Source: a virus
Lineage: Duplodnaviria; Heunggongvirae; Uroviricota; Caudoviricetes
Strand: one strand, 5' to 3'
DNA length: 64,000 nucleotides
IMG/VR virus record: IMGVR_UViG_3300032007_000003
Span: 248,029 to 312,028 of that record
Shown: positions 1 to 64,000 of the stretch, piece after piece
How positions within the stretch are numbered: the stretch's first letter is position 1
How the letters are laid out: every line of letters begins with the position of its first letter
Program-made: the position numbers and the translations under genes
The notes under the pieces: generated by a model
What the model was told of the DNA's origin: nothing
Databases searched by the model: none
Seen by the model: the letters and a program-made list of their open reading frames with translations, nothing else

Positions 1-123
1 CTGAAGACACTTTCTAAGGACTTGAGTGGTATTTCTAAAATTATAGGTGTTGACCTTAACGATGGTATTAAAACAAATAGTTCAATATTTGATATGCTTA
101 AACTTTAAAATAAAATAAATAAA

Positions 124-546
124 ATGGCAATTGTAAATTTTCCAAAAGAAATTAATGGTGTAAGAGTTGTACAGAGTACTGAAGAGGTTGTAGAAGCCTT
201 GGCAAAAGGAGAAACTGTATGCCGCTATGAATGGGGAGATTCTATGACACCAGTGTTGAAGAATGGTGAGTATGCAAATCTTACGCCTATTAAGGATATT
301 AATGAGGTACAGAGGGGTGACGCAGTGTTCTGTAAGATGCCAGAGGGTTATTACATGACCCATATGGTATGGGAAATCTCTCGCTGTGGTCACAATGGAA
401 GACCTTGGTTTAAGATTGGTAGTACTGGAACTTCAATCTATGGTTGGACACAAGATATTCTTGCTATTGCAACTGGAACTGACCATTATCAGAAATTCAC
501 AAGAGAATATCGCAAAATGCTTAAAGGAAGTATTTGGAATCATTAA
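124..546 (+). CDS. S24/LexA-like serine peptidase domain protein
   Basis: 140-aa ORF. 'GDSMTPVLKNGE' resembles the S24 peptidase Ser motif (GDSM). A promoter box lies downstream of its stop. Confidence 0.45.
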   Translation: MAIVNFPKEINGVRVVQSTEEVVEALAKGETVCRYEWGDSMTPVLKNGEYANLTPIKDINEVQRGDAVFCKMPEGYYMTHMVWEISRCGHNGRPWFKIGSTGTSIYGWTQDILAIATGTDHYQKFTREYRKMLKGSIWNH

Positions 547-565
547 AAAACGTTAATTTATAGCG

Positions 566-604
566 AAAAATTTGGTTTTCTCAAATATTTTTCATATATT
601 TGCA
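566..604 (+). promoter_or_regulatory. Bacteroidota sigma-A-type promoter (AAAAATTTGG...TATATTTGCA)
   Basis: A -33 TTTGG box and a -7 TATATTTGCA box about 20 nt apart. This is one of about 28 copies in the window. Confidence 0.55.
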
Positions 605-885
605 ATATAAAACTTGAATTTTTTTAATTAAATACTATATTTATAATAAACAACAAAAATAGAGAATAATATTATGATTACATTTAGTCTACATATAGAA
701 GAGCAGCCTCGTGGTCTTGGATATGGTTATCCAAGATATGAAGGTGTGTCCATATTCTAATGTAGATTTACGTCATTTTATTATTATCATAAACCGAAGT
801 TTCATAGTGTTTATTAAAGATATAATAGGTGGGTAGTCTACGGATTATCCACCTTAAATTGTTTAAAGTTGTTAAAAGTTTGATA

Positions 886-924
886 AAAATTTGGTTATCT
901 CGATTTTTTTTCATATCTTTGCAT
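886..924 (+). promoter_or_regulatory. conserved promoter copy
   Basis: AAAATTTGGTTATCTCG-N-CATATCTTTGCA. Confidence 0.5.
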
Positions 925-1090
925 CGCTGAAGGGTTAAAACACTGATGGTTCAACAACAAGGCGAACAGTGTTTGAGATAAATAGCATAAAAAATTCAGT
1001 GATTACATGGTCGTTCAAATGTTAGGACAAAGCACTTAATACGTGTGGAAGAATGTAGGTACAAACTACCCACCTTCAATTTTTAAATAC

Positions 1091-1163
1091 GGCCCTATCC
1101 TCTAACTGGCTAGGAGGTCTGCCTCTCACGCAGAGAATGGGAGTTCGAGTCTCCCTAGGGCTA
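1091..1163 (+). tRNA. tRNA-Glu(CTC)
   Basis: Acceptor GGCCCTA/TAGGGCT. Anticodon stem TCTGC/GCAGA with loop CTCTCAC. T-arm GGGAG-TTCGAGT-CTCCC. Confidence 0.6.
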
Positions 1164-1314
1164 CAAAAAGATGTTAGAAAAGGTGTAGTTCGAAATGCAC
1201 CGAAGTATATTAAATGTGGAAAGTCGTACCCTTCCAAGCAGACGTGTTTTCCACGCCTCGTTTGGGCTAAAGTGGGCGAGAGATTCACGCCTCCAACACA
1301 GCATCTTTCTTTAA

Positions 1315-1388
1315 TGGCGCATTCGTCTAGTGGCAGGACACCACACTTTCGATGTGAGAACAGGGGTTCGATTCCCCTATGCGCTACT
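1315..1388 (+). tRNA. tRNA-Glu(TTC)
   Basis: Acceptor GGCGCAT/ATGCGCT. D-arm TCTAGTGGCAGGAC. Anticodon loop CTTTCGA. T-arm GGGGTTCGATTCCCC. Confidence 0.65.
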
Positions 1389-1391
1389 AGT

Positions 1392-1470
1392 GGGAACACA
1401 CAGCAAGTATTTCTATTAACAAGTAATTAATTTTGGGTTTTAAGAGTACGGTTAAAAAATGTTCCCTTAT
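1392..1470 (+). ncRNA. motif-initiated structured element (GGGAACACACAGCAAGTAT...TGTTCCC-TT)
   Basis: The 5' 7 nt GGGAACA pair with the downstream TGTTCCC, which is followed by a U-tract. It is one member of a family of at least 11 elements. Confidence 0.35.
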
Positions 1471-1582
1471 AACATAGTTGAAACTGCATTGATTGACTAA
1501 ATTGCCCCACGTCATGATGAGGTGGTGAGAATAGGTAAGGATGCTGCCATGATATGTTACTAGCTAGAGTTTCAACTTACAT

Positions 1583-1657
1583 TGGGGTTTAGTATAACGG
1601 TAGTACGCAAGATTCTGGTCCTTGGTCTGTGGGGGTTCGATTCCCTCAATCCCAACA
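1583..1657 (+). tRNA. tRNA-Gln(CTG)
   Basis: Acceptor TGGGGTT/AATCCCA. Anticodon loop TTCTGGT. T-arm GGGGGTTCGATTCCCTC. Confidence 0.6.
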
Positions 1658-1844
1658 ATTACACGTTACCAAAGGAATGGTTACGAAATGGGAATATTTT
1701 TCTAGAGTATATTCTCTCATAACTGGGACAAATGGGAACGCAGGTCAGTGAAATAAGGGGAATAGAAAGAGAAGACACTGACAACCTCTACCATAAACGT
1801 AATGGTTCTTAAACGAGTAGAATCGCCCTTATTAGATACGGTTC

Positions 1845-1918
1845 GGAAGGTATTGATGTAGTTGCAAATGCATTGGTACAATTACTTCCTTCGATGGGTT
1901 CGAATCCCTCACGTGTAA
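1845..1918 (+). tRNA. tRNA-like (unresolved fold)
   Basis: A GGGTTCGAATCCC T-loop motif is present, but no convincing acceptor or anticodon arm could be assigned by eye. Confidence 0.25.
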
Positions 1919-2115
1919 CATGGAGCTTACTAGTCCCTTAGAGTCGCCAAGCGTCACTAAAACTATGTAAGCCTTGTCGGAGAGCAAGTCTTTTTGAGAC
2001 GTACAATTTTGATACCTAGGGCTGAATGGTAAGTGAGAGATTGTATTATGGCAATAACAGCATATTGGCTTACTTGATTAGATACTGCTCTCCTTTTTTA
2101 GACAATATATAGGAT

Positions 2116-2535
2116 ATGAGTATAGAGAAAAGTTTCGATGGTGCTTTCAAACGAATGAGAGACCGCAATTGGGAGAAGATATATGTGTTGGTAGATATAC
2201 ACGACACCATATTAAAAGCTTGCTACAATGACGAGGAAACGCATCAGTGGTTTCCATATGCTAAAGAGGCTTTGGACATCATGAGTCATGCGCAGCAAAT
2301 ATCGCTCATTCTCTGGACATCAACCTATGATGACATCATCGCTGACTATCTCAAGCACTTTAAGGAGAATGGCATCACATTCGACATGGTGAACATAAAC
2401 CATGAGACAAAGAACACAGATTTGTCTTGTTTCGATGAAAAGACCTATTTCAATGTGGGTATCGATGCAGAAACAGATTGGGAAATATTGTATAACTACC
2501 TTGTTGAAGGAATTAGACTTGGTAAATTTAAGTAA
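2116..2535 (+). CDS. hypothetical protein
   Basis: 139-aa ORF in the gap between tRNA clusters. No confident motif was seen. Confidence 0.45.
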   Translation: MSIEKSFDGAFKRMRDRNWEKIYVLVDIHDTILKACYNDEETHQWFPYAKEALDIMSHAQQISLILWTSTYDDIIADYLKHFKENGITFDMVNINHETKNTDLSCFDEKTYFNVGIDAETDWEILYNYLVEGIRLGKFK

Positions 2536-2735
2536 TATGACTAGTAGTGACTTTGAAATAGCAAATACAAGAATTCATAGTATACTGACAGAGATTGATT
2601 TACATGAGAATAAAATTGTAGAGCTTAAACATGAATTAGAAGATATTAATAATTTCTTAAAAAAATAAAGCATACACAGCTCACCACTGTGGTCAATTCG
2701 AAAGGATTGTGGTTGAGAAACCTATGCTTTTAAAT

Positions 2736-2818
2736 TGTGGAGTTGGGGAGTAGACAAACCCAAGGGTCTGTAAAACCCTCGCCATTTGGCTTCGTAAGTG
2801 CAAATCTTACCTCCACAA
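2736..2818 (+). tRNA. tRNA-Tyr(GTA), type II
   Basis: Acceptor TGTGGAG/CTCCACA. Anticodon stem AGGGT/ACCCT with loop CTGTAAA. Variable arm GCCATTTGGC. T-arm GTAAG-TGCAAAT-CTTAC. Confidence 0.65.
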
Positions 2819-2828
2819 CAAAATAAAT

Positions 2829-2909
2829 CTAGGTGTAACTGGTAATAGGTTTCCAACTGCATTTGGAATGCAGGCGTAATGCATGGGGGTTCGAGTCCCT
2901 TCGCCTAGA
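2829..2909 (+). tRNA. non-canonical type-II tRNA-like gene (anticodon arm TTCCAA-CTGCAT-TTGGAA)
   Basis: Acceptor CTAGGTG/CGCCTAG, a canonical T-arm and a variable arm with a TGCA/TGCA stem. The anticodon arm is a 6-bp stem with a 6-nt loop, or alternatively a 5-bp stem with an 8-nt loop. A paralog lies at 3329-3410. Confidence 0.4.
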
Positions 2910-2942
2910 CAAAGGAATCTTGCAGCAATAGGTATAAGCATC

Positions 2943-3011
2943 AGGCATGTAGCTCAATGGTTAGAGCCTTGGATTTTACCAAGAGATTAGGGTTCGACTC
3001 CCTACGTATCT
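2943..3011 (+). tRNA. tRNA-Lys(TTT)
   Basis: D-arm TAGCTCAATGGTTAGAGC. Anticodon stem CTTGG/CCAAG with loop ATTTTAC. T-arm TAGGGTTCGACTCCCTA. Confidence 0.65.
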
Positions 3012-3039
3012 TTGTTTAAAGGATTCCGATTTTTAACAT

Positions 3040-3113
3040 GGTGGTTGTAGCTCAGTTGGTAGAGTACCAGATTGTGGCTCTGAGGGTCATGGGTTCGAAT
3101 CCCATCTTCCACC
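3040..3113 (+). tRNA. tRNA-His(GTG)
   Basis: An extra G-1 pairs with discriminator C73. D-arm GCTCAGTTGGTAGAGT. Anticodon loop TTGTGGC. T-arm ATGGGTTCGAATCCCAT. Confidence 0.65.
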
Positions 3114-3129
3114 CAAAAAAAAGTTATCA

Positions 3130-3167
3130 AAAAATTTGGAATTTAATTTTTTTTTGTATATCTTTGC
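3130..3167 (+). promoter_or_regulatory. conserved promoter copy upstream of the tRNA-like element
   Basis: AAAATTTGGAATTTAATTTTTTTTTTGTATATCTTTGCA. Confidence 0.5.
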
Positions 3168-3196
3168 AAAGTATTTCATAGGCAACAAATACTAAA

Positions 3197-3323
3197 GGAA
3201 ACATACAGCAAGTATTAATAGGTTATAGCATTAAACTGATAATTTAAGGGTCGTTGGTTCGAGTCCAACCCTCCCCACAAAAAATTAAACTTGGGGAGGT
3301 AGCTAAGATGGATAAATGTTTCC
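3197..3323 (+). ncRNA. permuted tRNA-like element (3' half Ile-GAT-like, then 5' acceptor, closed by GGAAACA...TGTTTCC)
   Basis: Order: motif GGAAACATACAGCAAGTAT; anticodon arm TTAAA-CTGATAA-TTTAA; T-arm GTTGGTTCGAGTCCAAC; 3' acceptor CCTCCCC. A 16-nt loop and the matching 5' acceptor GGGGAGG plus a D-arm-like TAGCTAAGATGG come next, before TGTTTCC. Confidence 0.35.
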
Positions 3324-3328
3324 GAAAA

Positions 3329-3410
3329 TAGGGGAGTAACTGGTAATCGGTTTCCAACTGCATTTGGGGTGCAGGCCTTAGTCGGCATGCGGGTTCGAGT
3401 CCCGTTTCCC
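3329..3410 (+). tRNA. non-canonical type-II tRNA-like gene, paralog of 2829-2909
   Basis: Acceptor AGGGGAG/TTCCCCT. The D-arm ACTGGTAATCGGT and anticodon arm TTCCAA-CTGCAT-TTGGGG match the first copy. T-arm GCGGGTTCGAGTCCCGT. Confidence 0.4.
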
Positions 3411-3465
3411 CTACAAGTTGATGTAAATCAATAAATTACATAAATAGTATAGAGTGTTTTGAATT

Positions 3466-4509
3466 TTGGTTGATTTTTATGAAAGTTCGGCTATATATTA
3501 TATAGAAATGTATAATTATATGGATGAATTAATAAGTAAAATCAGGAAAATGAAATTTGAACAAGGGTGTTCAAATTCTGATATTTCACTTGCGCTAGGT
3601 GTAACAATGGAGAAAATAAAAAGGGTTACTTGCAAGAGTTATGATGAAATACTCAAAAGAAAAGAAACAAAGGAAAAAGCAGAGGAAGAGTTTGTCGAAT
3701 TAGTCAAAAAATATCTTCCACTTTCAAACTCGTTAAATCATTTGTGTAATAACTTAGGTTTAAGAGGTGTGGATGGCTATTATAAGAAGTTAAAAAGAAT
3801 AATAAAAGAATATAACTTGTCAACAGAGCATTTTGGTAGTATTAAGCTATCTAATAATGGCGGTAGTAGAAATATGTACACTGCAATGTCTGATGACGAA
3901 TTCTTTGTAGAAAATTCTAATCGTTATGGAGCATCGATTATCAAAAGACTAGTAGATGGTGGCTATAAGGAATATAAATGCGAGGGAGAAAATTGTGGAA
4001 TTAACGAATGGAATGGAAAGCCATTAAGATTGCAAGTTCATCATATAAATGGAGACCATCACGATAATAGAATAGAAAATTTACAACTATTATGTCCTAA
4101 TTGCCATACACAAACAGATACTTATGCAAGAAACAATATTGCTAAAACAAATAGTTTTAAAATTACAGATAGGGTTAACGAAATATTAACTGGTTCTGAA
4201 AGTTCTTTTAAACCAAAAGATATTGAAGAAATAAAAAAGGAAATATTACCGCCAAAAGAAAAAAAATATTGTCAAAACTGTGGTAAAGAAATAAAAGGTG
4301 ATGGTGAAAAATATTGTTCTCCAGAATGTGCTGAAAAAGCTAGGAGAAAATTTGAAGTCACATCAGAGCAACTTATAAAGGATTTTAAAGAAATTAAGTC
4401 GTTTACTGGTGTTGGAAAAAAATACAATGTTAGTGATAATGCGATAAAAAGAAGAACCAAAAAACTTGGAATATATGATGAAATAAGGCAATTCATCACT
4501 CCAAGGTAA
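3466..4509 (+). CDS. HNH homing endonuclease (paralog 1)
   Basis: 'HHINGDHHDNRIENLQLLCPNCH' is an HNH motif. There are C-terminal CxxC pairs and an N-terminal HTH-like region. The true start is uncertain; the track starts at a TTG. Confidence 0.7.
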   Translation: MVDFYESSAIYYIEMYNYMDELISKIRKMKFEQGCSNSDISLALGVTMEKIKRVTCKSYDEILKRKETKEKAEEEFVELVKKYLPLSNSLNHLCNNLGLRGVDGYYKKLKRIIKEYNLSTEHFGSIKLSNNGGSRNMYTAMSDDEFFVENSNRYGASIIKRLVDGGYKEYKCEGENCGINEWNGKPLRLQVHHINGDHHDNRIENLQLLCPNCHTQTDTYARNNIAKTNSFKITDRVNEILTGSESSFKPKDIEEIKKEILPPKEKKYCQNCGKEIKGDGEKYCSPECAEKARRKFEVTSEQLIKDFKEIKSFTGVGKKYNVSDNAIKRRTKKLGIYDEIRQFITPR

Positions 4510-4523
4510 AGACATTTGATGTT

Positions 4524-4853
4524 ATGGGTGAATATAGGAAAATCACAAAGGAAGACATTAATTTTCCAAAATATTGTCTCTTTTTCATAAAAAAAATACA
4601 AGAGGCTATCGATAAGTCAAAAAATGACTTGAGTTATGTGGAATTCTTAAAGGTAGAAGTTGAGACAACTTATCCATATTGTTCTGATGCCTTTGATTTG
4701 ATAGCAAAGACATTTACTAGGAAGGGTCTTGAATTGAGAACTCCAACGTTTAAGATGGATAAGGTAGATGGAATACCACATTATCTATACAAGTGGGGCG
4801 TAAGGAAGGAGGTTGATTACGATGACCTCCCTTTTGACTATGATGATTGGTAA
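4524..4853 (+). CDS. hypothetical protein
   Basis: 109-aa ORF with an acidic C-terminus. Confidence 0.4.
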   Translation: MGEYRKITKEDINFPKYCLFFIKKIQEAIDKSKNDLSYVEFLKVEVETTYPYCSDAFDLIAKTFTRKGLELRTPTFKMDKVDGIPHYLYKWGVRKEVDYDDLPFDYDDW

Positions 4854-4868
4854 AGAAATAATATACTT

Positions 4869-4957
4869 GGGAACTCACAGCAAGTTTAAAATGGATAATT
4901 TTTTATTTGACCAAAATGAAAATAGATAGTTCGAGCCTATCAAAGTTATAGTTCCCT
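4869..4957 (+). ncRNA. motif-initiated structured element with a T-arm-like hairpin
   Basis: GGGAACTCACAGCAAGTTT ... GATAG-TTCGAGC-CTATC ... TATAGTTCCC-TTTT. The terminal stem is GGGAACT/AGTTCCC. It is homologous to 39308-39414. Confidence 0.35.
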
Positions 4958-5012
4958 TTTAATTGAATAACATTTATAATAATAAAATAGTGATTTTTTA
5001 AGAAAAAAAGTT

Positions 5013-6044
5013 ATGAAGAAAATTCTTTTAATGTTGGCACTGCTTAGTGCCGTAGTGAGTGCGAATGCACAGATTGCAACTGAGAATAGCAATGCTTTGG
5101 ATAACATTAGCTTTGGAGTGACAGCAGGTGTTTCTACACCGCTTGATTTCAACTCAATGTTTCCACTTAACACAAACGTTGGTTTGAAACTTCAGAAGGA
5201 TTTCACACCTTATTTTGGTTTGCAAGTTGAGGGCGTTGCTTTCCTTAACGACAACCATTTCAGTGACCTCAAAACCGCAGTAAAGGCTACTAATGTAGGC
5301 GTGAATGGTGTTTTCAACCTTTCTAATATCTTTGGTGGATATAGAGGTACTCCACGTGTATTCGAGGTTAGTACTGTGACTGGTATTGGTTGGCTACATA
5401 CATGGGACACACCAAACAACTTCTTGACAGCGAAGACTGGTCTTGACTTGGCTTTCAACCTTGGCAAGAAAAAGGCAAGTTCGATTGTAATTACTCCAGC
5501 AGTATATTGGAATCTGAACAAGTTCGGTAATATCTACTTTGATAAGCGTGGTTCACAGCTTGCTATCAATGTATCGTACATTTACCACTTCAAGACAAGC
5601 AATGGAACACATCACTTTAAGACTTATGACATTGGTGCAATGATTGGTGAGATTGACCGTTTGAATGGTGCATTGTCAGAGTGTGAGAGTAGAGAGTCAA
5701 AGGTGATTGAGAAGATTGTTGAGGTTCCAGTTACAAATGCTGAGACAGCAACAGTCGTAACTGATAACGGTGAAAAATGGGTTGTATCATTTGCAAACGC
5801 AAGTGCAAGTCTTACTGACGAAGCTAAGTTCGTTCTCAATGGTGTTGGTGAGGATGCTATCGTGGATATCGTAGCAACTGCATCACCAAGTGGTACAAAG
5901 GCTTTCAATCAGAAGCTTTCTGAGAAGCGTGCCGAGGCTGTTGCAAACTACTTAACCAATCGTGGTGTTAAAGTAAATAGCGCAATCGGTAAGGGCGTAG
6001 ATGCTACAGCTGGTAAAACTGCTGTTGTCACAACAGCACAGTAA
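5013..6044 (+). CDS. OmpA-family outer-membrane protein (signal peptide plus C-terminal OmpA peptidoglycan-binding domain)
   Basis: Signal peptide MKKILLMLALLSAVVSANAQ. The C-terminus 'NQKLSEKRAEAVANYLTNRGV...GKG' fits the OmpA-like domain pattern. Confidence 0.55.
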   Translation: MKKILLMLALLSAVVSANAQIATENSNALDNISFGVTAGVSTPLDFNSMFPLNTNVGLKLQKDFTPYFGLQVEGVAFLNDNHFSDLKTAVKATNVGVNGVFNLSNIFGGYRGTPRVFEVSTVTGIGWLHTWDTPNNFLTAKTGLDLAFNLGKKKASSIVITPAVYWNLNKFGNIYFDKRGSQLAINVSYIYHFKTSNGTHHFKTYDIGAMIGEIDRLNGALSECESRESKVIEKIVEVPVTNAETATVVTDNGEKWVVSFANASASLTDEAKFVLNGVGEDAIVDIVATASPSGTKAFNQKLSEKRAEAVANYLTNRGVKVNSAIGKGVDATAGKTAVVTTAQ

Positions 6045-6245
6045 TTTAGCCAAGTGGCGTTAGGAGAATAAGACTATGCTTTGACGGTGGACATGCAAAA
6101 AAACCGTAAGTTTATCAGTTATCAATTTGTCTACATTCTCCTTTTCTTCAGATAACTAGATAAACGGTTGCTGCGAAAGGTAAACAGCTCACGAACTAAT
6201 ACCAAACTAGATATTGAGTTAATATCACTAAGTTAGTTCACCATT

Positions 6246-6322
6246 GTGGGATTAGTGTAGCTGGAGGGGCACGGCAGACTTCCACTCTGCAAGCATCCGA
6301 GGGTTCGATTCCCTTATCCCAC
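6246..6322 (+). tRNA. tRNA-Gly(TCC)
   Basis: Acceptor GTGGGAT/ATCCCAC. Anticodon stem GCAGA/TCTGC with loop CTTCCAC. T-arm GAGGGTTCGATTCCCTT. Confidence 0.65.
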
Positions 6323-6404
6323 TCAAAATAAAAAAAAAATGTTAGTTCGACTTGATATTTTCGCACATTTCATTATATTTATATATAGGTAATGTATATA
6401 AATT

Positions 6405-7091
6405 ATGAAAAAAGAAGATTTAAGGAAAACTATAAATAAAAGCATTGGAGAACAAAAAAAAATAATTGAAAGTACTAATTCTATTAGTTATGCTGCAAGA
6501 GAAATTTTAGGCACAGATAGCACACTTGCTAGAACTATAATTAAAGAAATATGTGAAGAACAAGGTTGGGATATACCAACTTGGTATAATAGGGTTAGAT
6601 ATTGTTTACATTGTGGAAAACCAATCATAGGTGGGGATAGTAAAAAGAAATTTTGTAATAGTTCTTGTGCAGCATCATATAATAATAAGTTAAGAAGTAC
6701 AAAAAAACACTATTGTATTAATTGTGGTAAAGAAATAAAACGAGGTAAATTTTGTAACAATACTTGTTGTGCAGAATATAATGCAAAACAATATATTGAA
6801 CGTTGGAAAAATGGGGAGGAAAATGGGTTGAGTGGCAAATATGGAATTTCGCAATATGTTAGACATTATATTTTTGAGAAAAATGATAATAAATGCGAGG
6901 TTTGTGGGAAAAGCTATATAAACCCATATACTGGATTATCTGTACTTCAGATTCATCACAAAGATGGAGATTGTACAAATAATAAGGAAGAGAATCTTCA
7001 ACTATTATGCCCAACGCATCATGCAATGACAGAAAACTTTGGAAGTAGAAATCCAAATGCAACTAGAAAGGATAATAGAATGAGATATTAA
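6405..7091 (+). CDS. HNH homing endonuclease (paralog 2)
   Basis: 'IHHKDGDCTNNKEENLQLLCPTHH' plus multiple CxxC zinc-finger pairs. Confidence 0.7.
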   Translation: MKKEDLRKTINKSIGEQKKIIESTNSISYAAREILGTDSTLARTIIKEICEEQGWDIPTWYNRVRYCLHCGKPIIGGDSKKKFCNSSCAASYNNKLRSTKKHYCINCGKEIKRGKFCNNTCCAEYNAKQYIERWKNGEENGLSGKYGISQYVRHYIFEKNDNKCEVCGKSYINPYTGLSVLQIHHKDGDCTNNKEENLQLLCPTHHAMTENFGSRNPNATRKDNRMRY

Positions 7092-7092
7092 A

Positions 7093-7164
7093 TGACGGTG
7101 TAGCACAGTGGCTAGTGCGTCTGCTTGCCATGCAGAGGACGCCAGTTCGATTCTGGTCATCGTC
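7093..7164 (+). tRNA. tRNA-Gly(GCC)
   Basis: Acceptor GACGGTG/CATCGTC. D-arm GCACAGTGGCTAGTGC. Anticodon loop TTGCCAT. T-arm GCCAGTTCGATTCTGGT. Confidence 0.7.
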
Positions 7165-7198
7165 TCACAAACAGTTGTTAAACTGAGGAGTTGCACCA

Positions 7199-7241
7199 TG
7201 CCGTGTTAAAAGGTAATATTGGTTCGAATCCAATACACGGC
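7199..7241 (+). ncRNA. tRNA-like minihelix (acceptor stem plus T-arm only)
   Basis: GCCGTGT-TAAAAGGTAAT-ATTGGTTCGAATCCAAT-ACACGGC-T. The acceptor is a perfect 7 bp with a canonical T-arm, and there are no D or anticodon arms. The element at 26787-26827 is homologous. Confidence 0.3.
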
Positions 7242-7502
7242 TCAAATAAGAATTACATGAAAAGTTGGCGTAGTAAGCCATCTTCTAAAGAGTGGGCAGA
7301 AGCAATAGATAACTATTGTGAGTTGACATTGTAAACTCAATGGTCTGCCACCTATAATGGGGTAAAAGTCCACCCTAAGATAATAGGTGTTGGCAGTATG
7401 GCGAGGTTATGAACTCAGATTTCGGTAGGACACACGAGACTCCTTTGCCTTGAAAGGGACATCAAAGTAATTCTTTCATTAATTAAACTAAAATCTAACA
7501 AT

Positions 7503-7715
7503 ATGGAAAAATGTATGCGTTGTGGTCATGAACTTATCATTGGAGGTAATTTCATGCTCAGTGAAATCAACGGAGAAATTTTGGCAGAGGAGGATGATGC
7601 AATGGTAACAAATGCATCTTGTCCTTATTGCGGAGCAAGGTATGAACTATACGACACACCACAATCTGAAAAAAAGAATTATCCATATTGGAGAGACAAC
7701 AATTTGGAGGCTTAG
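7503..7715 (+). CDS. zinc-ribbon small protein
   Basis: CxxC ... CxxC pairs (MRCGHE ... SCPYCGARYELYD). Confidence 0.4.
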   Translation: MEKCMRCGHELIIGGNFMLSEINGEILAEEDDAMVTNASCPYCGARYELYDTPQSEKKNYPYWRDNNLEA

Positions 7716-7780
7716 TTCAGTAGGTTAGAGCACCAAGCTTATACCTTGGGAGTCGGTGGTTCAAGTCCATCAGCCTCTAC
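7706..7780 (+). tRNA. tRNA-Ile(TAT)
   Basis: Acceptor GGAGGCT/AGCCTCT. D-arm GTTCAGTAGGTTAGAGC. Anticodon stem CCAAG/CTTGG with loop CTTATAC. T-arm GGTGGTTCAAGTCCATC. Confidence 0.55.
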
Positions 7781-7785
7781 TGCAA

Positions 7786-7922
7786 GGAAACATCCAGCAA
7801 ATAAAGAGTTATTATTGTAAATTGCTACCGTAACGGTTTGTGGGTTCGACTCCCACACGTCTATCTTAACGAGGGCGTTGGTGAAATTGGTAAACACGGC
7901 TATTGGAGAATAAAATGTTTCC
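7786..7922 (+). ncRNA. permuted tRNA-like element (T-arm then a Leu/Ser-like 5' half; closed by GGAAACA...TGTTTCC)
   Basis: Motif variant GGAAACATCCAGCAAATAAAG, then T-arm TGTGGGTTCGACTCCCACA, then a type-II-like 5' half GAGGGCG-TT-GGTGAAATTGGTAAACAC, then AAAATGTTTCCG-TCTTTTT. Confidence 0.3.
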
Positions 7923-8453
7923 GTCTTTTTATATTATAGTATAGCTAGAAGCAAATAAAAAATAAAATAACTGTTAAACGGAAAGTTGAAAAGGTTTCCC
8001 TACACAATAGGTAAAGAAGTTATTCACCTTTACTGAGGGATTATACGCAAAGAGAAAACACCTCGACACACTCTCCTACAATAAAATTGGAAGACACGAA
8101 CCGTAACCGTATACCCAGATGTATACGCATCCGACTTTCCTTGTGAAAGTGGCAAAAGCTTGAATCGAAAATGCAACCGTTGTGTGCTTTGGAGCTTGAT
8201 ACCGAATCAAAAATAAGCAGTGTATGATTCTATGACTTAATTTCGCTTAACAGTAACTTGCGCCTATGGGGGAATAAGTAGACCCGTATGTCTTAGGAAC
8301 ATATGTTGAAATACACGTATCAGTGCAAGTCTGATTAGGCGCACAAAAAAAGGTGCTACGACAGACTGTGGAAGCCAATTTGATAGTGGCGAGTTCGTAG
8401 AACGCTGTAGTTAAATGGAATTTGATAAACAGCCTTTTTATTAATAATTCTTA

Positions 8454-8492
8454 AAAAATTTGGTTATTCCAAATATTTTTCGTATATTTGCA
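8454..8492 (+). promoter_or_regulatory. conserved promoter copy
   Basis: AAAAATTTGGTTATTCCAAATATTTTTCGTATATTTGCA. Confidence 0.5.
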
Positions 8493-8685
8493 CAGTAATT
8501 GAAAATGTTATGGGTAGAATACTTTTTATATTGTTCGTAGCTTTTATCATGACACTTGTTGTTGTAGTTATCAATAACTACCTCAATAAGAGAAATGGTA
8601 ATACGATGTCAAGGGAAGAGAAAAGAAAGTCTTTCAATGATGACATTGAGGCTGTAGCCAAGGAAATTAAAATGAGAAGAGAAGT

Positions 8686-8970
8686 ATGATTTTATGTTAT
8701 ATAATTGGTGGTCTCATTCTTGGTGGTTTTATAGTATCACTACTATTCTCCTACGAGATTAGACACGCAATAACAATTCTAGACACAGAGCCTTTCCTTA
8801 AAGGTGATTATGCGGAAGAAGAACCATATGTTAAGTATCATAATGTTTATTGCAAGAACTGTAAATTCTTCGATGGGACAGCAACATGCCTACATGAACA
8901 TAGTTTCGGTATCTTGAGCAATCATAATACAATTATATGCAAAACAGATGGGTTCTTTGAACCAAAATAA
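8686..8970 (+). CDS. small membrane protein with C-terminal Cys cluster
   Basis: A hydrophobic N-terminal segment, then CKNCKF...CLHEH. Confidence 0.35.
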   Translation: MILCYIIGGLILGGFIVSLLFSYEIRHAITILDTEPFLKGDYAEEEPYVKYHNVYCKNCKFFDGTATCLHEHSFGILSNHNTIICKTDGFFEPK

Positions 8971-8978
8971 AACTTAAT

Positions 8979-9005
8979 GGTGGGGTAGCTCAGTTGGATA
9001 GAGCA
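8979..9005 (+). pseudogene. orphan tRNA 5' half (acceptor plus D-arm) abutting an HNH gene
   Basis: GGTGGGG-TA-GCTCAGTTGGATAGAGC is followed by an A-run and the HNH gene at 9074. No matching 3' half was found. Confidence 0.4.
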
Positions 9006-9073
9006 AAAAAAAATGTACGAAAAGTCGTAACTTTCAAAAACTCATAATATTTATATACAAATGTACGAATATT

Positions 9074-9688
9074 ATGAAATGGATAAATAAAAAAAATGAG
9101 TTAGAGCGTTTAATTAATATAGAGCATATTTCTTACGAAGAAATAGGTAGACGTTATGGTGTAAGTGGTCAAGCAGTAAAAAAAGCTGCTCAAAGGTTAG
9201 GAGTTGTAATTCCGCAAAGAAGAGAAATTAATCCAAATGAACATTTTAATAAAGGAACAGCAGAAACTACAAAATGTGTTGAATGTGGTCGTGAATTTAT
9301 AAAATATAAAAGTCATTATGGCAATTTTTGTTCAACAGAATGTGCAAGTAAATATAAACATAAAAAAGCCTATAAAGATTTCTTGGAAAATAATGAGAAA
9401 TATTGTAGGGCTAATTACACACCAAAAGCATTTAAAAAAGAAATATTAGAAGAACAAGGTGGCATTTGTCCATTGTGTAAAGGTAAACCATTTCATAATG
9501 GAAAACCATTGGTCTTTATATTAGACCATATTGATGGTAATGCTGCTAATAACAAAAGAGAAAATCTTAGAATGATTTGTCCAAATTGTGATAGCCAATT
9601 GCCAACTTACAAATCAAAAAATAAAAATGGAGCGAGAAGTTATTATCGCTATCACAAATATGATGAAAACACTAAGATAGGCAAATAA
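9074..9688 (+). CDS. HNH homing endonuclease (paralog 3)
   Basis: 'LDHIDGNAANNKRENLRMICPNCD'. The N-terminal HTH-like 'EIGRRYGVSGQAVKKAAQRLGV' is shared with paralog 4. Confidence 0.7.
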   Translation: MKWINKKNELERLINIEHISYEEIGRRYGVSGQAVKKAAQRLGVVIPQRREINPNEHFNKGTAETTKCVECGREFIKYKSHYGNFCSTECASKYKHKKAYKDFLENNEKYCRANYTPKAFKKEILEEQGGICPLCKGKPFHNGKPLVFILDHIDGNAANNKRENLRMICPNCDSQLPTYKSKNKNGARSYYRYHKYDENTKIGK

Positions 9689-9691
9689 GAT

Positions 9692-9765
9692 GCTCCCATA
9701 GCTCAGTAGATAGTAGCAACTGCCTTCTAAGCAGTAGGTCGTAGGTGCAATTCCTACTGGGAGTA
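9692..9765 (+). tRNA. tRNA-Arg(TCT)
   Basis: Acceptor GCTCCCA/TGGGAGT. Anticodon stem ACTGC/GCAGT with loop CTTCTAA. T-arm GTAGGTGCAATTCCTAC. Confidence 0.65.
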
Positions 9766-9770
9766 CGAAT

Positions 9771-9800
9771 GCGGTTCGAGTCCGCTTCAGTGACCGAGAT
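9771..9800 (+). pseudogene. orphan tRNA T-arm/3' fragment
   Basis: GCGGTTCGAGTCCGC follows directly after tRNA-Arg, with no upstream acceptor or D-arm. Confidence 0.3.
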
Positions 9801-9942
9801 TAGGTAAATTCAACAAAGCAGTGTTCGATTCTTGCTTATCTCCACACTATGAGTTTCCAATGTTAACTCGTGGGGATTATGGTTAAGTTGAGGTCAAAAA
9901 ACGGTGTATCTAGGATGCCCAGTTGCGCCTAGCTGCATCAGT

Positions 9943-10095
9943 AGGAACGTACAGCAATCATTTACTTATTTTAAAACATTGTATTAGATTCGTAAATGAA
10001 GATAAGCGAAGCACTAAATCATAATTGCGAGGCACTTATCTATGCTCTTAGGGGCGAATGTCTAGTCATGACAGTAAATTGACCGTTCCTTTTTA
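9943..10095 (+). ncRNA. motif-initiated structured element
   Basis: AGGAACGTACAGCAATCA ... CGTTCCT-TTTTAT. The terminal stem is AGGAACG/CGTTCCT, followed by a U-tract. Confidence 0.3.
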
Positions 10096-10122
10096 TTTGA
10101 AGCAATTGACACTAAATATAAT

Positions 10123-10320
10123 GGAAGCGTACAGCATGTACTTAATCATCTTATTACTAACTTAAAAGGTTTCCAATTAAACACTTGCAAGGGCAACCAG
10201 TAAGCGTACCTTTTATAAAAATTAGGCAAAGGGCTAAGTACCACATGGTTAGCTGTGAAGACAGTAGCAGTGTACATGATTAAAGGGAAAAATAGTCATA
10301 ATAAACCTACGCTTCCTTTA
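10123..10320 (+). ncRNA. motif-initiated structured element
   Basis: GGAAGCGTACAGCATGTA ... ACGCTTCC-TTTAAAA. The terminal stem is 8 bp. Confidence 0.3.
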
Positions 10321-10437
10321 AAACCATTCACGGCAAGCAGGAGTGCAGAATAGGTGGGAGGCTACGAAAGATATGACAAATGCGCAAGCTTTATCTTGAG
10401 CCATCAGTGAGATACCACTCTCCTCATACCGTGAAAT

Positions 10438-10510
10438 GCACCCATAGCTCAATGGATTAGAGCACTTGTCTACGAAGCAGGGGGTTGTAGGTTCGAGTCC
10501 TACTGGGTGT
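10438..10510 (+). tRNA. tRNA-Arg(ACG)
   Basis: Acceptor GCACCCA/TGGGTGT. D-arm GCTCAATGGATTAGAGC. Anticodon loop CTACGAA, with A34 as expected for Arg-ACG. T-arm GTAGGTTCGAGTCCTAC. Confidence 0.6.
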
Positions 10511-10535
10511 ACATACTTTTTTTAAGGAGAATGTT

Positions 10536-10898
10536 ATGATAATAGAGATAAATAAGAAACTTATTCTAAATGTATTTGAACAATGTTTAGTTGTAAAAGA
10601 TGGTAAGTTGTTCAATACAAATACTAACGAGTACGAAGCCATTGAGGGTGATAAAGTTAAGTTTTGTTTCACCAATTATTTCGGAGTAGATTGTTGGGTT
10701 AGTGGAACAGTCGATGGATATACTTGTAATAGAAGAATCAAGTTAAGGGGTATCCATGATTTATATGCAATTAAATATGGTACTAAGAAAACCATCAAGC
10801 ATTTATCTGTAATAACAGACAGCGATTGCGAAGATGATGAAGCAGATGCTTATGAGGAAATGATGAAAGCTGAATGGGAAGCTGCTTTAAGTGAATGA
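10536..10898 (+). CDS. hypothetical protein (acidic C-terminus)
   Basis: 120-aa ORF with an RBS-like AGGAGA upstream. Confidence 0.4.
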   Translation: MIIEINKKLILNVFEQCLVVKDGKLFNTNTNEYEAIEGDKVKFCFTNYFGVDCWVSGTVDGYTCNRRIKLRGIHDLYAIKYGTKKTIKHLSVITDSDCEDDEADAYEEMMKAEWEAALSE

Positions 10899-10911
10899 AA
10901 AAAAGTTCTCA

Positions 10912-10951
10912 AAAAATTTGGAATTCTCAAAAATTATCTATATCTTTGCAA
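10912..10951 (+). promoter_or_regulatory. conserved promoter copy
   Basis: AAAAAATTTGGAATTCTCAAAAATTATCTATATCTTTGCA. Confidence 0.5.
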
Positions 10952-11341
10952 TGTTATAAGGTAATAATGAAGTAAGAAATTAAGAAAAATACAAAAAAAA
11001 TTCGTCAAAAACGAAACTTTTTAAAATTAAGTATATAATTATAGAAAAAAATCAATACATTTTATATTATGATTACAGTAGTTAAAAATATCGTCAAAGC
11101 CAATGCTAGTTCATTTACATCAAGTAAGTGGAATGATGCCATTGTATCTAATTTTGATACTATGGGGAGGCAACAGCTATGCGGTTATACTGAGATATAA
11201 GATGTAAGATATTAGGCACTTACTTCACTATATATTTCCCAAGCTGTTGAAGAACTCCAAGAAAGTCTTTAGCAGCTTTTTTTGTGCTCTTTACTTTTTT
11301 TAACTTAAAAAATTTGGATAATAAAAAAAATTTTAGTATCT

Positions 11342-11698
11342 TTGCAAAAAATTGTGTTCGGAATGAAAGTAGTAGTATGTATAGAGAAGTTTGAAGGGCA
11401 CGGTCTCACATTTAGAGAGGGGGAAACATACCTTGCTAACATGGTGAATCCAAACTATTGGGTTGTTGATTCAGTAGGTGTTAAGTCAGAGGACTTCATG
11501 CTTCATTTCGAGGTCGTAGAGGAGCTTGTAGAGGACAAGACTAGTGGAAGCACAGTTGAGGTAAATAAGAAGTTTGTAGAGGAAGAGAAGGACTTCAAGG
11601 AGTTTCTTAGGAACTTCGGTTTTAAGGATGAAGACACAGAAGAGAAAGAAGAAAAAGAGTCAATACTCGATAAAATAAGGGATTACATATTTGCGTAA
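11342..11698 (+). CDS. hypothetical acidic protein
   Basis: 118-aa ORF downstream of a promoter copy at 11307-11346. Confidence 0.4.
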   Translation: MQKIVFGMKVVVCIEKFEGHGLTFREGETYLANMVNPNYWVVDSVGVKSEDFMLHFEVVEELVEDKTSGSTVEVNKKFVEEEKDFKEFLRNFGFKDEDTEEKEEKESILDKIRDYIFA

Positions 11699-11705
11699 TC
11701 CATAT

Positions 11706-11779
11706 GGGTAGGTAGCAAAGATGGTCAATGCACCAGACTGAAAATCTGGCAATGGTGGTTCGAGTCCACCCCTACCCAC
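11706..11779 (+). tRNA. tRNA-Phe(GAA)
   Basis: Acceptor GGGTAGG/CCTACCC. Anticodon stem CCAGA/TCTGG with loop CTGAAAA. T-arm GGTGGTTCGAGTCCACC. Confidence 0.7.
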
Positions 11780-11881
11780 AAAGCCAACTTCATACAGATA
11801 ATCAATCCCACTACGTAGTGCTCTAGAGAATATGGGAGATAAAACTGTTTGGACAAACACTACTAAGGTTGGCTTTATAAT

Positions 11882-11955
11882 AGTGGCGTAGCTCAGTTGG
11901 TTAGAGTATTGGCCTGTCACGCCAAGGGTCGTGGGTTCGAACCCCATCGTCACTG
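11882..11955 (+). tRNA. tRNA-Asp(GTC)
   Basis: Acceptor AGTGGCG/CGTCACT. D-arm GCTCAGTTGGTTAGAGT. Anticodon loop CTGTCAC. T-arm GTGGGTTCGAACCCCAT. Confidence 0.7.
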
Positions 11956-11975
11956 CAAAAAAATAAAACTTGAAT

Positions 11976-12052
11976 AGCCTCTGGGGATGCTAGGTGTGTC
12001 CGTCACTCTGTCACAGTGTTCAACCAGGTGGGTTCGAATCCCATAGGGGCTG
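11976..12052 (+). tRNA. tRNA-like, anticodon loop CTGTCAC (GTC), atypical D-arm
   Basis: Acceptor AGCCTCT/AGGGGCT. T-arm GTGGGTTCGAATCCCAT. The anticodon stem is weak. Confidence 0.4.
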
Positions 12053-12217
12053 CAAAGTTGGAACTATACAAAGATAATAGGAAGTTAATTAGATAGGTCT
12101 CGCAAACCTATTATTCGTGGGAAGTCGTTGTATTTGACGTTAACTTATTAATCCCCTGAACGGTCCAAACAGGAGGGGTTTATCTGAGTATTACTTGCAA
12201 GAGTTTCAACTTTATAT

Positions 12218-12288
12218 GTGGGAGTAGCTGAGAGGTTTAGCGGTAGGTTGAAGCCCTACAGACGGTGGTTCGATTCCATCTTCTCACA
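12218..12288 (+). tRNA. tRNA-Phe(GAA)-like second copy
   Basis: Acceptor GTGGGAG/TTCTCAC with G-U pairs. Anticodon stem GTAGG/CCTAC with loop TTGAAGC. T-arm GGTGGTTCGATTCCATC. Confidence 0.5.
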
Positions 12289-12384
12289 CAAAGATTAGAT
12301 TCAGAGTGGGGCATTAGATACACTACATTGGGTAATCTATATAAGTCCGCATCTGTGAGTTGCAACATCTAGTCTTTACCAAAT

Positions 12385-12463
12385 GGATGGGTATGCAAGT
12401 GGTTGAAGCAACTAGTATTACAAACTAGCATTCCACACGTAGGTTCGAATCCTACCCCATCTA
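12385..12463 (+). tRNA. tRNA-Val(TAC)
   Basis: Acceptor GGATGGG/CCCATCT. Anticodon stem CTAGT/ACTAG with loop ATTACAA. T-arm GTAGGTTCGAATCCTAC. The variable region is longer than usual. Confidence 0.55.
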
Positions 12464-12537
12464 CTAAAAAAAAATTGGTTCGAATACTTGATTTTTTCGA
12501 ACTTTTCCTTATATTTATAATAAAGAAAGTTTGAATT

Positions 12538-13137
12538 ATGAAAGTAGATTGGATTAATGAAAAAGAGACTCTTGAGAAACTTATAAAAGAAGGAGTACCA
12601 TATGAGCGTATTGGAAGACATTATGATGTGTCTGGAACTGCTGTTAAAAAAGCAGCAAAAAAATTGGGTATTGAACTTGAGCAGAAGCGAAAGATAAATC
12701 CTAATGAACATTTTAACAAGGGTACAAGTAAAGTTTGTTACTGTCTGAATTGCGGTAAAGAATTAAGTGGTTCACAAGTTAAATATTGTTCGAATGAATG
12801 CCAAATGGAATATCAAAAAACAAAAAAAATAAACGAATGGAAAGAGCATCCAGAAAGATTTTCATCAGAAAATGGGTATTCATTTATTAGAAATTATCTG
12901 TTAGAGAAGTATAACTATAAATGTGAAAAATGCGGTTGGAATGAAGAAAATCCATACACTCATTCAATACCATTAGAGGTTCATCACATAGATGGCGATT
13001 GCACAAATAATAGAGAAGAAAATCTCCAGTTATTATGCCCTAACCATCATTCTTTGACAGAAAATTTTGGTAGTAGAAATAAAAATAATAGCAAAAGATA
13101 TAAATTAATGGAATATAAAAGAAAATTACGTGAATAA
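12538..13137 (+). CDS. HNH homing endonuclease (paralog 4)
   Basis: 'VHHIDGDCTNNREENLQLLCPNHH'. The N-terminus is near-identical to paralog 3. Confidence 0.7.
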   Translation: MKVDWINEKETLEKLIKEGVPYERIGRHYDVSGTAVKKAAKKLGIELEQKRKINPNEHFNKGTSKVCYCLNCGKELSGSQVKYCSNECQMEYQKTKKINEWKEHPERFSSENGYSFIRNYLLEKYNYKCEKCGWNEENPYTHSIPLEVHHIDGDCTNNREENLQLLCPNHHSLTENFGSRNKNNSKRYKLMEYKRKLRE

Positions 13138-13145
13138 ATAATAAT

Positions 13146-13220
13146 TGGGAGTTAGCTACAATGGTTAGAGCAGGGGCCTGTTAAGCCTCAGGTTGTGGGT
13201 TCGAGTCCCACACTCCCAGC
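13146..13220 (+). tRNA. tRNA-Asn(GTT)
   Basis: Acceptor TGGGAGT/ACTCCCA (perfect). Anticodon stem GGGGC/GCCTC with loop CTGTTAA. T-arm GTGGGTTCGAGTCCCAC. Confidence 0.7.
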
Positions 13221-13224
13221 ATAC

Positions 13225-13311
13225 GTTTGGATAGTCAAGAGGTCGAAGACAACAGACTGTTAATCTGTCGTGGCGTTGTCCCCATCGTAGGTTCGAATCC
13301 TACTCCAAACG
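13225..13311 (+). tRNA. tRNA with long variable arm, anticodon loop CTGTTAA (GTT?)
   Basis: Acceptor GTTTGGA/TCCAAAC. Anticodon stem ACAGA/TCTGT. An 18-nt variable region. T-arm GTAGGTTCGAATCCTAC. The identity is ambiguous. Confidence 0.4.
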
Positions 13312-13316
13312 CAATT

Positions 13317-13399
13317 AGGAGGCTGAGAGCACTGGAAAATAGTGTGCTATGCCATTGTTGAGGTGAGCATAGAAGATGGGTTCGATTCCCATAGCCCCC
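13317..13399 (+). tRNA. tRNA-like (unresolved interior)
   Basis: Acceptor GGAGGCT/AGCCCCC at 6 of 7 pairs. T-arm GATGGGTTCGATTCCCAT. Confidence 0.25.
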
Positions 13400-13520
13400 A
13401 CTCCTAGACGTAGGGGATAAAAAGCCTAAAGATGTACATATAGGCTGTTGAGATTTTAAGTATTTTGCAGATACTATTTTAATCAACCGCTTGGGAGCTG
13501 ATAGTCCTGCGATAGTGCGA

Positions 13521-13594
13521 CTAAATATGGGCCATGTAGTGTAACGGCTAGCACTTCACATTTGCAATGTGACAGAGGGGTTCAAATCCCACAT
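13521..13594 (+). tRNA. tRNA-like, anticodon loop TTTGCAA (TGC)
   Basis: Anticodon stem TCACA/TGTGA. T-loop GGTTCAAATCC. The acceptor pairing is weak (GCCATGT/ATGTGTC with G-U pairs). Confidence 0.3.
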
Positions 13595-13612
13595 GTGTCC
13601 ACTTAGAATTTT

Positions 13613-13707
13613 GGTGGGATACCCAAGTGGTTATAAGGGGGGAGACTTGAAATCTCTTAGTTCGGTTGAGATATATCGGAGCGTGGGTTCGAATCCTACT
13701 CCCACCG
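13613..13707 (+). tRNA. tRNA-Ser(TGA), type II
   Basis: Acceptor GGTGGGA/TCCCACC (perfect). D-arm CCCAAGTGGTTATAAGGGG. Anticodon loop CTTGAAA. Long variable arm. T-arm GTGGGTTCGAATCCTAC. Confidence 0.65.
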
Positions 13708-13731
13708 CAAGTTTAACTCATAAATTGAGAA

Positions 13732-14108
13732 TAATGATAACATTTAGAGAAAGTTGTAAAACAATTTTTGCATATGAAAATGATGTTTATTTAGGGGCAA
13801 TTGTTTTATCTGATGATATCGAATACGAGAGATATAAAGACAGATGCAATGGTGATAAACTATTAAAAATTGTTCGACTTGAAACATCTAATGAGTACAC
13901 CAACAAAGGTATTGGAAGTGCTCTTATTCGTAAAGCAATAGAATTGTATCCAGAGCACAATATGTATTTGTTGTGCCATCCAATGCCAAGAGGAAATTGT
14001 GATGCAAAACATAAAACAGTTAGTGATTTGAAAAGATTCTATAGTAAATTTGGTTTTGTTTCTTGTGGGGAACTATTACCAACAATGATTAGAAAAGCTA
14101 CAATATAA
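13732..14108 (+). CDS. GNAT-family N-acetyltransferase (start reassigned downstream of tRNAs)
   Basis: 'NKGIGSALIRKAIE' resembles GNAT motif A. The N-terminal part of the tracked ORF overlaps two tRNAs, so the first in-frame ATG after them was chosen. Confidence 0.45.
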
Positions 14109-14242
14109 TCGTTCTAGAAGGACACGCTAGGAATTAAACCACCTAGAGAAGTTATCGTAGGCAACGAGAGAGCTAGTATCATTCATCAAGGCTAGCTAGC
14201 TACAGTTGTACGAGATAGTGGAATGTAAGGAATCGATTTTAT

Positions 14243-14330
14243 GGAGAGTTACCCAAGTTGGTGAAGGGGGCACATTGCTAACGTGCTAGGTCTGTAACAA
14301 GGCGCAGGGGTTCGAGTCCCTTACTCTCCG
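14243..14330 (+). tRNA. tRNA-Ser(GCT), type II
   Basis: Acceptor GGAGAGT/ACTCTCC. D-arm CCCAAGTTGGTGAAGGGGG. Anticodon loop TTGCTAA. Long variable arm. T-arm AGGGGTTCGAGTCCCTT. Confidence 0.6.
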
Positions 14331-14351
14331 CTTTTATAGTATATTAATGTT

Positions 14352-14651
14352 ATGAATGAAGCAATACCGTTTATATCAATATTCATCGTGATGTTTGGTT
14401 TAGCAATCACCATGAGAAAAAACAAGGGGGTAGCGTCAATAGGATGGGTAATCGTGGCTATCGGTGTAGCAATAAACATGATACATTGTTTTATCCTTGG
14501 AAAAATCATACTTGGTATTTTTAATATGATTTTCTCAATACTTGATGGTTTAGCGGCAGTTGCAACATATAAGGCATATAAAGAGAGTCTTCTCGAAAAT
14601 AGGGAAAAGTTTTTAAACGAAATAATGAACTACAAGAAACAAACAATATGA
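14352..14651 (+). CDS. small integral membrane protein
   Basis: Two hydrophobic segments. Confidence 0.4.
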   Translation: MNEAIPFISIFIVMFGLAITMRKNKGVASIGWVIVAIGVAINMIHCFILGKIILGIFNMIFSILDGLAAVATYKAYKESLLENREKFLNEIMNYKKQTI

Positions 14652-14893
14652 TAGTACATGATATAAAGTCAATCGTGAAAGGTATTGCACAGCTTCAGTA
14701 TATCATGTCTGGAGGAATTGCAGTCTATCATATCACATCAGTTGATGATAAGAAATATCAACTTGAGATTGACCTTAGTGATAAGAAAGATGTTGGGGAA
14801 ACAGCAGCCTTTAAGCCAACTGAAAAAGCAATCCTTCTTATGAGGTGGATTAGAAAGGCAAACGAGAATGATACATTAATTGAAATAAAATAA
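14648..14893 (+). CDS. hypothetical protein
   Basis: 81-aa ORF whose start overlaps the previous stop (ATGA). Confidence 0.4.
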   Translation: MIVHDIKSIVKGIAQLQYIMSGGIAVYHITSVDDKKYQLEIDLSDKKDVGETAAFKPTEKAILLMRWIRKANENDTLIEIK

Positions 14894-15013
14894 AAGAAAT
14901 TTAAATAAGCATATGAGAATGGTTAAAGTCATAAAACGTAAAAAGCGAAAGTGACGCTCTATAAGTTTTCAACCACGTTGAGCTTAGAGCGTTATGGAAA
15001 GATACAAACAAAT

Positions 15014-15085
15014 GCGCTTGTAGCTTAGTGGTAGAGCACGTGTCTCTTAAACATGGGGTCAAGGGTTCGAATCCCTTCAGGCGCA
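15014..15085 (+). tRNA. tRNA-Lys(CTT)
   Basis: Acceptor GCGCTTG/CAGGCGC. Anticodon loop CTCTTAA. T-arm AAGGGTTCGAATCCCTT. Confidence 0.65.
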
Positions 15086-15118
15086 CACTAATATCCGTAT
15101 GTATCTTACATACAATTT

Positions 15119-15193
15119 GCGCCCATAGCTCAGTTGGTAGATGCACGAAACTTTTAATTTCGGGGTCGAGGGTTCGAGTCCCTCTGGGCGCAC
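15119..15193 (+). tRNA. tRNA-Lys(TTT)
   Basis: Acceptor GCGCCCA/TGGGCGC. Anticodon stem CGAAA/TTTCG with loop CTTTTAA. T-arm GAGGGTTCGAGTCCCTC. Confidence 0.7.
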
Positions 15194-15204
15194 TGATTTT
15201 CTAA

Positions 15205-15294
15205 CCTCCGTTAGTTCATCGGTGAGTGCTCGAAAGAGACGAGAACACTAGTCTTTTAAACTAGGTGTGGTTGGTTCGACTCCAACACGGAGGA
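15205..15294 (+). tRNA. tRNA-Lys(TTT)-like with a 25-nt D-loop carrying an extra hairpin
   Basis: Acceptor CCTCCGT/ACGGAGG (perfect). D-stem GTTC/GAAC encloses ATCGGTGAGTGCTCGAAAGAGACGA. Anticodon stem CTAGT/ACTAG with loop CTTTTAA. T-arm GTTGGTTCGACTCCAAC. Confidence 0.4.
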
Positions 15295-15306
15295 CAATTT
15301 TCATAT

Positions 15307-15378
15307 GCTCCTATGGCAGAAGGGTTCATGCACTAGACTCTTAATCTGGCTATCAAGGTTCGAGTCCTTGTGGGAGTA
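15307..15378 (+). tRNA. tRNA-Lys(CTT), second copy
   Basis: Acceptor GCTCCTA/TGGGAGT with G-U pairs. Anticodon stem CTAGA/TCTGG with loop CTCTTAA. T-arm CAAGGTTCGAGTCCTTG. Confidence 0.55.
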
Positions 15379-15401
15379 CGGAATTTATAAATGTTACGAT
15401 A

Positions 15402-15722
15402 ATGGGTAGATGTAAATGTAAAGTTTGTGGCAAAGAATTAGAATATTGTGGGGATAACTCGCCTATGCTTAAAGAAGATGTTTGGTACAAGATAGTTGGT
15501 TTCTATAACTTGGAAGAATACGAAAAAGAAGCTTCTAAACTATTTATGAAAGCTTACAAAAAATGGAGACGAGGAAGAAGCGAGTTCAATGATAAAGATG
15601 AGTATCATTTATATATTTGCACAGATTGTATGGAAAAAGCGTTGGGAAGAAAAATATTGAAATCTGAGTTAATAGGAGAAAATACCCCATTTAATGAAGG
15701 ATTTGAAAAAAATTATTTTTAA
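15402..15722 (+). CDS. zinc-finger small protein
   Basis: CKCKVCGK ... CTDCMEKA CxxC pairs. Confidence 0.45.
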   Translation: MGRCKCKVCGKELEYCGDNSPMLKEDVWYKIVGFYNLEEYEKEASKLFMKAYKKWRRGRSEFNDKDEYHLYICTDCMEKALGRKILKSELIGENTPFNEGFEKNYF

Positions 15723-15727
15723 CTGTT

Positions 15728-16210
15728 ATGATAATGGCTAATTGTGATAAAAACAATTGTAAATTAGAAGAAGGCTCTAACTCAAGGTGGTCAAAGGAAG
15801 AGATAGAGAAAACTTTGAAAGAGTATTGGTCACATGTTGACTATAAGGTCGGTGATTGGGTAGAGACTTGTAACTTCCTTCCAGGAATTGTACAGAAGAT
15901 AAACATTCGTTTCAACGATGACCCAAAGTACAATTGTTTTGAAGATGATGTGTTGATATTCTATCCACATTATGCTTTCACTGAAAAGGAAGGATGGAAA
16001 GGTAAGTATTGTGGTGGTAGCTGTTGTTCAGTAACGCATTGTGGGGTACATAAAATAACTCCAGAATATGCTTGCAAGCTTATGTCACTTGGATATGACC
16101 GTCTTGAGAAACTTTGGGATAAGGCTATTAAGAGCGATAACACTGATAAGAAGTGGTCGGAATACGTAGAAGAATTATATGCGAAAGAGTTCCCAAAGGG
16201 ATTTGAGTAG
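15728..16210 (+). CDS. hypothetical Cys-rich protein
   Basis: 160-aa ORF containing CGGSCCSVTHCG. Confidence 0.4.
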   Translation: MIMANCDKNNCKLEEGSNSRWSKEEIEKTLKEYWSHVDYKVGDWVETCNFLPGIVQKINIRFNDDPKYNCFEDDVLIFYPHYAFTEKEGWKGKYCGGSCCSVTHCGVHKITPEYACKLMSLGYDRLEKLWDKAIKSDNTDKKWSEYVEELYAKEFPKGFE

Positions 16211-16219
16211 CATACTCAT

Positions 16220-16292
16220 GCCTCGTTAGTTCAGTTGATAGAACGACTGATTTGTACTCAGTAGGTCGGGGGTTTGAATCCCTCACGAGGCT
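16220..16292 (+). tRNA. tRNA-Thr(TGT)
   Basis: Acceptor GCCTCGT/ACGAGGC (perfect). Anticodon stem ACTGA/TCAGT with loop TTTGTAC. Confidence 0.7.
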
Positions 16293-16427
16293 CGATGCTA
16301 GGAGAAGTCACATGGTAGATGTACAGACATAGTGCTATGTGGTGAAGAATCTAGAACAGAACATACTAGTCTGTAATAGTATGCCAAAGGTTCAATATCA
16401 GGGAAGGTTACTTTGGATTTTAATAGT

Positions 16428-16509
16428 GGGTACACACAGCAAGTATGAATTTACACTTCAAGCAGACTGTCAATTTGTGTAACGTGGGTTCGATTCCTAA
16501 CGGTGTATA
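16428..16509 (+). ncRNA. motif-initiated tRNA-like element
   Basis: GGGTACACACAGCAAGTAT ... T-arm GTGGGTTCGATTCCTAA. The acceptor-like pairing is GTACACA/GGTGTAT. Confidence 0.3.
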
Positions 16510-16573
16510 AAAAATGCACTTGTTTGTACAACATTTCAAAAGTTCGTGATATTTATATATAAATGTCGAACAA

Positions 16574-17491
16574 ATGAAACAATATAAATATAATTATTTC
16601 TACAGGATAGAAAATTTAATTGATGGTAAATTTTATTACGGAATCCACAGTACTGACAATATTGAAGATGGATATATGGGTTCTGGGCATCGTTTAGTAG
16701 AAGCGATGAAAATTTTTGGGAAAAATAATTTCAAAAAAGAGATATTAAAAAATTTTGAAACACGTGAGAAGGCTTCGGAATATGAGGCATTAATGGTGAC
16801 AGAAAATTTAGTTCACGATAGAAATTGTTATAACGTTAAATGTGGTGGCGATTATGGCACTACTAGTGGAACAATATTAGTAAAGGACAAAAACGGAAAA
16901 TGGTCTAGAGTGTCGGTTGAAGATGAACGTTATAAAAGTGGCGAACTAAAGAATATAATGGCTAGTTTAATATCAGTGTATGATAAAAAAGATAACGGTT
17001 ATAAGACAATAACACCAGACGAATTCCATAGCAATGGCGATAGATATATTGGGGTAACAAAAGGGAAAGTGGTTGTCAAGAATGACAAAGGTGAAATATT
17101 ACTTGTTGATGTTGAAGATGAACGTTATAAACGTGGTGAATTAACTGTGGTGTGGAAAGGAAAAAAACATTCAGAAGAAACAAAGATGAAAATTTCTGAG
17201 ACGCACAAAAGAAACCATCACCAACAAGGCGTAAGTAATTCACAATATGGAACGTGTTGGATAACAAAAAATGGAGAAAATAAAAAGGTAAAGAAAGAAG
17301 ATTTGAATATGTTTTTGTCTGATGGGTGGAAAAATGGTAGAAGTAATTTAAATGTTACAACACCTTCAGATTTAATAGATAAAAATAAAGTTATTAGTTT
17401 ATACAAGAAATATAATAATTGGGGTAAAGTCGCTGAAGAATTAGGAATTAGTAGAATGACAATAATGAGGTACAAGAAACGCAACCTATAA
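16574..17491 (+). CDS. GIY-YIG homing endonuclease with C-terminal HTH
   Basis: 'YFYRIENLIDGKFYYGIHS' is the GIY...YIG module. The C-terminal 'NWGKVAEELGISRMTIMRYKK' is HTH-like. Confidence 0.65.
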   Translation: MKQYKYNYFYRIENLIDGKFYYGIHSTDNIEDGYMGSGHRLVEAMKIFGKNNFKKEILKNFETREKASEYEALMVTENLVHDRNCYNVKCGGDYGTTSGTILVKDKNGKWSRVSVEDERYKSGELKNIMASLISVYDKKDNGYKTITPDEFHSNGDRYIGVTKGKVVVKNDKGEILLVDVEDERYKRGELTVVWKGKKHSEETKMKISETHKRNHHQQGVSNSQYGTCWITKNGENKKVKKEDLNMFLSDGWKNGRSNLNVTTPSDLIDKNKVISLYKKYNNWGKVAEELGISRMTIMRYKKRNL

Positions 17492-17535
17492 TTAAACTGG
17501 AGGGGTTGAAATGTTGGTTTTATGTACCCTTTTAT

Positions 17536-17618
17536 GCTGGGGTGGCTGAGAGGTTGAAAGCACTGGCTTTGTAACCCAGAGGCGAAAGCCCACGCAGGTT
17601 CGAATCCTGTCCCCAGCT
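17536..17618 (+). tRNA. type-II tRNA (Ser/Tyr-like D-arm), anticodon loop region CTTTGTAAC unresolved
   Basis: Acceptor GCTGGGG/CCCCAGC (perfect). D-arm GGCTGAGAGGTTGAAAGCA. Variable arm GGCGAAAGCC. T-arm GCAGGTTCGAATCCTGT. Confidence 0.5.
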
Positions 17619-17627
17619 CTAAAAAAT

Positions 17628-17754
17628 GGTGACGTAGCTCAGTCGGTAGAGCACTAAAAAATCAACGTGTTGCCTCGTGTGCGCAACCCACAGCAAATAT
17701 TATGATGAAAGGCTGTTAACCTAGGGGTCTGTGGTTCGAGTCCACACGTCACCG
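17628..17754 (+). tRNA. interrupted tRNA (about 55-nt insertion after the D-arm carrying the CCACAGCAAATAT motif)
   Basis: 5' GGTGACG-TA-GCTCAGTCGGTAGAGC and 3' TGTGGTTCGAGTCCACA-CGTCACC pair perfectly across 126 nt. An Asn-like CTGTTAA loop lies before the T-arm. Confidence 0.45.
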
Positions 17755-17760
17755 CAACTT

Positions 17761-17833
17761 GCCTCGTTAGCTCAGTTGGTAGAGCGTCACTTTAGTAATG
17801 TGAATGTCGGGGGTTCGAGTCCCTCACGAGGCT
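17761..17833 (+). tRNA. tRNA-Thr-like (anticodon loop TTAGTAA; AGT?)
   Basis: The acceptor GCCTCGT/ACGAGGC is identical to Thr(TGT) at 16220. D-arm GCTCAGTTGGTAGAGC. A34 is unusual. Confidence 0.45.
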
Positions 17834-18029
17834 CAATGGAAGAAAGGAAATGTTATTACGTCTGTTGCTTTATTGAGGGCATAGAGAAGACGATAGAAAT
17901 GCCTCCTAGGACTGGTCCTTTGACTTTACAAGAGGCAGAAGATGTTAGAAAGAGGAAAAGTAGTGGTAGGTATCGTAGAAAACTAAGATATAGGATTCTA
18001 GATGCAGAGAAAAATGAAATAGTAATATT

Positions 18030-18242
18030 ATGAATTTTTGGGTATTTTATATATTAGGTTGCTTAATTGCATTTATATGGGGTACAAGTGACTATTATGA
18101 ATTTAAAGTTAGAAATAAAACTTATAATGGTCGTATATTTGAGGATGCTAAGGATTTACTTAATATGATAGTATTCTCATTAGGCTCATGGTTTGCCGTT
18201 ATTATGCTTATTTTTAGCAACGATGATATTAATTTTTCTTAA
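18030..18242 (+). CDS. small membrane protein
   Basis: Two hydrophobic helices. Confidence 0.35.
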   Translation: MNFWVFYILGCLIAFIWGTSDYYEFKVRNKTYNGRIFEDAKDLLNMIVFSLGSWFAVIMLIFSNDDINFS

Positions 18243-18280
18243 AAAATTTGGATATTCCAATTATTTTCAGTATATTTGCA
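18241..18280 (+). promoter_or_regulatory. conserved promoter copy
   Basis: AAAAAATTTGGATATTCCAATTATTTTCAGTATATTTGCA. Confidence 0.5.
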
Positions 18281-18578
18281 TCATAATGGTGAAAATATGT
18301 TAGAAGTAACGGAAAAAATATTGGCTAGCATACATGCTGTACCAATGTCATATAATGAAATAAGTGCATTACCATATCTCAAAACAATATCTGATTATGG
18401 TATTAGTTTCTCAATTGAAGTTTTATTGAAGGATGATTTAATTGTAGAAAAGGTTATTGATAGGCATCCATTTCGCACAAAAGAGTATAGGGAGAAATAT
18501 GGCGAAGTAGTGAAAATAAAATATCGTGCAACAAAAAAAGGCGAAAGATACCTTATTGAGCATGGTTATTTGGACTAA
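18276..18578 (+). CDS. hypothetical protein
   Basis: 100-aa ORF immediately downstream of a promoter. Confidence 0.4.
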   Translation: MHHNGENMLEVTEKILASIHAVPMSYNEISALPYLKTISDYGISFSIEVLLKDDLIVEKVIDRHPFRTKEYREKYGEVVKIKYRATKKGERYLIEHGYLD

Positions 18579-18604
18579 TAATGTACTAAAAATATTTTAT
18601 TATA

Positions 18605-18732
18605 TGGAACATGTTAAATGTGTAAAATGTGGTAAGGAAACTGAGATTAATCTTCACAATGCATTAGATGAAGAGGGTGAGGTTTTCAAGTGTCAACATT
18701 GTGGGTATATGTTTAGATACACAAAAGAATAA
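18605..18732 (+). CDS. zinc-ribbon mini-protein
   Basis: CVKCGKE ... CQHCGY. The start was chosen at the internal ATG. Confidence 0.3.
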
Positions 18733-18735
18733 CTT

Positions 18736-19125
18736 ATGAAAGATTTGGAAAAGTTTTCGAAAGACGTTGCTATATCGTATAGTAATGCAGTAAAGGAGAG
18801 GATGAATACAAATGTAGATAATGTTGCCAATAAAATTATTGACTACATTTCTTCTAGGTATGAAGGTGTAATCAAGTCAGCGATTGACAATAATTTTAAC
18901 TGCAAGTCAGTTAAAATATCTTTACCAAGGTCATGTTCTCCTAAGAAACTTAGCTCTAATGAGGGTACTAGGAAAGATATTTTGAAAGAATTGAATGAGA
19001 CAGTGAACGCACATTTTAAGAACTTCGGTTTTGCTGTTTTTCTTACTGATGGCGGTTCTTGTAGATGCTTGTTTGATTGTCTGTGTAACCGAAAGGAATT
19101 TGTTGCAGAAATAATATGGGAGTGA
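18736..19125 (+). CDS. hypothetical protein
   Basis: 129-aa ORF. Its 3' end overlaps a tRNA-like minihelix. Confidence 0.4.
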   Translation: MKDLEKFSKDVAISYSNAVKERMNTNVDNVANKIIDYISSRYEGVIKSAIDNNFNCKSVKISLPRSCSPKKLSSNEGTRKDILKELNETVNAHFKNFGFAVFLTDGGSCRCLFDCLCNRKEFVAEIIWE

Positions 19126-19152
19126 ATGTGGGTTCAAGTCCCACTCTTCCAA
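19117..19152 (+). ncRNA. tRNA-like minihelix
   Basis: TGGGAGT-GAAT-GTGGGTTCAAGTCCCAC-TCTTCCA-A. Confidence 0.25.
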
Positions 19153-19226
19153 CACATAAGGCGTTTAATGAGACACTATGAATTGATATATCAGTTCTAG
19201 TTATAGAGATATATTGATTCGTCTCT

Positions 19227-19297
19227 TGTGCGGATAGTACAATGGTGAGTACAACTTCTTATACAAGTTAATTGGGGTTCGAGTCCCCACCGCATGC
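19227..19297 (+). tRNA. tRNA-Ile(TAT)-like second copy
   Basis: Anticodon stem AACTT/AAGTT with loop CTTATAC. T-arm TGGGGTTCGAGTCCCCA. The acceptor TGTGCGG/CCGCATG relies on G-U pairs. Confidence 0.4.
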
Positions 19298-19323
19298 TGA
19301 ATTTAAGAAAAAAAGAAGAAAAA

Positions 19324-19986
19324 ATGATAGTTGCTTTTGATACATACTACTATAACGGTTACTCATACACAGTGGCTGGAGTTTTTAAGTCATGGAATGA
19401 CAAAGAGGTAGCATATTACGCCACTAGTAAGAGGATGTGTATTGATGCAGACTATAAACCAGGTGAACTCTATAAGCGTGAGCTTCCATGCATTATGCAG
19501 TGTTTGGCACTATTACCACTTAAGGACATTACCCTTATCATGGTAGATGGCTTTGTATGGCTTTCTGAGGATGGAAAGACATTAACAAAGGGACTAGGTG
19601 CTCATCTTCAAGAGGCAATACTTGAGAAATATGGTGAGAAAATAACAGTTGTAGGCGTTGCCAAGAACAGATATCATGTGGAGATACCAGATTGCTATGA
19701 TATTGAGCGTGGTTTGGAATCAGCAAAGCCATTATTTGTGACATGCAGTGAACCTTGTCTTGCAGAACATTATTCAAATATGGTGAAAATCATGCATGGT
19801 GATTATAGAATACCATCAATATTGAAAGCTGTTGATACTAAAACAAGGGAACTTGGACATGAGGATAGTGATGAAATTGAAAAAGAACTTGAAGAAGAAT
19901 ATAATTCAAAGCCAATAGATATCTCAATGGGAGACATTGATGAATTCATGGCTACTTGTACTAAAAACGGATTTAAATATAGATAA
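19324..19986 (+). CDS. hypothetical protein
   Basis: The ORF is tracked from 19294, but that start lies within the tRNA 3' end, so the next ATG was used. Confidence 0.45.
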   Translation: MIVAFDTYYYNGYSYTVAGVFKSWNDKEVAYYATSKRMCIDADYKPGELYKRELPCIMQCLALLPLKDITLIMVDGFVWLSEDGKTLTKGLGAHLQEAILEKYGEKITVVGVAKNRYHVEIPDCYDIERGLESAKPLFVTCSEPCLAEHYSNMVKIMHGDYRIPSILKAVDTKTRELGHEDSDEIEKELEEEYNSKPIDISMGDIDEFMATCTKNGFKYR

Positions 19987-20109
19987 GAGAAATGAATAAT
20001 TATGATTGTAGGAAGGATAGCTGTGGATGTTGTAAATCAATTTTCATATTTTGCTTAATATTTGCCTTTTCTGTCTTCATGGCAGTATATGGTAGATAAA
20101 AGAAGATAT

Positions 20110-20183
20110 AGAGGTGTCGGCAATTGGTTAGTCAGTCGGTCTCCAAAACCGAATTAGTGGGGGTTCAAGTCCCTCCACCTCTG
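20110..20183 (+). tRNA. tRNA-Trp(CCA)
   Basis: Acceptor AGAGGTG/CACCTCT (perfect). Anticodon stem TCGGT/ACCGA with loop CTCCAAA. T-arm GGGGGTTCAAGTCCCTC. Confidence 0.7.
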
Positions 20184-20198
20184 CAATAAAAGAAATTT

Positions 20199-20426
20199 TT
20201 GATATTAACTATGGGAATAGAAGCTTTACTAGTTGTCTCATATTGTGTTATTGGATTCGCATTATCGTTTTATTGGTTCAAGCGTGATTACGAAGAGGAA
20301 TATGAGAAAGTAGACGAGGGCGATGAACCAATTGAAAAAGGAATGGCTGGATTATTACTTTTAGCATTTATTATATTCTGGCCTTTTGTATTAATAAAAA
20401 ACCTAATAAAACATAAAACGTTATGA
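20199..20426 (+). CDS. small membrane protein
   Basis: Two transmembrane-like segments. Confidence 0.4.
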   Translation: MILTMGIEALLVVSYCVIGFALSFYWFKRDYEEEYEKVDEGDEPIEKGMAGLLLLAFIIFWPFVLIKNLIKHKTL

Positions 20427-20595
20427 ATTTTCCAAAGTCATATATCAAAAATAGATTATTTGAGATTGGTAAAACAGTATTTGTAAGAAAAAGGAAAAAA
20501 TTAATTGAATTTTATCATAAAAAGTTGACTTGGTGGATTGATATTTATGGTGTCAGATTTAAACATATAGGATACTATATAATGTTCAAAAAGAA

Positions 20596-21192
20596 TTGTT
20601 TTTAATGGAGAATATCATATTTAATAAGAACCACATTAAGATAACCTATGCGGATATGGGCAAATCTTCTGAGAAATTCAGAGTTGCTTGGACAACATCT
20701 TATGAAACCATATATCCAAAAGGTATGACAATCACCGCCATTAATAAAAAATGGGAAAAGGTTATTAAGGAATCTCCATTGGGATTTTATTATAATTCAA
20801 TGGAAGAGGTTGAACATGAGGTAGAAACTCCAGTTAGTTCTAAGATACAATACCATGTAGTATATGTTTATCTTTATGACCATTATTATACAATCACATA
20901 TCCAGTATCATGTAATGATGTTAAGATAGGGTTTGACGCAAGACCTTGGGATATATGCATTGGTGATATGTCCATGAGGGAAAACTTTATAAAGGCATTA
21001 AATAAAATTCTTAATGATATCTTTGTATCTGGTGCCCCAATCAAGGGGATTGCTAGAACCAAGGACAAAGTTTACAAGGAGATATTTGGTAACACCAAAG
21101 GTTATAGCACAGTTGATAATGAGGTAAAGATTATATCTCATGGATTTGACCCAAAGGAATCCTTCAGAAAAGTTAAAAAGAAGAAGAAATGA
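20596..21192 (+). CDS. hypothetical protein
   Basis: 198-aa ORF. Confidence 0.45.
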   Translation: MFLMENIIFNKNHIKITYADMGKSSEKFRVAWTTSYETIYPKGMTITAINKKWEKVIKESPLGFYYNSMEEVEHEVETPVSSKIQYHVVYVYLYDHYYTITYPVSCNDVKIGFDARPWDICIGDMSMRENFIKALNKILNDIFVSGAPIKGIARTKDKVYKEIFGNTKGYSTVDNEVKIISHGFDPKESFRKVKKKKK

Positions 21193-21809
21193 AGCATACA
21201 AAGAGATACATGGTGATATTCGAGAAATGGGGCAGAATAGAATTTCACGAGGATAAGACAGAATTCGATACGCTTACTGAAGCGATAGAAGAAGCTCAAC
21301 TCCTAGAGGAATTCTATGCTGATACGCCAAGTCCGAAGAAACTATCTAGATACGATTGGCGTACTGGAAGACAGACTCCTTACCATGAGTGGGGTGAGCC
21401 ATATCTAGATGAATATCTCTGGGGTTATGTCATTCTAGACTTTGAGGAAGAAAAGGTGATAAAGTGGGGACATGACCAATTGAAGTATGTTAGCAAGAAT
21501 GAGGATATAAGGAAAGTCAAAGACAGATTCTTCAGAAAAGACGGTGAAGTACCAGAGGGCTACAAATGGGACGTGGGAGAATATGAAGGTTGGCTTCAGT
21601 TCCGTTGGGGCAATGGTAGAAACTCAGTTGAATTTGGAGAGGATGCTGTCATAGATAGCAATGATAACACTCAAAAATGTGTAAGACGTTGTAGTATTAA
21701 AAAGAAGAAGTACCGCAATTTCACATATGATGAAAGTGAAGAACTAGAACTTGATAAGCTCAACGAGGAAATATTGGCAGAATCTAAAGTTAGTGTAGAT
21801 GGAAATTGA
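21189..21809 (+). CDS. hypothetical protein
   Basis: 206-aa ORF whose start overlaps the previous stop. Confidence 0.45.
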   Translation: MKHTKRYMVIFEKWGRIEFHEDKTEFDTLTEAIEEAQLLEEFYADTPSPKKLSRYDWRTGRQTPYHEWGEPYLDEYLWGYVILDFEEEKVIKWGHDQLKYVSKNEDIRKVKDRFFRKDGEVPEGYKWDVGEYEGWLQFRWGNGRNSVEFGEDAVIDSNDNTQKCVRRCSIKKKKYRNFTYDESEELELDKLNEEILAESKVSVDGN

Positions 21810-22328
21810 TAAGACGCAACTCAATGACTTATATAAGATTAAGGGAAATATCTTAAATGATATTCTTAATCTTAATGAGCAACTTAGCAAAAAGAAAATG
21901 GCTCTTTCAATTGTCAATAAAAAAATAGAGGAGTTAGAAGACAAAAAATGTTAAAAGACTTGGAAATCTCATTTTTTATATATATCTTTGCATTGTCAAA
22001 CAAATTAAATAAGTAAATACTATGTTAGAGTTTATCATTGGTTTAGTTGGTGGTTGGTTTGCTTACAAGTATAAAGGTAAGGTAGGACTTTAACCAAAAG
22101 GAACAGTGGAACAAGAGAACTGTAATAGTGGAATCTTCGGAAACCTCAGGTCTTGTTGAAAGGTAGACTCACACTCAAAACAAACTATCTTCGATTTTCA
22201 AAGTAAAGTGGTTTGAACCACTCGTACCATGCATAGGTTAGTTATGGCGTATATTGGTCTTAGCAACGTTAGTGCAAGACAAGTGCTCGATGGGCTGTAA
22301 GTGATTATGGTTACAGAGTGCGAAACAT

Positions 22329-22417
22329 GCTTGAGAAGTTTAATAGGTATAAACGCAGACAGAGGCTGACAACAGCCAAACTGAGATAGAAGGTTCAAAT
22401 CCTATCCACAAGCACCA
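22329..22417 (+). tRNA. degenerate tRNA-like with encoded 3' CCA
   Basis: Acceptor GCTTGAG/CACAAGC at 6 of 7 pairs. D-arm GTTTAATAGGTATAAAC. T-loop GGTTCAAATCC. It ends ...A-CCA. Confidence 0.3.
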
Positions 22418-22418
22418 A

Positions 22419-22551
22419 GGAAACAGACAGCAATGGTTATTTTTTAATAAGCCTTGTAAGCAGTAGGTCATGGGTTCAAATCCCATCGAGGGGTGTAAGC
22501 TCCTTGTAGCTCAGTCTGGTTTAGAGCAACTTAAAATGTTAAAAACGTTTC
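22419..22551 (+). ncRNA. permuted tRNA-like element (T-arm, 3' acceptor, then 5' acceptor plus D-arm; GGAAACA...CGTTTCC)
   Basis: GGAAACAGACAGCAATGG ... CATGGGTTCAAATCCCATC-GAGGGGT-GTAA-GCTCCTT-GTAGCTCAGTCTGGTTTAGAGC ... CGTTTCCG-ATTTTTAA. Confidence 0.3.
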
Positions 22552-22577
22552 CGATTTTTAATTAAAACGAAATAGCA

Positions 22578-23138
22578 ATGGCAGTAGGCGTAATTATCGC
22601 AAGACTTCAGCCAATTCATAAGGGACACCTTGAGTTGGTTAGACAAGCTCTTAATGAGAATGACGAGGTTCTTATCCTTGTTGGTTCAGCAGATAAACTG
22701 AATAAGCGTAATCCAATTCCTATCGCAATGCGTTTGGATTTGGCAAACAAGGCTATTACTGAGGAGTTTGGTGAGGACGCTGGCAAAGTTAAAGTAATGC
22801 CACTTAATGACCTTACAGATGAATCAGATAATTCTCATGATTGGGGTTTTTATCTTTACAGTCATATAGTTGGAATCACTAAGTCACCTGAATTCACTAT
22901 TTATTATTCAGATGGATTTGAGATTATCATGCAGTGGTTTCCTCCATTCATTACGAGAGACTTCGTTTCTTTCAAGTTGAATGCTAGAGGCGCAATCCAC
23001 AACAACTTGTCTGCCACAAAGGTAAGACAGATGATTCTCAAAGGTGATGAAGAGGCTCTTGCAGAAGCCGTACCAACTTGTGTCGCTGAGAATGCGATGA
23101 TATTGAAACATTTCATTGAAGCATTTCAAGATGTATGA
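22578..23138 (+). CDS. nicotinamide-nucleotide adenylyltransferase (NadM/NMNAT-like cytidylyltransferase fold)
   Basis: 'VGVIIARLQPIHKGHLELV' is the (H/T)xGH nucleotidyltransferase motif. The protein is 186 aa. Confidence 0.6.
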   Translation: MAVGVIIARLQPIHKGHLELVRQALNENDEVLILVGSADKLNKRNPIPIAMRLDLANKAITEEFGEDAGKVKVMPLNDLTDESDNSHDWGFYLYSHIVGITKSPEFTIYYSDGFEIIMQWFPPFITRDFVSFKLNARGAIHNNLSATKVRQMILKGDEEALAEAVPTCVAENAMILKHFIEAFQDV

Positions 23139-23490
23139 ACTATGAATATGCAGAGCCATACTTGGAAATAGATTTCAGAGATGGCAATAAGACACGAATC
23201 AAAAGGAGTACAATTACTGATATTTACTCATACAAAGAAAATGGTGAGAATAAGGTAAAAGTAAACTTTAATAGAGGAAACAGTTCAACTTGGTATAAAT
23301 TCGCTGGAACACTAGAAGAATTTGAAGAAAACAGTAAGATTGTATATTTATAATAGCTAGTTCCGTAGTACGATATATAAATTGGCAAGCGTATATGCGT
23401 TGCTCCTACAACGAACTCATAGAATATTAGGAGGTTCAGAGAAACTTGTGTGGTGAAGAATCGGAAATCCACAGACTAGCTTTTTTTAAT

Positions 23491-23565
23491 GTTGGTGTAG
23501 CTCAGTTGGTTTAGAGCACTACGCTGATACCGTAGGGGTCAGGGGTTCAAGTCCCTTCACCAACA
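23491..23565 (+). tRNA. tRNA-Ile(GAT)
   Basis: Acceptor GTTGGTG/CACCAAC (perfect). D-arm GCTCAGTTGGTTTAGAGC. Anticodon stem CTACG/CGTAG with loop CTGATAC. T-arm AGGGGTTCAAGTCCCTT. Confidence 0.75.
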
Positions 23566-23984
23566 CAAACATAATGGGCTTGAAACGGTATAGATTGGCT
23601 GTAGTTTGGTAAGAGACAAGCAGTGGGCATACACTTTCAAATAGCAAAAAAATTAAACGCAGAGAACGTAGATTCTCCTGCTTACGAGTTCGCTATTGCA
23701 GCGTAAACGTGAGCCGAGAGGCTAGGCTCTTAGGAACAGAACATCCTAGCAAATTTTTTTTTGATTAGAAGAAAGGTTCCTGGTTCGAGACCTTGGGAGC
23801 ATTGCTTTAGTTCAAAACGCTTAGGTGTGTTGTAGCTGTTGACAGCTTGGTAGAACATTCTGATAATCAAATGGTGGAATCGGTGACTCTAGTCATCCCC
23901 TAGTGTAATGGCGATACACTTTAATAAAACGTTCTGAGGAAGAAAACCTCTTACCAAAAATTGAAAAGTTTGTATAATCTCTTA

Positions 23985-24027
23985 TGGGACGCAGAACAAG
24001 ACGTGGGTTCAACTCCCACCAGGTCCA
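23985..24027 (+). ncRNA. tRNA-like minihelix
   Basis: GGGAC-GCAGAACAAGA-CGTGGGTTCAACTCCCAC-CAGGTCC. Confidence 0.25.
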
Positions 24028-24045
24028 CTAACAATTAGTTACGTT

Positions 24046-24519
24046 ATGCATGGAGAACTATTTAGGGAATGGGTATTATTTTTAAAGGAAAGAAAACTAT
24101 ATTCCAAATTCATTATTCATTATAGAGCTGCAAGTGCAAGTTGCAGAACTTGGGGCAGAGAAAAGCTCAGTTTCAAGTTACTTAATGGAGGTGATTATAT
24201 AATGCCTAATAAGAATGACTCTCTTAGTTTTTCTGGACTTACGTCTTCTATGCAAGTAATGGATTGGTACTTACCATCCAATGTCACATCAAATTGGGTT
24301 TCTTTGGCAACTGAGTTTGGAGAACTTAACGGCTATATTGAGAAAAGAGATACTAGCAATTTATATAGTATCTATTTTGATGACGATGACGATGATGTTA
24401 AGCAATCAAGAAGTGCAACATATCGAGTGAAGAAAGCCGATAAGCAAGAAAGAGAGGCTTTTGGTAAATGGTATGATAGATTTTACGGTGTTAACGTAAA
24501 AAATCGTTATAGAAGATAA
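24046..24519 (+). CDS. hypothetical protein
   Basis: 157-aa ORF with a poly-Asp tract. Confidence 0.4.
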   Translation: MHGELFREWVLFLKERKLYSKFIIHYRAASASCRTWGREKLSFKLLNGGDYIMPNKNDSLSFSGLTSSMQVMDWYLPSNVTSNWVSLATEFGELNGYIEKRDTSNLYSIYFDDDDDDVKQSRSATYRVKKADKQEREAFGKWYDRFYGVNVKNRYRR

Positions 24520-24532
24520 AAAAGTTCTTTGA

Positions 24533-24570
24533 AAATTTGGAAATCTCAAAAATTATCTATATCTTTGCAC
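24533..24570 (+). promoter_or_regulatory. conserved promoter copy
   Basis: AAAATTTGGAAATCTCAAAAATTATCTATATCTTTGCA. Confidence 0.5.
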
Positions 24571-24591
24571 TGTTAAACAAAACAATACATT

Positions 24592-24843
24592 ATGAGTAAG
24601 ATATTAGAGAGCGAATTTAGAAAAGAGTTATATAAGTCTCTTACTGAGGCTGGCTACGAGAAGAAAGAAGCTCAAGCCATTGTAGGTAAGAAATACTATG
24701 AGGCACTTAAAGTTGACCTTATAGATAGAATGAAGAAACAGATTGCAAATATAGAGAGTGACAATTCTGAATTACTTCTAAGTGCGGATGAGTATAACAA
24801 TGCTCTTTCTGAATTAGAGAAATTGAAAGAATTTGCAAAGTAA
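24592..24843 (+). CDS. hypothetical coiled-coil protein
   Basis: 83-aa ORF with heptad-like K/E periodicity. Confidence 0.4.
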   Translation: MSKILESEFRKELYKSLTEAGYEKKEAQAIVGKKYYEALKVDLIDRMKKQIANIESDNSELLLSADEYNNALSELEKLKEFAK

Positions 24844-24999
24844 ATGAAAAAAGTTCCTAAAAAATTTGGAATTCTCAAAAAAAAGATATATCTTTGCAAA
24901 GTTGGAACGAAATAAATGAGGAAACTAACAGCAAACATTTAAACATCAAACTGCTAATTTGAACAACGTTTAAAAAGTTTCCGTTTTATATATAATATC

Positions 25000-25070
25000 G
25001 TGGAGTGGTGAAGTAGTATCATGCTAGGCTCATAACCTAGAGTTCGTAGGTGCAATCCCTACCTCCGCAA
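25000..25070 (+). tRNA. tRNA(CAT) Met/Ile2-like
   Basis: Anticodon stem CTAGG/CCTAG with loop CTCATAA. T-arm GTAGG-TGCAATC-CCTAC. The acceptor is about 6 of 7 pairs. It is a paralog of 27304-27381. Confidence 0.5.
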
Positions 25071-26164
25071 CAAATGTAACATAAATACTCAGGTGCAATC
25101 GGTAGTAAAGGTTGGCGAGGAAAGTGAGGTTGCGACAAACATACAACCGTATGAAATAAAGCGGATGTCCTTTACCATTAAATTGGTTCTGTAAAATGAA
25201 TCAGCCTTTACAATGTTACATACAATATACTTGGAAGATACCAGAGGAGAAACGGTAGTGTAACAACTAACGGTGTAGACAAATGGGCATCAAGTTCGTG
25301 CTTAGTGTGCTCTTTCGAGAGCTTCGGTGATTCAAATTCACCTCGTTCAACAACTCTCACATTGTAGGCTTCGGCTGAAAATGAGGAGTTTGGCTAGCTT
25401 TCGTAGCCAAATGAAGGATAATCCAGTGATGGGATTAAATGTGATGTGAAGTTGACCATAGTAGCATTACAGATATGTAGGGGCAACCCTATGTATTTCA
25501 CTGAAAAGCATATGGCACGGTCTACATTGGGGGTAACACCTTGGATGTAGGCTCTCAAGGGCTGAATGTCTTTGAGTGAGTGGTAACACAATAGATTGTC
25601 ATATGGAACTTGATGCAATAATCACCAGTTGGCGTGTTGGGTTCAGTTATGTGCTAGTCTTAAGTAGAAATGCTTGAGAACCGTAAGGCTGATAGTATGT
25701 AATAGCAATTGGACTTGTGGTGAGTCTTTGTAGGGAGGCGATTTCGTGGGTCGTGCTCAAAAGGCACGAATGCGATGGGTCGCACCTCGTCTTCCAATGG
25801 TCGCAGAAAAGGTTTGAAATTAATAGGGTTCAAAAGTTTACAAAGCAAAAGTGTGCGACACTAGGCAGCTAAAATGCACTTATCCTTCTGCAATATGAAG
25901 GGGTTGGGGACTCGCAAGGAATCCAACAAGAGAGTAAAAGTACTCGTCTGAGTTAGTAGGAGGCATCCTATGAATCCGCAAGAGCTTGGCGAAGAACTGA
26001 AATCTATGATGCTGTACCGAAAGGTTTAAACTAGTAAGTGTTTGGTTGTTTTCGCAAAACCTCCGTGCATGGTGTCTACGGCTATCGTAAGGTAGCGTGT
26101 GAACAACAACGTCCAACCGTTGTGAAATGGCATCAACAATAAGACAATGTTCTCAGTCTTTTTG

Positions 26165-26297
26165 TGTTTATATAGGGATATAGCTCAGTGGTAGAGTAAT
26201 TTTGTTGCGATTTAAGCTATACACAATACTAACTTCGGAACGTATTGATGCTTTAACTGATAATGAAACGGTCATTGGTTCGAATCCAGTTGTCCCT
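26165..26297 (+). tRNA. interrupted tRNA-Ile(GAT)-like (about 53-nt insertion between the D-arm and anticodon stem)
   Basis: 5' AGGGATA-TA-GCTCAGTGGTAGAGT; 3' TTTAA-CTGATAA-TGAAA-CGGTC-ATTGGTTCGAATCCAGT-TGTCCCT. The acceptor pairs across 133 nt. Confidence 0.4.
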
Positions 26298-26459
26298 GCG
26301 TACCGTGATTATGATGCTTCCACGTATGATAAGCATCTTACTTATTATAGTAGGTTAACATGCTATAGTAGATTGGAGAAGTTTTGGCTACTAATTGTGG
26401 CTAGTAAAATGAAAGTTTTCATCCAATCGTTTTTTATACGGCTTAATATTTAATTATAT

Positions 26460-26786
26460 ATGAGAGATTTTACTTATAGTGGTTTCGAAAACCAAGAAAC
26501 ATGTAACCATTTAAGAAACGGAGAAACATGTAAGGTTACTGGAATTGGAAACTCTATGACTCCCATATTAAAATCAAGGCAAGCAGTAATATGCGAACCA
26601 GTGAAAAATGATACTGAACTTAATAAAAAAGACATTGTGCTTTGTAAAGTTAGAGGTCATCACTATTTGCATTTAATACATGCAATCAAGAATGATAATG
26701 AATACCTTATTGGTAATAATCATGGTCATATGAATGGTTGGGTATCTAAAAAGCAAATCTATGGTAAAGTCGTAGAAGTTCTCTAA
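26460..26786 (+). CDS. S24/LexA-like peptidase-domain mini-protein (second copy)
   Basis: 'GIGNSMTPILKS' has the same G-x-SM-TP motif as 124-546. Confidence 0.4.
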   Translation: MRDFTYSGFENQETCNHLRNGETCKVTGIGNSMTPILKSRQAVICEPVKNDTELNKKDIVLCKVRGHHYLHLIHAIKNDNEYLIGNNHGHMNGWVSKKQIYGKVVEVL

Positions 26787-26827
26787 GGTCACAAAAGGCA
26801 AATGAGGGTTCGATTCCCTAGTGACTG
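26787..26827 (+). ncRNA. tRNA-like minihelix (homolog of 7199-7241)
   Basis: GGTCAC-AAAAGGCAAAT-GAGGGTTCGATTCCCTA-GTGACT. The linker AAAAGG(C/T)AAAT is shared with the first minihelix. Confidence 0.3.
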
Positions 26828-26964
26828 ACAATCATATTACGAGACAACAATCACATGTTTGGTAGATACCGCCAACTGAGTAGCAAATTGTACGATTCAT
26901 TCTAGATAGAGTACAAGATGTGAATGTGGTTCTAGGTAATATCTAGTTTAAATCGGTATCTTAT

Positions 26965-27038
26965 GGGGTCATAGCTCAGTTGGCTAGAGCACTTGCTTTG
27001 CAAGCAAGGGGTCGTGGGTTCGACTCCCACTGGCTCCA
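26965..27038 (+). tRNA. tRNA-Ala(TGC)
   Basis: Acceptor GGGGTCA/TGGCTCC with the G3-U70 Ala identity pair. Anticodon stem CTTGC/GCAAG with loop TTTGCAA. T-arm GTGGGTTCGACTCCCAC. Confidence 0.75.
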
Positions 27039-27303
27039 CATAAAACCTACGATGTAGGCGTAGATATGAAAGCGTGGGCACATTTGTCGCAAGGGTTCAC
27101 ACTAAGAAGAATGTAGGGAGAGATATGTAACAATGTCTATGCAGTACCACTAGCGTATAGAATACTATTTCTTTCGATGCTGCCTAATGGTGTGAGAAGC
27201 ACTCTGTGAAGTTCCTATGAGTGGATAGGTAAAAATAAGTCTTCAGCAGAGGTTAAGCTAGATTCCTGATAAATCATATCCGTAGGTTTTTTAAAGATTG
27301 TGG

Positions 27304-27381
27304 AGTAGAGAAGTAGTTAAACTCGCTAGGCTCATAACCTAGTCCCATGTGGTTCGTGGGTGCAAATCCCACCTCCGCTAC
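27304..27381 (+). tRNA. tRNA(CAT) Met/Ile2-like
   Basis: Anticodon stem CTAGG/CCTAG with loop CTCATAA. T-arm GTGGG-TGCAAAT-CCCAC. Acceptor AGTAGAG/CTCCGCT at 6 of 7 pairs. Confidence 0.45.
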
Positions 27382-27386
27382 AAATA

Positions 27387-27440
27387 GGAAGCTCACAGCA
27401 ATATTATATAGATTGCAACTCTAGGTTTAACATAGCTTCC
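27387..27440 (+). ncRNA. motif-initiated hairpin element
   Basis: GGAAGCTCACAGCAATATT ... AGCTTCC-GCTTTTT. The terminal stem is 7 bp. Confidence 0.3.
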
Positions 27441-27558
27441 GCTTTTTAATAACAATTTAAAAAATTAATTAATTATGAAGAAAATTAGTTTTTGGTAGAT
27501 TTTTGATTCTTTTTGGTAGCTAAAAAAGATTCGTGGTCCTGATGTATTCTTAATTTGG

Positions 27559-27936
27559 ATGGGAAAGGTAGTGAATAAATTAAAATCATTAGTTAATAAC
27601 AAACAAATTAAAGAATATATTAATATGGAAAAGAAAATTTTTACAGATAAGGAGACCACTAGAGAACAGTATCTTAAGTTTAAGGAATTCATTAAGTCAG
27701 ACGCATACAAAGACCATTCTGACTATGTAGCTTACTACATTTTTAAGCATCGTATTGAGGGTGCAGACCGTGACGCATATCTTGAGGATGAGGTTAGAAA
27801 CCGTTGTTACAAGATGTTGTACAGTGGTCGTTGGGGTGTAAGCGGTGGTGACATGACCGAGAGTTATGTTATCCCAGCATTCAAGAACGCAGTAATCAAG
27901 GTGTATAACAAGTATGCAGACCCAACAGAAGAGTAA
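27559..27936 (+). CDS. hypothetical protein
   Basis: 125-aa ORF. The true start may be the internal Met at about 27622. Confidence 0.4.
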   Translation: MGKVVNKLKSLVNNKQIKEYINMEKKIFTDKETTREQYLKFKEFIKSDAYKDHSDYVAYYIFKHRIEGADRDAYLEDEVRNRCYKMLYSGRWGVSGGDMTESYVIPAFKNAVIKVYNKYADPTEE

Positions 27937-28235
27937 TGGAGAAGAGAAAATTATACATTTTGATTGACAAGTCGCTCAAACCAGTGTACGGATGCGTACA
28001 AGGTGGTCATGCAGTTGCGCAATGGATGCTAGAACATCCTCACAGTAGAGAGTGGCAAAATGATTATTTGATTTACTTAAGTGCTGATGTGCCTAAGTGG
28101 AGGAAAAGACTAAAGGGTTTTGGTGTTGAGTATACAGAGTTCAAAGAACCTGACCTCGACTTTAAAACAACTGCTTTAGCGGTTTTCGGACACGAAGAGC
28201 TATTCAAAAGGTTGAAGGTTGTTACCGAAGACTAA
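27936..28235 (+). CDS. PTH2-family peptidyl-tRNA hydrolase-like protein
   Basis: 'LYILIDKSLKPVYGCVQGGHAVAQW' and '...TALAVFGHEE' resemble the PTH2 'GKxAAQxxHA' and 'TVLAIGP' blocks. The call is tentative. Confidence 0.35.
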   Translation: MEKRKLYILIDKSLKPVYGCVQGGHAVAQWMLEHPHSREWQNDYLIYLSADVPKWRKRLKGFGVEYTEFKEPDLDFKTTALAVFGHEELFKRLKVVTED

Positions 28236-28243
28236 AAACAATA

Positions 28244-28281
28244 TAAAAACGTCATAGGCTCTTCGCTTATGACGTTTTTTT
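28244..28281 (+). terminator. rho-independent terminator
   Basis: AACGTCATA...TATGACGTT stem followed by TTTTTTT. Confidence 0.6.
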
Positions 28282-28294
28282 ATTTAATTTACTT

Positions 28295-28334
28295 AAAAAA
28301 TTTGGTTATTTCAATTTTTTTCCATATATTTGCA
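28295..28334 (+). promoter_or_regulatory. conserved promoter copy
   Basis: AAAAAATTTGGTTATTTCAATTTTTTTCCATATATTTGCA. Confidence 0.5.
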
Positions 28335-28380
28335 GCATGAATGTGTTGGGGCTAAGATTGTATTAATTAAATAAAGTATA

Positions 28381-28456
28381 TGGGCATATGGCAGAGTGGT
28401 CGATTGCAACGGCTTCTAGGACCGTAAAAGGCGTGGGTTCGAATCCTACTATGCTC
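28381..28456 (+). tRNA. candidate amber-suppressor tRNA (anticodon CTA)
   Basis: Acceptor GGGCATA/TATGCTC. D-arm GGCAGAGTGGTCGATTGC. The anticodon stem ACGGC/ACCGT (C-A mismatch at 31-39) with loop TTCTAGG gives CTA. An alternative is a 4-bp stem with the 9-nt loop CTTCTAGGA. T-arm GTGGGTTCGAATCCTAC. Confidence 0.4.
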
Positions 28457-28840
28457 ACTACGGCTTGGCGTACCCATATTGGGTGCTGAAATAGGTTAGA
28501 CAAGCACAAGCCACGTAAGAAATGGCAGACATGCAGTAATGCGGTGCGAGGATTAGTCCCTTGCCCTAGTTCCTTGATGGTTAAGAGGATACCTTTATGG
28601 TTGGTATAGGCAAACCTATTTTATGTTATGGCAAGCGAAAATAAAAAGAAAAAAGCAAAGAATTCTTATTTAGCCAATGCTAATAAGACTACTGATAAAT
28701 TGAAGAGAATTAACTTTTACAATAAGATAAATAGAGCAGAAAATAAGTGTAAAGTTAAGGATTGTTAAAGTTGAATTAATCATTTGGTTGGTTCAACTTT
28801 TTTTCGTATCTTTACATCAGAAATTTAAAAACAAGGAAAT

Positions 28841-29326
28841 ATGAAGAAAGTAATTTTATTTACAGTGGCTTTGGTAACGATGTGTCTCACATCTTGTAAC
28901 CATGATGTTATTATGGCTGATTTTATGTATGCTTTTGCTGATTATGAATATCGTGAGAGCCAAATCAATTGTGAGTGTATCCAAAAGGTATATGATACAA
29001 AGGGTGAGTATAGACCAAATGCAAAGGAACTGAGTGATTCACTTACCTCTGTTTTCGAGAATGTTGTAACTGAATGCTTTGACTCACTGTATATCAAGTA
29101 TGGCGATAAGATAGTCGCAAAGATGGTATATAGGCAAAACGGTATTGTTCTTGAGAATAAGGAAATGTTGCATAAGTTCTACGTCAATAAATCCGTATCA
29201 AAGATAATGAACAACGTAGCTTTGCAGATTAAGACTCAAAGTATCCTTAACCCTTCTGAAGAGGACAAACTAGAGGCAATCAGAGAGGCTTTCGGAGAAG
29301 GTTGGTATAATTATTACAAAGACTAG
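28841..29326 (+). CDS. lipoprotein
   Basis: Signal peptide plus lipobox MKKVILFTVALVTMCLTSC. Confidence 0.5.
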   Translation: MKKVILFTVALVTMCLTSCNHDVIMADFMYAFADYEYRESQINCECIQKVYDTKGEYRPNAKELSDSLTSVFENVVTECFDSLYIKYGDKIVAKMVYRQNGIVLENKEMLHKFYVNKSVSKIMNNVALQIKTQSILNPSEEDKLEAIREAFGEGWYNYYKD

Positions 29327-29347
29327 ATTGTTAATGTCCTATAATTA

Positions 29348-29803
29348 ATGTTAATATTGAGTAAGGTATTTGCCTTTCTCAATTTTTTTTTATATATTTG
29401 CCAAAAATATTGTGTTGTTATGAAGGAAATAGAATACAAACTTGCCAAGAATTTTAATGAGATATTAAATACCAAGAGTAAAACTGATTTTTTTGAGGTG
29501 TTCGTTCTTACTCCTAGCGGTGCAACAGCAAAGAGAAGACTTGCTAGATGTAGGATAGAATATGGCTTTTATTGTAAACGTTTGACACTCGTGTATTTCG
29601 ATACATATGGCAGAATGACTACTAGTTTTACTTATCAAATAAATTCTAATAATAAGATAGATTCGAATGTCTTATATGATTATGAGATTGTAACAACATC
29701 ACGAGATTTCGCTTATAAGCATTGCATGGAAGAGATAAAGAAACAAATAAAGAGATTAAGAGGAAAAGAATGTCAATTGCATAAAACAATATATCATGTC
29801 TAG
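29348..29803 (+). CDS. hypothetical protein
   Basis: 151-aa ORF. The likely start is the MKEIEYK Met at about 29420. Confidence 0.4.
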   Translation: MLILSKVFAFLNFFLYICQKYCVVMKEIEYKLAKNFNEILNTKSKTDFFEVFVLTPSGATAKRRLARCRIEYGFYCKRLTLVYFDTYGRMTTSFTYQINSNNKIDSNVLYDYEIVTTSRDFAYKHCMEEIKKQIKRLRGKECQLHKTIYHV

Positions 29804-29857
29804 AGAAAAGAAAAAATAGATTATAAAACTACAAAACGAATTATATTCAGTAGAATA

Positions 29858-30349
29858 ATGGAAATAGAAGAATTGGCAAAGAGAGTAGCGTTTGCTCTTA
29901 TGGATAAGAACTATAAGATTGCAACTGCTGAAGAGTGTACTGCTGGACTTGTTGGCGCTGCTATTGCAAGTCAAGACTATGCTCAGAGGTGGTATAAGGG
30001 TACTATTGTTACATATGATGAAGCTAGTGCTTGTAAAGTTTTAGAAGTTCAAGACTACACCATTAAAAGGAATGACTTTGTTAGCACTCAAGTGGTGAGT
30101 CAAATGGCATTAACAACATTATATAGGTTTGATGTAAATATTGCATTGGCAATTAATGGGTATGTTGATGGATATGGAAGTACCAATGTTCCAGCTGGGG
30201 ATGTACAAATCTGTGTAGCAAAATTAGTTGGAAAATCAGTGTCTTTCAAAAATAAGAAGCTGTTAGTTAGAGGAAAGGATAGAGGGAAGAATATTGAAGA
30301 AGCAATTAAGGAGGCTCTTATCCTTATAATGGAATCAATTGTAGATTAA
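29858..30349 (+). CDS. CinA C-terminal domain protein (PncC-like NMN deamidase)
   Basis: 'IATAEECTAGLVGAAIAS ... GTIVTYDEASACKVL ... VVSQMA' matches the CinA_C pattern (AESCTGG...G.V.YS...VS..A). Confidence 0.55.
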   Translation: MEIEELAKRVAFALMDKNYKIATAEECTAGLVGAAIASQDYAQRWYKGTIVTYDEASACKVLEVQDYTIKRNDFVSTQVVSQMALTTLYRFDVNIALAINGYVDGYGSTNVPAGDVQICVAKLVGKSVSFKNKKLLVRGKDRGKNIEEAIKEALILIMESIVD

Positions 30350-30350
30350 T

Positions 30351-30734
30351 ATGGAAGGTTGCGCATTTTGTGATATAGAGAAAAGAATAGATGAATCGAG
30401 AATAATATATCAAGATTCAACTTGGATTGCGATATTAGATGGGTATCCAGTTTCAGAGGGGCATACATTATTAATACCAAAGAGACATTGTGAAACATAT
30501 TTTGATTTAAATTATCTTGAACTTGAATCTCTTGGCGTAACAATTGGTATTGTTAAAAGACTATTGGATACCAAATACCATCCAAATGGATATAATGTGG
30601 GAGTTAACTGTGGTGAGGCTGCTGGTCAAACCATCATGCATTGTCATGTACATATCATACCACGTTATAATGGTGATTGCGAAAATCCTAGAGGTGGTGT
30701 CAGAGGTGTTATACCAAATAAGATGTCATATTAG
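30351..30734 (+). CDS. HIT-family nucleotide hydrolase
   Basis: The histidine triad 'HCHVHIIPR' and an upstream 'HTLLIPKRH'. Confidence 0.65.
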   Translation: MEGCAFCDIEKRIDESRIIYQDSTWIAILDGYPVSEGHTLLIPKRHCETYFDLNYLELESLGVTIGIVKRLLDTKYHPNGYNVGVNCGEAAGQTIMHCHVHIIPRYNGDCENPRGGVRGVIPNKMSY

Positions 30735-30800
30735 GTTAAAAAGTATTAAATAATTTTGTTATATCAATCATTTTCCGTATATTTGCATGGTGAATGAATA

Positions 30801-30877
30801 GGACTCGTATCGGCTCTGTCTCATAAGCAGTTGAAACCGTAGTTGGTTACAGGTGGGTTCAAGCCCCTCCGAGTCCA
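30801..30877 (+). tRNA. tRNA-like (perfect acceptor and T-arm, interior unresolved)
   Basis: Acceptor GGACTCG/CGAGTCC. T-loop GGTTCAAGCCC. No clear anticodon arm. Confidence 0.35.
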
Positions 30878-31003
30878 CAATATACATTTGGTGGAGATAG
30901 AGCAAGTTGGTAATCAGGCCTTTACCTTCTTGAAGTTCATTAACACTGGGGTATATTCTAGACATGTTTAGGCTTTGCTTGTTGGGCGTTATCAATAAGT
31001 ACT

Positions 31004-31078
31004 TGCGGGGTGGCGCAGTTGGTTAGCGCACTAGGGGGCATGCCCTAGAGGTCAATGGTTCGAATCCATTCTCCGCTA
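31004..31078 (+). tRNA. tRNA with CAT in a 6-nt anticodon loop (CTAGGG-GGCATG-CCCTAG)
   Basis: D-arm GCGCAGTTGGTTAGCGC. The anticodon arm has a 6-bp stem and a 6-nt loop. T-arm AATGGTTCGAATCCATT. Acceptor TGCGGGG/CTCCGCT. Confidence 0.4.
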
Positions 31079-31094
31079 CATAAAAGATGAAGAA

Positions 31095-31505
31095 ATGAAT
31101 GTATTTGTTACAAAGGATGGATGTACGACATTACACAATGTAGATTTTTCCATCGGAGACGTTGTTAGGATAACTGACTATGGCTCTAGGGCAGCTAATC
31201 AAGCTAGTTGTGCAAGGGATACTTTATTTCCTACTGGTCGTACTGTTAACTTGGATGAAGTGATTGTTAATACTGAATATCACAAATGCAATGAACTATA
31301 TCATTCGATGTGGTGGAAAATTGTTGATGTTGGTTGTTTTAAAAGCGATATTCCAACAAACAATAGTCGTGTTATATTGAGACTTATGAATAGGACAAAG
31401 GGGGAATTGATTTTTATATATGACCCTAGAGAAACCAAACATGATATTGCTTTAGTGAGGAAAAGTAAGAAACAAATTGATACATACGACATTAACTTTT
31501 ATTAA
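31095..31505 (+). CDS. hypothetical protein
   Basis: 136-aa ORF. Confidence 0.4.
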   Translation: MNVFVTKDGCTTLHNVDFSIGDVVRITDYGSRAANQASCARDTLFPTGRTVNLDEVIVNTEYHKCNELYHSMWWKIVDVGCFKSDIPTNNSRVILRLMNRTKGELIFIYDPRETKHDIALVRKSKKQIDTYDINFY

Positions 31506-31588
31506 CTGAAATAATTTGGTTTTTCCAAATGTTTTTCATATATTTGCACCGAATTTAATATTAACTTTTAAATAGAGAATAAAATAGT

Positions 31589-32422
31589 ATGAAGAAGTTT
31601 TTAACAATGTTTTCATTCGTCATTATGTTGACGATGAGTATGACAATGACATCTTGTATCGGTTGCACAACAGCAAATGCTGACGAGGAAATTGTTTTGA
31701 TTGACAAGCCTTGGTTCTTAGGTCATGGTGGTGTACAAAGTGAACCAGTTGAAACTGGTCTTGAGTGGATTTGGTGGTCTACTGACACAGAGACTTTCAA
31801 GATTGTGCCTTTTAAGCATCAAGTGGATATGGATGATTTGTTCAGTGATGACAATACTCCGTTGGATTTCCATACCATTATAATTACACAGATTCAAAAG
31901 GGTAAATCACCAATTCTATTGCAGAACTACGGTACTGATTGGTTCAATACCAACCTTTATAATTACTACTGCAATCTTGTGCGAGACCATATTTCACAGC
32001 ATAGTCCATTTGACCTTATGTCGAATCGAGCGATTCTGAATGAGATTGATGCAAAGGTGCTTAAGCAGATGCAGAGTTATGTGGCTGAGTTATCCAAGGA
32101 GAAGGAGTTTCCAGTAACGGTTCGCCAAGTAACTATTGGTAAGGCAATTCCTAACAAGGAGCAGCTTGCGGAAATGAATAAGACAGCGAAGGCAGTGCAA
32201 GCAAAGCAGACTCAAGAGCGACAAGTTGAGGTTGAGTTGGCTCGTGAGAAAGCTGAGAGACAGAGAGCAAAGGCTGATAAGGCTTATAGGGAAGAGCTTG
32301 GTCTTAGTACGCAAGACTTCATTAGTTTGAAGTGGATTGAGACTATCGCAGCTAAGAATGGCGCAAATATTGATGTGATGGTTGGTGGTGGTTCTACCCC
32401 AATGTGGAATATCAAACATTAA
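31589..32422 (+). CDS. lipoprotein with C-terminal coiled coil
   Basis: Signal/lipobox ...MTSCIGC. The C-terminal K/E/Q/R-rich coiled coil is AKAVQAKQTQERQVEVELAREKAERQRAKADKAY. Confidence 0.45.
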   Translation: MKKFLTMFSFVIMLTMSMTMTSCIGCTTANADEEIVLIDKPWFLGHGGVQSEPVETGLEWIWWSTDTETFKIVPFKHQVDMDDLFSDDNTPLDFHTIIITQIQKGKSPILLQNYGTDWFNTNLYNYYCNLVRDHISQHSPFDLMSNRAILNEIDAKVLKQMQSYVAELSKEKEFPVTVRQVTIGKAIPNKEQLAEMNKTAKAVQAKQTQERQVEVELAREKAERQRAKADKAYREELGLSTQDFISLKWIETIAAKNGANIDVMVGGGSTPMWNIKH

Positions 32423-32631
32423 TAATACAAGGATGGGCGAGTTTTCCTTTTTTAACAAGACATTAGGGTGAAGTGTCTTTAAAAAACTCGTAAGATTGGC
32501 TTGTCTTAAGGAGCTGAGTGGGTTGTCGGAATTCGACTCTGTGGGGTGAACTAAACCGTCTCGTTAGCTGAGTACAGCCGTTGCCTTTGGGGAAGTGAGC
32601 AACATACTAGTTAAAATCATTTCCCCATTTT

Positions 32632-32718
32632 TATATCTCCTTCGTCTATCGGTTAGGACACCTAGGGGTAACTCACGTGGTAAGAGAGGTTCGATTCCTC
32701 TAGGAGATTCTATAGCAG
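32632..32718 (+). tRNA. tRNA-like (perfect acceptor and T-arm, interior unresolved)
   Basis: Acceptor ATCTCCT/AGGAGAT. T-arm AGAGGTTCGATTCCTCT. It is 87 nt long. Confidence 0.3.
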
Positions 32719-32992
32719 TCTTGTAGGTCAAGATATAAGGGAAATACCCAATTATCTTTGCGAGGTGGAAAAACATTCACAAAGGATGTCATTTTCGCAA
32801 TGCCGATTCATAAATTAGAATAACAACTACTAGTGAGTGAGTCAAAGGGTAAAGTAACGAAAGACTTGGGTAACGCCAAAGCGCTGCTAGCAGCATAAAA
32901 GTCATGGTGGTGTAGCACGTGATACTTAATAAGACTTCGGTTGACCATCATAGTTCGTGAGACATGCGTATATCGTTTATAGCGAACATCAT

Positions 32993-33129
32993 GTGCGGTT
33001 CGTCTAGTGGTTCAGGACAACGTTTAAAAAAGTTTTTTAACGTTTCCGTTAGGAAATAGACAGCAGATGTATTATTGAAAAATTATGCATTCCAAGCCGT
33101 AAACAGAGGTTCGAATCCTCTACCGCACT
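32993..33129 (+). tRNA. interrupted tRNA (Glu-like D-arm; about 70-nt insertion with ...CGTTTCC-GTTA-GGAAATAGACAGCAG...)
   Basis: 5' GTGCGGT-TC-GTCTAGTGGTTCAGGAC; 3' AGAGGTTCGAATCCTCT-ACCGCAC. The acceptor pairs perfectly. The insertion holds a hairpin and the motif pair. Confidence 0.4.
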
Positions 33130-33151
33130 CTAATCATTTATTTTATTAATA

Positions 33152-34120
33152 ATGGCAGAATTAACAGACATCTTTAGTGCAATGACAGCCAACGAGACAA
33201 TCGAGGTGGCGAAAGAGCAGAAGAATCCAAAGAAGCTCTATAAGGAGTTCTGGTTTGAGAATGAGGTGTGCTGCTTATTTGCAGATGCTAATGTTGGTAA
33301 GAGTATTCTTGCCGTACAGATTAGCAATGCTATTGCTGAAAAGCTACCAAAGAATGAATATATATTATATTATGACTTTGAGTTAAGCAAGAAGCAGTTT
33401 GAGCTTCGTTACACTGACGAGAAGAATAAGAGTACTTTTAAGTTCAATGATAGATTTATTCGAGTTGAGCTTAATACAGATAAGGTAAAAGAGTATTGTG
33501 AATCTTCAAAAGCTAGCTTTGATGACATCATCATGGATGCTATTGAAGCCAATATTCAGAAATACAACTCAAAGATTCTGATTGTTGATAACCTCAGTTG
33601 GTTGGTTAATATGAAAGACACCGCTACTACTGCTGGTAAACTCATGCAGAAGCTTTGCACTATCAAAAAGAAATATGGTGCTAGCGTTCTAGTACTTTCT
33701 CATACACCGAAGAGAAACTTGGGTTCTCCATTAACTCAGAATAGCCTTAGTGGTAGCAAGAAATTGACTAACTTCTTTGATGCAATGTTCGCAGTTGGAA
33801 TGAGTATTAAAGACCCTTCAGTGAGATACATCAAGCAGATTAAGGTGCGTACTGGTGAGTTCAAGTATGGCGCTAACCATGTTTACCTCTGTAAGATTGA
33901 GAAGAGTGGTAGTTTCTTAGGGTTCACACACATTGGTTTCTCAAGTGAGGATGAACAGCTTAAGAAAGATAGTGTTTCTAGAGGAACAAAAGCTGTAAAG
34001 GCTCACAAGGGTAAAAGGGGACGTAAGTCTAGAAGGATGTATAGAAGTGTATTAGCGTCAGCACAGATAGACTTAGTAAGCCAAATGGCAAATGAAGCTT
34101 TTGAAACATTTTATAAATAA
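33152..34120 (+). CDS. RecA-like P-loop NTPase (DnaB/RepA-like AAA_25 family)
   Basis: Walker A 'ADANVGKS'. Walker B-like 'ILIVDNLSW'. 'VLVLSHTPK' is typical of RecA-fold helicase/RepA proteins. Confidence 0.5.
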   Translation: MAELTDIFSAMTANETIEVAKEQKNPKKLYKEFWFENEVCCLFADANVGKSILAVQISNAIAEKLPKNEYILYYDFELSKKQFELRYTDEKNKSTFKFNDRFIRVELNTDKVKEYCESSKASFDDIIMDAIEANIQKYNSKILIVDNLSWLVNMKDTATTAGKLMQKLCTIKKKYGASVLVLSHTPKRNLGSPLTQNSLSGSKKLTNFFDAMFAVGMSIKDPSVRYIKQIKVRTGEFKYGANHVYLCKIEKSGSFLGFTHIGFSSEDEQLKKDSVSRGTKAVKAHKGKRGRKSRRMYRSVLASAQIDLVSQMANEAFETFYK

Positions 34121-34123
34121 GGT

Positions 34124-34744
34124 ATGAAAAAAAATTTTACATTATACGGCTGTTTGGGAAAATTACTGTTTGCGGTAATCCTATTGATGGGATTTGTTTG
34201 GGGATTTTCCAAGTTATTTCCAAGAGCATACGATACTTTGGAAACAAAAGCACTAGGTATAAAAGAAGACAGTGTTATAGCAATAATTCAGAAAAAGGAT
34301 AGTGTACCAAAGAAATGTAATCTAAACGATAGTATACAATGGGCACAAGTAGACAGTCCGAAGTTAGCGGTTAAATTGGAACATGAAGACAATTGTTACA
34401 TCGTTCCAGTAAAACTCAACGGAATACCAATGAAGATGATGCTTGATACTGGTGCAGCAAACATATCAATCTCAATAATAGAATATGAATTCTTCAAAAA
34501 ACAGAATCTATTGTCTGAAAAATGTGTTGGCGAAACTGAATGTTCCATTGCTGATGGCAGTATAGTGAAAGCATATACAACTAAGATTGCCGAAGTAGAG
34601 CTTGGAGGAGAGGTTGTTAATGACATTGAATGCGTTGTGATGCCTCAATCAGATGCTCCATTACTCCTTGGAATGAATGTTTTGCGCAAGTTTGGTAATA
34701 TTCGCATTGATTATAACCGAAATCTTCTGATTTTAAAGGAATAA
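34124..34744 (+). CDS. membrane-anchored retropepsin-like aspartyl protease
   Basis: An N-terminal TM helix; 'MMLDTGAANISIS' (DTGA catalytic motif); C-terminal 'LLLGMNVL'. Confidence 0.45.
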   Translation: MKKNFTLYGCLGKLLFAVILLMGFVWGFSKLFPRAYDTLETKALGIKEDSVIAIIQKKDSVPKKCNLNDSIQWAQVDSPKLAVKLEHEDNCYIVPVKLNGIPMKMMLDTGAANISISIIEYEFFKKQNLLSEKCVGETECSIADGSIVKAYTTKIAEVELGGEVVNDIECVVMPQSDAPLLLGMNVLRKFGNIRIDYNRNLLILKE

Positions 34745-34771
34745 TCAATAATTTTACAAAAGTTAACATTT

Positions 34772-34809
34772 AAAATTTGGAAGTTACGAAAATTATCTAT
34801 ATCTTTGCA
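34772..34809 (+). promoter_or_regulatory. conserved promoter copy (first of a tandem pair; the second is at 34905-34942)
   Basis: AAAATTTGGAAGTTACGAAAATTATCTATATCTTTGCA. A second copy lies about 130 nt downstream. Confidence 0.5.
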
Positions 34810-35012
34810 TTGTCAATGAGACAATTGTGAGAAACACATTATCTAATACTGTGGAAAACACAAAAGATAAATTCCTTAAGAGATTTTAACAAAAAAAACT
34901 TCTCAAAAATTTGGAAATAAGAAAAAAAGGATATATCTTTGCAATGTCAATGAGACAAACAACAAACATATAAAATTACAGTTCACATTATTAACTTTTA
35001 AACTTAAACAAA

Positions 35013-35366
35013 ATGGGAAAGTTTTTACAGATGATGAGTCAGAATGACTCAAAGGCTCTTGTAGCACGTGCGTCACAGATTAACATGCAGGCTTCAATTG
35101 CACAAGCAAACATCGTTCAGAAGCTGAAGAACGATATTGCTGAGGTGGAGATTGAGATTCAGAATCTCACTGATTTCGCACCAGACACAACTCAGTCACT
35201 CCGTCCAGGTGTAAAGGGTTGGCAGCCAGCTAAGTGGGCATCTGACCTTCAGGATGCTAAGACTCGTCTTTACGAGTTGAACATCGAGTTGAAGATTGCT
35301 GAGGCTACTCAGAAGGAGTTCTTCGGTGATGATGAGGATGCAGCTCTTGCTCCTACTGAGGACTAA
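35013..35366 (+). CDS. hypothetical protein
   Basis: 117-aa ORF downstream of the tandem promoters. Confidence 0.4.
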   Translation: MGKFLQMMSQNDSKALVARASQINMQASIAQANIVQKLKNDIAEVEIEIQNLTDFAPDTTQSLRPGVKGWQPAKWASDLQDAKTRLYELNIELKIAEATQKEFFGDDEDAALAPTED

Positions 35367-35474
35367 GAACTAGTGATAGCTCTTATTACTGAGTGAAAAC
35401 AAGGTGGGTGTTCAGCCTTGAGCACCCACCTTTAGTCTAAAATTAAGTATTAACAAAAAAACACAAAGAGACTT

Positions 35475-36008
35475 ATGTGGAATTACAGAAAACTTAGTCG
35501 CAGAGAGAGTCCTATGGCAGAGATTCTTGCCAAGTGCTCTTGCAAAGCTAACATTAATCTAGTGATTTACCACCTCTCTGAGAATCATGTGGAGTGTGCG
35601 ACAGTTCCTAACGTTGACCAGTTCCGTTTAGGTGAGACTGCACGTACTATTAAGGCTGATTCACAGCACAATCACGCAATTCTTGCATACGACCTTGGTA
35701 CTAACGAGGTTTACAAGATTGAGGATGTACCAGAACTGCCAGTAGCATCTGCGGTATTGCTTTGCGTAGTTACCGAGTTGATGAATGGCGCAGTTATGCC
35801 TCGTGAGAATCAGTATGGCGCTCCAGTTGCAGCTCGTAAGGTTGCAGCTCCTACAAACAACGTTGCTCGTGCAGCAAACGGACGTTTCGTAAGACAAGAG
35901 CCTCAGTACGAAGAGAGGTTTGAAGAGCCAGCACCAAGACCTACTAGAGTCGTTGACGAGGGCGCACCCCTCATCAGAGGTCATCGCTTCCGTCTTGGTA
36001 AGCACTAA
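35475..36008 (+). CDS. hypothetical protein
   Basis: 177-aa ORF with higher GC and an Ala/Pro-rich C-terminus. Confidence 0.4.
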   Translation: MWNYRKLSRRESPMAEILAKCSCKANINLVIYHLSENHVECATVPNVDQFRLGETARTIKADSQHNHAILAYDLGTNEVYKIEDVPELPVASAVLLCVVTELMNGAVMPRENQYGAPVAARKVAAPTNNVARAANGRFVRQEPQYEERFEEPAPRPTRVVDEGAPLIRGHRFRLGKH

Positions 36009-36018
36009 AAATCTAAAC

Positions 36019-36066
36019 AAAGGTTTATCATTTCGGAGAATGGATGATAAACCTTTTATTTTTTAC
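36019..36066 (+). terminator. rho-independent terminator
   Basis: AAGGTTTATCAT...ATGATAAACCTT stem followed by TTATTTTTT. Confidence 0.55.
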
Positions 36067-36077
36067 GGTTGGGTGGC

Positions 36078-36140
36078 TGAACTGAATTAGGCACAGCTCT
36101 CCTAAAGCTGTTTATATGGGTTTGAGTCCCATCCCAATCA
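36078..36140 (+). tRNA. tRNA-Arg(CCT)
   Basis: Acceptor GGTTGGG/CCCAATC. Anticodon stem CAGCT/AGCTG with loop CTCCTAA. T-arm ATGGGTTTGAGTCCCAT. Confidence 0.55.
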
Positions 36141-36141
36141 C

Positions 36142-36327
36142 ATGGATAGATTATTTGGAGAAGAATTTCAGAAATACTTATGGAATATGCACTGTAATGG
36201 TGACATATTTGCTGAATATTGGAGACCATTTACATATGATGAATGGATAAGGAACGGTAAGCCAATTGAAGATGGTGGCGTTAAATTAGATGATAACACA
36301 GAACATCTTAAGACATTTCGTTATTAA
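36142..36327 (+). CDS. hypothetical protein
   Basis: 61-aa ORF. Confidence 0.3.
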   Translation: MDRLFGEEFQKYLWNMHCNGDIFAEYWRPFTYDEWIRNGKPIEDGGVKLDDNTEHLKTFRY

Positions 36328-36344
36328 TATTTCAGTATATTTAT

Positions 36345-36647
36345 ATGAGTAAAAAAAGAGGTAGAGCTTATAGAAGGTGGAAAACCTTCACAAAGTATGT
36401 GGCCAAACTTAAGGAACGTATGGGTTGGCTTGTAGATGACCCAAACGCACCAAGAGGGCATAGGCATCCAAACAGTTGGAAAGAACTAGATGTGGATGAA
36501 AACAATAACTATGTTAAGATGCTCAAGAAAACATCTACGAAGTGGTCTTCTAAGTGGGAAGATTCAGATGACCATATACGCATTAAGAAGATGCGTAGAG
36601 ACAATAAGAACCTTATAGACAATGAATTAAAGGGTGAGGAAAAATAA
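36345..36647 (+). CDS. hypothetical basic protein
   Basis: 100-aa ORF, K/R-rich. Confidence 0.4.
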   Translation: MSKKRGRAYRRWKTFTKYVAKLKERMGWLVDDPNAPRGHRHPNSWKELDVDENNNYVKMLKKTSTKWSSKWEDSDDHIRIKKMRRDNKNLIDNELKGEEK

Positions 36648-36830
36648 CACGCTTAAAATCTAATTCTAATGATTATTTGCAACGAAACTTGTCAGTTATA
36701 TAACAGATGCGATTGTAGGGATTTACGTCAAAGATGTATTTTTGATACTGGTATACCATCCGAGAAGAAAGATGATGATAATGAGGCATATATAGATAGA
36801 TTTACATATTAATTTAAAAATACAACTGTT

Positions 36831-37076
36831 ATGTTAAAACTTATTTCTAAGTTATTATTACCAATTGCAATGGTATTTGCTGCTTTATTTGGGGTTTCAT
36901 GGTCACAAGGTTGTCCTCAGTATTGGTATCTAGTTGGTATCGTGATTCTTTTTGTGATGAGTTGTGCTATCGACTATGTTATTGACAAATTGGGTAGTGT
37001 TGAATTCTATAAAGATTGCAGATTAACAGTATGGAAATTTGCTAATAAAATAAAAATAAGAAAAAAGAAAGATTAA
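36831..37076 (+). CDS. small membrane protein
   Basis: Two hydrophobic helices. Confidence 0.4.
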   Translation: MLKLISKLLLPIAMVFAALFGVSWSQGCPQYWYLVGIVILFVMSCAIDYVIDKLGSVEFYKDCRLTVWKFANKIKIRKKKD

Positions 37077-37080
37077 AGAC

Positions 37081-38382
37081 ATGAAGAAAATTGTTTTTTG
37101 TTTAATTTCTGTGTTAGCAATGGTTGGATGTCACCCATCATTTCAAACCATCAGTTATCAAGAGCAGCAGAAGCAAGATTTTAATTACAGATTTGAGAGA
37201 AGATTTGGAACACCAGCTTCTGACCAAGATTGGGGTTTTGATGGACTTGAAATCGTAGATTTATCTCTTAAGGCTACTACACGTAGTCACGATGTCAATC
37301 GCAATCAATGGAAGGATAAGTTTGTTGTTCCATCTAATGTTACAGCTAATGAACATGATTTAGTAGTTGCTGAATTTAGTAAAGAGCGTGTTGGTGCAGT
37401 TAATGAGGAAAACATAAATTGGACTGACTATTTCATTTATGAAGTATATAAAGGTGAAGATGTTTATCCAGACGGAAATGGACAAGATGTGAAGGGTTCA
37501 GACCACATGAATCATCTTCAAGTAAAGTATGCTGAAGGTACATTAGCACCACCTAATAATGCTTGTTGGGAGCATGCTAATGATTTCAATAATGGAACAT
37601 CTAGTGGTAATTGGGAAACAATTGAGGGGGCTACCTTAATGGTTAATAGTGGTACATTAGATTTTGCATATCATAATAGTACTGATAGTAAATACCATAG
37701 TGAATATATTATCATTGCTGGAGCAGACATTGACCCTTCTCTTGATGGGTACTACTATGTAGGCTTTGATTTCTATGCAACACATCCAGAGGGACAAGAA
37801 GCAAATAAGAATATGGATGTCGAGCGAAATTGGGTATTCAATGATTGGATTGTAAGAATTAGTCCAGCAACGTTTAAGAATGCCAAACGTATTATTGCTG
37901 AAGACTTGGCAAGCAGTAGTGGTAGTGATTTCGATTATAACGATGTTGTATTTGATGCTACTTTGGCTAACGAATGGATACCTAGTATGAATGACAATAA
38001 ATTGGTAGCGCATATTACGTTAAGAGCAGCTGGAGGAACAATGCCTTTATATGTGGCAGATAGAGAGGTTCACGAACTATTTGGTATTGATACAAGAATA
38101 ATGGTTAACACTGGACAATACTCTCTACCATGTGTTCAGTTTACTGCTATACTTGGTGATGCTGATTGGAATAACACAAAGACAATAAAGGATATTCCAG
38201 TTAAGGTAGTAACCTATAATGGAACTATTACACTTGAGAGTAATAAGGGTGAAGCTTCTGAAAAACTATGTGTTGATAAAACATATGAATGGTGTCTAGA
38301 GCGTGAACCAATTCAAGAGAAATATCCTGACTTTGTAAGATATGTCAGTGATAGAAATGTACAATGGTATCAAGTCCAATAA
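37081..38382 (+). CDS. lipoprotein (large, secreted)
   Basis: MKKIVFCLISVLAMVGC lipobox. 433 aa. Confidence 0.5.
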   Translation: MKKIVFCLISVLAMVGCHPSFQTISYQEQQKQDFNYRFERRFGTPASDQDWGFDGLEIVDLSLKATTRSHDVNRNQWKDKFVVPSNVTANEHDLVVAEFSKERVGAVNEENINWTDYFIYEVYKGEDVYPDGNGQDVKGSDHMNHLQVKYAEGTLAPPNNACWEHANDFNNGTSSGNWETIEGATLMVNSGTLDFAYHNSTDSKYHSEYIIIAGADIDPSLDGYYYVGFDFYATHPEGQEANKNMDVERNWVFNDWIVRISPATFKNAKRIIAEDLASSSGSDFDYNDVVFDATLANEWIPSMNDNKLVAHITLRAAGGTMPLYVADREVHELFGIDTRIMVNTGQYSLPCVQFTAILGDADWNNTKTIKDIPVKVVTYNGTITLESNKGEASEKLCVDKTYEWCLEREPIQEKYPDFVRYVSDRNVQWYQVQ

Positions 38383-38478
38383 ATAACAAGCCACAATGAA
38401 TATTTTATAAACATTGTGGCTTACATTATATTTATTATATACAATTGGGTAAATAATAAGTATAAAAAGTAAGGCAAA

Positions 38479-39078
38479 ATGGTAATAGGTTCAACTAGTT
38501 CATTAACTTACCAACAGCCAAAAAATTGGTGGAAACACTTAATTTGGAGGTTTACAAGACATCAAGAAGTTGATTATGAAATTCAATATAAATTCTATGG
38601 TGTTAGGCTGTTTGAACTAAAATTGTATGTAAACAATAAGAATAAACTAGTTATCAAAAATAAGGGTATGACATATAATGTATTCTCACTATATCAAATT
38701 TTAGATTTTTTTGATAAAATGGGTGATGTGTCAGTATTAGTTACTCTTGATGAAAGTTTTGAGGATTACGTTTATCATGGGGACATACACTCAGTGGAGA
38801 AAAAATTCATAGATAGTTGTAAAGCATTTGAAACAATCTATGAGAATATTATGTTTTATGGCGGCTATAGAGAGTTTGATAAAAAGCAACTATTTAAGTT
38901 TACTTGGGAAGAAGAACATGATGAAATTAGTGTGATAAAACCAGATGATTGGTCTATTATATATAGATTAGCTCAAAGGTTCTGCCCTTTCTTAGTAAGA
39001 AAACTGAATAAAGCATATATAAAGAAATATGATAAATTAAAAGGTTTCTTAATGCTTAGTTATGTAAATAGGCGTTGA
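38479..39078 (+). CDS. hypothetical protein
   Basis: 199-aa ORF. Confidence 0.4.
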   Translation: MVIGSTSSLTYQQPKNWWKHLIWRFTRHQEVDYEIQYKFYGVRLFELKLYVNNKNKLVIKNKGMTYNVFSLYQILDFFDKMGDVSVLVTLDESFEDYVYHGDIHSVEKKFIDSCKAFETIYENIMFYGGYREFDKKQLFKFTWEEEHDEISVIKPDDWSIIYRLAQRFCPFLVRKLNKAYIKKYDKLKGFLMLSYVNRR

Positions 39079-39087
39079 GAAATAACT

Positions 39088-39199
39088 AGGGAGATAGTGT
39101 AACGGTAACACGCTGTAGTTTCCGTTACCTTTGAGGTAACATTACAGCAGTCGTTAGGAAAATAGCTTGTGGTGCCAGTATTGGAGGTTCGAATCCTTC
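39088..39199 (+). tRNA. interrupted tRNA (insertion carrying TTTCCGTTACC-TTTGA-GGTAACATTACAGCAG)
   Basis: 5' AGGGAGA-TA-GTGTAACGGTAACAC; 3' GGAGGTTCGAATCCTTC-TCTCCCT. The acceptor is perfect. GCTGT...ACAGC flank the inserted hairpin. Confidence 0.35.
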
Positions 39200-39212
39200 T
39201 CTCCCTACAAAA

Positions 39213-39305
39213 TGGCGAGGTGGCAGAGTGGTCTATCGCACTTCTCTCATAAGGAAGCGGGTTTAAACTATACCCACCGTTGGTTCAAATCCAACCCTCG
39301 CTACC
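39213..39305 (+). tRNA. type-II-bodied tRNA with anticodon CAT and encoded CCA
   Basis: Acceptor GGCGAGG/CCTCGCT. The D-arm GGCAGAGTGGTCTATCGCA is shared with the CTA tRNA at 28381. Anticodon stem CTTCT/GGAAG with loop CTCATAA. Long variable arm. T-arm GTTGGTTCAAATCCAAC. It ends A-CCA. Confidence 0.45.
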
Positions 39306-39307
39306 AA

Positions 39308-39414
39308 GGGAACTTACAGCAAGTATAACTCGTGAAGGAATGGTCTACTTGAAAGTCTAGAAAACTTTTGCGCATTTGCGCTTGTGGGTTCGAATCCCAC
39401 CGACTATAGTTCTC
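39308..39414 (+). ncRNA. motif-initiated tRNA-like element (type-II-like)
   Basis: GGGAACTTACAGCAAGTATAA ... AAAGT-CTAGAAA-ACTTT ... GCGCATTTGCGC ... GTGGGTTCGAATCCCAC-CGACTAT-AGTTCTC-GTTTT. Confidence 0.3.
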
Positions 39415-39523
39415 GTTTTAGAAAGGAGTATCCAGATAATGGGTGCTCCATTTTTATGTAAATTGATTTTAATCAAAACTATGATATATGTCAAGATAGA
39501 GTGTGTTTTTTATGTTTTTTCTT

Positions 39524-39563
39524 GAAAAATTTTGGGTAAATGATTTTTTTTCCATATCTTTGC
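39524..39563 (+). promoter_or_regulatory. conserved promoter copy
   Basis: AAAATTTTGGGTAAATGATTTTTTTTCCATATCTTTGCA. Confidence 0.45.
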
Positions 39564-39881
39564 ATCGTTAAACAAAAACAATGTGTTCGCACACAGTTCA
39601 AATTGACATATGTCAAAATAGAATGGTCTTTAGATAAAAAATAGTATTTAAATACTTGATAAAGAATAAAATAATAATATATATTAAATGAAGTGCAAGA
39701 CCAAATGTATGATTAACGGCTTGGGAAATTAATAGTCTAGGCTAAAATAAGTAAGTGCATTGTGGTTGGTTATCGGTTAAAATCGGAAGTAAGTGTACCG
39801 ATTTCGACCACAATAAAAAAAAAGAAGTGAGTAAGTAAAATAAGTGAGTGTAAAATTAAAAAAAAAGAAAGGGAAATTATT

Positions 39882-40250
39882 ATGAAGAAGTATTTGATTA
39901 TGTTGGTGATGTTGTTCACCATGAGCGTTAATATGTTCGCAGAGGATAATAACGCAGCAGAGATTGAGCGTATCGAGAGATACAATGTTAAGGTTAATAC
40001 CAATAAGTTGGCTGATTACCTTCAGTTAACTAGTGACCAGTTTGATGCAGTAGAAACTATTACTGATGAGTTTTCAAACGATTTGATGTTTGCTGCTGTA
40101 CAGAACAGTGATTCAACTCGTAGCATGATTACTAAGAACTTGATTGAGAAGAATGTTAAGTATATGTCTTACATTCTTAACAAGAATCAGATGCGTAAGT
40201 ATTTGGTTGTTCTTAATGCAACTATGAACAATAGAGAAATTTTGAAGTAA
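39882..40250 (+). CDS. secreted small protein
   Basis: Signal peptide MKKYLIMLVMLFTMSVNMFA. There is a long structured 5' UTR. Confidence 0.45.
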   Translation: MKKYLIMLVMLFTMSVNMFAEDNNAAEIERIERYNVKVNTNKLADYLQLTSDQFDAVETITDEFSNDLMFAAVQNSDSTRSMITKNLIEKNVKYMSYILNKNQMRKYLVVLNATMNNREILK

Positions 40251-40470
40251 ATAATTGTTATGGGATTGATAAAAAAATGTATCAAATGGTATTTTAAAGC
40301 GTTTGGAGACGCTTACAATACAGAAAAAGGCTATAGGTACTATAGATTATATTAAAATTTCTTTTCAATGGCCGGTGTTGTGAAACACTGACCATTTTAT
40401 AGGTTAAAGTGTGTTAATTAATTTGGATATCTCATTTTTTTTATGTATCTTTGCATAAACTAATAAGTGT

Positions 40471-41016
40471 GTGATGAAAGAACATAGTGCAGTACAAACC
40501 CATCTATATTTCATCTTTAATAGTTTTGATGTTGTAAAGAAAGACAATGAGTTCTGGGCAGAGAGACTTAAAAAAGAGTACGATATTAGGGAAAAGCAAA
40601 AAGGTACACCATACACCAAATGGCTAAAGTACTTGAAGGAAAAGCATTTGTACTGTGAATATGTGAAGGATATTAAGATACTTATGAAAGAATGCTGTAG
40701 TAAGGGTGGTTATTTTGACCAATTCATATCTCAAGTGGTCTTTACCCCTTGTACAATGCATCAAGTAGAAGAAGTCGCAATGCATTTGGATAGTCATGTT
40801 CCTTTTAGGTATTATAATGGGGGATATTGGAAATCAAAATTCAATGACTTTGAAGCTGAAGGAAACCTTGAGGTAAGAAAGAGATTATTGGCAAATAGAC
40901 TCTATCACATGAATACCCCAAGTGTTACACATCACAAGTATCTTGGTAGTGTTAAGCCAACATCACATTTTTTGGACGATTTAATAGACAAAATATTTTT
41001 TATTAAGAGAAAATAA
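40471..41016 (+). CDS. hypothetical protein
   Basis: 181-aa ORF downstream of the promoter at 40420-40455. Confidence 0.45.
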   Translation: MMKEHSAVQTHLYFIFNSFDVVKKDNEFWAERLKKEYDIREKQKGTPYTKWLKYLKEKHLYCEYVKDIKILMKECCSKGGYFDQFISQVVFTPCTMHQVEEVAMHLDSHVPFRYYNGGYWKSKFNDFEAEGNLEVRKRLLANRLYHMNTPSVTHHKYLGSVKPTSHFLDDLIDKIFFIKRK

Positions 41017-41018
41017 GA

Positions 41019-41573
41019 ATGGATAAGAAATTGGTTAACCAACCTTGTTATGACAAAGAAGGAAACCTTATTGGGTGGTTTAGCCGTTCAATGGCATCTG
41101 CAATCTTCATCTATTGTAGAGACAAAGATGGCGATTGGTGTGTTCTTGCGTCAGAACGAGGTGAAGAAGCTGCTGATTTTAGAGGCTTTTGGAATTGCAC
41201 ATGTGGTTATTTAGATTTTAATGAAACAACCAAAGATTGTGCAATGAGAGAACTTTATGAGGAAACTGGACTTCTTATAGATGAAGGGTTAGTTAAACTA
41301 GTAGGTTATGAGGACAGCCCAGAAGCTAACAGACAGAATGTCACATTCCGTTTTGCAGCTTTCATTGAGGATGCTATTACAGATGAATTTACATTCTCTA
41401 GGAAGAATAACGAAGGAAAAGAAGTTGGAGAGATTAAGTGGATTAAAATGTCAGATGTTGATAAATACATGTGGGCATTTAACCATGATAAGCGTATTAA
41501 GGAAATCTTTGAAACTAGAGAGGTGAAACCCACATTGGTTGATAAGTTAAAGCGTTGGATTAGAAACAAGTAA
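41019..41573 (+). CDS. Nudix hydrolase
   Basis: The Nudix box 'GGYLDFNETTKDCAMRELYEETGL' fits GX5EX7REUXEEXGU. Confidence 0.65.
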   Translation: MDKKLVNQPCYDKEGNLIGWFSRSMASAIFIYCRDKDGDWCVLASERGEEAADFRGFWNCTCGYLDFNETTKDCAMRELYEETGLLIDEGLVKLVGYEDSPEANRQNVTFRFAAFIEDAITDEFTFSRKNNEGKEVGEIKWIKMSDVDKYMWAFNHDKRIKEIFETREVKPTLVDKLKRWIRNK

Positions 41574-41575
41574 TT

Positions 41576-41935
41576 ATGAGGACGTTTGAATTTGCAATGC
41601 CATCAATTTCTATTATTGAACAAGCTAGAAAGAATTCCAAGTACAACACTAGGAAAAGTGGTCTTAATAAGAAGTGGGCTAGGTACTTAAAGAACAGAAA
41701 ACTGTTTGATGAGTATATGGTTTATCTTGCAGGGCACGATGCCATTGGAGTTGAGCCAAAGACATATAAGCATATTTCCAATATCTGTTATAATATGAAT
41801 GGAAAAGTATTTGCCGTTCATTCTAGTGACAGAAGTATTACTGTTGACTGGATTAAGGAATTCTGTCAGTTCTTTAAGGAAACTGTGAAGTGGTATGACA
41901 TTAAAAATAAACTCTGGTTTAAATCAAATTTTTAA
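41576..41935 (+). CDS. hypothetical protein
   Basis: 119-aa ORF. Confidence 0.4.
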   Translation: MRTFEFAMPSISIIEQARKNSKYNTRKSGLNKKWARYLKNRKLFDEYMVYLAGHDAIGVEPKTYKHISNICYNMNGKVFAVHSSDRSITVDWIKEFCQFFKETVKWYDIKNKLWFKSNF

Positions 41936-42045
41936 AAAATAAGCAAATATTTATTGAAACATTTGGAATTCTCAAATATTTTATATATCTTTGCAAACGA
42001 CAAATGGAAATTAATAAAATAATAAATTAAAAAAAGAAGAAAGAA

Positions 42046-42219
42046 ATGAAGAAGTTAGTTTATGCTTTCATTGCTACTGTGGCAATGACATTTGCAGCTT
42101 GCGGTGGTCAGACTGCATCAAATCAGACTGCAAAGGATTCTGATAGTATTGCAGTAGTTGACTCTATCGATTCAATCGCAGTTGATTCTGCTGTTGTTGA
42201 TAGTGTTGTTGCAAAGTAA
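42046..42219 (+). CDS. small lipoprotein (57 aa; not in the ORF track)
   Basis: MKKLVYAFIATVAMTFAACGG lipobox. Repeated (S/A)I(A/D)VVDS units. Promoter at 41959-41995 and a hairpin after the stop. Confidence 0.4.
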   Translation: MKKLVYAFIATVAMTFAACGGQTASNQTAKDSDSIAVVDSIDSIAVDSAVVDSVVAK

Positions 42220-42304
42220 TCTAGATTAAGACTACAAACACAACTAAAAAACGCTAGCTGATGGTATGGAACATATTATCAACTAGCGTTTAATCGTTTA
42301 ATAT

Positions 42305-43057
42305 ATGACTAAAAAAAAGATAGATAAATCCCAGAGGATTGGAACTACTGAGGTTGGTGAGATTGCTTTTAACTTGGATGCATTCGACCATTTATACGAG
42401 GGCAATATTATTATTACAAAAAGGTTAAGCAATGGCTTAATTGAAAAACTTATCGAATATCAAGATAAGGTAATATTACATCTTTCTTGCACTGGTTTTG
42501 GCGGTTCTCGCATTGAACCATTTGTGCCAAAGTCCGATGAGACATATAAGAAGCTAGTAGAATTACTTGAGAAAGGGTTTCCCGTATCTCATGTTGTTCT
42601 TAGGGTTGACCCAATAGTTCCCACAGAGAAAGGAATAGAGACTGCTCTAGGCATTATAGTAGCCTTTAGTGGGCTTGGTATCAAAAGGCTTAGATTCTCC
42701 TTCCTAGATAACTATAAACACGTTAAGAAACGTTTTAAGGAAGAGGGAATAGAGGAACTATATGGTGGCGAGTTCCATGCTCCATTGGAATTAAGAAAGG
42801 AATATGCAGCTAAAATTGAAAAAGTTGCTAATGATGGAGGCTTTGAAAGTGTAGAAGCTTGTGGGGAACCAGGAATTGAAAGTGTTTCTTGCCTCTCACA
42901 GAAAGATATTGATATATTAGGACTTACAGACAAAATAACCCTTGAAGGTTCAGCAGAACAAAGGGATAGCTGTGGTTGTCCAGCGAACAAATCGGAACTA
43001 ATTAGAATAAGACCACATAGGTGCGAACACAAGTGTCTATATTGTTATTGGAGGTAA
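42305..43057 (+). CDS. hypothetical protein with C-terminal CxxxCxxC Fe-S-type motif
   Basis: C-terminus 'CGCPANKSE...RCEHKCLYCYW'. This looks radical-SAM-like but sits in an atypical position. DUF1848-like is only a guess. Confidence 0.3.
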   Translation: MTKKKIDKSQRIGTTEVGEIAFNLDAFDHLYEGNIIITKRLSNGLIEKLIEYQDKVILHLSCTGFGGSRIEPFVPKSDETYKKLVELLEKGFPVSHVVLRVDPIVPTEKGIETALGIIVAFSGLGIKRLRFSFLDNYKHVKKRFKEEGIEELYGGEFHAPLELRKEYAAKIEKVANDGGFESVEACGEPGIESVSCLSQKDIDILGLTDKITLEGSAEQRDSCGCPANKSELIRIRPHRCEHKCLYCYWR

Positions 43058-43060
43058 CTT

Positions 43061-43855
43061 ATGAAAATTATAACACGAGGAAAAATCAAGGATTTTTATG
43101 ACTATCTAATGGGTGTTTTGGGACAAGATGAATTGGTTGTATATGACCGTAGAGAGTGTTTCCCAATTGACCCAACAAAGAAATGGGATAACTGCTATGG
43201 TAGCAAACATTGTTATCCTTGTTCTAGTTCTGACTATCAGAACAGTAATGTAGAGAAATGGTTTAGTAAGAATCGTGTTTACGGTGATAAGAAAAGAGAA
43301 ACTATTCACAGATGGTCTACAAAGAAAGTTCTTGAATATAAGGAACAGAACGATGCAACTGAAGGACTAAGCTGGCGAAAGAAAGACAGCGTTAGAAACT
43401 CTTGGCAAGACATTAAGGAAGGAGAGGTGCTTCATTTCGTTCTTGAAGTAGGCTACCACCATTATTATTTCGAGGTGGAAAGATACATTGACGATGAGGA
43501 TGAAAACAGAATACACCTTAATTATGGGCTTGTAGAAAAGAAGGATATTAATAAGGAAGATAAGATTTCGTATGCTCCAATATGTCTTTGTCCTATAACC
43601 CATCATAAGTATTGGTATGCTGGTAGCAATGACCGTTTTGAGGTTAGTGAAAGGGATAAAGAACAAGCAATTCATAATCCTATTCTTTATTCTACATACA
43701 TTCCTAAGTTCATTGATGCATACGAAATGTGGAATAACCTGTATGAGTATATTTCATCATTGAGGGATAAGGATTTTGAAGATACAAGAACAAACGAACA
43801 ACACATAGAATCACATGGATTTGATAAAAAAATCAGCTTCCGTCACAGAAAATGA
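43061..43855 (+). CDS. hypothetical protein
   Basis: 264-aa ORF. Confidence 0.45.
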   Translation: MKIITRGKIKDFYDYLMGVLGQDELVVYDRRECFPIDPTKKWDNCYGSKHCYPCSSSDYQNSNVEKWFSKNRVYGDKKRETIHRWSTKKVLEYKEQNDATEGLSWRKKDSVRNSWQDIKEGEVLHFVLEVGYHHYYFEVERYIDDEDENRIHLNYGLVEKKDINKEDKISYAPICLCPITHHKYWYAGSNDRFEVSERDKEQAIHNPILYSTYIPKFIDAYEMWNNLYEYISSLRDKDFEDTRTNEQHIESHGFDKKISFRHRK

Positions 43856-44258
43856 CTATAAACGTGTAACCATATTATTTTTTAGAGAAATAAAGGTATT
43901 GAAATATTGGTATGATTATACTAATACATATGAATATGAGAAACATGTTAAATGCTATCTCAAAAATAATAAGAATAGAACAGTTAAATGGTATGATAGA
44001 GGTGGATGCATGAAAATTCTAGGAATGTGTAGCTTTGGTGATTATCTCAAAGATAGAGGAATTATTCATGTATCTGACGTTTATAATTTATATGCTGCCT
44101 TCTTAGCTATTTTTTGGGAAGATGAATATTACAAGTGGACTATAGAATTTGGTGATGACAAAACACCACTAGAGCACATTAATTGGGTTGGGCGTTTTAG
44201 TAAACAAAACGAAAAATTAATAGACAATTGGATTAAACTTAAAAATACTTTAGAATGA
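43815..44258 (+). CDS. hypothetical protein
   Basis: 147-aa ORF that overlaps the previous gene by 41 nt. The start is uncertain. Confidence 0.35.
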   Translation: MDLIKKSASVTENDYKRVTILFFREIKVLKYWYDYTNTYEYEKHVKCYLKNNKNRTVKWYDRGGCMKILGMCSFGDYLKDRGIIHVSDVYNLYAAFLAIFWEDEYYKWTIEFGDDKTPLEHINWVGRFSKQNEKLIDNWIKLKNTLE

Positions 44259-44539
44259 ATATTAACATTGAACTTGATGATAGATATGTCGCATCATTGC
44301 TTGATATGTTTGATTATACAACTGAAAAGGTGCTTGTATGGTACAATAAATTAGATGATTGCTGCCGTGTTGAAGAGTTGGGTAATTATTGGAAAACTGT
44401 TGTTTATCCAAAGTATCATAGACCAGATGTTCTTGATAAGGAAAGGGTTATGTTTGATGATGTTAAGGATATGGGAATGACAGAAGTTGTTAATCGTCTC
44501 TTCAACGAATTACTGATGAATAGATTATTTAAAAATTAA
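44255..44539 (+). CDS. hypothetical protein
   Basis: 94-aa ORF. Confidence 0.4.
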   Translation: MNINIELDDRYVASLLDMFDYTTEKVLVWYNKLDDCCRVEELGNYWKTVVYPKYHRPDVLDKERVMFDDVKDMGMTEVVNRLFNELLMNRLFKN

Positions 44540-44547
44540 CATTAATT

Positions 44548-44580
44548 AACGTGAGATATTTGCTTATCTCACGTTTTTTT
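44548..44580 (+). terminator. terminator hairpin fused to the next promoter
   Basis: AACGTGAGATATTTGCTTATCTCACGTT followed by TTTTTTTT, then TATATATTTGCA. The same module recurs at 54681-54722 and 63146-63190. Confidence 0.5.
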
Positions 44581-44617
44581 TATATATTTGCACAAACGTT
44601 TAATATAAAAAACATTT

Positions 44618-45151
44618 ATGACCAATTTTAAAATTATTGCTTGCATTAACCAAAAGAGAGTTTTAGGTAATGAGGGTAAACTTTTGTATCACATTGGTAA
44701 TGACTTAGCCAATTTTAAACGTATGACTGTTGGTAATGTCGTAATCATGGGTAGGAAAACATTTGATTCATTACCGAATGGTGAACCATTAAAGGACAGA
44801 GTTAACATTATTATTACTGCTGATGAGGAGTATAGTATTGATGCAAAGTTCGATAATGTTTACATCGTACACTCAGTGGAAGATGCTGTAGAGTTATGTG
44901 ATGCTTTCTTCTCAGATAAGGAAGTATTCGTTATTGGAGGTGAAAGTATTTACCGTCAGTTTATGGAAAAAGACCTTATTAATGAAATGAGGCTGACTAT
45001 TGTTAATGATAGTGCTGATGGTGATGTAGTGTTTCCAGAGTATGACGAAGAGGATTGGTATGTATATTACAAGTCAATGGCTCAAGTTAGCTCATGGGAA
45101 GGTGTTGACAAATCATTCTATTTTGAGATTTTACTTAAGAAAAGGGTATAA
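44618..45151 (+). CDS. folA: dihydrofolate reductase
   Basis: 'IIACINQKRVLGNEGKLLYHIGNDLANFKRMTVGNVVIMGRKTFDSLP' is the DHFR N-terminal signature. 177 aa. Confidence 0.75.
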   Translation: MTNFKIIACINQKRVLGNEGKLLYHIGNDLANFKRMTVGNVVIMGRKTFDSLPNGEPLKDRVNIIITADEEYSIDAKFDNVYIVHSVEDAVELCDAFFSDKEVFVIGGESIYRQFMEKDLINEMRLTIVNDSADGDVVFPEYDEEDWYVYYKSMAQVSSWEGVDKSFYFEILLKKRV

Positions 45152-45510
45152 TGGCTGAACACAATGAAAACGTAGAAACATTATTGTCACGTGAGTCCAT
45201 TGTAAGTAGGGCAAAAGAAAAATGGGATGCCAAGCCAAGTGCTGAGAAAGTTCGTTCAAGTCATAAGTATAAGCATATTTTCGAAAAACTTAAACTTCCA
45301 TCTGTTAATTGGGACAACGAATTTTCAAAACTCTCAAAAAGTCAAACTAATATCTTAATAAAGGGTGAGTTGATTCGTACATATGATTCAATGCCCAATA
45401 GAGAAAAGACAAAAATTAAAAACCATTTTGGATTATCGTCTTTCTCAAGCAAATGGTTTAGATTATCCCCTAGTGACAAAAAGATTTTGCTTAATTCGAT
45501 ATTAAAATGA
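45151..45510 (+). CDS. hypothetical protein
   Basis: 119-aa ORF. Confidence 0.4.
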   Translation: MAEHNENVETLLSRESIVSRAKEKWDAKPSAEKVRSSHKYKHIFEKLKLPSVNWDNEFSKLSKSQTNILIKGELIRTYDSMPNREKTKIKNHFGLSSFSSKWFRLSPSDKKILLNSILK

Positions 45511-45851
45511 AACTGAGCAAAAAAGAAAAGTTCCAAAGAGATTATAGGGATATATGTTACTTCGTTGACCATGTTCGTAATATAGATTTTAGAATTAGTC
45601 TTATAAGAAGTCTTGGATATAAGATAGGTGTTAATATTGTTACATCAAAAGACGATAAGGAAAAGTCAATTACAATTGGAAAACGAAAAGAATATAGAAT
45701 ACAGATTGCTCCAGTGTTGCCACGTTCACAGATAGTGCAATGTGCAATTGTGGAATGACTTGTATTAATAAATGTTAAAGTTTAAGCAATATTTTGGTTT
45801 AATTAAAAAAATACTATATCTTTGCAAAAAATAATCAAACGTATATTAGAA

Positions 45852-47384
45852 ATGAATGACTCTAAAGATTTAAATGAGAAGAAAGAGGGTATCGTTGATA
45901 CTACTCCAAAAGTGGACAATAACTCTAGTGAGGACAATAACATCAAATCTGGTGTGATTGTCGCATTGATTCTTAACCAAGAAGTCACTGTCAAATTTGA
46001 TGGTGATAAGGAATGTGGTACATTGCCTTATGACAAATTCGAAAACGCTCCTCTGGTTGGTGACATTGTAAAGGTTCGCCTTGAGGAAAAAAATGGCGAA
46101 ATGGTAATCACTGAGATTGTGGCGCATGAAAAGCCCCATGAAGAGGCAGAGTCTGAAATCTCTAATGAAGAGGATGATGTGGAAGAAGTTGAAGTAGAGA
46201 CTGACCCCATCGATGATGAAATGGATTTGGCTTATTTGGATAAGAACTTTGTCCTTGAAACCATGTCTGTTCCTAGCGATAGCCATAACGAATTCCGTTT
46301 GGTGGTTTATGTCATTCAGTTTGCAAGACGCAATGGCATTAAGTATGAATTTGATGATTACGGAAACGTATATCTTACAAAGGGTGAACTCGCAGAGGGT
46401 GAGTATTATCCTTGTGTAACCTCTCACCTTGATAGTGTTCAACACAAACAGCAGCCTTATATCTATGCTGGTGTAAACCTCGACCTTAAGTGTGAACGCA
46501 CTAAGGATAATGAGCATAAGGTATATGTTGATACCAAGGGACAAGATAAGATTGGTATTGGTGCTGATGATAAGGGTGGTGTATGTATCTGTCTTTCAAT
46601 GTTTGAGCACCTTGAGAAACTTAAGGCTTGTTTCTTCCTCTGTGAAGAGATTGGTTGCTGTGGTTCTAAGGAACTCAACAAGGAATGGTTCAATGACGTT
46701 GGTTACTGCATTGGTTATGACTCTCCAGACTTGATTCGTGCCGCATGGTCATGTGCAGGTGTTAAACTCTTCTCATATGAGTTCTATGAGAAGTGGATGA
46801 AACCAGTATGTGACGAGTGGGGTCTCAAGGATTGTTTCTACTCAGAGCCAATCACTGATGTAATGGAGATTCGTAAGCAGACTGGAGTTATGTGTATGAA
46901 CTTTGGTAATGGTGGTTATAACGCTCACTGCGAAAGTGAATACATTATTCTAGAGCACATGGACCACGCTTGTGGCATGGGTCTTGCCCTCATAGACCAT
47001 ATTGGTTGCACACGTCATTACTTAAAGCACACCTCTACTACTTGGAGTGCATCTAAGGGTACATATAGAAAGGAGAATGGTTTGCTAATCCGTACTGATG
47101 TGGATGATACCAAGCAGTTAGAGAGCCTTGGTGATTGCAAACGTAGAGGTAGTAGCACCTACTATGGTGGCAGTTACAATACATCTAAGACTACTGCAAC
47201 TAAGGATGAACAGCTTGGCTTTGAGATTGTTAAGTATATCGTCAATCGTTATGATGGTCACATCTTGGCGATTAAGGACGAGGTTCTTGAAACAATCAAG
47301 GGAATCTGTGAGAAGTCTGGTGTTGATTTCTCATTATTCGAGACAGAGGTAAGTGAAAAGTTCAGTAATGATATTAAATTTTAA
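45852..47384 (+). CDS. M20/M28/M42-family zinc metallopeptidase-like protein with acidic N-terminal extension
   Basis: Metal ligand pattern 'SHLDSV', 'GADDKGG' and 'CEEIGCCGS' (EE), with a C-terminal His. The N-terminal 130 aa are D/E-rich. The start was set at the first ATG after the promoter at 45792-45825. Confidence 0.45.
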   Translation: MNDSKDLNEKKEGIVDTTPKVDNNSSEDNNIKSGVIVALILNQEVTVKFDGDKECGTLPYDKFENAPLVGDIVKVRLEEKNGEMVITEIVAHEKPHEEAESEISNEEDDVEEVEVETDPIDDEMDLAYLDKNFVLETMSVPSDSHNEFRLVVYVIQFARRNGIKYEFDDYGNVYLTKGELAEGEYYPCVTSHLDSVQHKQQPYIYAGVNLDLKCERTKDNEHKVYVDTKGQDKIGIGADDKGGVCICLSMFEHLEKLKACFFLCEEIGCCGSKELNKEWFNDVGYCIGYDSPDLIRAAWSCAGVKLFSYEFYEKWMKPVCDEWGLKDCFYSEPITDVMEIRKQTGVMCMNFGNGGYNAHCESEYIILEHMDHACGMGLALIDHIGCTRHYLKHTSTTWSASKGTYRKENGLLIRTDVDDTKQLESLGDCKRRGSSTYYGGSYNTSKTTATKDEQLGFEIVKYIVNRYDGHILAIKDEVLETIKGICEKSGVDFSLFETEVSEKFSNDIKF

Positions 47385-47393
47385 TCTAATATT

Positions 47394-49925
47394 ATGATAG
47401 GTACAAGCATTAGAAGCGTCAGACACTTATTCAGAGTGTCTGATGCCTCTTTGAAAACAATTCTAGTTAAATTCAAAGATAACGCATGGGATATTTGTAA
47501 GGTAGTAAAATTCCCTAAAGATAGTTCATTTGGAGAAACGATGTTTATCTTCAATAACTATTATCGTCAAAGTCATTGGAACTTTGATACAATTCTTTTG
47601 TCTAATGACTTTAGAAATAATTTCAAAACAGAAGATGTAACTAATTATGCTTGTAGAGTGATGTCTATCAATAGTAATGAACTTTCATCTTTTGGCGGTT
47701 ATTTCCAAGAAATTACCTTACTTCCAGATTCTTTCAATAAGGATTATGACAAATTCTTGAAAGACAACAATAAGATGGTAAGGAACTTGGTTGATAAGTT
47801 CGGTTTATCAACAAACGACATAAGACTAAAGAGATTATATATCTATTCTGATGGTTCTAAGAATTTCTTTCAGTGGGCAGTTACATCTTGTTATCAGAAT
47901 GGCACATCTATCTCCGTTCTAAAGAATATTTTCATTTGGAATGAGTCTTATAAACAGCTTGCAAAGAATCTTTCAAAGGGCACAATCACAGCATATACTT
48001 CGAGAGAATCTATTTATAAACTTCTCAGTGAGTTAAGCGAATTAAGAAAAGAAAAGAGAATTAACGACTCTATTAATTCGTTTAATACAGCCCAAAAGAA
48101 ACTATTCAAAAGCAACGAATTGTCTGAAAACGACAAGCAAGCTCTCTGGCGTCTTTATCGTCTTTCAGAAGCAAAAAGATTGAATTTCGTTAAAAAGGTA
48201 TCTTCAATTACCGATTTCAATGAACTATTAAGACAGCTTCGTTTCGTGACTAGTGTACATTTCTCATGGAGCAAGGAATCGTTTATGGATTTTCTTGAGA
48301 ATGTAGATGGCATTAAGTACGAAAAGATTTGTGAAAATGAAAAGGTTGTTTTAGTTAAGGTTCTTGATTATGAAACCATTAAACAGCTTGGTAAAACTAC
48401 CAACTGGTGTATTTCAAAGAACAAGACCTATTGGAATAATTACATTGAGGGATATCATGGTGCTACAACACAATATATGATTTTTGATTTCTCTAAATTG
48501 GAGGATGATAAATTGTCTATTGTTGGTTTCACAACAACACGTAATAAGGGTATTACTTCAGCACATAATTTTGTGAATGAAAACCTTATGGGCGGTGATG
48601 AAGGTGAACAAGTTTTCCTTAACTCATTCATATCTAGATTCAAGGATATTAAAAATATTTATTCGATACTTGCTGATGATGGTATTGATATTACCCTTGT
48701 GGTACAGTATGATATGCCACCTTATAAGTGGGATGAGAACAGTCTTATGGATTACTTATATGAGTGTGTAAATCCAGAAAATGTAGACATTATCAAGAAG
48801 AAAGATGGAAAAATCGTTCTTTCTATAATGGATGAAAACATTCGTTATTTCCTTGGTGATACCTATTATGACAATATCTCTTCTGAATATTGGAGTTATC
48901 AGCACATCCTATTTATTGATTTCAATAAGAGCCTATACGATATTAATAAGCTACAGTTTGCAATTATTGAAGAAACTGGTGGTGACGAAGACTATTGTGT
49001 CGGTTTATATAATGAAAGGTCACTTAATTCTAATCAAAACTTCGATACGAAACTTATTGAGTTTGGTTTGCCTTATAACACAATAAGGAGAACAAATGAC
49101 CCATATGTGAGGTTAAGAAACGGTTTGTACTCATATAACACTCCTATGATTAAAGATAGTATCAAAGAGTGTGGTAGTACCGTATTGAGGAACATGATTA
49201 AGAGTGACATAGGAACTGATACATTCTATGATATGGTTCTGAGGACTGTAAGACAACACATGTCATTTGACTATTTACATTTGATTTACGATAATGGTCT
49301 CAAACTTACAGATATATTCTCTGCCTCATATGTGGGAGATATTATTAAGCAGTTTGCCCATGATATGAGAAACATGAGTAGAGCAACTACAACATTCACC
49401 AAACTTGAAGGTATTAATGAAGATAACATTAAAAACTTCTATGATGGTAACTATGGAAGGGATGATACCAAGTATATTGGTTTCTTCGAGGCAATTAGAA
49501 TGATTGTTAAGAACGAAGAGGGACTGTCAAAGAAAGACTACCAAGCTATGTTCAGAAGACTGTTTAACTTCCTAGGAAATGATGGCAAAACTGCTCAAGT
49601 ATATGACCAACTGTTTGATATGGTTAAGGATAAACTAGATTATTCATTGTCAGATGATACAAATTATTCTCTTGCTAAGTTTGCAATTTACTTTGGTAAC
49701 GATGAGACTAAGAAATTTGTTGAGAATAAATCCAAGGAATATAGCGGTTTTAGAAAATGTTATGAAGCCATTTCTAAGGAATATGAAAAATACCTTACTT
49801 TTATTGGTAAACAGAACCAAAAGAATAATAATGCTGGGGTATATACAGTAAGAATTGATGACAACCATGTCAACAATGTTGATTTTGAATATGCCATTGC
49901 CCCAAATGATGAACACGTCTTTTAA
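47394..49925 (+). CDS. large hypothetical protein (843 aa), paralog of 50214-52277
   Basis: Shared block 'TNWCISKNKTYWNNY...YMIFDFSK...GFTTTRNKG...MGG' versus 'TKWCIAREESYFSQY...YFLFDFSR...GFTMENGRG...MGG'. Confidence 0.5.
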   Translation: MIGTSIRSVRHLFRVSDASLKTILVKFKDNAWDICKVVKFPKDSSFGETMFIFNNYYRQSHWNFDTILLSNDFRNNFKTEDVTNYACRVMSINSNELSSFGGYFQEITLLPDSFNKDYDKFLKDNNKMVRNLVDKFGLSTNDIRLKRLYIYSDGSKNFFQWAVTSCYQNGTSISVLKNIFIWNESYKQLAKNLSKGTITAYTSRESIYKLLSELSELRKEKRINDSINSFNTAQKKLFKSNELSENDKQALWRLYRLSEAKRLNFVKKVSSITDFNELLRQLRFVTSVHFSWSKESFMDFLENVDGIKYEKICENEKVVLVKVLDYETIKQLGKTTNWCISKNKTYWNNYIEGYHGATTQYMIFDFSKLEDDKLSIVGFTTTRNKGITSAHNFVNENLMGGDEGEQVFLNSFISRFKDIKNIYSILADDGIDITLVVQYDMPPYKWDENSLMDYLYECVNPENVDIIKKKDGKIVLSIMDENIRYFLGDTYYDNISSEYWSYQHILFIDFNKSLYDINKLQFAIIEETGGDEDYCVGLYNERSLNSNQNFDTKLIEFGLPYNTIRRTNDPYVRLRNGLYSYNTPMIKDSIKECGSTVLRNMIKSDIGTDTFYDMVLRTVRQHMSFDYLHLIYDNGLKLTDIFSASYVGDIIKQFAHDMRNMSRATTTFTKLEGINEDNIKNFYDGNYGRDDTKYIGFFEAIRMIVKNEEGLSKKDYQAMFRRLFNFLGNDGKTAQVYDQLFDMVKDKLDYSLSDDTNYSLAKFAIYFGNDETKKFVENKSKEYSGFRKCYEAISKEYEKYLTFIGKQNQKNNNAGVYTVRIDDNHVNNVDFEYAIAPNDEHVF

Positions 49926-50213
49926 TTATGCTAAAGATAATATTACTTTTTATAGCAATAGGTCTTACTGTTTTCTCAGTAAACTATAAATTCAGTAAAG
50001 CAGTAAGGCTTATTGCTTATAACGAAGAAGAAACACAAGCTGGTGCCTATGCAGACATCTTTCTAATGCTTGGTATTACAATTTTATGGACATTATATTT
50101 TTCGTTATTTTAAGAATTGTTAACATGAAAAATTTGTTATTCAATTTTTTTTTGTATAACTTTGCATCGAAAAACATAATTTGAATTTAAAACATACTTA
50201 ATAGAATAAAAAA

Positions 50214-52277
50214 ATGACTTACAACAAGAAACAAATGCAGCCTTTGATTGATAAGTATGCTATCAATCCTGAAACCAACAAGCTGTTTACTGATGTGTGC
50301 GAAATGTTTGACGGTCAGCCAAACTATCAGATTTGGGCAGTGAAGATGGTTTTCTCCAAATCTTTATCTATTGAACAGCTTGAGACAATTCACGAATGGG
50401 TTGGAAAGAACCAGACATTAGTGAAATCACTTGAGAAGCAGAACATCGTATCTTATTCATCAAAGAATGCTATTTCTCAGTTATTTAAGGAAATGGAAGG
50501 TCTTGATAATCTTTCAATCATCAAGAATACCATTAATCACTTTAATACTGACCAGCGTAAGATGCTTACTAGTAGTTTGCTCCCAAAAGAGTATACTGCT
50601 TTGGAAGGGTATAATAATGGAAACGTTAAAAAGTGGGCTGACATTTTCAGAAAGTTCAACCGTCTTCCTCTTGACCGTAAGAATAAGTTCTATAGCAACT
50701 GTTCTAAGTTGAGAGACCTCAACGATTTACAGTCTGCCATTAAGAGTTGTCTTGAGACCACTTACGACTGGAATAAGGAAGATTTATTGGCATACGTGGC
50801 AAACGTTACAACTGATTGTGAGGTTATTCTTGATAACGGTAACTTCGTAATCGTACATGTACCTTCATTTAAATCAAGTAAACTTCTTTGTGGTAACGGA
50901 CGTACAAAGTGGTGTATCGCACGTGAGGAAAGTTATTTCTCTCAGTATGTAACTGGTCAGAACAACCGTGACCAATACTTCTTGTTCGATTTCAGCCGTA
51001 AGGAAAGTGATGCATTCGCACACATTGGTTTCACTATGGAGAATGGACGTGGTTTCTATTGCGCTCAGACTTGTAACAACAACAGTATGATGGGTGGCTA
51101 TACTCAGAATGGCGAGACTATGAACATAAATCAAGCACTTGAAAAAGCTGGATGTAAGATGTCTCTCTTCTTGCGTCTTAACGCTCTCACGAATTATAAG
51201 TGGGAACTTGAGTCTATTTTGAAGCTTGTTAAGAATAAGCCAAACGACTTTGCTATAGCATATGAGAAAGATGGACGTTTAATTATTAATGTCCTCAATT
51301 CACAAGCAATAAAGACCCTTATCTCTCATTCACTTATTAACTTGGGCAACTTCATGGTTGACAATAACAATAAGGTGTATGTGTTCATCGATACCAATGT
51401 TAAGTATAACGATGAGAGAGCACTCATTGCAATGCACTATCAGAAAGACCAATATGGTACGCTTTCATTGAAGAGAATGAATGACCCATTCAACACTGAT
51501 ATTACCAAGTTGGGTTATCTCTCAAAGGTAGGTATTACCACTGACAACTATCTCAACCGTGAGGCTATTGACCCACAAGTATTGCTTCATAAGCTTATCG
51601 ATGAAAACGATGAGATTGGCGCAATCAAGTTGCTTGAGAAAGAGGGTAAGGACTTCAATGTTAACTATGAATTCAACCAGAGAGTTCCTATTATCTCTGC
51701 CGTAAATAACAAGATGTACACCTTGTTTGAGAAGATTGTAAGTCATCCTAAGTTTGACTCTTCAATTGAGGATGGTTTCGGTGAGACACTTCTTGAATCA
51801 CTTATCTACCTCTATGGTAGTGACGAGATTTCAGCTTCTAAGGAAGAAGAGAAGTCTCTCAAGAGAATGATTATTGCAATCTTGAAGTCTGATACATATG
51901 ACTTCAATGCAAAAGACCTTAACTCTGACACTGCAATCAACATTGCATGTGAGTATCCTAAGATGCTTTGGATTGTTGAGGCTCTTGCATCAAAGAAGAA
52001 CGTTGACATCAATATTGTGAATGATTTCGAGTGTGCTGCACTTGGTGATTGTATTCGTAACAAGAACCTTGAGGCATTGAAGATAATCGGTAAGAGACCT
52101 GATGTAAAGGTGAGAGAAGAGGATAAGAAACTCGCTAAGACCTATGGTATCAACTTGAGTGATTACATTAAGCCAGATGAGAAAATCTTTGGCAGCTTCA
52201 AGTTTGAAGAGGTTGCGGATGAGGCTGAAACCAAATCTACATCAGAAATGGAAATGGCTATGGCTGCTGCATTCTAA
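50214..52277 (+). CDS. large hypothetical protein (687 aa) with C-terminal ankyrin-like repeats
   Basis: Paralogous N-terminal domain; see 47394. The C-terminal repeats '...TLLESLIYLYG...', '...DTAINIACEYP...' and '...ALGDCIRNKNLEALKIIG' are ankyrin-like. Confidence 0.5.
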   Translation: MTYNKKQMQPLIDKYAINPETNKLFTDVCEMFDGQPNYQIWAVKMVFSKSLSIEQLETIHEWVGKNQTLVKSLEKQNIVSYSSKNAISQLFKEMEGLDNLSIIKNTINHFNTDQRKMLTSSLLPKEYTALEGYNNGNVKKWADIFRKFNRLPLDRKNKFYSNCSKLRDLNDLQSAIKSCLETTYDWNKEDLLAYVANVTTDCEVILDNGNFVIVHVPSFKSSKLLCGNGRTKWCIAREESYFSQYVTGQNNRDQYFLFDFSRKESDAFAHIGFTMENGRGFYCAQTCNNNSMMGGYTQNGETMNINQALEKAGCKMSLFLRLNALTNYKWELESILKLVKNKPNDFAIAYEKDGRLIINVLNSQAIKTLISHSLINLGNFMVDNNNKVYVFIDTNVKYNDERALIAMHYQKDQYGTLSLKRMNDPFNTDITKLGYLSKVGITTDNYLNREAIDPQVLLHKLIDENDEIGAIKLLEKEGKDFNVNYEFNQRVPIISAVNNKMYTLFEKIVSHPKFDSSIEDGFGETLLESLIYLYGSDEISASKEEEKSLKRMIIAILKSDTYDFNAKDLNSDTAINIACEYPKMLWIVEALASKKNVDINIVNDFECAALGDCIRNKNLEALKIIGKRPDVKVREEDKKLAKTYGINLSDYIKPDEKIFGSFKFEEVADEAETKSTSEMEMAMAAAF

Positions 52278-52421
52278 CCAATTCCAATGCATAAATGAAA
52301 AAAGTGATATGAACGACAAACATATCACTTTTTTTATACCCAAAAGTTTGGAAATTAACAAAAATTTATATATCTTTGCATATATGATATATTTTATGTT
52401 AAACTTTAAACCTAATAAATT

Positions 52422-53903
52422 ATGAATGTTTATAATTTTAAGAAAATTGAGAAATGTTATGTATTCGGTAATATAGATAGAAATATGGATAGATTTATCA
52501 AGAATCTAACATCTAACATTTCTAAGTTTAAGAAAGAAGAACATCCAAAGGAAATTGAAAGACAAGAGAGATTAAAGAAGCGTGAGGAAGAAATGCATAA
52601 TATTGGCATTGGTGGTATTGGGCATTTACATAATCCGTTTGATGGTGGTCCTGGTCGCCCTATGCGCAGAGCCGATAGAGTTGGAGACGATATGCGTATT
52701 GCACAAGCACCGACATTTGCTTCGACTTGGGATGATGGAAGAACCTTCTTGAAGAAAGGTAATAATAAGATAGACTCTACCTATAATGATAGCGTAATTA
52801 TTGTTAGTGGTAACTGTGGTATCGGTAATAAGAGTAAGAAATATTACGATGAGACATTTGGAAAACTAGATAAAATTCTTGGCGATAATAATTGTTTCAT
52901 CTTATTCGTAAGAGGTAATAATGACAATCCTTCTATCTTCAATAATAGAGAAATTGACTTTGAACATATAAAGGCAATTCCAGATTATTCAGTGGTTGCT
53001 CTTAAGACATTTAATTGCTTATGCATTGGAGGTAGTGTTTCAATGGATAAGGAATGGAAACTAGCTCAAGAGGAACTTTACGGAAAAAAGTTATATTGGG
53101 AAGATGAAGCACCTCAGTATGATGAAGATAAACTCAACGAGATTCTTGAGGCATATAACATCAATTGCGTTATTACAAGCACATGTCCAAGCTTTGCATA
53201 TCCTGGAACCAACGCCTTTAAAAAAAGCAAATGGTTCTATCGTGATAAGAAGATTATTAATGAGTTTTCAAATGAAAGGAAGATAATGGACAAAATCTAT
53301 GAGAAAATAATGGATTCAGATTCAAAACCGTATATGTGGGTTTATGGTAGATTTAAGATGTCCAATACCAACAAACTTAATGATATGGTATTCATTTCAT
53401 TATCTGCCTACAACATGATACAAGTTAATTCTCAACTTGAAGCATTCTTTGGATTGGACACATCAAAGAAAGTAGATATCAATGCATATACATTTGATAA
53501 CATTATCACAGATGGAATAAATAGGGTATCATATGATGAGCATTACGACGATGCGATGGAAATGGGAGAACCTGAAATGGATGAGGAAGAATTCGAAGAT
53601 TTTGATGATGAACCAAAAGAAGAGGAACATGAGGGAATAGAAGAAGAGGCAGCTACACCAATTCAAGGTTTAAATACTAGAAGAGAAACATTAGATAGAT
53701 TTGATAGAATGATACAAGAATTAACAGCAGTGGATAACGCCACGTTAAGGGGTTATGCTGATTATGCTAGATTGTATGATGCAGGTGTTTATGCAACACA
53801 AAATGAACCAATGGCTGTAAATTATGGAGAACTAAGAGCTATAACACTAGAAGACATAAATAGAGCTGCTACGCTTGTTACAAACAGAACTACCAATGGC
53901 TAA
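52422..53903 (+). CDS. hypothetical protein (weak metallophosphoesterase-like GNxD motifs), acidic C-terminus
   Basis: 'VRGNNDNP' and 'VIIVSGNCGIG'. The assignment is tentative. Confidence 0.35.
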   Translation: MNVYNFKKIEKCYVFGNIDRNMDRFIKNLTSNISKFKKEEHPKEIERQERLKKREEEMHNIGIGGIGHLHNPFDGGPGRPMRRADRVGDDMRIAQAPTFASTWDDGRTFLKKGNNKIDSTYNDSVIIVSGNCGIGNKSKKYYDETFGKLDKILGDNNCFILFVRGNNDNPSIFNNREIDFEHIKAIPDYSVVALKTFNCLCIGGSVSMDKEWKLAQEELYGKKLYWEDEAPQYDEDKLNEILEAYNINCVITSTCPSFAYPGTNAFKKSKWFYRDKKIINEFSNERKIMDKIYEKIMDSDSKPYMWVYGRFKMSNTNKLNDMVFISLSAYNMIQVNSQLEAFFGLDTSKKVDINAYTFDNIITDGINRVSYDEHYDDAMEMGEPEMDEEEFEDFDDEPKEEEHEGIEEEAATPIQGLNTRRETLDRFDRMIQELTAVDNATLRGYADYARLYDAGVYATQNEPMAVNYGELRAITLEDINRAATLVTNRTTNG

Positions 53904-54663
53904 TACAAATAGTAAATTCTTCTCTGTAATGGTTATAGGAGAAAACCACAGAGAATTGATGTCTAAATATTCACTTGATTTAGAGGTTGATTCCTATGTC
54001 AAATACGAATATCTTAAGGCTGATAAATACCTAAACAATTCAATCAAGGCTCTAGATAATATCTTATCCAATGCTGATAAGATAGGTCTGGAACCTTCAG
54101 TGAAGGAAAGTCTATCGAATAGGATTAAAACCCTTAATCAGATGACACCATTTGAATACTACAGAGAGTTGACAGATGGTATGTACTATGATGAGAATGG
54201 CAATGCTCTTTCAACAGAGAATAAAGAGGGACATTGGAAGACTGCTAGGATAGGTAGGAATTTCTCACTACCACTTAAGCTAAAGGATGGCAGTGAGGTA
54301 TATTCAGCAAAAGTTGGTGATGTTGATTGGGAAACCATGAATGAACCACCAAGACTATACGAGGCTGCATGGGAAATGGTAATGGAAGGACGAGAACCTA
54401 CTGACGAAGAGGAAGAACAAGTCTATAATTCCATGAAGGATAAGACAGTCTATTTCTCTAAGTTCAAAAGCAAGGAAGATTACGTCACATACAGTACCTC
54501 TTACTGGAATTATGCCTTTGTAGACGAAAACGGATGGGTAGATGTAGATAGTGATAAGGATGGGGAGCAACATTGGATTGCAACATTCAATGATAGGTTT
54601 ATAAAGAACTTAGACCCTAACCAATTGGTCACAATCTATGAATGTAGTGTTAATAATGGTTAA
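53875..54663 (+). CDS. hypothetical protein
   Basis: 262-aa ORF. Confidence 0.45.
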   Translation: MLQTELPMANTNSKFFSVMVIGENHRELMSKYSLDLEVDSYVKYEYLKADKYLNNSIKALDNILSNADKIGLEPSVKESLSNRIKTLNQMTPFEYYRELTDGMYYDENGNALSTENKEGHWKTARIGRNFSLPLKLKDGSEVYSAKVGDVDWETMNEPPRLYEAAWEMVMEGREPTDEEEEQVYNSMKDKTVYFSKFKSKEDYVTYSTSYWNYAFVDENGWVDVDSDKDGEQHWIATFNDRFIKNLDPNQLVTIYECSVNNG

Positions 54664-54742
54664 TTTTATTTAAGGGAATGGGATAACGTTTTGTTATCTC
54701 ATTTTTTTTTCATATATTTGCATAGAGGAATATTGTAGTGAA

Positions 54743-55123
54743 ATGGAAAAATTGTCAGAATATGGTGAACAGTATAGGAGAATCCTAACATACTTCCTTA
54801 AAAAGAATGGAATATACAAGATTTTTGTAGCTAATACCAAATATCAACACAGTGTAATTGACAAGCACAGCGTGTTTTTCAAAAGGCAATATTACAATGG
54901 TATATTCAATCAAGCTGCATGGGACAATAATGGTCTTGTAAATCTTTTCGGTAACTTCTTTGCTTTCACGAGTACTAAATATCCAGAAACAATAAGACTA
55001 TTTGATGGTACTTTCGTAGATTCAAACATATTCTCTAGATATGAATTTTGGGTTATGAAACGTAGTCAATGGGAAGATTTCATATATAAAAGAGAATACG
55101 AAGAAATAACAACATTAAAATAA
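54743..55123 (+). CDS. hypothetical protein
   Basis: 126-aa ORF after a terminator/promoter module. Confidence 0.4.
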   Translation: MEKLSEYGEQYRRILTYFLKKNGIYKIFVANTKYQHSVIDKHSVFFKRQYYNGIFNQAAWDNNGLVNLFGNFFAFTSTKYPETIRLFDGTFVDSNIFSRYEFWVMKRSQWEDFIYKREYEEITTLK

Positions 55124-56074
55124 ATGGAATTAATACTTAAACAATTAAGGGGACGATTCATAGAAGACAATCAACTGCCCATTACAACAGTTGAAGACCC
55201 CTATTTCGATGAAAGAATTAAGATGCTTGAGGGTGAATGCGGTGCTAAAACCAAATATCTATCTCTTATGGAAGTAATTAGAGATAGATTTGATGGCAAC
55301 ATGCAGAAATTCCTTGAGCATAGACATAGCGTTAAAGACCAAATTTTAGCCCATATTCTTAATTCTGATGGTTATAAAGCAATGTTGGCTGATAAATCCC
55401 CATTGGAGGATTATAAGCCCATTGTAGGCTCAAATGAACTATATACGGAACAGCAAGATGGCGGTTTGTTTATATCATTCGATATGATTAAGGCAAACTT
55501 CCAAGCCTTACGTTATGTTGACCCAAGCATTGTATGTGATTGTAATACTTGGGAAGAATTCGTGGCTCGTTTTAGTGATGTAGAATACCTCGCTTCTGCA
55601 AAACAAGTAAGACAAGAGGTATTGGGCAAACTCAATGGTAAGAGATTGGCAGCAATTGAAAAAAGGGCTTCAAATGATTTTGGAAAAGAGTTCAAATATA
55701 GATTAAGTATATATGGTTTCTCATTGTTCTCAATCAAAACTGATGAAATAATCTTCAAGTTTGAAGGTACTGAGAAGGAATTTGAGTCATTCCACGCTGG
55801 AGACCAAGAGTATAATGGTTTCAAGTTCCGTGTGAACAAATTCAAACTCAACATGAGAACCTTCAAGAGAGCATTCTCAGATAAGCGCATAAATATCTTT
55901 GAGAAGGAAGACTTCTTAGATGGTCATAGACGCAATTTAAAGTGCGTTCCTGCCACTTATTACCCTCAAGTGTATAAACTACTCAATGGGATAAAAATAA
56001 ACGATTCTGACCTAGTTTTTACTAGTGACCATGAATTATGTTCTTATATGAAACCATTGGAGTTAGTAAAATGA
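55124..56074 (+). CDS. hypothetical protein
   Basis: 316-aa ORF. Confidence 0.45.
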   Translation: MELILKQLRGRFIEDNQLPITTVEDPYFDERIKMLEGECGAKTKYLSLMEVIRDRFDGNMQKFLEHRHSVKDQILAHILNSDGYKAMLADKSPLEDYKPIVGSNELYTEQQDGGLFISFDMIKANFQALRYVDPSIVCDCNTWEEFVARFSDVEYLASAKQVRQEVLGKLNGKRLAAIEKRASNDFGKEFKYRLSIYGFSLFSIKTDEIIFKFEGTEKEFESFHAGDQEYNGFKFRVNKFKLNMRTFKRAFSDKRINIFEKEDFLDGHRRNLKCVPATYYPQVYKLLNGIKINDSDLVFTSDHELCSYMKPLELVK

Positions 56075-56302
56075 CGAAGGAATTAGGAATAAGTAAGGAC
56101 TTTGCGTACTACCTCAAAGAGAAAGGTTTGTATTCAAACTATATCGCCAAGCTTAAAAAATATGGCTATAAAAAGGCTGCGGTCATCTATTTTGGCGCAT
56201 GGAATGATAACGAACAAAAAGAGTTTTGGAAGGGAGTATATATTGGTTTTTTCGAATACTTGAAAAAGAAATATCCATGTGAAATAATAACATATAATTA
56301 GA

Positions 56303-57697
56303 ATGGAATTATTCAAAGAAGATAAACATAAAAAGCTTTTAAAGAAGTTACAAGATTGCATTAAGGGCACTGCATTTGAAAATAACGTCTATCTTGTAGG
56401 TGGTTGTGTGAGAGACGCTTTGCTAAATGAACCCATTAAGGATTTTGATATTGTGGTATCAATAAAAAATGGTGGCATTATGCTTGCTAACCTATTGGCT
56501 GCAAAGGAAAAGTGCTATAAATTGGGTAGCAATCCAGTGGTATATCCCAAATACGGTACTGCAAAGGTTACTCTGTATAATGATGAAGACCTTAAGGACT
56601 TGGACATTGAGTTTGTTCAGACTCGTAAGGAGCAATATCATGAGGATAGTAGAAATCCAGAACAAGTATTTGGTACAGTTGAAGAGGATGCAAAACGCAG
56701 AGATTTAACCATCAATTCATTGTATTATAATATAAGTGATGAAAAGATATATGATTTTAACTTAGGTATTGATGACTTGGTTAATCAAGTTATTAAAACA
56801 CCGACTGACCCAGATATCACATTCAATGATGACCCATTACGTATATTGAGGGTTATCAGATTCTCTTGTCGTTATGGATGGGGTATTGAAAAGAATACTT
56901 GGTTAGGTATGGTTAAGAATGCTCATCGTATTAAAATTATCTCACAAGAGAGAATCACTGATGAAATTTCAAAGATTATAACTAGTCCAAACCCTTCAGT
57001 TGGTATAAGGAAAATGTTGTTCTGTGGTCTTCTGAATAAGGTGATGCCAGACATATATGACTTAACCAATGCATATGAATCAAGGAATCCAATGCTAACG
57101 TCATTTGACCATACCATGATGGTTCTTGATAAGGTACAGCCTTATATTGAGACTAGATTGGCTGCGTTATTCCATGATGTTGGTAGAATCGCAAGTGAAG
57201 CCAATAGAGGAATCTCACAAGATTTGTTTAGTGCTGATGTGGCTGTTTGTGACTTGAAACTCATGAAGTTCCCAAATGCAATAGCAGATTCTGTTGAGAA
57301 TTCAATTAAGTATCATAGATTCTTTAGAAACTATGCTGATGGTACTGTTCCACCAGATAAGAAGATAAGAAAGTTCATCAACTTATGTGGTGACAACATT
57401 GGGAACGTTGTTGACTTGATGAATGCCAACAACTTGTGTCAAACTTATGACAAGAAAAAGAGACAAGCATTGGACATTCTGAATAGGATTGAAGAACTTG
57501 ATGAGCTTGAAGAGGCTAAGAATGTTAAACTACCCATCGATGGAAAAGATATCATGAAGGAGTTTAATCTTAAGTCTGGACCTCATATTGGTAAACTTAT
57601 GGATTGTTTGAAGGAAGCTTACTTTGATAATCCTAAAATTACTAAAGAAGAGTGCTTTAAGTTGATAGAGGAAAAGATAAAGGTCTTGGCGGTATGA
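56303..57697 (+). CDS. cca: CCA-adding tRNA nucleotidyltransferase with HD domain
   Basis: 'VYLVGGCVRDALLNEPIKDFDIVV' is the class-II nucleotidyltransferase head. An 'LFHDVGR' HD motif is present. Confidence 0.75.
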   Translation: MELFKEDKHKKLLKKLQDCIKGTAFENNVYLVGGCVRDALLNEPIKDFDIVVSIKNGGIMLANLLAAKEKCYKLGSNPVVYPKYGTAKVTLYNDEDLKDLDIEFVQTRKEQYHEDSRNPEQVFGTVEEDAKRRDLTINSLYYNISDEKIYDFNLGIDDLVNQVIKTPTDPDITFNDDPLRILRVIRFSCRYGWGIEKNTWLGMVKNAHRIKIISQERITDEISKIITSPNPSVGIRKMLFCGLLNKVMPDIYDLTNAYESRNPMLTSFDHTMMVLDKVQPYIETRLAALFHDVGRIASEANRGISQDLFSADVAVCDLKLMKFPNAIADSVENSIKYHRFFRNYADGTVPPDKKIRKFINLCGDNIGNVVDLMNANNLCQTYDKKKRQALDILNRIEELDELEEAKNVKLPIDGKDIMKEFNLKSGPHIGKLMDCLKEAYFDNPKITKEECFKLIEEKIKVLAV

Positions 57698-57859
57698 CAA
57701 CTGCCAAGTCTTTTTTCTTTAATATATTTCTTTTTTAAGTATATAATATTATTATATATTAATTAAAATATATTATAATATATTAAAAAATAATAAATAT
57801 CTCAATAATATTTTTTATTTAGGAAAATTTTTCGTATATTTGCAAAAAGTATAAACAAC

Positions 57860-58090
57860 ATGGGAACATTATGTAAGAATTGTCCCGTAAGGGATATACG
57901 TAAGAAAACTGGAGAACCTTGTACCATTGCTTTTGCAACTAGGTACGGAAATAGTTGTGTTAACCTCGACATAACAGAACAATTGTTCAATAAAGAGTTA
58001 GAGGAATTCTCCAAGAAGAAAAAGACTGAAGCCAAAAAGGTTAATAAACCTAAGACAACAAAGAAAAAAGAAACTATTAAAACAGAATAA
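57860..58090 (+). CDS. Cys-rich small protein with basic K-rich tail
   Basis: CKNCPV ... CTIAF ... C, then a KKKKTEAKKVNKPKTTKKK tail. Confidence 0.35.
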   Translation: MGTLCKNCPVRDIRKKTGEPCTIAFATRYGNSCVNLDITEQLFNKELEEFSKKKKTEAKKVNKPKTTKKKETIKTE

Positions 58091-58093
58091 AAT

Positions 58094-58669
58094 ATGGGAA
58101 GAAAAATTTTAATTATCGTTGATGGTCAATACAGCTTTATTGAGGGTGGCTCTTTAGCAGTAGAGGGGGGCAGAAAAGCATTAGATAATCTTGTAGAGTT
58201 CATAAAGAACCATTATAAAGAATATGATGGTATATTCTTAACTGCCGATTGGCATCCAATTACCCACTGTTCTTTCAAAGATAACGGTGGTATCTGGCCT
58301 CCTCACTGTGTACAGTTCTCACAAGGTGCAGCGATATATCAACCAATTCTTGATGTATTAGATGAATTAAGGATTGATTATGATGTTCTCACCAAGGGTT
58401 GTGATGAAGACCATGAAGAGTATTCAATCTTCAAGAATGTTACTTCTGAGGCATACCTTAAGGCAATGAATAAACACAATGAGATTGGGGTTGTTGACAT
58501 TGCTGGAATTGCTGGTGATTATTGTGTCCTTGATACAATAAAGGATGGACTCATGGAATTTCCAAATACTGAGTTCCATGTTATCAATGAGTGTGTTGCA
58601 TCCATTGATGGTGGAGCAACTTTAAGTAAATTCGTTGATGAAAACGAGAGAGTATTATGGCACGAATAG
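58094..58669 (+). CDS. pncA: nicotinamidase / isochorismatase-family hydrolase (PncA-like)
   Basis: 'ILIIVDGQYSF', 'TADWHPITHCSF' and 'WPPHCVQFSQGAAI' match PncA signature blocks. Confidence 0.7.
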   Translation: MGRKILIIVDGQYSFIEGGSLAVEGGRKALDNLVEFIKNHYKEYDGIFLTADWHPITHCSFKDNGGIWPPHCVQFSQGAAIYQPILDVLDELRIDYDVLTKGCDEDHEEYSIFKNVTSEAYLKAMNKHNEIGVVDIAGIAGDYCVLDTIKDGLMEFPNTEFHVINECVASIDGGATLSKFVDENERVLWHE

Positions 58670-58878
58670 AAGTTGATTTAGCGGAATATCAAGGCATGAG
58701 AAACAAGATTAAGAGCTTGGAATCTGCCTTGAATTCTGTATCTGTTGAGGCTGCTACCAATAAGGAGATTATCGAAAATATCAAAGCTTTGGTAGTTGAC
58801 CTTGAGAAAGAAGGATTTTTAAATCGTTTATTTGCTTGGAAAAATGTCATTAAACCATTTAAAGAATTATTAACATAA

Positions 58879-58916
58879 AATTTTTGGTAGATTTGATATT
58901 TTTTCGTATCTTTGCA
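58879..58916 (+). promoter_or_regulatory. conserved promoter copy
   Basis: TTTTTGGTAGATTTGATATTTTTTCGTATCTTTGCA. Confidence 0.45.
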
Positions 58917-59392
58917 TGGAGAAATTAACATTAGATGTATTTAAGCATTTTAGGTTCTTCTTGAAAAAGAACAAGATATATGACCTATTTATGCGGAATT
59001 TCAGAAGCCAACCATATGAGAAGATTCATAATGTAGATGCATTCTTACCTAATTACATAAACATAATGAGAGAGTATTCTACAACACGTATGGGTAAAGA
59101 ATATCTCAGTGTATATGGAGCGATGTATCTAACGTTTAGGTCTTTTTGTTGGGCGAATAGAGCAGCATATAAGACACCAAATTCATGGAGCAAGTATTGG
59201 GCTACTATTTGTTTAAAATGGGCACTATATTGCATTAGGCATAATATTGAGATATGCACAGACGAAGACCTTGGCAGACTTATAGAATATTGGGATTCAT
59301 GCAAGTGGATTGACATAAGCAAATTATCATTTCAAGATAGAATAGTTATACAACAATTAAAGTGTAAACACAATAATGGAGACATATACTAA
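58916..59392 (+). CDS. hypothetical protein
   Basis: 158-aa ORF. Confidence 0.4.
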   Translation: MEKLTLDVFKHFRFFLKKNKIYDLFMRNFRSQPYEKIHNVDAFLPNYINIMREYSTTRMGKEYLSVYGAMYLTFRSFCWANRAAYKTPNSWSKYWATICLKWALYCIRHNIEICTDEDLGRLIEYWDSCKWIDISKLSFQDRIVIQQLKCKHNNGDIY

Positions 59393-60323
59393 AATAGATA
59401 CAATGCTAAAAAGATATATCTTTGATGGCAAGGAGTGTCCGAATAAGGATTGGTTGAAGTTCAAGAATAAGATTATCCTTGGCGAGTTCTCATTTAATGA
59501 GGCTGAGTATTTGTTCAATTGTCTTTGGGAAGCCACAAGTAAAATAGACGGTACAAATTCCAAGATTGCTTTCTTTCCTTCAGATGGACACATCGAAGTA
59601 GGTGGCAAGACCGACAAAGCTAGTTCACAGCATGGACAGTTTGAAATGCTCCAAGAGATTGGTGAGCGTATCAAGCCACAACTCTGCGCTATGTTCCCCA
59701 AGGAGTCAGCACGTTTTGTTCCAGTTAAGGGAAATGACAATAAGGTACAGTATTATGACGTACATGCTGATTTTAACGAGTATGACGAAAAGACTATGAT
59801 TGCTAAGTTGCAAGCCAAGTTCGATAAGAAGGATACTGTTATATCAGAAGGCTTATATGGTGTGGAACTTGAGGAAGTTCCTATCTACATCTACGGTGAG
59901 TATTTCGGTACTGGTATTCAGAAGTGTGGTTCTCGTTACATTCAGAATGGTAACGGCTTCCGTGTATTCGACATCAAGCAGCAAGGTTGGTGGTTGCCAA
60001 AGGAAAATCGTGATGCAATGTGCAAAGGTCTTGGTCTTGAGCAAGTACCATTCTTGGGCGTTATGACCTTGCGTGACATTGAGGATATGGTTCGTAGTGG
60101 TTTCACCACAAAGTTTGAGGGGGCTGCTGACCCAACCATGATTGAAGAGGGTATTGTAGCACGTCCTATCATTCCTCTTTGTAGTGGTAATGGTAATCGT
60201 ATTATCGTTAAGGTAAAGTATTGCGATTACATTGAGTATGACACTGTTCGCAAACAGTTCTCTGATGAAGAGTTTGCTGAGTTCGATAAGTGGTATCATG
60301 AGAATATTGAAAATAAGAAATAG
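59376..60323 (+). CDS. ATP-dependent RNA ligase (Rnl2-like nucleotidyltransferase)
   Basis: Motif I 'SKIDGTN' (KxDG without the Arg typical of DNA ligases). Motif IV-like 'EGIVARP'. Motif V 'VKVKY'. Confidence 0.5.
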   Translation: METYTKIDTMLKRYIFDGKECPNKDWLKFKNKIILGEFSFNEAEYLFNCLWEATSKIDGTNSKIAFFPSDGHIEVGGKTDKASSQHGQFEMLQEIGERIKPQLCAMFPKESARFVPVKGNDNKVQYYDVHADFNEYDEKTMIAKLQAKFDKKDTVISEGLYGVELEEVPIYIYGEYFGTGIQKCGSRYIQNGNGFRVFDIKQQGWWLPKENRDAMCKGLGLEQVPFLGVMTLRDIEDMVRSGFTTKFEGAADPTMIEEGIVARPIIPLCSGNGNRIIVKVKYCDYIEYDTVRKQFSDEEFAEFDKWYHENIENKK

Positions 60324-60595
60324 TATATGAGAGATTTAACAAGGGTACTATTAAGGTCACTCATGTTTATTTTCCTACTTGTTGGATGTGGTGGTAACAT
60401 CTACTATATGTCTAGCATAACTAGTGATAACCAGTATGCTAGATATAATAGTAGAAGAACCCATTCAACTGTTACGTATGATGAAAATGGATATAATGAG
60501 TACCAACAGCCTCAGTCAGACACAATCAGTATTAATTCAGATGATGACGAGAGAGAATATTTAGATTCAAGACCTACTAGGCAATTTTACTACTG

Positions 60596-61033
60596 ATGAT
60601 ATATGTCGTTTGTAAATTAGGCAATGGGGAAACATTACACACAAATTCCAAATATGGCATTGGAGATTATGTGGAGATAGTTGATGGTGGTCATCAATAT
60701 AGTGGTTATACTGCTGCCTATCAATATTTTTGGGGCGGTGTTGAACGTTATTATATCAATTACAATTTTGATAATGGAGAACCACATAAGGAAGTTCCTA
60801 AATATTGGAAGATTATCAATATGGCACTTGACCCTTCAGGAAGAACCATCTTATACCACATAAGAAGTGTTGATGGGAAAAATAGTGTGGTCGATGAAGG
60901 CGCTATTAAGTTATCTAATTTTCATAGTAGAAACAGAATACCGATTGGTGACGTTAAGATTAATCAACTGCCTTTCAATGGTAATGTTATGCCACATAAA
61001 TGGACAGATAAACTATATAAGGTTCTAACATGA
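60596..61033 (+). CDS. hypothetical protein
   Basis: 145-aa ORF. Confidence 0.4.
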   Translation: MIYVVCKLGNGETLHTNSKYGIGDYVEIVDGGHQYSGYTAAYQYFWGGVERYYINYNFDNGEPHKEVPKYWKIINMALDPSGRTILYHIRSVDGKNSVVDEGAIKLSNFHSRNRIPIGDVKINQLPFNGNVMPHKWTDKLYKVLT

Positions 61034-61455
61034 AACTCATAATTGAAAATTTTGGAACAGTTGAAGTACCTATCAAGATAGGCTATATCGTCACAATTAA
61101 AAAAGGTAGATATGGTTCAGCATTCTATTGGGATTACGTTCAGACATTACCTAAACTGTTAAAGGTTTGTCCATATCAATATGGCGAAGGAATGTACTCA
61201 TTCTATGTTGATGAGCATGGTAATAGAAAAGCGCATGTTCCAAAGGAATGGAAAATTAAACATATTTTTTTCAATGGTGGTAGTATTCATCATCTTTCTC
61301 TTATTGTGGTGTTGGTAAGTAGGTTTAAGGACACATTATCCGTATCCTATATGATGAATCACTCAAACGGTGTATGGGAAGAATATAATTCACCTTTCGA
61401 AGTAATTAACAGAGATAGGAAAGGATTGGAAGAAATTAAAGTGGAAAGGGTTTAA
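61030..61455 (+). CDS. hypothetical protein
   Basis: 141-aa ORF. Possible distant paralog of 61472-61855, with similar W/Y-rich blocks. Confidence 0.4.
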   Translation: MKLIIENFGTVEVPIKIGYIVTIKKGRYGSAFYWDYVQTLPKLLKVCPYQYGEGMYSFYVDEHGNRKAHVPKEWKIKHIFFNGGSIHHLSLIVVLVSRFKDTLSVSYMMNHSNGVWEEYNSPFEVINRDRKGLEEIKVERV

Positions 61456-61471
61456 AATAATAAAAAAAAAC

Positions 61472-61855
61472 ATGCTTGCTAATGTTTTTACATTTCATTG
61501 TATAAAAGACTTTGGTATTGTCTGGAATTACCAATTTCGTGTTGGTGATATTGTAACTGTTAAAAACTGGGGAAATAGATACACATATTACCCATCAGCA
61601 CACAATTATTTTAAAAGAAAACTTGGTATTCCTTATTATAATTCTGATGAATATTACAGTTGGAAACCAAATGACCTCTTCAAAATTAGAGCGATTGCTA
61701 GGCATCATAGGATGGAAAATAGGCTTCTTGCACTTATTGAAGATAGAAATAAAAGAGGAGTAATAATCAACATGGATGGTTTGAGTTTAGCCAAACAATA
61801 CCCATTAAGAAAGGACGAGAAATTAAATAAAAACATTGAAATAATAAAATATTAA
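61472..61855 (+). CDS. hypothetical protein
   Basis: 127-aa ORF. Confidence 0.4.
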   Translation: MLANVFTFHCIKDFGIVWNYQFRVGDIVTVKNWGNRYTYYPSAHNYFKRKLGIPYYNSDEYYSWKPNDLFKIRAIARHHRMENRLLALIEDRNKRGVIINMDGLSLAKQYPLRKDEKLNKNIEIIKY

Positions 61856-61859
61856 AAAA

Positions 61860-63104
61860 ATGGGAAAAATTAAGCAAATTGTTACGCATTTTACTGACAA
61901 TGACCTCTACACTTTTACGTGCCAGTATTACATTTTACACACGTATCCACGTGCAGAGGTGAGGTATGCATTCTTTGACCGTAATCACACTCGTTATCCG
62001 AAAGGATTTGGCGAGTTGCTTCAAGAGCAGATTAACGGCATGAAGGATGTTATTATCACAGAGGAAGAGATTGCCTTTATGAAAAGAAAAATTTACTTCC
62101 TTCCAGATTGGTATTACAATTTCCTTCGTGGATTCAGATTCAATCCCTCTGAGGTGCATATTTCACAAGACCAAAGTGGCTACTTATCAATCGTTATTGA
62201 GGGTAAATGGTATTCCACTATTATGTGGGAAATGCCAATTCTTTCTACAATATCTGAATTGATGCATGTCATCAATGGTGATATTGAGAAAGTGGATTGG
62301 GAAGCAGAATGGAACAGAGCATACGATAAGTGTTTTAAATGCCTTGAAAATGGTATTAGGGTTTCAGACATGGGCACTAGGAGAAGGTTTTGTTTCTATA
62401 ATCAACAAGTGGTTCTTGAGGCTTTTAAGCAAGCAAGACATGACATTGATTTGAAATCAGTTGCAAACGTTAGGACTGGAGATTTCATAGGTACATCAAA
62501 TGTTTGGTTTGCCAAGGGATTTGACCTTACACCTATTGGAACAATGTCCCATCAGTTATGTTCATTTGAAGAGTGTGTAAGTGGTGTGTTCGAGTGTAAC
62601 CATCAGTTAATGAAAAAGTGGTCAGACGTGTATTCTGGAGACCTTGGTATTTTCCTTCCAGATTGTTTTGGAAGTAAGGTATTCCTTTCCAATTTCTCTA
62701 AGGACATGGCTAAGATGTTCGATGGTATCCGAATTGACAGTGGTGATGAAAGGGAGGAAACCGAAAAGATGATTGAGAAATATCGTTCTCTTGGTATTGA
62801 CCCATCTACAAAGTCAATTGTTTATTCAAATGCCCTTACCATCGATAAAGCCATAGAACTTCATGAGTGGCTTGACGGACGTATGAAAGATTCATATGGT
62901 ATTGGTACGCACCTCATGGCTGATGTGACTAACACAGAAACCAAAGAAAAGTTCCCATACTCAAATATTGTTATCAAGCTTGTTGGTATGAGAATAACAG
63001 AGTCTCGTGAATGGCATGATTGTATTAAGCTGTCAAACGACAAGGGTAAAACATTGGGTGATAAGACTAAGTGTGAATATCTAGTGAAACAAATAGGGGA
63101 ATAA
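61860..63104 (+). CDS. pncB: nicotinate phosphoribosyltransferase
   Basis: N-terminal 'FTDNDLYTFTCQYYIL' corresponds to the NAPRTase 'TDxYKxTM' block. 414 aa. Confidence 0.7.
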   Translation: MGKIKQIVTHFTDNDLYTFTCQYYILHTYPRAEVRYAFFDRNHTRYPKGFGELLQEQINGMKDVIITEEEIAFMKRKIYFLPDWYYNFLRGFRFNPSEVHISQDQSGYLSIVIEGKWYSTIMWEMPILSTISELMHVINGDIEKVDWEAEWNRAYDKCFKCLENGIRVSDMGTRRRFCFYNQQVVLEAFKQARHDIDLKSVANVRTGDFIGTSNVWFAKGFDLTPIGTMSHQLCSFEECVSGVFECNHQLMKKWSDVYSGDLGIFLPDCFGSKVFLSNFSKDMAKMFDGIRIDSGDEREETEKMIEKYRSLGIDPSTKSIVYSNALTIDKAIELHEWLDGRMKDSYGIGTHLMADVTNTETKEKFPYSNIVIKLVGMRITESREWHDCIKLSNDKGKTLGDKTKCEYLVKQIGE

Positions 63105-63122
63105 CTCTCCCCTATTTTTTTT
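63092..63122 (+). terminator. rho-independent terminator
   Basis: ATAGGGGA...TCCCCTAT stem followed by TTTTTTTT. Confidence 0.55.
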
Positions 63123-63169
63123 GTTGTATTTGTATTAAATAAAATTAACGTGGGATATTTGGTTATCTC

Positions 63170-63553
63170 ATGTTTTTTTCATATCTTTGCAATATGGTAT
63201 TGGAGAAAGACAAAGTTTATAAGATAAAACATGAAAGCCAAGAACATCACCATGTCTATGCTTGGAGGACTTATATAATATGTTCTCCAATGAGAAGCAT
63301 TGACATTGATAATTTAGAGTGTATTAATCTCTCAAAAATAGAAAGATATACTCAGTTTGACTGCCATTTCGTAGTATGCTTTGATGGCGAGATTAGGACT
63401 AATAGAGAAGGTAAAGATAGTCAAACTGCTTTCTTCGAAAGTTGTGAGGTTATGCCCTTGGAGGAAGAAGACCTTAACGATGTGAGAAAGGCAGTAACTA
63501 TGATGGGAGCAAAATATAACAGAAAATTAAATAAATTAATACTAAATGCTTAA
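63170..63553 (+). CDS. hypothetical protein, tandem paralog 1 of 3
   Basis: Shares a 'YI(I/M)(C/F)SP' block and a C-terminal 'KYNRKLNKLIL' with the next two ORFs. Confidence 0.4.
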   Translation: MFFSYLCNMVLEKDKVYKIKHESQEHHHVYAWRTYIICSPMRSIDIDNLECINLSKIERYTQFDCHFVVCFDGEIRTNREGKDSQTAFFESCEVMPLEEEDLNDVRKAVTMMGAKYNRKLNKLILNA

Positions 63554-63881
63554 ACGAGAACATATATATAAAGCAATATATAGTAGTGTTGGAAGAAGTT
63601 GTTTGAGAAACTATATTATTTTTTCTCCAAAACGTGATATTGAGAATATACTTCTTTTTAATAAAAGTATGGTAAATTCTTTTAATATATTTCAGATAAA
63701 TTTAGCTGGCGATATTTCTCGTGGCATGTGTATCGGCTTTGGTAATTTAGTTAAACTTACCAAATCATTTACTGAACAAGATTTATGCGAAATAGAAAGG
63801 GCAATGAAGAAGTATGGTTGGAAATACGATAGAAAATTAAATAAGATAATATTAGATGTTGAAACGAGGACACGTATATAA
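63546..63881 (+). CDS. hypothetical protein, tandem paralog 2 of 3
   Basis: 'RNYIIFSPKRD' ... 'KYDRKLNKIILD'. Confidence 0.4.
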   Translation: MLKREHIYKAIYSSVGRSCLRNYIIFSPKRDIENILLFNKSMVNSFNIFQINLAGDISRGMCIGFGNLVKLTKSFTEQDLCEIERAMKKYGWKYDRKLNKIILDVETRTRI

Positions 63882-63915
63882 AGGTATATTCAATGTGCCT
63901 AGTCGTGGTCTTTCC

Positions 63916-64000
63916 ATGACTGGAAGACAATTTCGAAATTATATGATTTTCTCACCAAGAGAAGATACAATGAATCTTTCCATTTTTGGAAAGACATACG
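63916..64000 (+). CDS. hypothetical protein, tandem paralog 3 (truncated by the window end)
   Basis: 'MTGRQFRNYMIFSPREDTMNLSIFGKTY' continues past the window. Confidence 0.3.
   Translation, partial: MTGRQFRNYMIFSPREDTMNLSIFGKTY

Follow-up and report, generated by a model that had tools for sequence, protein, structure and literature searches.

Amber suppressors built on serine tRNAs are known from bacteria and phages alike: supD of E. coli is a tRNA-Ser in which the CGA anticodon has become CUA, and psu1+ of phage T4 is a mutant T4 tRNA-Ser, both of them serine-inserting. Stop-codon suppressor tRNAs are also the handle by which gut phages switch their genetic code, and overlooking them leads to mis-annotated phage genomes. 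CUA suppressors occur in TAG-recoded gut phages, including Lak, crAss-like, Garnet, Topaz and other phages (Borges et al., bioRxiv 10.1101/2021.08.26.457843), and they accompany TAG recoding in jumbo phages too (PMC13037316). A release factor RF2, a synthetase and a depletion of TAG stops are frequent, not obligatory, in recoded phages, and standard-code relatives of recoded phages may carry suppressors as well (Borges et al.). In clade 8 of the Zeta crAss-like phages a CUA suppressor is conserved without suppression sites, and a role in weakening the host or in anti-defence was proposed (PMC12386605). The cultivated megaphage G encodes a Sup-UUA suppressor tRNA together with a tmRNA (PMC12484599).

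Here we describe a CUA tRNA gene from a 64,000-nt stretch of phage DNA (the window, meaning the whole stretch that was analysed) and its homologs in related genomes. It extends the known cases to a clade of ~410-kb phages, probably of Bacteroidota, that keep a conserved suppressor and yet use TAG as an ordinary stop codon, and it bears on the purpose of seemingly idle suppressors, which may be a step that precedes recoding, a means of sabotaging the host or an anti-defence measure.

Genomic setting and probable host

The window belongs to a phage genome of ~412 kb (412,231 bp; ENA ERZ27256887 k141_847008), has a GC content of 35% and carries every gene on one strand. It covers a translation and RNA-repair region with ~40 tRNAs and a tmRNA (ARAGORN reported 42 tRNA-like genes on the + strand), along with genes for a CCA-adding enzyme, an RNA ligase, CinA, a HIT protein, NAD salvage, DHFR and four HNH homing endonucleases; RtcB, SSB, NAD synthase and a second RNA ligase are encoded in the flanks. 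No close relative was found among GenBank phages by megablast, and tblastn against the same phages returned only distant matches (26-40%), to LR745206, LR756501 (634 and 735 kb) and Bacteroides phages. Sister genomes of 409,537, 412,753 and 412,362 bp were recovered from IMG/VR and JGI, with a more distant relative of 401 kb.

Beyond the window, the sister genomes carry small and auxiliary genes downstream, and upstream they encode DnaK, DnaJ-like and IF3-like proteins followed by a virion module. This module contains tail fibres with Peptidase_S74 chaperone domains (1,151 and 625 aa) and BACON proteins; its block of large proteins (2,023-2,310, ~1,000, ~1,000, 700-820, 301-308, ~1,200 and ~780 aa) is intact and begins in the relatives with a gp25-like baseplate protein. 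Because walking outward recovered genes for a gp25-like baseplate wedge, a gp13-like neck protein, gp32-like and UvsX-like proteins, NrdD and DnaB, the group is considered distantly T4-like.

Auxiliary genes lie at 58094..63104 and 29858..30734 of the window and in loci L007, L009, L085/L088 and L093. A near-complete NAD salvage set (NAPRTase, nicotinamidase-like, NMNAT/NadD-like, NAD synthase, NADAR, CinA/PncC and NUDIX proteins) and an RNA repair set (RtcB, two RNA ligases, the CCA-adding enzyme and HIT) are encoded, and further auxiliary proteins comprise DnaK, DnaJ-like, IF3-like and YqeY-like proteins and PARG. The four paralogous HNH homing endonucleases lie among the tRNA genes (3508..4509, 6405..7091, 9074..9688 and 12538..13137), and a search with this family returned array-proximal loci only; further endonucleases, of the DUF723, GIY-YIG and HNH_3/NUMOD4 types, occur in flanking sequence and among the virion genes of the sister genomes. 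No exact repeat of at least 16 nt with at least four occurrences was detected, and the motifs of the small-protein family were weak.

The most repeated motif of the window in a k-mer enrichment was TTTG-N17-23-TAnnTTTG, with 26 copies on the + strand and one on the - strand (for example at 571, 890, 3135, 28301 and 63158), which we take to be the Bacteroidota sigma-A promoter consensus. Its distribution indicates the host phylum and transcription of the region by the host RNA polymerase. The earlier note, made from the letters of the window, had guessed at a Bacteroidota host; the promoter motif, the BACON domains and the Bacteroidota-type D-arm of tRNA-Ser described below agree with that guess, and the host phylum is probably Bacteroidota.

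Structure and register of the CUA tRNA

The tRNA gene occupies 28382..28457 on the + strand (76 nt to A73, without an encoded CCA), with its CTA anticodon, which reads UAG, at 28416..28418. It is supported by ARAGORN, by the Rfam tRNA model RF00005 and by covariation among four homologs: ARAGORN called a tRNA with anticodon cta at 28382..28458, and RF00005 scored 49.3 bits, above its gathering score of 29, in a full-length match to 28382..28457 (E = 1.6e-7 for the entire window, 4e-10 locally). The earlier note had recognised a real tRNA here and placed it one base too early, at 28381..28456. In the covariance-model alignment CUA takes tRNA positions 34-36 within the loop UUCUAGG, on a 5-bp anticodon stem (ACGGC/ACCGU) with a C31.A39 mismatch, so that ARAGORN and the covariance model arrive at the register that had been proposed, CTA at positions 34-36 with stem ACGG(C)/(A)CCGT and loop TTCTAGG. 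A better-supported fold with a sense anticodon, for which the earlier note had allowed, was not found in any alternative register of 28382..28457, and the two callers agree on CUA.

The acceptor stem (GGGCAUA/UAUGCUC) forms an intact 7 bp including G2.U71 and the T-arm is canonical (GUGGG-UUCGAAU-CCUAC, with a 5-bp stem), both as previously described. The D-arm reads GCAG-AGUGGUCGA-UUGC, with a 9-nt D-loop that contains G18G19; the variable region has 7 nt, U33 is present and the discriminator base is A73. All of the features of a canonical elongator tRNA (7-bp acceptor, 5-bp T stem, G18G19, UUCRAnY and U33) are present in the molecule. The single-sequence thermodynamic fold is indistinct (z = -1.0), with a minimum free energy structure that is not a cloverleaf, and is uninformative; the identity of the gene as a tRNA rests on the covariance model and on comparison. 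No close paralogs were found among the other tRNAs of the window. The T-arm is common to three of them and so is non-diagnostic, and the likeness of the D-arm to that of the long-armed CAU tRNA at 39214..39306, noted earlier, amounts to 17 identical positions of 19.

Several other RNA genes of the array are unusual in their own right. A class II body with a Met/Ile-type anticodon is uncommon, and the window has two with CAU: one at 39214..39306, with a Ser-type D-arm, A73, G1.U72 and an encoded CCA, and one at 27299..27381, which is paralogous to the phage's tRNA-Tyr (2736..2819) and has U1 mismatched with U72. Rfam also found two longer tRNAs, of 127 nt (17628..17754) and 125 nt (26174..26298), that default ARAGORN missed; its intron search read the first as a tRNA-Asn(GUU) interrupted by 54 nt and the second as a tRNA-Arg(GCG) interrupted by 52 nt, so both are tRNA genes with an intron. 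Anticodon loops of 6 nt occur at 2943..3012 and 31004..31079, for which ARAGORN gave the 2-base anticodons tt and ca although the Rfam scores are good (45.6 and 51.4 bits); in the latter tRNA the anticodon arm is a palindrome (CUAGGG-GGCAUG-CCCUAG) and U1 and U72 are mismatched, and its ortholog in locus L004 (11491..11567) was read as ACA. The tmRNA lies at 23576..24030 (Rfam, 56.9 bits), and its L004 ortholog (3092..3447) has the ARAGORN tag peptide AENVDSPAYEYAIAA*. Two ARAGORN calls, tRNA-Leu(aag) at 32316..32411, which falls within the Band_7-family ORF 31589..32422, and tRNA-Ser(aga) at 15205..15295, have no Rfam support and are probably false positives.

Conservation among related phages

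Homologs of the CUA tRNA were found in four related loci. The copy in the closest sister genome (L003) is identical, with differing flanks, and the homologs in L004, in which CinA is 85% identical, L010 and L018 have the same D-arm and T-arm. CUA is accordingly invariant in five genomes, the window included, across 85-92% CinA identity and beyond. When four homologs are aligned, the share of paired cells in the cloverleaf is 95.2%, compared with 33-54% in slid controls, and compensatory changes occur at five pairs (3:70, 5:68, 12:23, 28:42 and 29:41), a covariation statistic limited by the four sequences available. CUA, G1-C72, G2.U71 and A73 are unchanged throughout this alignment, position 31:39 is mismatched in three of the four homologs, and the variable region has 6-8 nt in three of the four lineages, including that of the window, and 16 nt in L004.

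As judged from these comparisons, the CUA tRNA is under selection and is neither a chance structure nor a decaying gene. The anticodon has remained fixed while its own stem covaries, as a constraint on decoding would predict, and the tRNA is very likely a functional UAG decoder kept by selection. The earlier proposal of an amber-suppressor tRNA is borne out as far as sequence can carry it, since CUA stays invariant while the anticodon, D and acceptor stems covary.

A serine scaffold without serine identity marks

The 19-nt D-arm was searched in GTDB, with one genome per species, and returned at least 120 loci, mostly from Bacteroidota. Among the matches listed, the exact D-arm in cellular genomes belonged to tRNA-Ser in 116 of 116 tRNAs, with the anticodons UGA (110), CGA (3), GGA (2) and GCU (1). 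The L004 ortholog has the anticodon arm GGCAGU-CUCUAAA-ACUGU, that of Bacteroidota tRNA-Ser(UGA) apart from the anticodon. Because the D-arm (116/116 listed) and the arms of the L004 copy are of serine type, the CUA tRNA family derives from a Bacteroidota-type tRNA-Ser. Such an origin fits a CUA anticodon because SerRS ignores the anticodon, relying on the long variable arm (PMC7373986).

The present-day members of the family have lost much of what marks a serine tRNA. Among the matches listed, cellular tRNA-Ser with the exact D-arm has G73 in 110/115, G2-C71 in 115/115, A3-U70 in 113/115 and a variable arm of 16-19 nt in 115/115. All members of the CUA family have A73 and G2.U71, with neither G73 nor G2-C71, and a variable 3:70 pair; the long variable arm is absent from the window tRNA (7 nt) and is kept only in the L004 ortholog (16 nt). 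The identity check called for by the earlier note came out divided, with a serine-type scaffold by D-arm and with G73, G2-C71 and the long arm all missing. Serine insertion by the window tRNA is doubtful because A73, G2.U71 and a short variable region replace the serine marks.

By the identity rules of E. coli, A73 combined with U35/A36 on a Ser/Tyr-type scaffold would suit TyrRS; LysRS and GlnRS are also enzymes that often mischarge amber suppressors. The anticodon arm of the window lineage is odd, with the C31.A39 mismatch and with G37 following A36; given this arm, the 7-nt variable region and the lack of serine marks, the window tRNA might be a poor substrate or uncharged. The family is a natural case of a serine tRNA scaffold that acquired a new anticodon and afterwards shed the marks of serine identity, which bears on the evolution of tRNA identity and on the engineering of orthogonal suppressors in Bacteroides.

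Related scaffolds were seen with other anticodons. Locus L059 has a tRNA-Cys (GCA, U73; 14350..14426) with the same Ser-type D-arm and the short variable region UAUCAUC of the L018 CUA tRNA, and locus L015 has a class II tRNA with a CCA anticodon (8286..8369) whose anticodon arm and T-arm are of the L004 type. It seems that these phage arrays use Ser-type scaffolds repeatedly, with different anticodons.

Promoter-like site and 3' element

A promoter-like site of the Bacteroidota type (TTTG, 20 nt, TATATTTG) lies at 28301..28332 on the + strand and ends 50 nt before the tRNA. It is kept in L003 and absent in L004, L010 and L018, where the CUA tRNA comes immediately after the preceding gene.

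Directly 3' of the tRNA, at 28458..28625 (+ strand), lies a conserved structured non-coding element of ~165 nt. Its copies in L003 (8674..8840), L004 (8070..8235) and L018 (19856..20014) share 85-88% nucleotide identity, and it occurs as a single copy, adjoining the CUA tRNA each time, in four genomes within 3.65 Mb of phage loci; L010 has the CUA tRNA without it. RNAalifold predicted several hairpins, with 34 pairs and 3 compensatory changes, and comparison with Rfam gave chance-level scores only, with no match. Judged by its position, the element may be linked to the CUA tRNA.

TAG as a stop codon

Within the window, + strand ORFs of at least 100 codons end in TAA (46), TGA (14) or TAG (7), and treating TAG as sense yields no larger gain than treating TGA as sense. 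The earlier observation that the window genes have no in-frame TAG under the standard code was confirmed. Two sister genomes were then walked outward with concatenated end-protein queries, sampling 56,973..207,175 of the 412,753-bp genome (36%) and 64,161..219,614 of the 409,537-bp genome (38%), that is, ~150 kb per sister genome in addition to the window's own 84 kb, with gene sets that were simple ORF picks rather than the output of a trained caller. The loci with replication and neck genes (L336 and L349) come from a related phage of 410.8 kb that may or may not carry a suppressor.

ORF coverage was the same with TAG as stop or as sense at all clade loci, and reached 0.90-0.99 in the virion loci. 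No TAG-interrupted gene was found in the sampled 36-38% of the two sister genomes or in the window's 84 kb, the baseplate and tail-fibre module included: ~17 large genes of this module in two lineages (~8,000-9,600 codons each, ~40 kb) have zero in-frame TAG. When 633 clade proteins were compared with all phage loci by tblastn, an internal TAG opposite a sense codon was observed 0 times in ~1.0 million aligned residues at 40% identity or more, a total that is redundant across relatives. This alignment test works because it detected TGA opposite Trp in unrelated contigs.

The unrelated IMG/VR contigs in question (L012, L013, L035 and L037) have the in-frame TGA in homologs of the HNH endonucleases, which suggests that they represent TGA-to-Trp recoded phages. 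A CUA tRNA unrelated to the present family occurs in L012 (13134..13207), and another in L053 (12659..12736).

Genes ending in TAG make up 22/166, 20/152 and 9/108 in three genomes (8-13%), with no consistently closer backup stop after TAG in these genomes. The stop codons turn over among orthologs, TAG exchanging with TAA and TGA and being gained in suppressor-bearing lineages: HIT ends in TAG in the window and L003 and in TAA in L004, and CinA in TAA in the window and L003 and in TAG in L004. Two arrangements in the window were considered as possible read-through fusions and rejected as chance. The TAG-ended ORF 29348..29803 is in frame with CinA, and the RNA ligase 59376..60323, also ending in TAG, is in frame with 60327..60596; in each case the downstream gene has its own ATG and the domains are independent. 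Neither arrangement is conserved in the sister genomes, where the stops turn over.

Release factor and class I synthetase motifs (GGQ, KMSKS) were absent from 26 clade loci, no release-factor or synthetase Pfam family was found in the window, and RF2 and synthetases were absent from ~160 kb. TAG is therefore an ordinary stop codon throughout the sampled sequence, and this genome region should be annotated with the standard code despite the suppressor. The earlier note had placed any TAG recoding elsewhere in the genome; the sampled 36-38% and the 84 kb read cleanly in the standard code and lend this no support. Its proposed scan for ORFs interrupted only by TAG is complete for that part and came back empty; in lineages with the CUA tRNA, the genes for the head (major capsid and portal), terminase, sheath and lysis lie in the other ~62%. 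Efficient suppression would lengthen the products of 8-13% of the sampled genes; since TAG is not avoided, the activity would be weak or limited in time.

Proposed role and alternative explanations

We propose, with a probability of about one half, that this is a suppressor in a standard-code phage that acts in trans on UAG termination, a reading favoured because the virion module is unrecoded and TAG stops are common. In this proposal, selection would have kept a UAG-reading tRNA in a clade of ~400-412 kb, distantly T4-like phages with Bacteroidota as the probable host. The tRNA would have arisen from a Bacteroidota-type tRNA-Ser, in which a change to CUA was possible because SerRS is blind to the anticodon, and would subsequently have lost its serine marks, with G73 replaced by A73, G2-C71 by G2.U71 and, in the window lineage, the long variable arm shortened. 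Host RNA polymerase may transcribe it early, starting at a host-type promoter that the gene has for itself inside the tRNA array. The transcript would be trimmed and completed with CCA by a CCA-adding enzyme of the phage or the host; once a host synthetase has charged it, the tRNA would compete with release factor 1 at UAG. The outcome would be partial UAG read-through in trans during infection, rather than the decoding of recoded late genes, with host messages as possible targets, such that the host or its defences are weakened, or with tolerance of amber mutations as the benefit. The role of the tRNA is the weakest step of this explanation, the host-directed function being a published hypothesis and not a demonstrated mechanism (PMC12386605).

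An unlikely though serious alternative is a code switch, in which the CUA tRNA decodes in-frame TAG in a few late genes, such as head and lysis genes, within the unsampled 62%. Suppressor tRNAs of gut phages are strongly tied to TAG recoding (Borges et al.), likewise those of jumbo phages (PMC13037316), recoding can be restricted to a portion of a genome (Borges et al.), and the published suppressors lie in standard-code regions and are expressed ahead of the recoded structural and lysis genes (Borges et al.); the Bacteroidota host, the 35% GC and the conservation of the tRNA would all fit such a setting. However, published recoded stops cluster in structural genes (Borges et al.), and the ~17 baseplate and tail-fibre genes here have none. 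TAG is moreover undepleted as a stop (8-13%) and has been gained in suppressor-bearing lineages, and neither RF2 nor a synthetase was found in ~160 kb.

The loss of three serine marks, the 31:39 mismatch in three of four homologs and the odd variable region of 6-8 nt might instead point to an RNA that does not decode at all: a regulatory, decoy or processing element, perhaps working with the 165-nt element, or an uncharged tRNA that competes with a host factor or titrates it. The conserved structured element attached to the gene, and the lack of a recoded gene in the sample, would suit such a role. We nevertheless consider it improbable, as the features required on the ribosome are kept (7-bp acceptor, G18G19, UUCGAAU, U33 and a 7-nt loop with invariant CUA), invariant anticodon bases on a covarying stem are what a decoding constraint predicts, and L010 carries the tRNA without the 3' element. 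Similarly improbable, and speculative, is an identity-switched suppressor, a serine scaffold charged by another host synthetase or by a phage factor and working with the 165-nt RNA, which would serve either to recode TAG in a few late genes of the unsampled part, inserting an unusual amino acid other than Gln, or to sabotage UAG termination in the host in a controlled manner. The chance that the gene is a sense tRNA folded wrongly, a tRNA-Ser whose anticodon mutated recently, or a pseudogene is very small: the single-sequence fold is not a cloverleaf and doubtful ARAGORN calls do exist in this array, such as 32316..32411 inside an ORF and without Rfam support, but two independent callers give one register, no register offers a sense anticodon, and CUA is kept in five genomes with compensatory changes. 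Smaller still is the chance of a pyrrolysine tRNA, which was suggested by the ARAGORN label only, the program naming any CUA tRNA 'Pyl'. tRNA-Pyl has a tiny D-loop, a 3-nt variable loop, a 6-bp anticodon stem and a pyl gene cluster, whereas in the present tRNA the D-loop is normal (9 nt, including G18G19), the T-loop is canonical, the anticodon stem has 5 bp, the variable region has 7 nt and the D-arm is of serine type, and the window has no Pyl-type synthetase family or pyl genes. Both the artefact and the tRNA-Pyl readings are essentially excluded.

Comparison with known suppressor systems

The locus shares with the recoded gut and jumbo phages a CUA tRNA that lies in a standard-code region, in or near a tRNA cluster, in a genome of low GC and with a host from a standard-code gut phylum. 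It differs from these phages, whose structural and lysis genes contain in-frame TAG and some of which encode RF2: here no in-frame TAG was found in the 36-38% sampled, virion module included, no release factor was found in the sequence searched, and TAG is a common stop. In recoded gut phages TAG is moreover predicted to encode Gln, whereas the window tRNA has a Ser-type body. The likeness to clade 8 of the Zeta crAss-like phages lies in a suppressor that is kept across diverged genomes with no sites detected (here in the sampled 36-38%). However, in some Zeta crAss-like genomes TAG stops are rare and a backup stop follows soon after, whereas TAG ends 8-13% of the genes here without a consistent backup; the Zeta crAss-like phages, at ~100-190 kb, also belong to a different family and have a different tRNA body.

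Like phage G, the present phage is huge and has its own tRNA set, a tmRNA and a suppressor, but the suppressor of phage G is an ochre (UUA) tRNA, unrelated to the window's CUA tRNA, in a phage of a Firmicute host. The comparison with supD and psu1+ is of another kind, as they too combine a tRNA-Ser body with CUA and the window phage is distantly T4-like. With 16 nt of variable arm and an anticodon arm of Ser type, the L004 ortholog resembles a supD-type suppressor, whereas the family as a whole departs from supD and psu1+, which retain G73, G2-C71 and the long arm; the CUA family has A73 and G2.U71, and the long arm was lost in three of four lineages. Suppressor tRNAs of huge phages, also without recoding, are already published, and the points of interest specific to the present family are a serine scaffold stripped of its serine marks, a strictly conserved G2.U71 pair and the ~165-nt RNA on its 3' side.

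Follow-up and report, generated by a model that had tools for sequence, protein, structure and literature searches.

The window, by which we mean the whole stretch of 64,000 nucleotides analysed here, comes from a phage genome of about 412 kb, the host being probably one of the Bacteroidota; the Lak megaphages are its distant relatives. Along with a tRNA island, it encodes an enzyme of CCA-adding type and an RNA ligase reduced to its core, a combination already known from giant phages. The sequence-only reading had placed both genes next to the tRNA island; they lie 17 kb past the last tRNA. The features are the following.

1091-39306, + strand: tRNA island, 42-47 predicted genes (ARAGORN, Rfam)
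22578-23138, + strand: NMN/NaMN adenylyltransferase-like (NMNAT-like) protein (PF01467, 2e-7)
27936-28235, + strand: 99-aa ORF, earlier read as PTH2-like (PHROG 3668 'hydrolase', 3.4e-6, its sole match)
29858-30349, + strand: PncC/CinA NMN deamidase (PF02464, 3e-28), directly 5' of the HIT gene
30351-30734, + strand: HIT protein of the Hint/Fhit branch, 127 aa (PF01230, 1.1e-20; HCHVH at residue 97)
41019-41573, + strand: Nudix hydrolase (PF00293, 3.1e-12)
55124-56074, + strand: clade-specific 316-aa protein, polymerase palm-like fold, sharing a unit with the CCA gene
56303-57697, + strand: class II tRNA nucleotidyltransferase, CCA-adding type, C-terminal HD domain, 464 aa
57685-57708, + strand: terminator-like hairpin with T-run (consensus scan), overlapping the CCA gene stop
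58094-58669, + strand: PncA-like nicotinamidase, isochorismatase fold (PF00857, 1.1e-8), in the terminator-bounded block of the ligase
59376-60323, + strand: nucleotidyltransferase-only, Rnl2-like ATP-type RNA ligase, 315 aa
61860-63104, + strand: PncB, nicotinate phosphoribosyltransferase (NAPRTase; PF04095, 8.5e-43; PF17767, 1.6e-31)
63091-63117, + strand: terminator-like hairpin (consensus scan), after PncB

The 464-aa protein matched Pfam families PolyA_pol (PF01743, 4.7e-27, 95.3 bits for a cut-off of 23) and PolyA_pol_RNAbd (PF12627, 1.6e-15), as well as PHROG 2244 'tRNA nucleotidyltransferase' (6.6e-64), and its PDB matches were CCA enzymes (best 7.8e-36). TIGR02692 aligned with it over the full length (3.3e-66); equivalog cut-offs were missed, with 223.9 bits against 438.8 for this model and 143 against 290 for NF009814. 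Among NCBIfam models, those for CCA addition outscored the pcnB and A-adding ones. The pol-beta head carries motif A (GGCVRD, residues 33-38, and DFD, 47-49), motif B (RRD, 132-134) and a motif D of the [ED]DxxR type (DDPLR, 176-180), which is kept in seven clade members. In class II CCA enzymes, motif D is the amino-acid template that selects CTP and ATP. The Pfam HD score is weak (18.6 bits, cut-off 22), and the H...HD...H...D residues are found in FDHT (268-271), FHDVG (290-294), KYHRF (336-340) and DLMNANN (371-377), the metal-binding positions H270, H291-D292, H338 and D371 being kept in relatives down to 48% identity. As had been read before, the protein is by its sequence a class II nucleotidyltransferase of the CCA-adding type with an intact HD phosphohydrolase motif, its specificity being a predicted one, given that sequence cannot reliably separate CCA-, CC- and A-adding enzymes and poly(A) polymerases. 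It shares the class II head, neck and body and the HD motif with the multifunctional E. coli Cca type, but its identity to the homologs seen in phages and cells is no higher than 30-35%, and its best full-length model is of the actinobacterial type, below the cut-off of that model.

ARAGORN called 42 tRNA genes, or 47 with its intron option, and Rfam 39; the set is thus large, as described earlier, without reaching the count of about 48 given then. In 35 of the 36 well-scored phage genes, C74 is templated but C75-A76 is not (P about 1e-28), so the earlier observation that almost all lack CCA was correct. One of its two exceptions, at 39303-39305, was recovered, the tRNA-Met gene at 39214-39306 ending in ACCA; the other, at 22414-22417, was lost, as it follows an orphan T-arm-like hairpin where no tool calls a complete tRNA. 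Of the 39 Bacteroidota tRNA genes sampled, 33 showed the C74-without-C75 pattern as well, and the phage genes match them in ending at N73-C74, while in the other phyla sampled CCA was templated in 145 of 216. Leaving the CCA untemplated apart from C74 is the normal Bacteroidota convention. This means that the host must already own a CCA-adding enzyme, and that the phage tRNAs have no specific need for a phage copy. A dependence of their maturation on the phage enzyme is therefore not supported.

The 315-aa protein matched the RNA ligase family PF09414 (2.2e-15) and, over no more than profile positions 30-241 of 341, PHROG 548 (3.7e-19). It has the full series of catalytic motifs (I, III, IIIa, IV and V), motif I being KIDGTN at residues 56-61 with K56 as the predicted adenylylation site, and K56, G59, N61, G174, E175, D199, E258, G259, R275, K279 and K281 are invariant across 49 homologs. 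With the AF2 model (pLDDT 92.6), the best folds in Foldseek were T4 Rnl2 (6e-10), then NgrRnl; E was about 1e-9 against 2hvr and 1s68, and the TM score 0.61 against the Rnl2 N-domain (1s68). Rnl3, REL1 and Trl1 came next, and DNA ligases far lower (E 2e-3 or worse). In the model, motif V is followed by some 30 residues forming two short helices, most homologs terminating directly after it, so the all-helical C-terminal domain of about 90 aa that is the signature of Rnl2 is absent, and TIGR02307 scored 17 bits for a cut-off of 197.15. A clade-specific insertion of about 60-70 residues separates motif I from motif III; the typical family member is shorter, at 205-245 aa. What the gene encodes is the nucleotidyltransferase domain of an ATP-type RNA ligase, without Rnl2 C-terminal or OB domain. 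The Rnl2-like assignment thus stood as regards RNA type, KxDGxN motif and best folds (Rnl2, NgrRnl), and failed as regards domain composition and the TIGR02307 cut-off.

With T4 Rnl2, its best structural match, the phage ligase has in common the nucleotidyltransferase fold and motifs I (KxxGTN), III, IIIa, IV (EGxVxxP) and V (KxK), but not the defining C-terminal domain. The T4 Rnl2 N-domain alone is defective in RNA adenylylation, and a nucleotidyltransferase-only ligase may need a partner or act differently. All families of ATP-dependent RNA ligases characterised so far depend on a flanking domain (PMC7261155). The Naegleria and Deinococcus Rnl5 nick-sealing ligases, second-best structural match, have the same motif set, but Rnl5 carries an N-terminal OB module (PMC7261155), and only about 50 residues precede motif I here.

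A DNA ligase, the outcome that the sequence-only reading had set against its own call, was rejected: motif I is KIDGTN rather than KxDGxR, no OB domain is found in the model, and DNA ligases align far less well than Rnl2. An RNA-type enzyme could still serve DNA replication or repair, sealing RNA-DNA junctions or DNA nicks rather than tRNA. Rnl2 and Rnl5 enzymes do work on nicked duplexes (PMC7261155), and the neighbours of the homolog in cr116_1, a crAss-like phage, are genes for DNA polymerase I, dUTPase and ribonucleotide reductase. With the motif and fold evidence against it, and no replication gene identified by Pfam or PHROG in the ligase block (57860-63104), we regard this role as rather unlikely.

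What that block contains instead are NAD+ salvage genes, which had been missed. The ligase is placed between the nicotinamidase and the NAPRTase, terminator-like hairpins bound the block, and its other ORFs gave no significant family match (Pfam, PHROG). Judged from sequence, the hairpin at 57685-57708 would divide the CCA unit from a PncA-ligase-PncB unit, and the ligase appears to be co-transcribed with NAD genes, not tRNA genes. Over the region, a putative Preiss-Handler set, with PncC in addition, can be assembled, in which PncB (TIGR01514, 324 bits, cut-off 269.55) and PncC (TIGR00199, 74.4 bits, cut-off 68.9) are above curated cut-offs, the PncA-like (NF008623 nicotinamidase, 4e-20) and NMNAT-like (NF002243, 2e-16) proteins are below, and NadE, just upstream of the window, comes from a precomputed Pfam match on a gene cut by the locus end. 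NADAR is encoded just downstream of the window.

The order CCA-PncA-ligase-PncB was kept in 11 of 11 IMG/VR relatives, down to 60% ligase identity and even where PncB identity drops to 31%, although all 11 belong to one lineage, which makes this synteny weak evidence. It could be that the ligase is tied to the NAD+ module, with NAD+ as adenylate donor or in an NAD+-dependent RNA-repair route, as its position, the neighbouring NADAR and the conserved order would suggest; a proposal of RNA repair linked to NAD+ has been made for giant phages (PMC7824862). However, the protein has no NMN-binding Ia domain, no Tpt1/KptA, Macro or 2H protein lies nearby, and in Lak phages about 150 kb separate the ligase homolog from the CCA gene, with neither NAD genes nor any other homolog of the window within 12 kb of the former. 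We consider such a tie very unlikely.

The HIT hydrolase was confirmed as such by its Pfam match and HCHVH motif. It had also been cast as the de-adenylase partner of the ligase, a role that did not hold up. The protein consists of the HIT domain only, where an aprataxin type would also carry its specific zinc finger, its 42 PDB matches were Hint, Ap4A phosphorylase and Fhit only, with no aprataxin among them, and its gene lies 29 kb from the ligase, directly following that of the PncC/CinA NMN deamidase. An aprataxin-type 5'-deadenylase was thus rejected despite the HCHVH motif, and membership of the HIT protein in an RNA-repair set is not supported. The peptidyl-tRNA hydrolase proposed at 27936-28235 fared no better: no Pfam (PF01981), NCBIfam or PDB sequence match was obtained for this ORF, and BLASTP with one archaeal Pth2 sequence gave no alignment.

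The contig also encodes a second RNA ligase, RtcB, 4.3-5.7 kb upstream of the window, which had likewise been overlooked. It was found on locus L034 (4222-5580; PF01139, 194.8 bits, 4e-57, profile positions 13-425 of 426), which overlaps the window with 100% identity over 10,546 bases; a relative of about 94% identity carries RtcB as well. With RtcB on the same contig, cyclic-phosphate breaks would need no kinase. A kinase/phosphatase was searched for by motif scan, by Pfam and, with three Pnkp queries, by six-frame tblastn. These gave no Pnkp, HAD or 2H protein in 80 kb of the ~412-kb genome (9.9 kb upstream to 6.3 kb downstream of the window), no Walker A kinase or HAD motif was seen in the ORFs of the window, tblastn of the T4, EGole and Lak Pnkp against the window and both flanks gave a best E of 2.4, and none of the best 120 Pnkp profile matches fell on a contig of about 412 kb. 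The 316-aa palm-fold protein is neither a kinase nor a phosphatase.

These results bear on the kit put forward in the sequence-only reading, in which an Rnl2-like ligase and a HIT 'de-adenylase' reverse damage by PrrC-type anticodon nucleases, the kinase/phosphatase being elsewhere. The ligase is of RNA type, and Lak megaphages have, at a distance from the ligase gene, one for a complete Pnkp with both P-loop and HAD motifs, so that a Pnkp could exist in the remaining 330 kb. Against this, the HIT protein is Hint/Fhit-like and adjoins PncC, no Pnkp was found, and RtcB would make it unnecessary. Moreover, Rnl2-type enzymes prefer duplex nicks, Rnl1 being the anticodon-loop specialist, and it is the T4 pair of Pnkp and Rnl1, rather than a ligase and a HIT protein, that classically counters anticodon nucleases. 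The sequence does not show a "ligase plus HIT" repair kit, and reversal of PrrC-type damage by such a set is unlikely. The likeness to the T4 pair is that of a phage answer to tRNA cleavage near tRNA genes, but neither Rnl1-type ligase nor Pnkp was found in the region examined. In Streptomyces phage EGole, a 366-aa RNA ligase and Pnkp adjoin the tRNAs.

In six tRNA-like genes the acceptor, D and T arms are intact, but the anticodon arm is interrupted by 26-74 nt, less than a group I intron would take up, and RtcB or the minimal ligase might join the exons of such genes. RtcB is the tRNA-splicing ligase of archaea and animals, and Rfam supports two of the six. On the other hand, none of the scanned ORFs matched a splicing-endonuclease family, the anticodon stems are predicted to pair poorly, only 2 of 5 folds tested were more stable than shuffles, and the genes could instead make tRNA-like RNAs that do not decode and keep the insertions as stable expansions of the arm. 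Exon joining is thus quite unlikely. The same holds for a wider scheme taken jointly, that of a self-contained tRNA line in which the six interrupted tRNA-likes are protein-spliced and rejoined by RtcB or the minimal ligase, the latter is a seventh RNA ligase architecture, without flanking domain, and the 316-aa protein, as a nucleotidyltransferase of a new kind, repairs ends together with the CCA enzyme; this we hold to be doubtful at best.

We lean, by a small degree, towards an accessory island of about 75 kb that holds the CCA enzyme and ligase genes and serves translation, RNA repair and NAD+ supply. The CCA enzyme would add C75-A76 to about 45 phage tRNAs and rebuild damaged 3' ends, supplementing the host enzyme, and, like that of E. 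coli CCA, its HD domain may remove 2',3'-cyclic phosphates or 3'-phosphates from RNA ends. The minimal ligase would form a K56-AMP adduct and seal 3'-OH/5'-PO4 RNA breaks, for instance those made by metal-dependent nucleases, and RtcB would take the 2',3'-cyclic-phosphate/5'-OH breaks of anticodon nucleases, without kinase/phosphatase. NAD+ salvage and RNA repair would be co-located because both counter host abortive-infection effectors. Points against this island are the ligase without flanking domain, its apparent co-transcription with NAD genes, and the different contexts in Lak and crAss-like phages.

Giant phages often unite RtcB, Rnl-type ligases, CCA-adding enzymes and NAD+ synthesis, and some divergent ligases that fall outside Rnl1 and Rnl2 are on record from actinophages (PMC7824862). 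With the RNA-repair/NAD+ conflict systems described there (Iyer et al. 2021), the present phage shares RtcB, an ATP-type ligase, a CCA enzyme, many tRNAs, NAD+ synthesis, NADAR and Nudix. It differs in that no PNK-HAD, 2H, cRec or RlaP was found in the 80 kb, and in that its predicted NAD route is Preiss-Handler (PncA, PncB, NMNAT-like, NadE, plus PncC), where NAPRTase and NMNAT are described in that work (PMC7824862). The phage is thus a further case of a known giant-phage type, and its minimal ligase is an uncharacterised one.

The sequence-only reading had seen in this region a phage set for tRNA maturation and repair. In spirit this holds, and for the genes of the CCA-adding enzyme and of the RNA ligase the reading was largely correct. 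The composition of the set has to be revised: a HIT hydrolase and a presumed peptidyl-tRNA hydrolase drop out, no polynucleotide kinase/phosphatase (Pnkp) is evident, and an RtcB ligase had been missed. The ligase gene stands among genes of NAD+ salvage.

The window has a G+C content of 35.5%, and nearly all its plausible genes lie on the + strand. No near-identical DNA was found in the phage collection, and megablast of 54-64 kb gave no match. The exact ligase protein is present on the 412,231-bp ENA contig ERZ27256887:k141_847008, whose loci are 100% identical to the window over 14,625 and 10,546 bases. Relatives are contigs and IMG/VR genomes of 405-425 kb, partly from rumen samples; the closest named phages, the Prevotella Lak megaphages and crAss-like phages, show just 30-35% protein identity.

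ORF 56303-57697, read as a CCA-adding enzyme with an HD domain, matches the head and RNA-binding domains in Pfam and the PHROG 'tRNA nucleotidyltransferase' profile (6.6e-64), and aligns over its full length with the actinobacterial CCA model (3.3e-66), with a score below the equivalog cut-off. Its best PDB matches are solved CCA enzymes, and it has motif A (GGCVRD, DFD), motif B (RRD) and the nucleotide-selecting motif D (DDPLR). By profiles and motifs, it is a class II tRNA nucleotidyltransferase. Although the Pfam HD match is sub-threshold, the H...HD...H...D residues are kept across the clade, down to 48% identity, so that the HD domain is likely active. Homologs were found in 478 phage records, and the enzyme is therefore an ordinary trait of large phages.

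Maturation of the phage tRNAs had been thought to depend on this activity, as almost none of roughly 48 tRNAs seemed to encode CCA. The count was too high, with 42 tRNAs predicted by ARAGORN (47 when introns are allowed) and 39 by Rfam. The near-absence of CCA was confirmed: only tRNA-Met 39214-39306 templates it, at 39303-39305. The other supposed exception, at 22414-22417, comes after an orphan hairpin resembling a T-arm (T-arm, acceptor strand and ACCA, ~22385-22417, +) and not a recognisable tRNA. A poor ARAGORN 'tRNA-Leu(AAG)' at 32316-32411, inside the 3' end of an SPFH/Band 7 protein gene (31589-32422, +; PF01145, 3e-14), is probably a false call, since Rfam gives it no support. Among 36 well-scored tRNA genes, 35 template C74 and one templates C75 (P ~1e-28 at 14.3% C), and the window tmRNA gene likewise templates C74, not C75-A76. 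That C74-only genes are an oddity of this phage was rejected, as the sampled Bacteroidota genomes share the pattern: the ending N73-C74-non-C was found in 33 of 39 tRNA genes from 14 sampled Bacteroidota loci, and templated CCA in 145 of 216 genes from the other phyla sampled. Bacteroidetes are known to template CCA seldom (PMC5143459). The phage tRNAs thus follow the convention of the host, which must possess an essential CCA-adding enzyme of its own. C74 without CCA is easily misread as a sign of reliance on the phage enzyme; it is a convention of the host phylum. The phage enzyme is most plausibly a supplement, serving the large extra tRNA load and 3'-end repair.

The tRNA 3'-end convention and an excess of the Bacteroidota -7 box TAnnTTTG (109 observed, 85.8 ± 8 expected) both point to Bacteroidota as the host phylum. 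A scan for sigma-70 promoters found them at the expected frequency (47 observed, 47.1 expected).

The product of ORF 59376-60323, read as an Rnl2-like RNA ligase, is a PF09414 match (2.2e-15) in which residues 56-61 read KIDGTN. Among 1.84 billion cluster representatives searched, its relatives form ~1,900 clusters at 50% identity, mostly of 205-245 aa; Streptomyces phages occur among the homologs. Across 49 aligned sequences, the residues that never vary coincide exactly with the nucleotidyltransferase motifs, namely K56, G59 and N61 (I), G174 and E175 (III), D199 (IIIa), E258 and G259 (IV), and R275, K279 and K281 (V); an N-terminal Y-x-K-I...K-R segment is also conserved. As phmmer against PDB sequences reached no better than E 0.15, structures had to be compared. 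The AlphaFold model has high confidence (pLDDT 92.6), and its top solved matches are T4 Rnl2 (isolated N-domain 1s68, TM 0.61) and Naegleria Rnl5, followed by Rnl3, REL1 and fungal Trl1. DNA ligases were much weaker matches, and the alternative of a DNA ligase with KxDGxR motif and OB domain does not apply.

The enzyme is nevertheless not a bona fide Rnl2: it lacks the C-terminal domain of T4 Rnl2, scores 17 bits with TIGR02307 against a cut-off of 197, and aligns with PHROG 548 over the nucleotidyltransferase part of the profile only. In all six ATP-dependent RNA ligase families that have been characterised, a nucleotidyltransferase domain is joined to a flanking domain distinctive of the family (PMC7261155), whereas the minimal family has no flanking domain. 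In the literature searched, nothing specific on the biochemistry of the PF09414 minimal family was found. A very common ligase family having the nucleotidyltransferase domain alone is of practical interest.

Features around the CCA and ligase genes, and dispersed NAD+-related and RtcB genes (L034 and L001 are loci of the ENA contig on the upstream and downstream sides of the window)
54743-57697: suggested unit with a small ORF, polymerase-like protein, 87-aa ORF and CCA enzyme
57685-57708: terminator-like hairpin, overlapping the CCA-gene stop
57860-63104: suggested unit with a PncA-like nicotinamidase, small ORFs, the ligase, three paralogous small ORFs and PncB
63091-63117: terminator-like hairpin, after PncB
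22578-23138: NMNAT-like protein
29858-30349: PncC
41019-41573: Nudix protein
L034 1-746: NAD synthetase (NadE), same contig, upstream of the window
L034 4222-5580: full-length RtcB RNA ligase, ~4.3-5.7 kb upstream of window base 1 (PF01139, 4e-57)
L001 15163-15669: NADAR domain protein, ~0.5-1 kb past the window end, downstream of PncB (PF08719, 7.5e-47)

The two hairpins suggest that 54743-57697 and 57860-63104 are separate transcription units. The order CCA-PncA-ligase-PncB was found in 11 of 11 IMG/VR relatives, all of one lineage, down to 60% identity for the ligase, 48% for the CCA enzyme and 31% for PncB, and the NADAR gene is also present in a relative with a 77%-identical ligase. With the upstream NadE, the NAD+ genes apparently make up a dispersed but complete Preiss-Handler salvage route. 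In Lak-A2, by contrast, no window homolog lies within 12 kb of the ligase, and the linkage to CCA and NAD genes is not seen; in a crAss-like phage the ligase homolog stands among replication genes. Since these contexts differ, the linkage is clade-specific, and any functional meaning of it is inferred.

Several smaller ORFs accompany these genes. Retained in no more than the three closest relatives, a 158-aa ORF that overlaps the start of the ligase gene was rejected as a candidate obligate partner. Small ORFs at 54743-55123, 56038-56301 and 58916-59392 (+) share an N-terminal F..FLKKNxIY..F motif (weak similarity, BLASTP E 7e-4), and each immediately precedes an enzyme gene or overlaps with it (the polymerase-like ORF, CCA enzyme and ligase, respectively). 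Tandem small paralogous ORFs, called by eye from translations, occupy 60596-61855 (145, 141 and 127 aa) and 63170-63881 (127 and 111 aa) on the + strand; they gave no database match, and their copy number differs among relatives.

Ligase and HIT protein had been proposed as a kit against PrrC-like anticodon nucleases. ORF 30351-30734 does encode a HIT protein, but its 42 PDB matches are Hint, Fhit and Ap4A-phosphorylase, aprataxin being absent among them, and the gene lies directly 3' of the PncC/CinA NMN deamidase gene, 29 kb from the ligase; this speaks against a part in the kit. For ORF 27936-28235, the PTH2 identity was abandoned: Pfam, NCBIfam, PDB sequences and BLASTP against an archaeal Pth2 sequence gave no support, and the sole match is a PHROG labelled 'hydrolase' (3.4e-6).

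A Pnkp partner was not found by a Walker A plus HAD motif scan of 87 ORFs, by Pfam scans of ~80 ORFs, or by six-frame tblastn of the window and both flanks (~80 kb) with T4, Streptomyces-phage and Lak Pnkp as queries. The 316-aa ORF 55124-56074 was rejected as the missing enzyme, as it has a polymerase palm-like fold; this compact protein, in a terminator-bounded unit with the CCA enzyme, is a second one of practical interest. None of the best 120 hits of a Pnkp profile search fell on a contig of ~412 kb. P0485, the strongest candidate, comes from another rumen phage, and IMG/VR contigs with its relatives did not overlap those with the ligase. Lak-C1 has a full Pnkp gene at a distance of 76 kb from that of its ligase, which makes a Pnkp elsewhere in the present genome possible. 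In the other rumen phage (contig ERZ27280517:k141_2519387, locus L008), 6202-10969 encodes a DUF2828/DUF7788 protein, a WYL protein, a metallophosphatase and Pnkp, adjoining thymidine kinase and family B DNA polymerase; the cluster resembles an independent RNA-repair module, carried by another large phage.

The 10 kb upstream of the window on the same contig encode NadE, a radical-SAM protein, full-length RtcB, SSB and TelA; RtcB is also present in a ~94%-identical relative. RtcB joins 2',3'-cyclic-phosphate or 3'-phosphate ends directly to 5'-OH ends, and could for this reason mend breaks made by metal-independent anticodon nucleases without Pnkp. RtcB and the minimal ligase lie on opposite flanks of the tRNA island, which is therefore flanked by two chemically distinct ligases. 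Such a non-redundant arrangement is already known from giant phages (PMC7824862).

Six tRNA-like genes of the island (3292-3414, 17628-17755, 26174-26299, 32558-32710, 32993-33130 and 39088-39208, +) have intact acceptor, D and T arms, and anticodon-arm insertions of 26-74 nt, too short for group I introns; Rfam backs two of the six as tRNA. Five ORFs between tRNA genes (3466-4509, 6405-7091, 9074-9688, 12538-13137 and 16574-17491, +), four HNH-type and one GIY-YIG-type, resemble homing endonucleases, with weak Pfam matches.

Other features of the tRNA island
10438, 15205 and 17761: tRNAs with A34 anticodons (ACG, AGA, AGT); A34 is normally deaminated to inosine
19294-19986 (+): endonuclease V-like protein (PF04493, 5e-7)
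22440-22549 (+): weak match to YrlA (Y RNA-like), 29.5 bits where the gathering score is 69, coming after the orphan T-arm and ACCA; T-arm before D-arm, a permuted tRNA-like order
23576-24030 (+): tmRNA gene of the phage, 56.9 bits in Rfam, exceeding a gathering score of 47; directly 3' of tRNA-Ile 23491-23566
25733-26159 (+): full-length sub-threshold GOLLD RNA match, 79 bits, E 8e-19, gathering score 150; directly upstream of the interrupted tRNA-like gene at 26174
28382-28458 (+): tRNA with anticodon CUA (amber suppressor type; ARAGORN label Pyl); TAG is the rarest stop in 88 chosen ORFs (8 TAG, 18 TGA, 62 TAA)

This phage lineage shows a compact giant-phage strategy, with its own tRNAs, a 3'-end enzyme, two chemically different RNA ligases and apparently full NAD+ salvage. 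Such an endowment would weaken host defences based on tRNA cleavage or NAD+ destruction.
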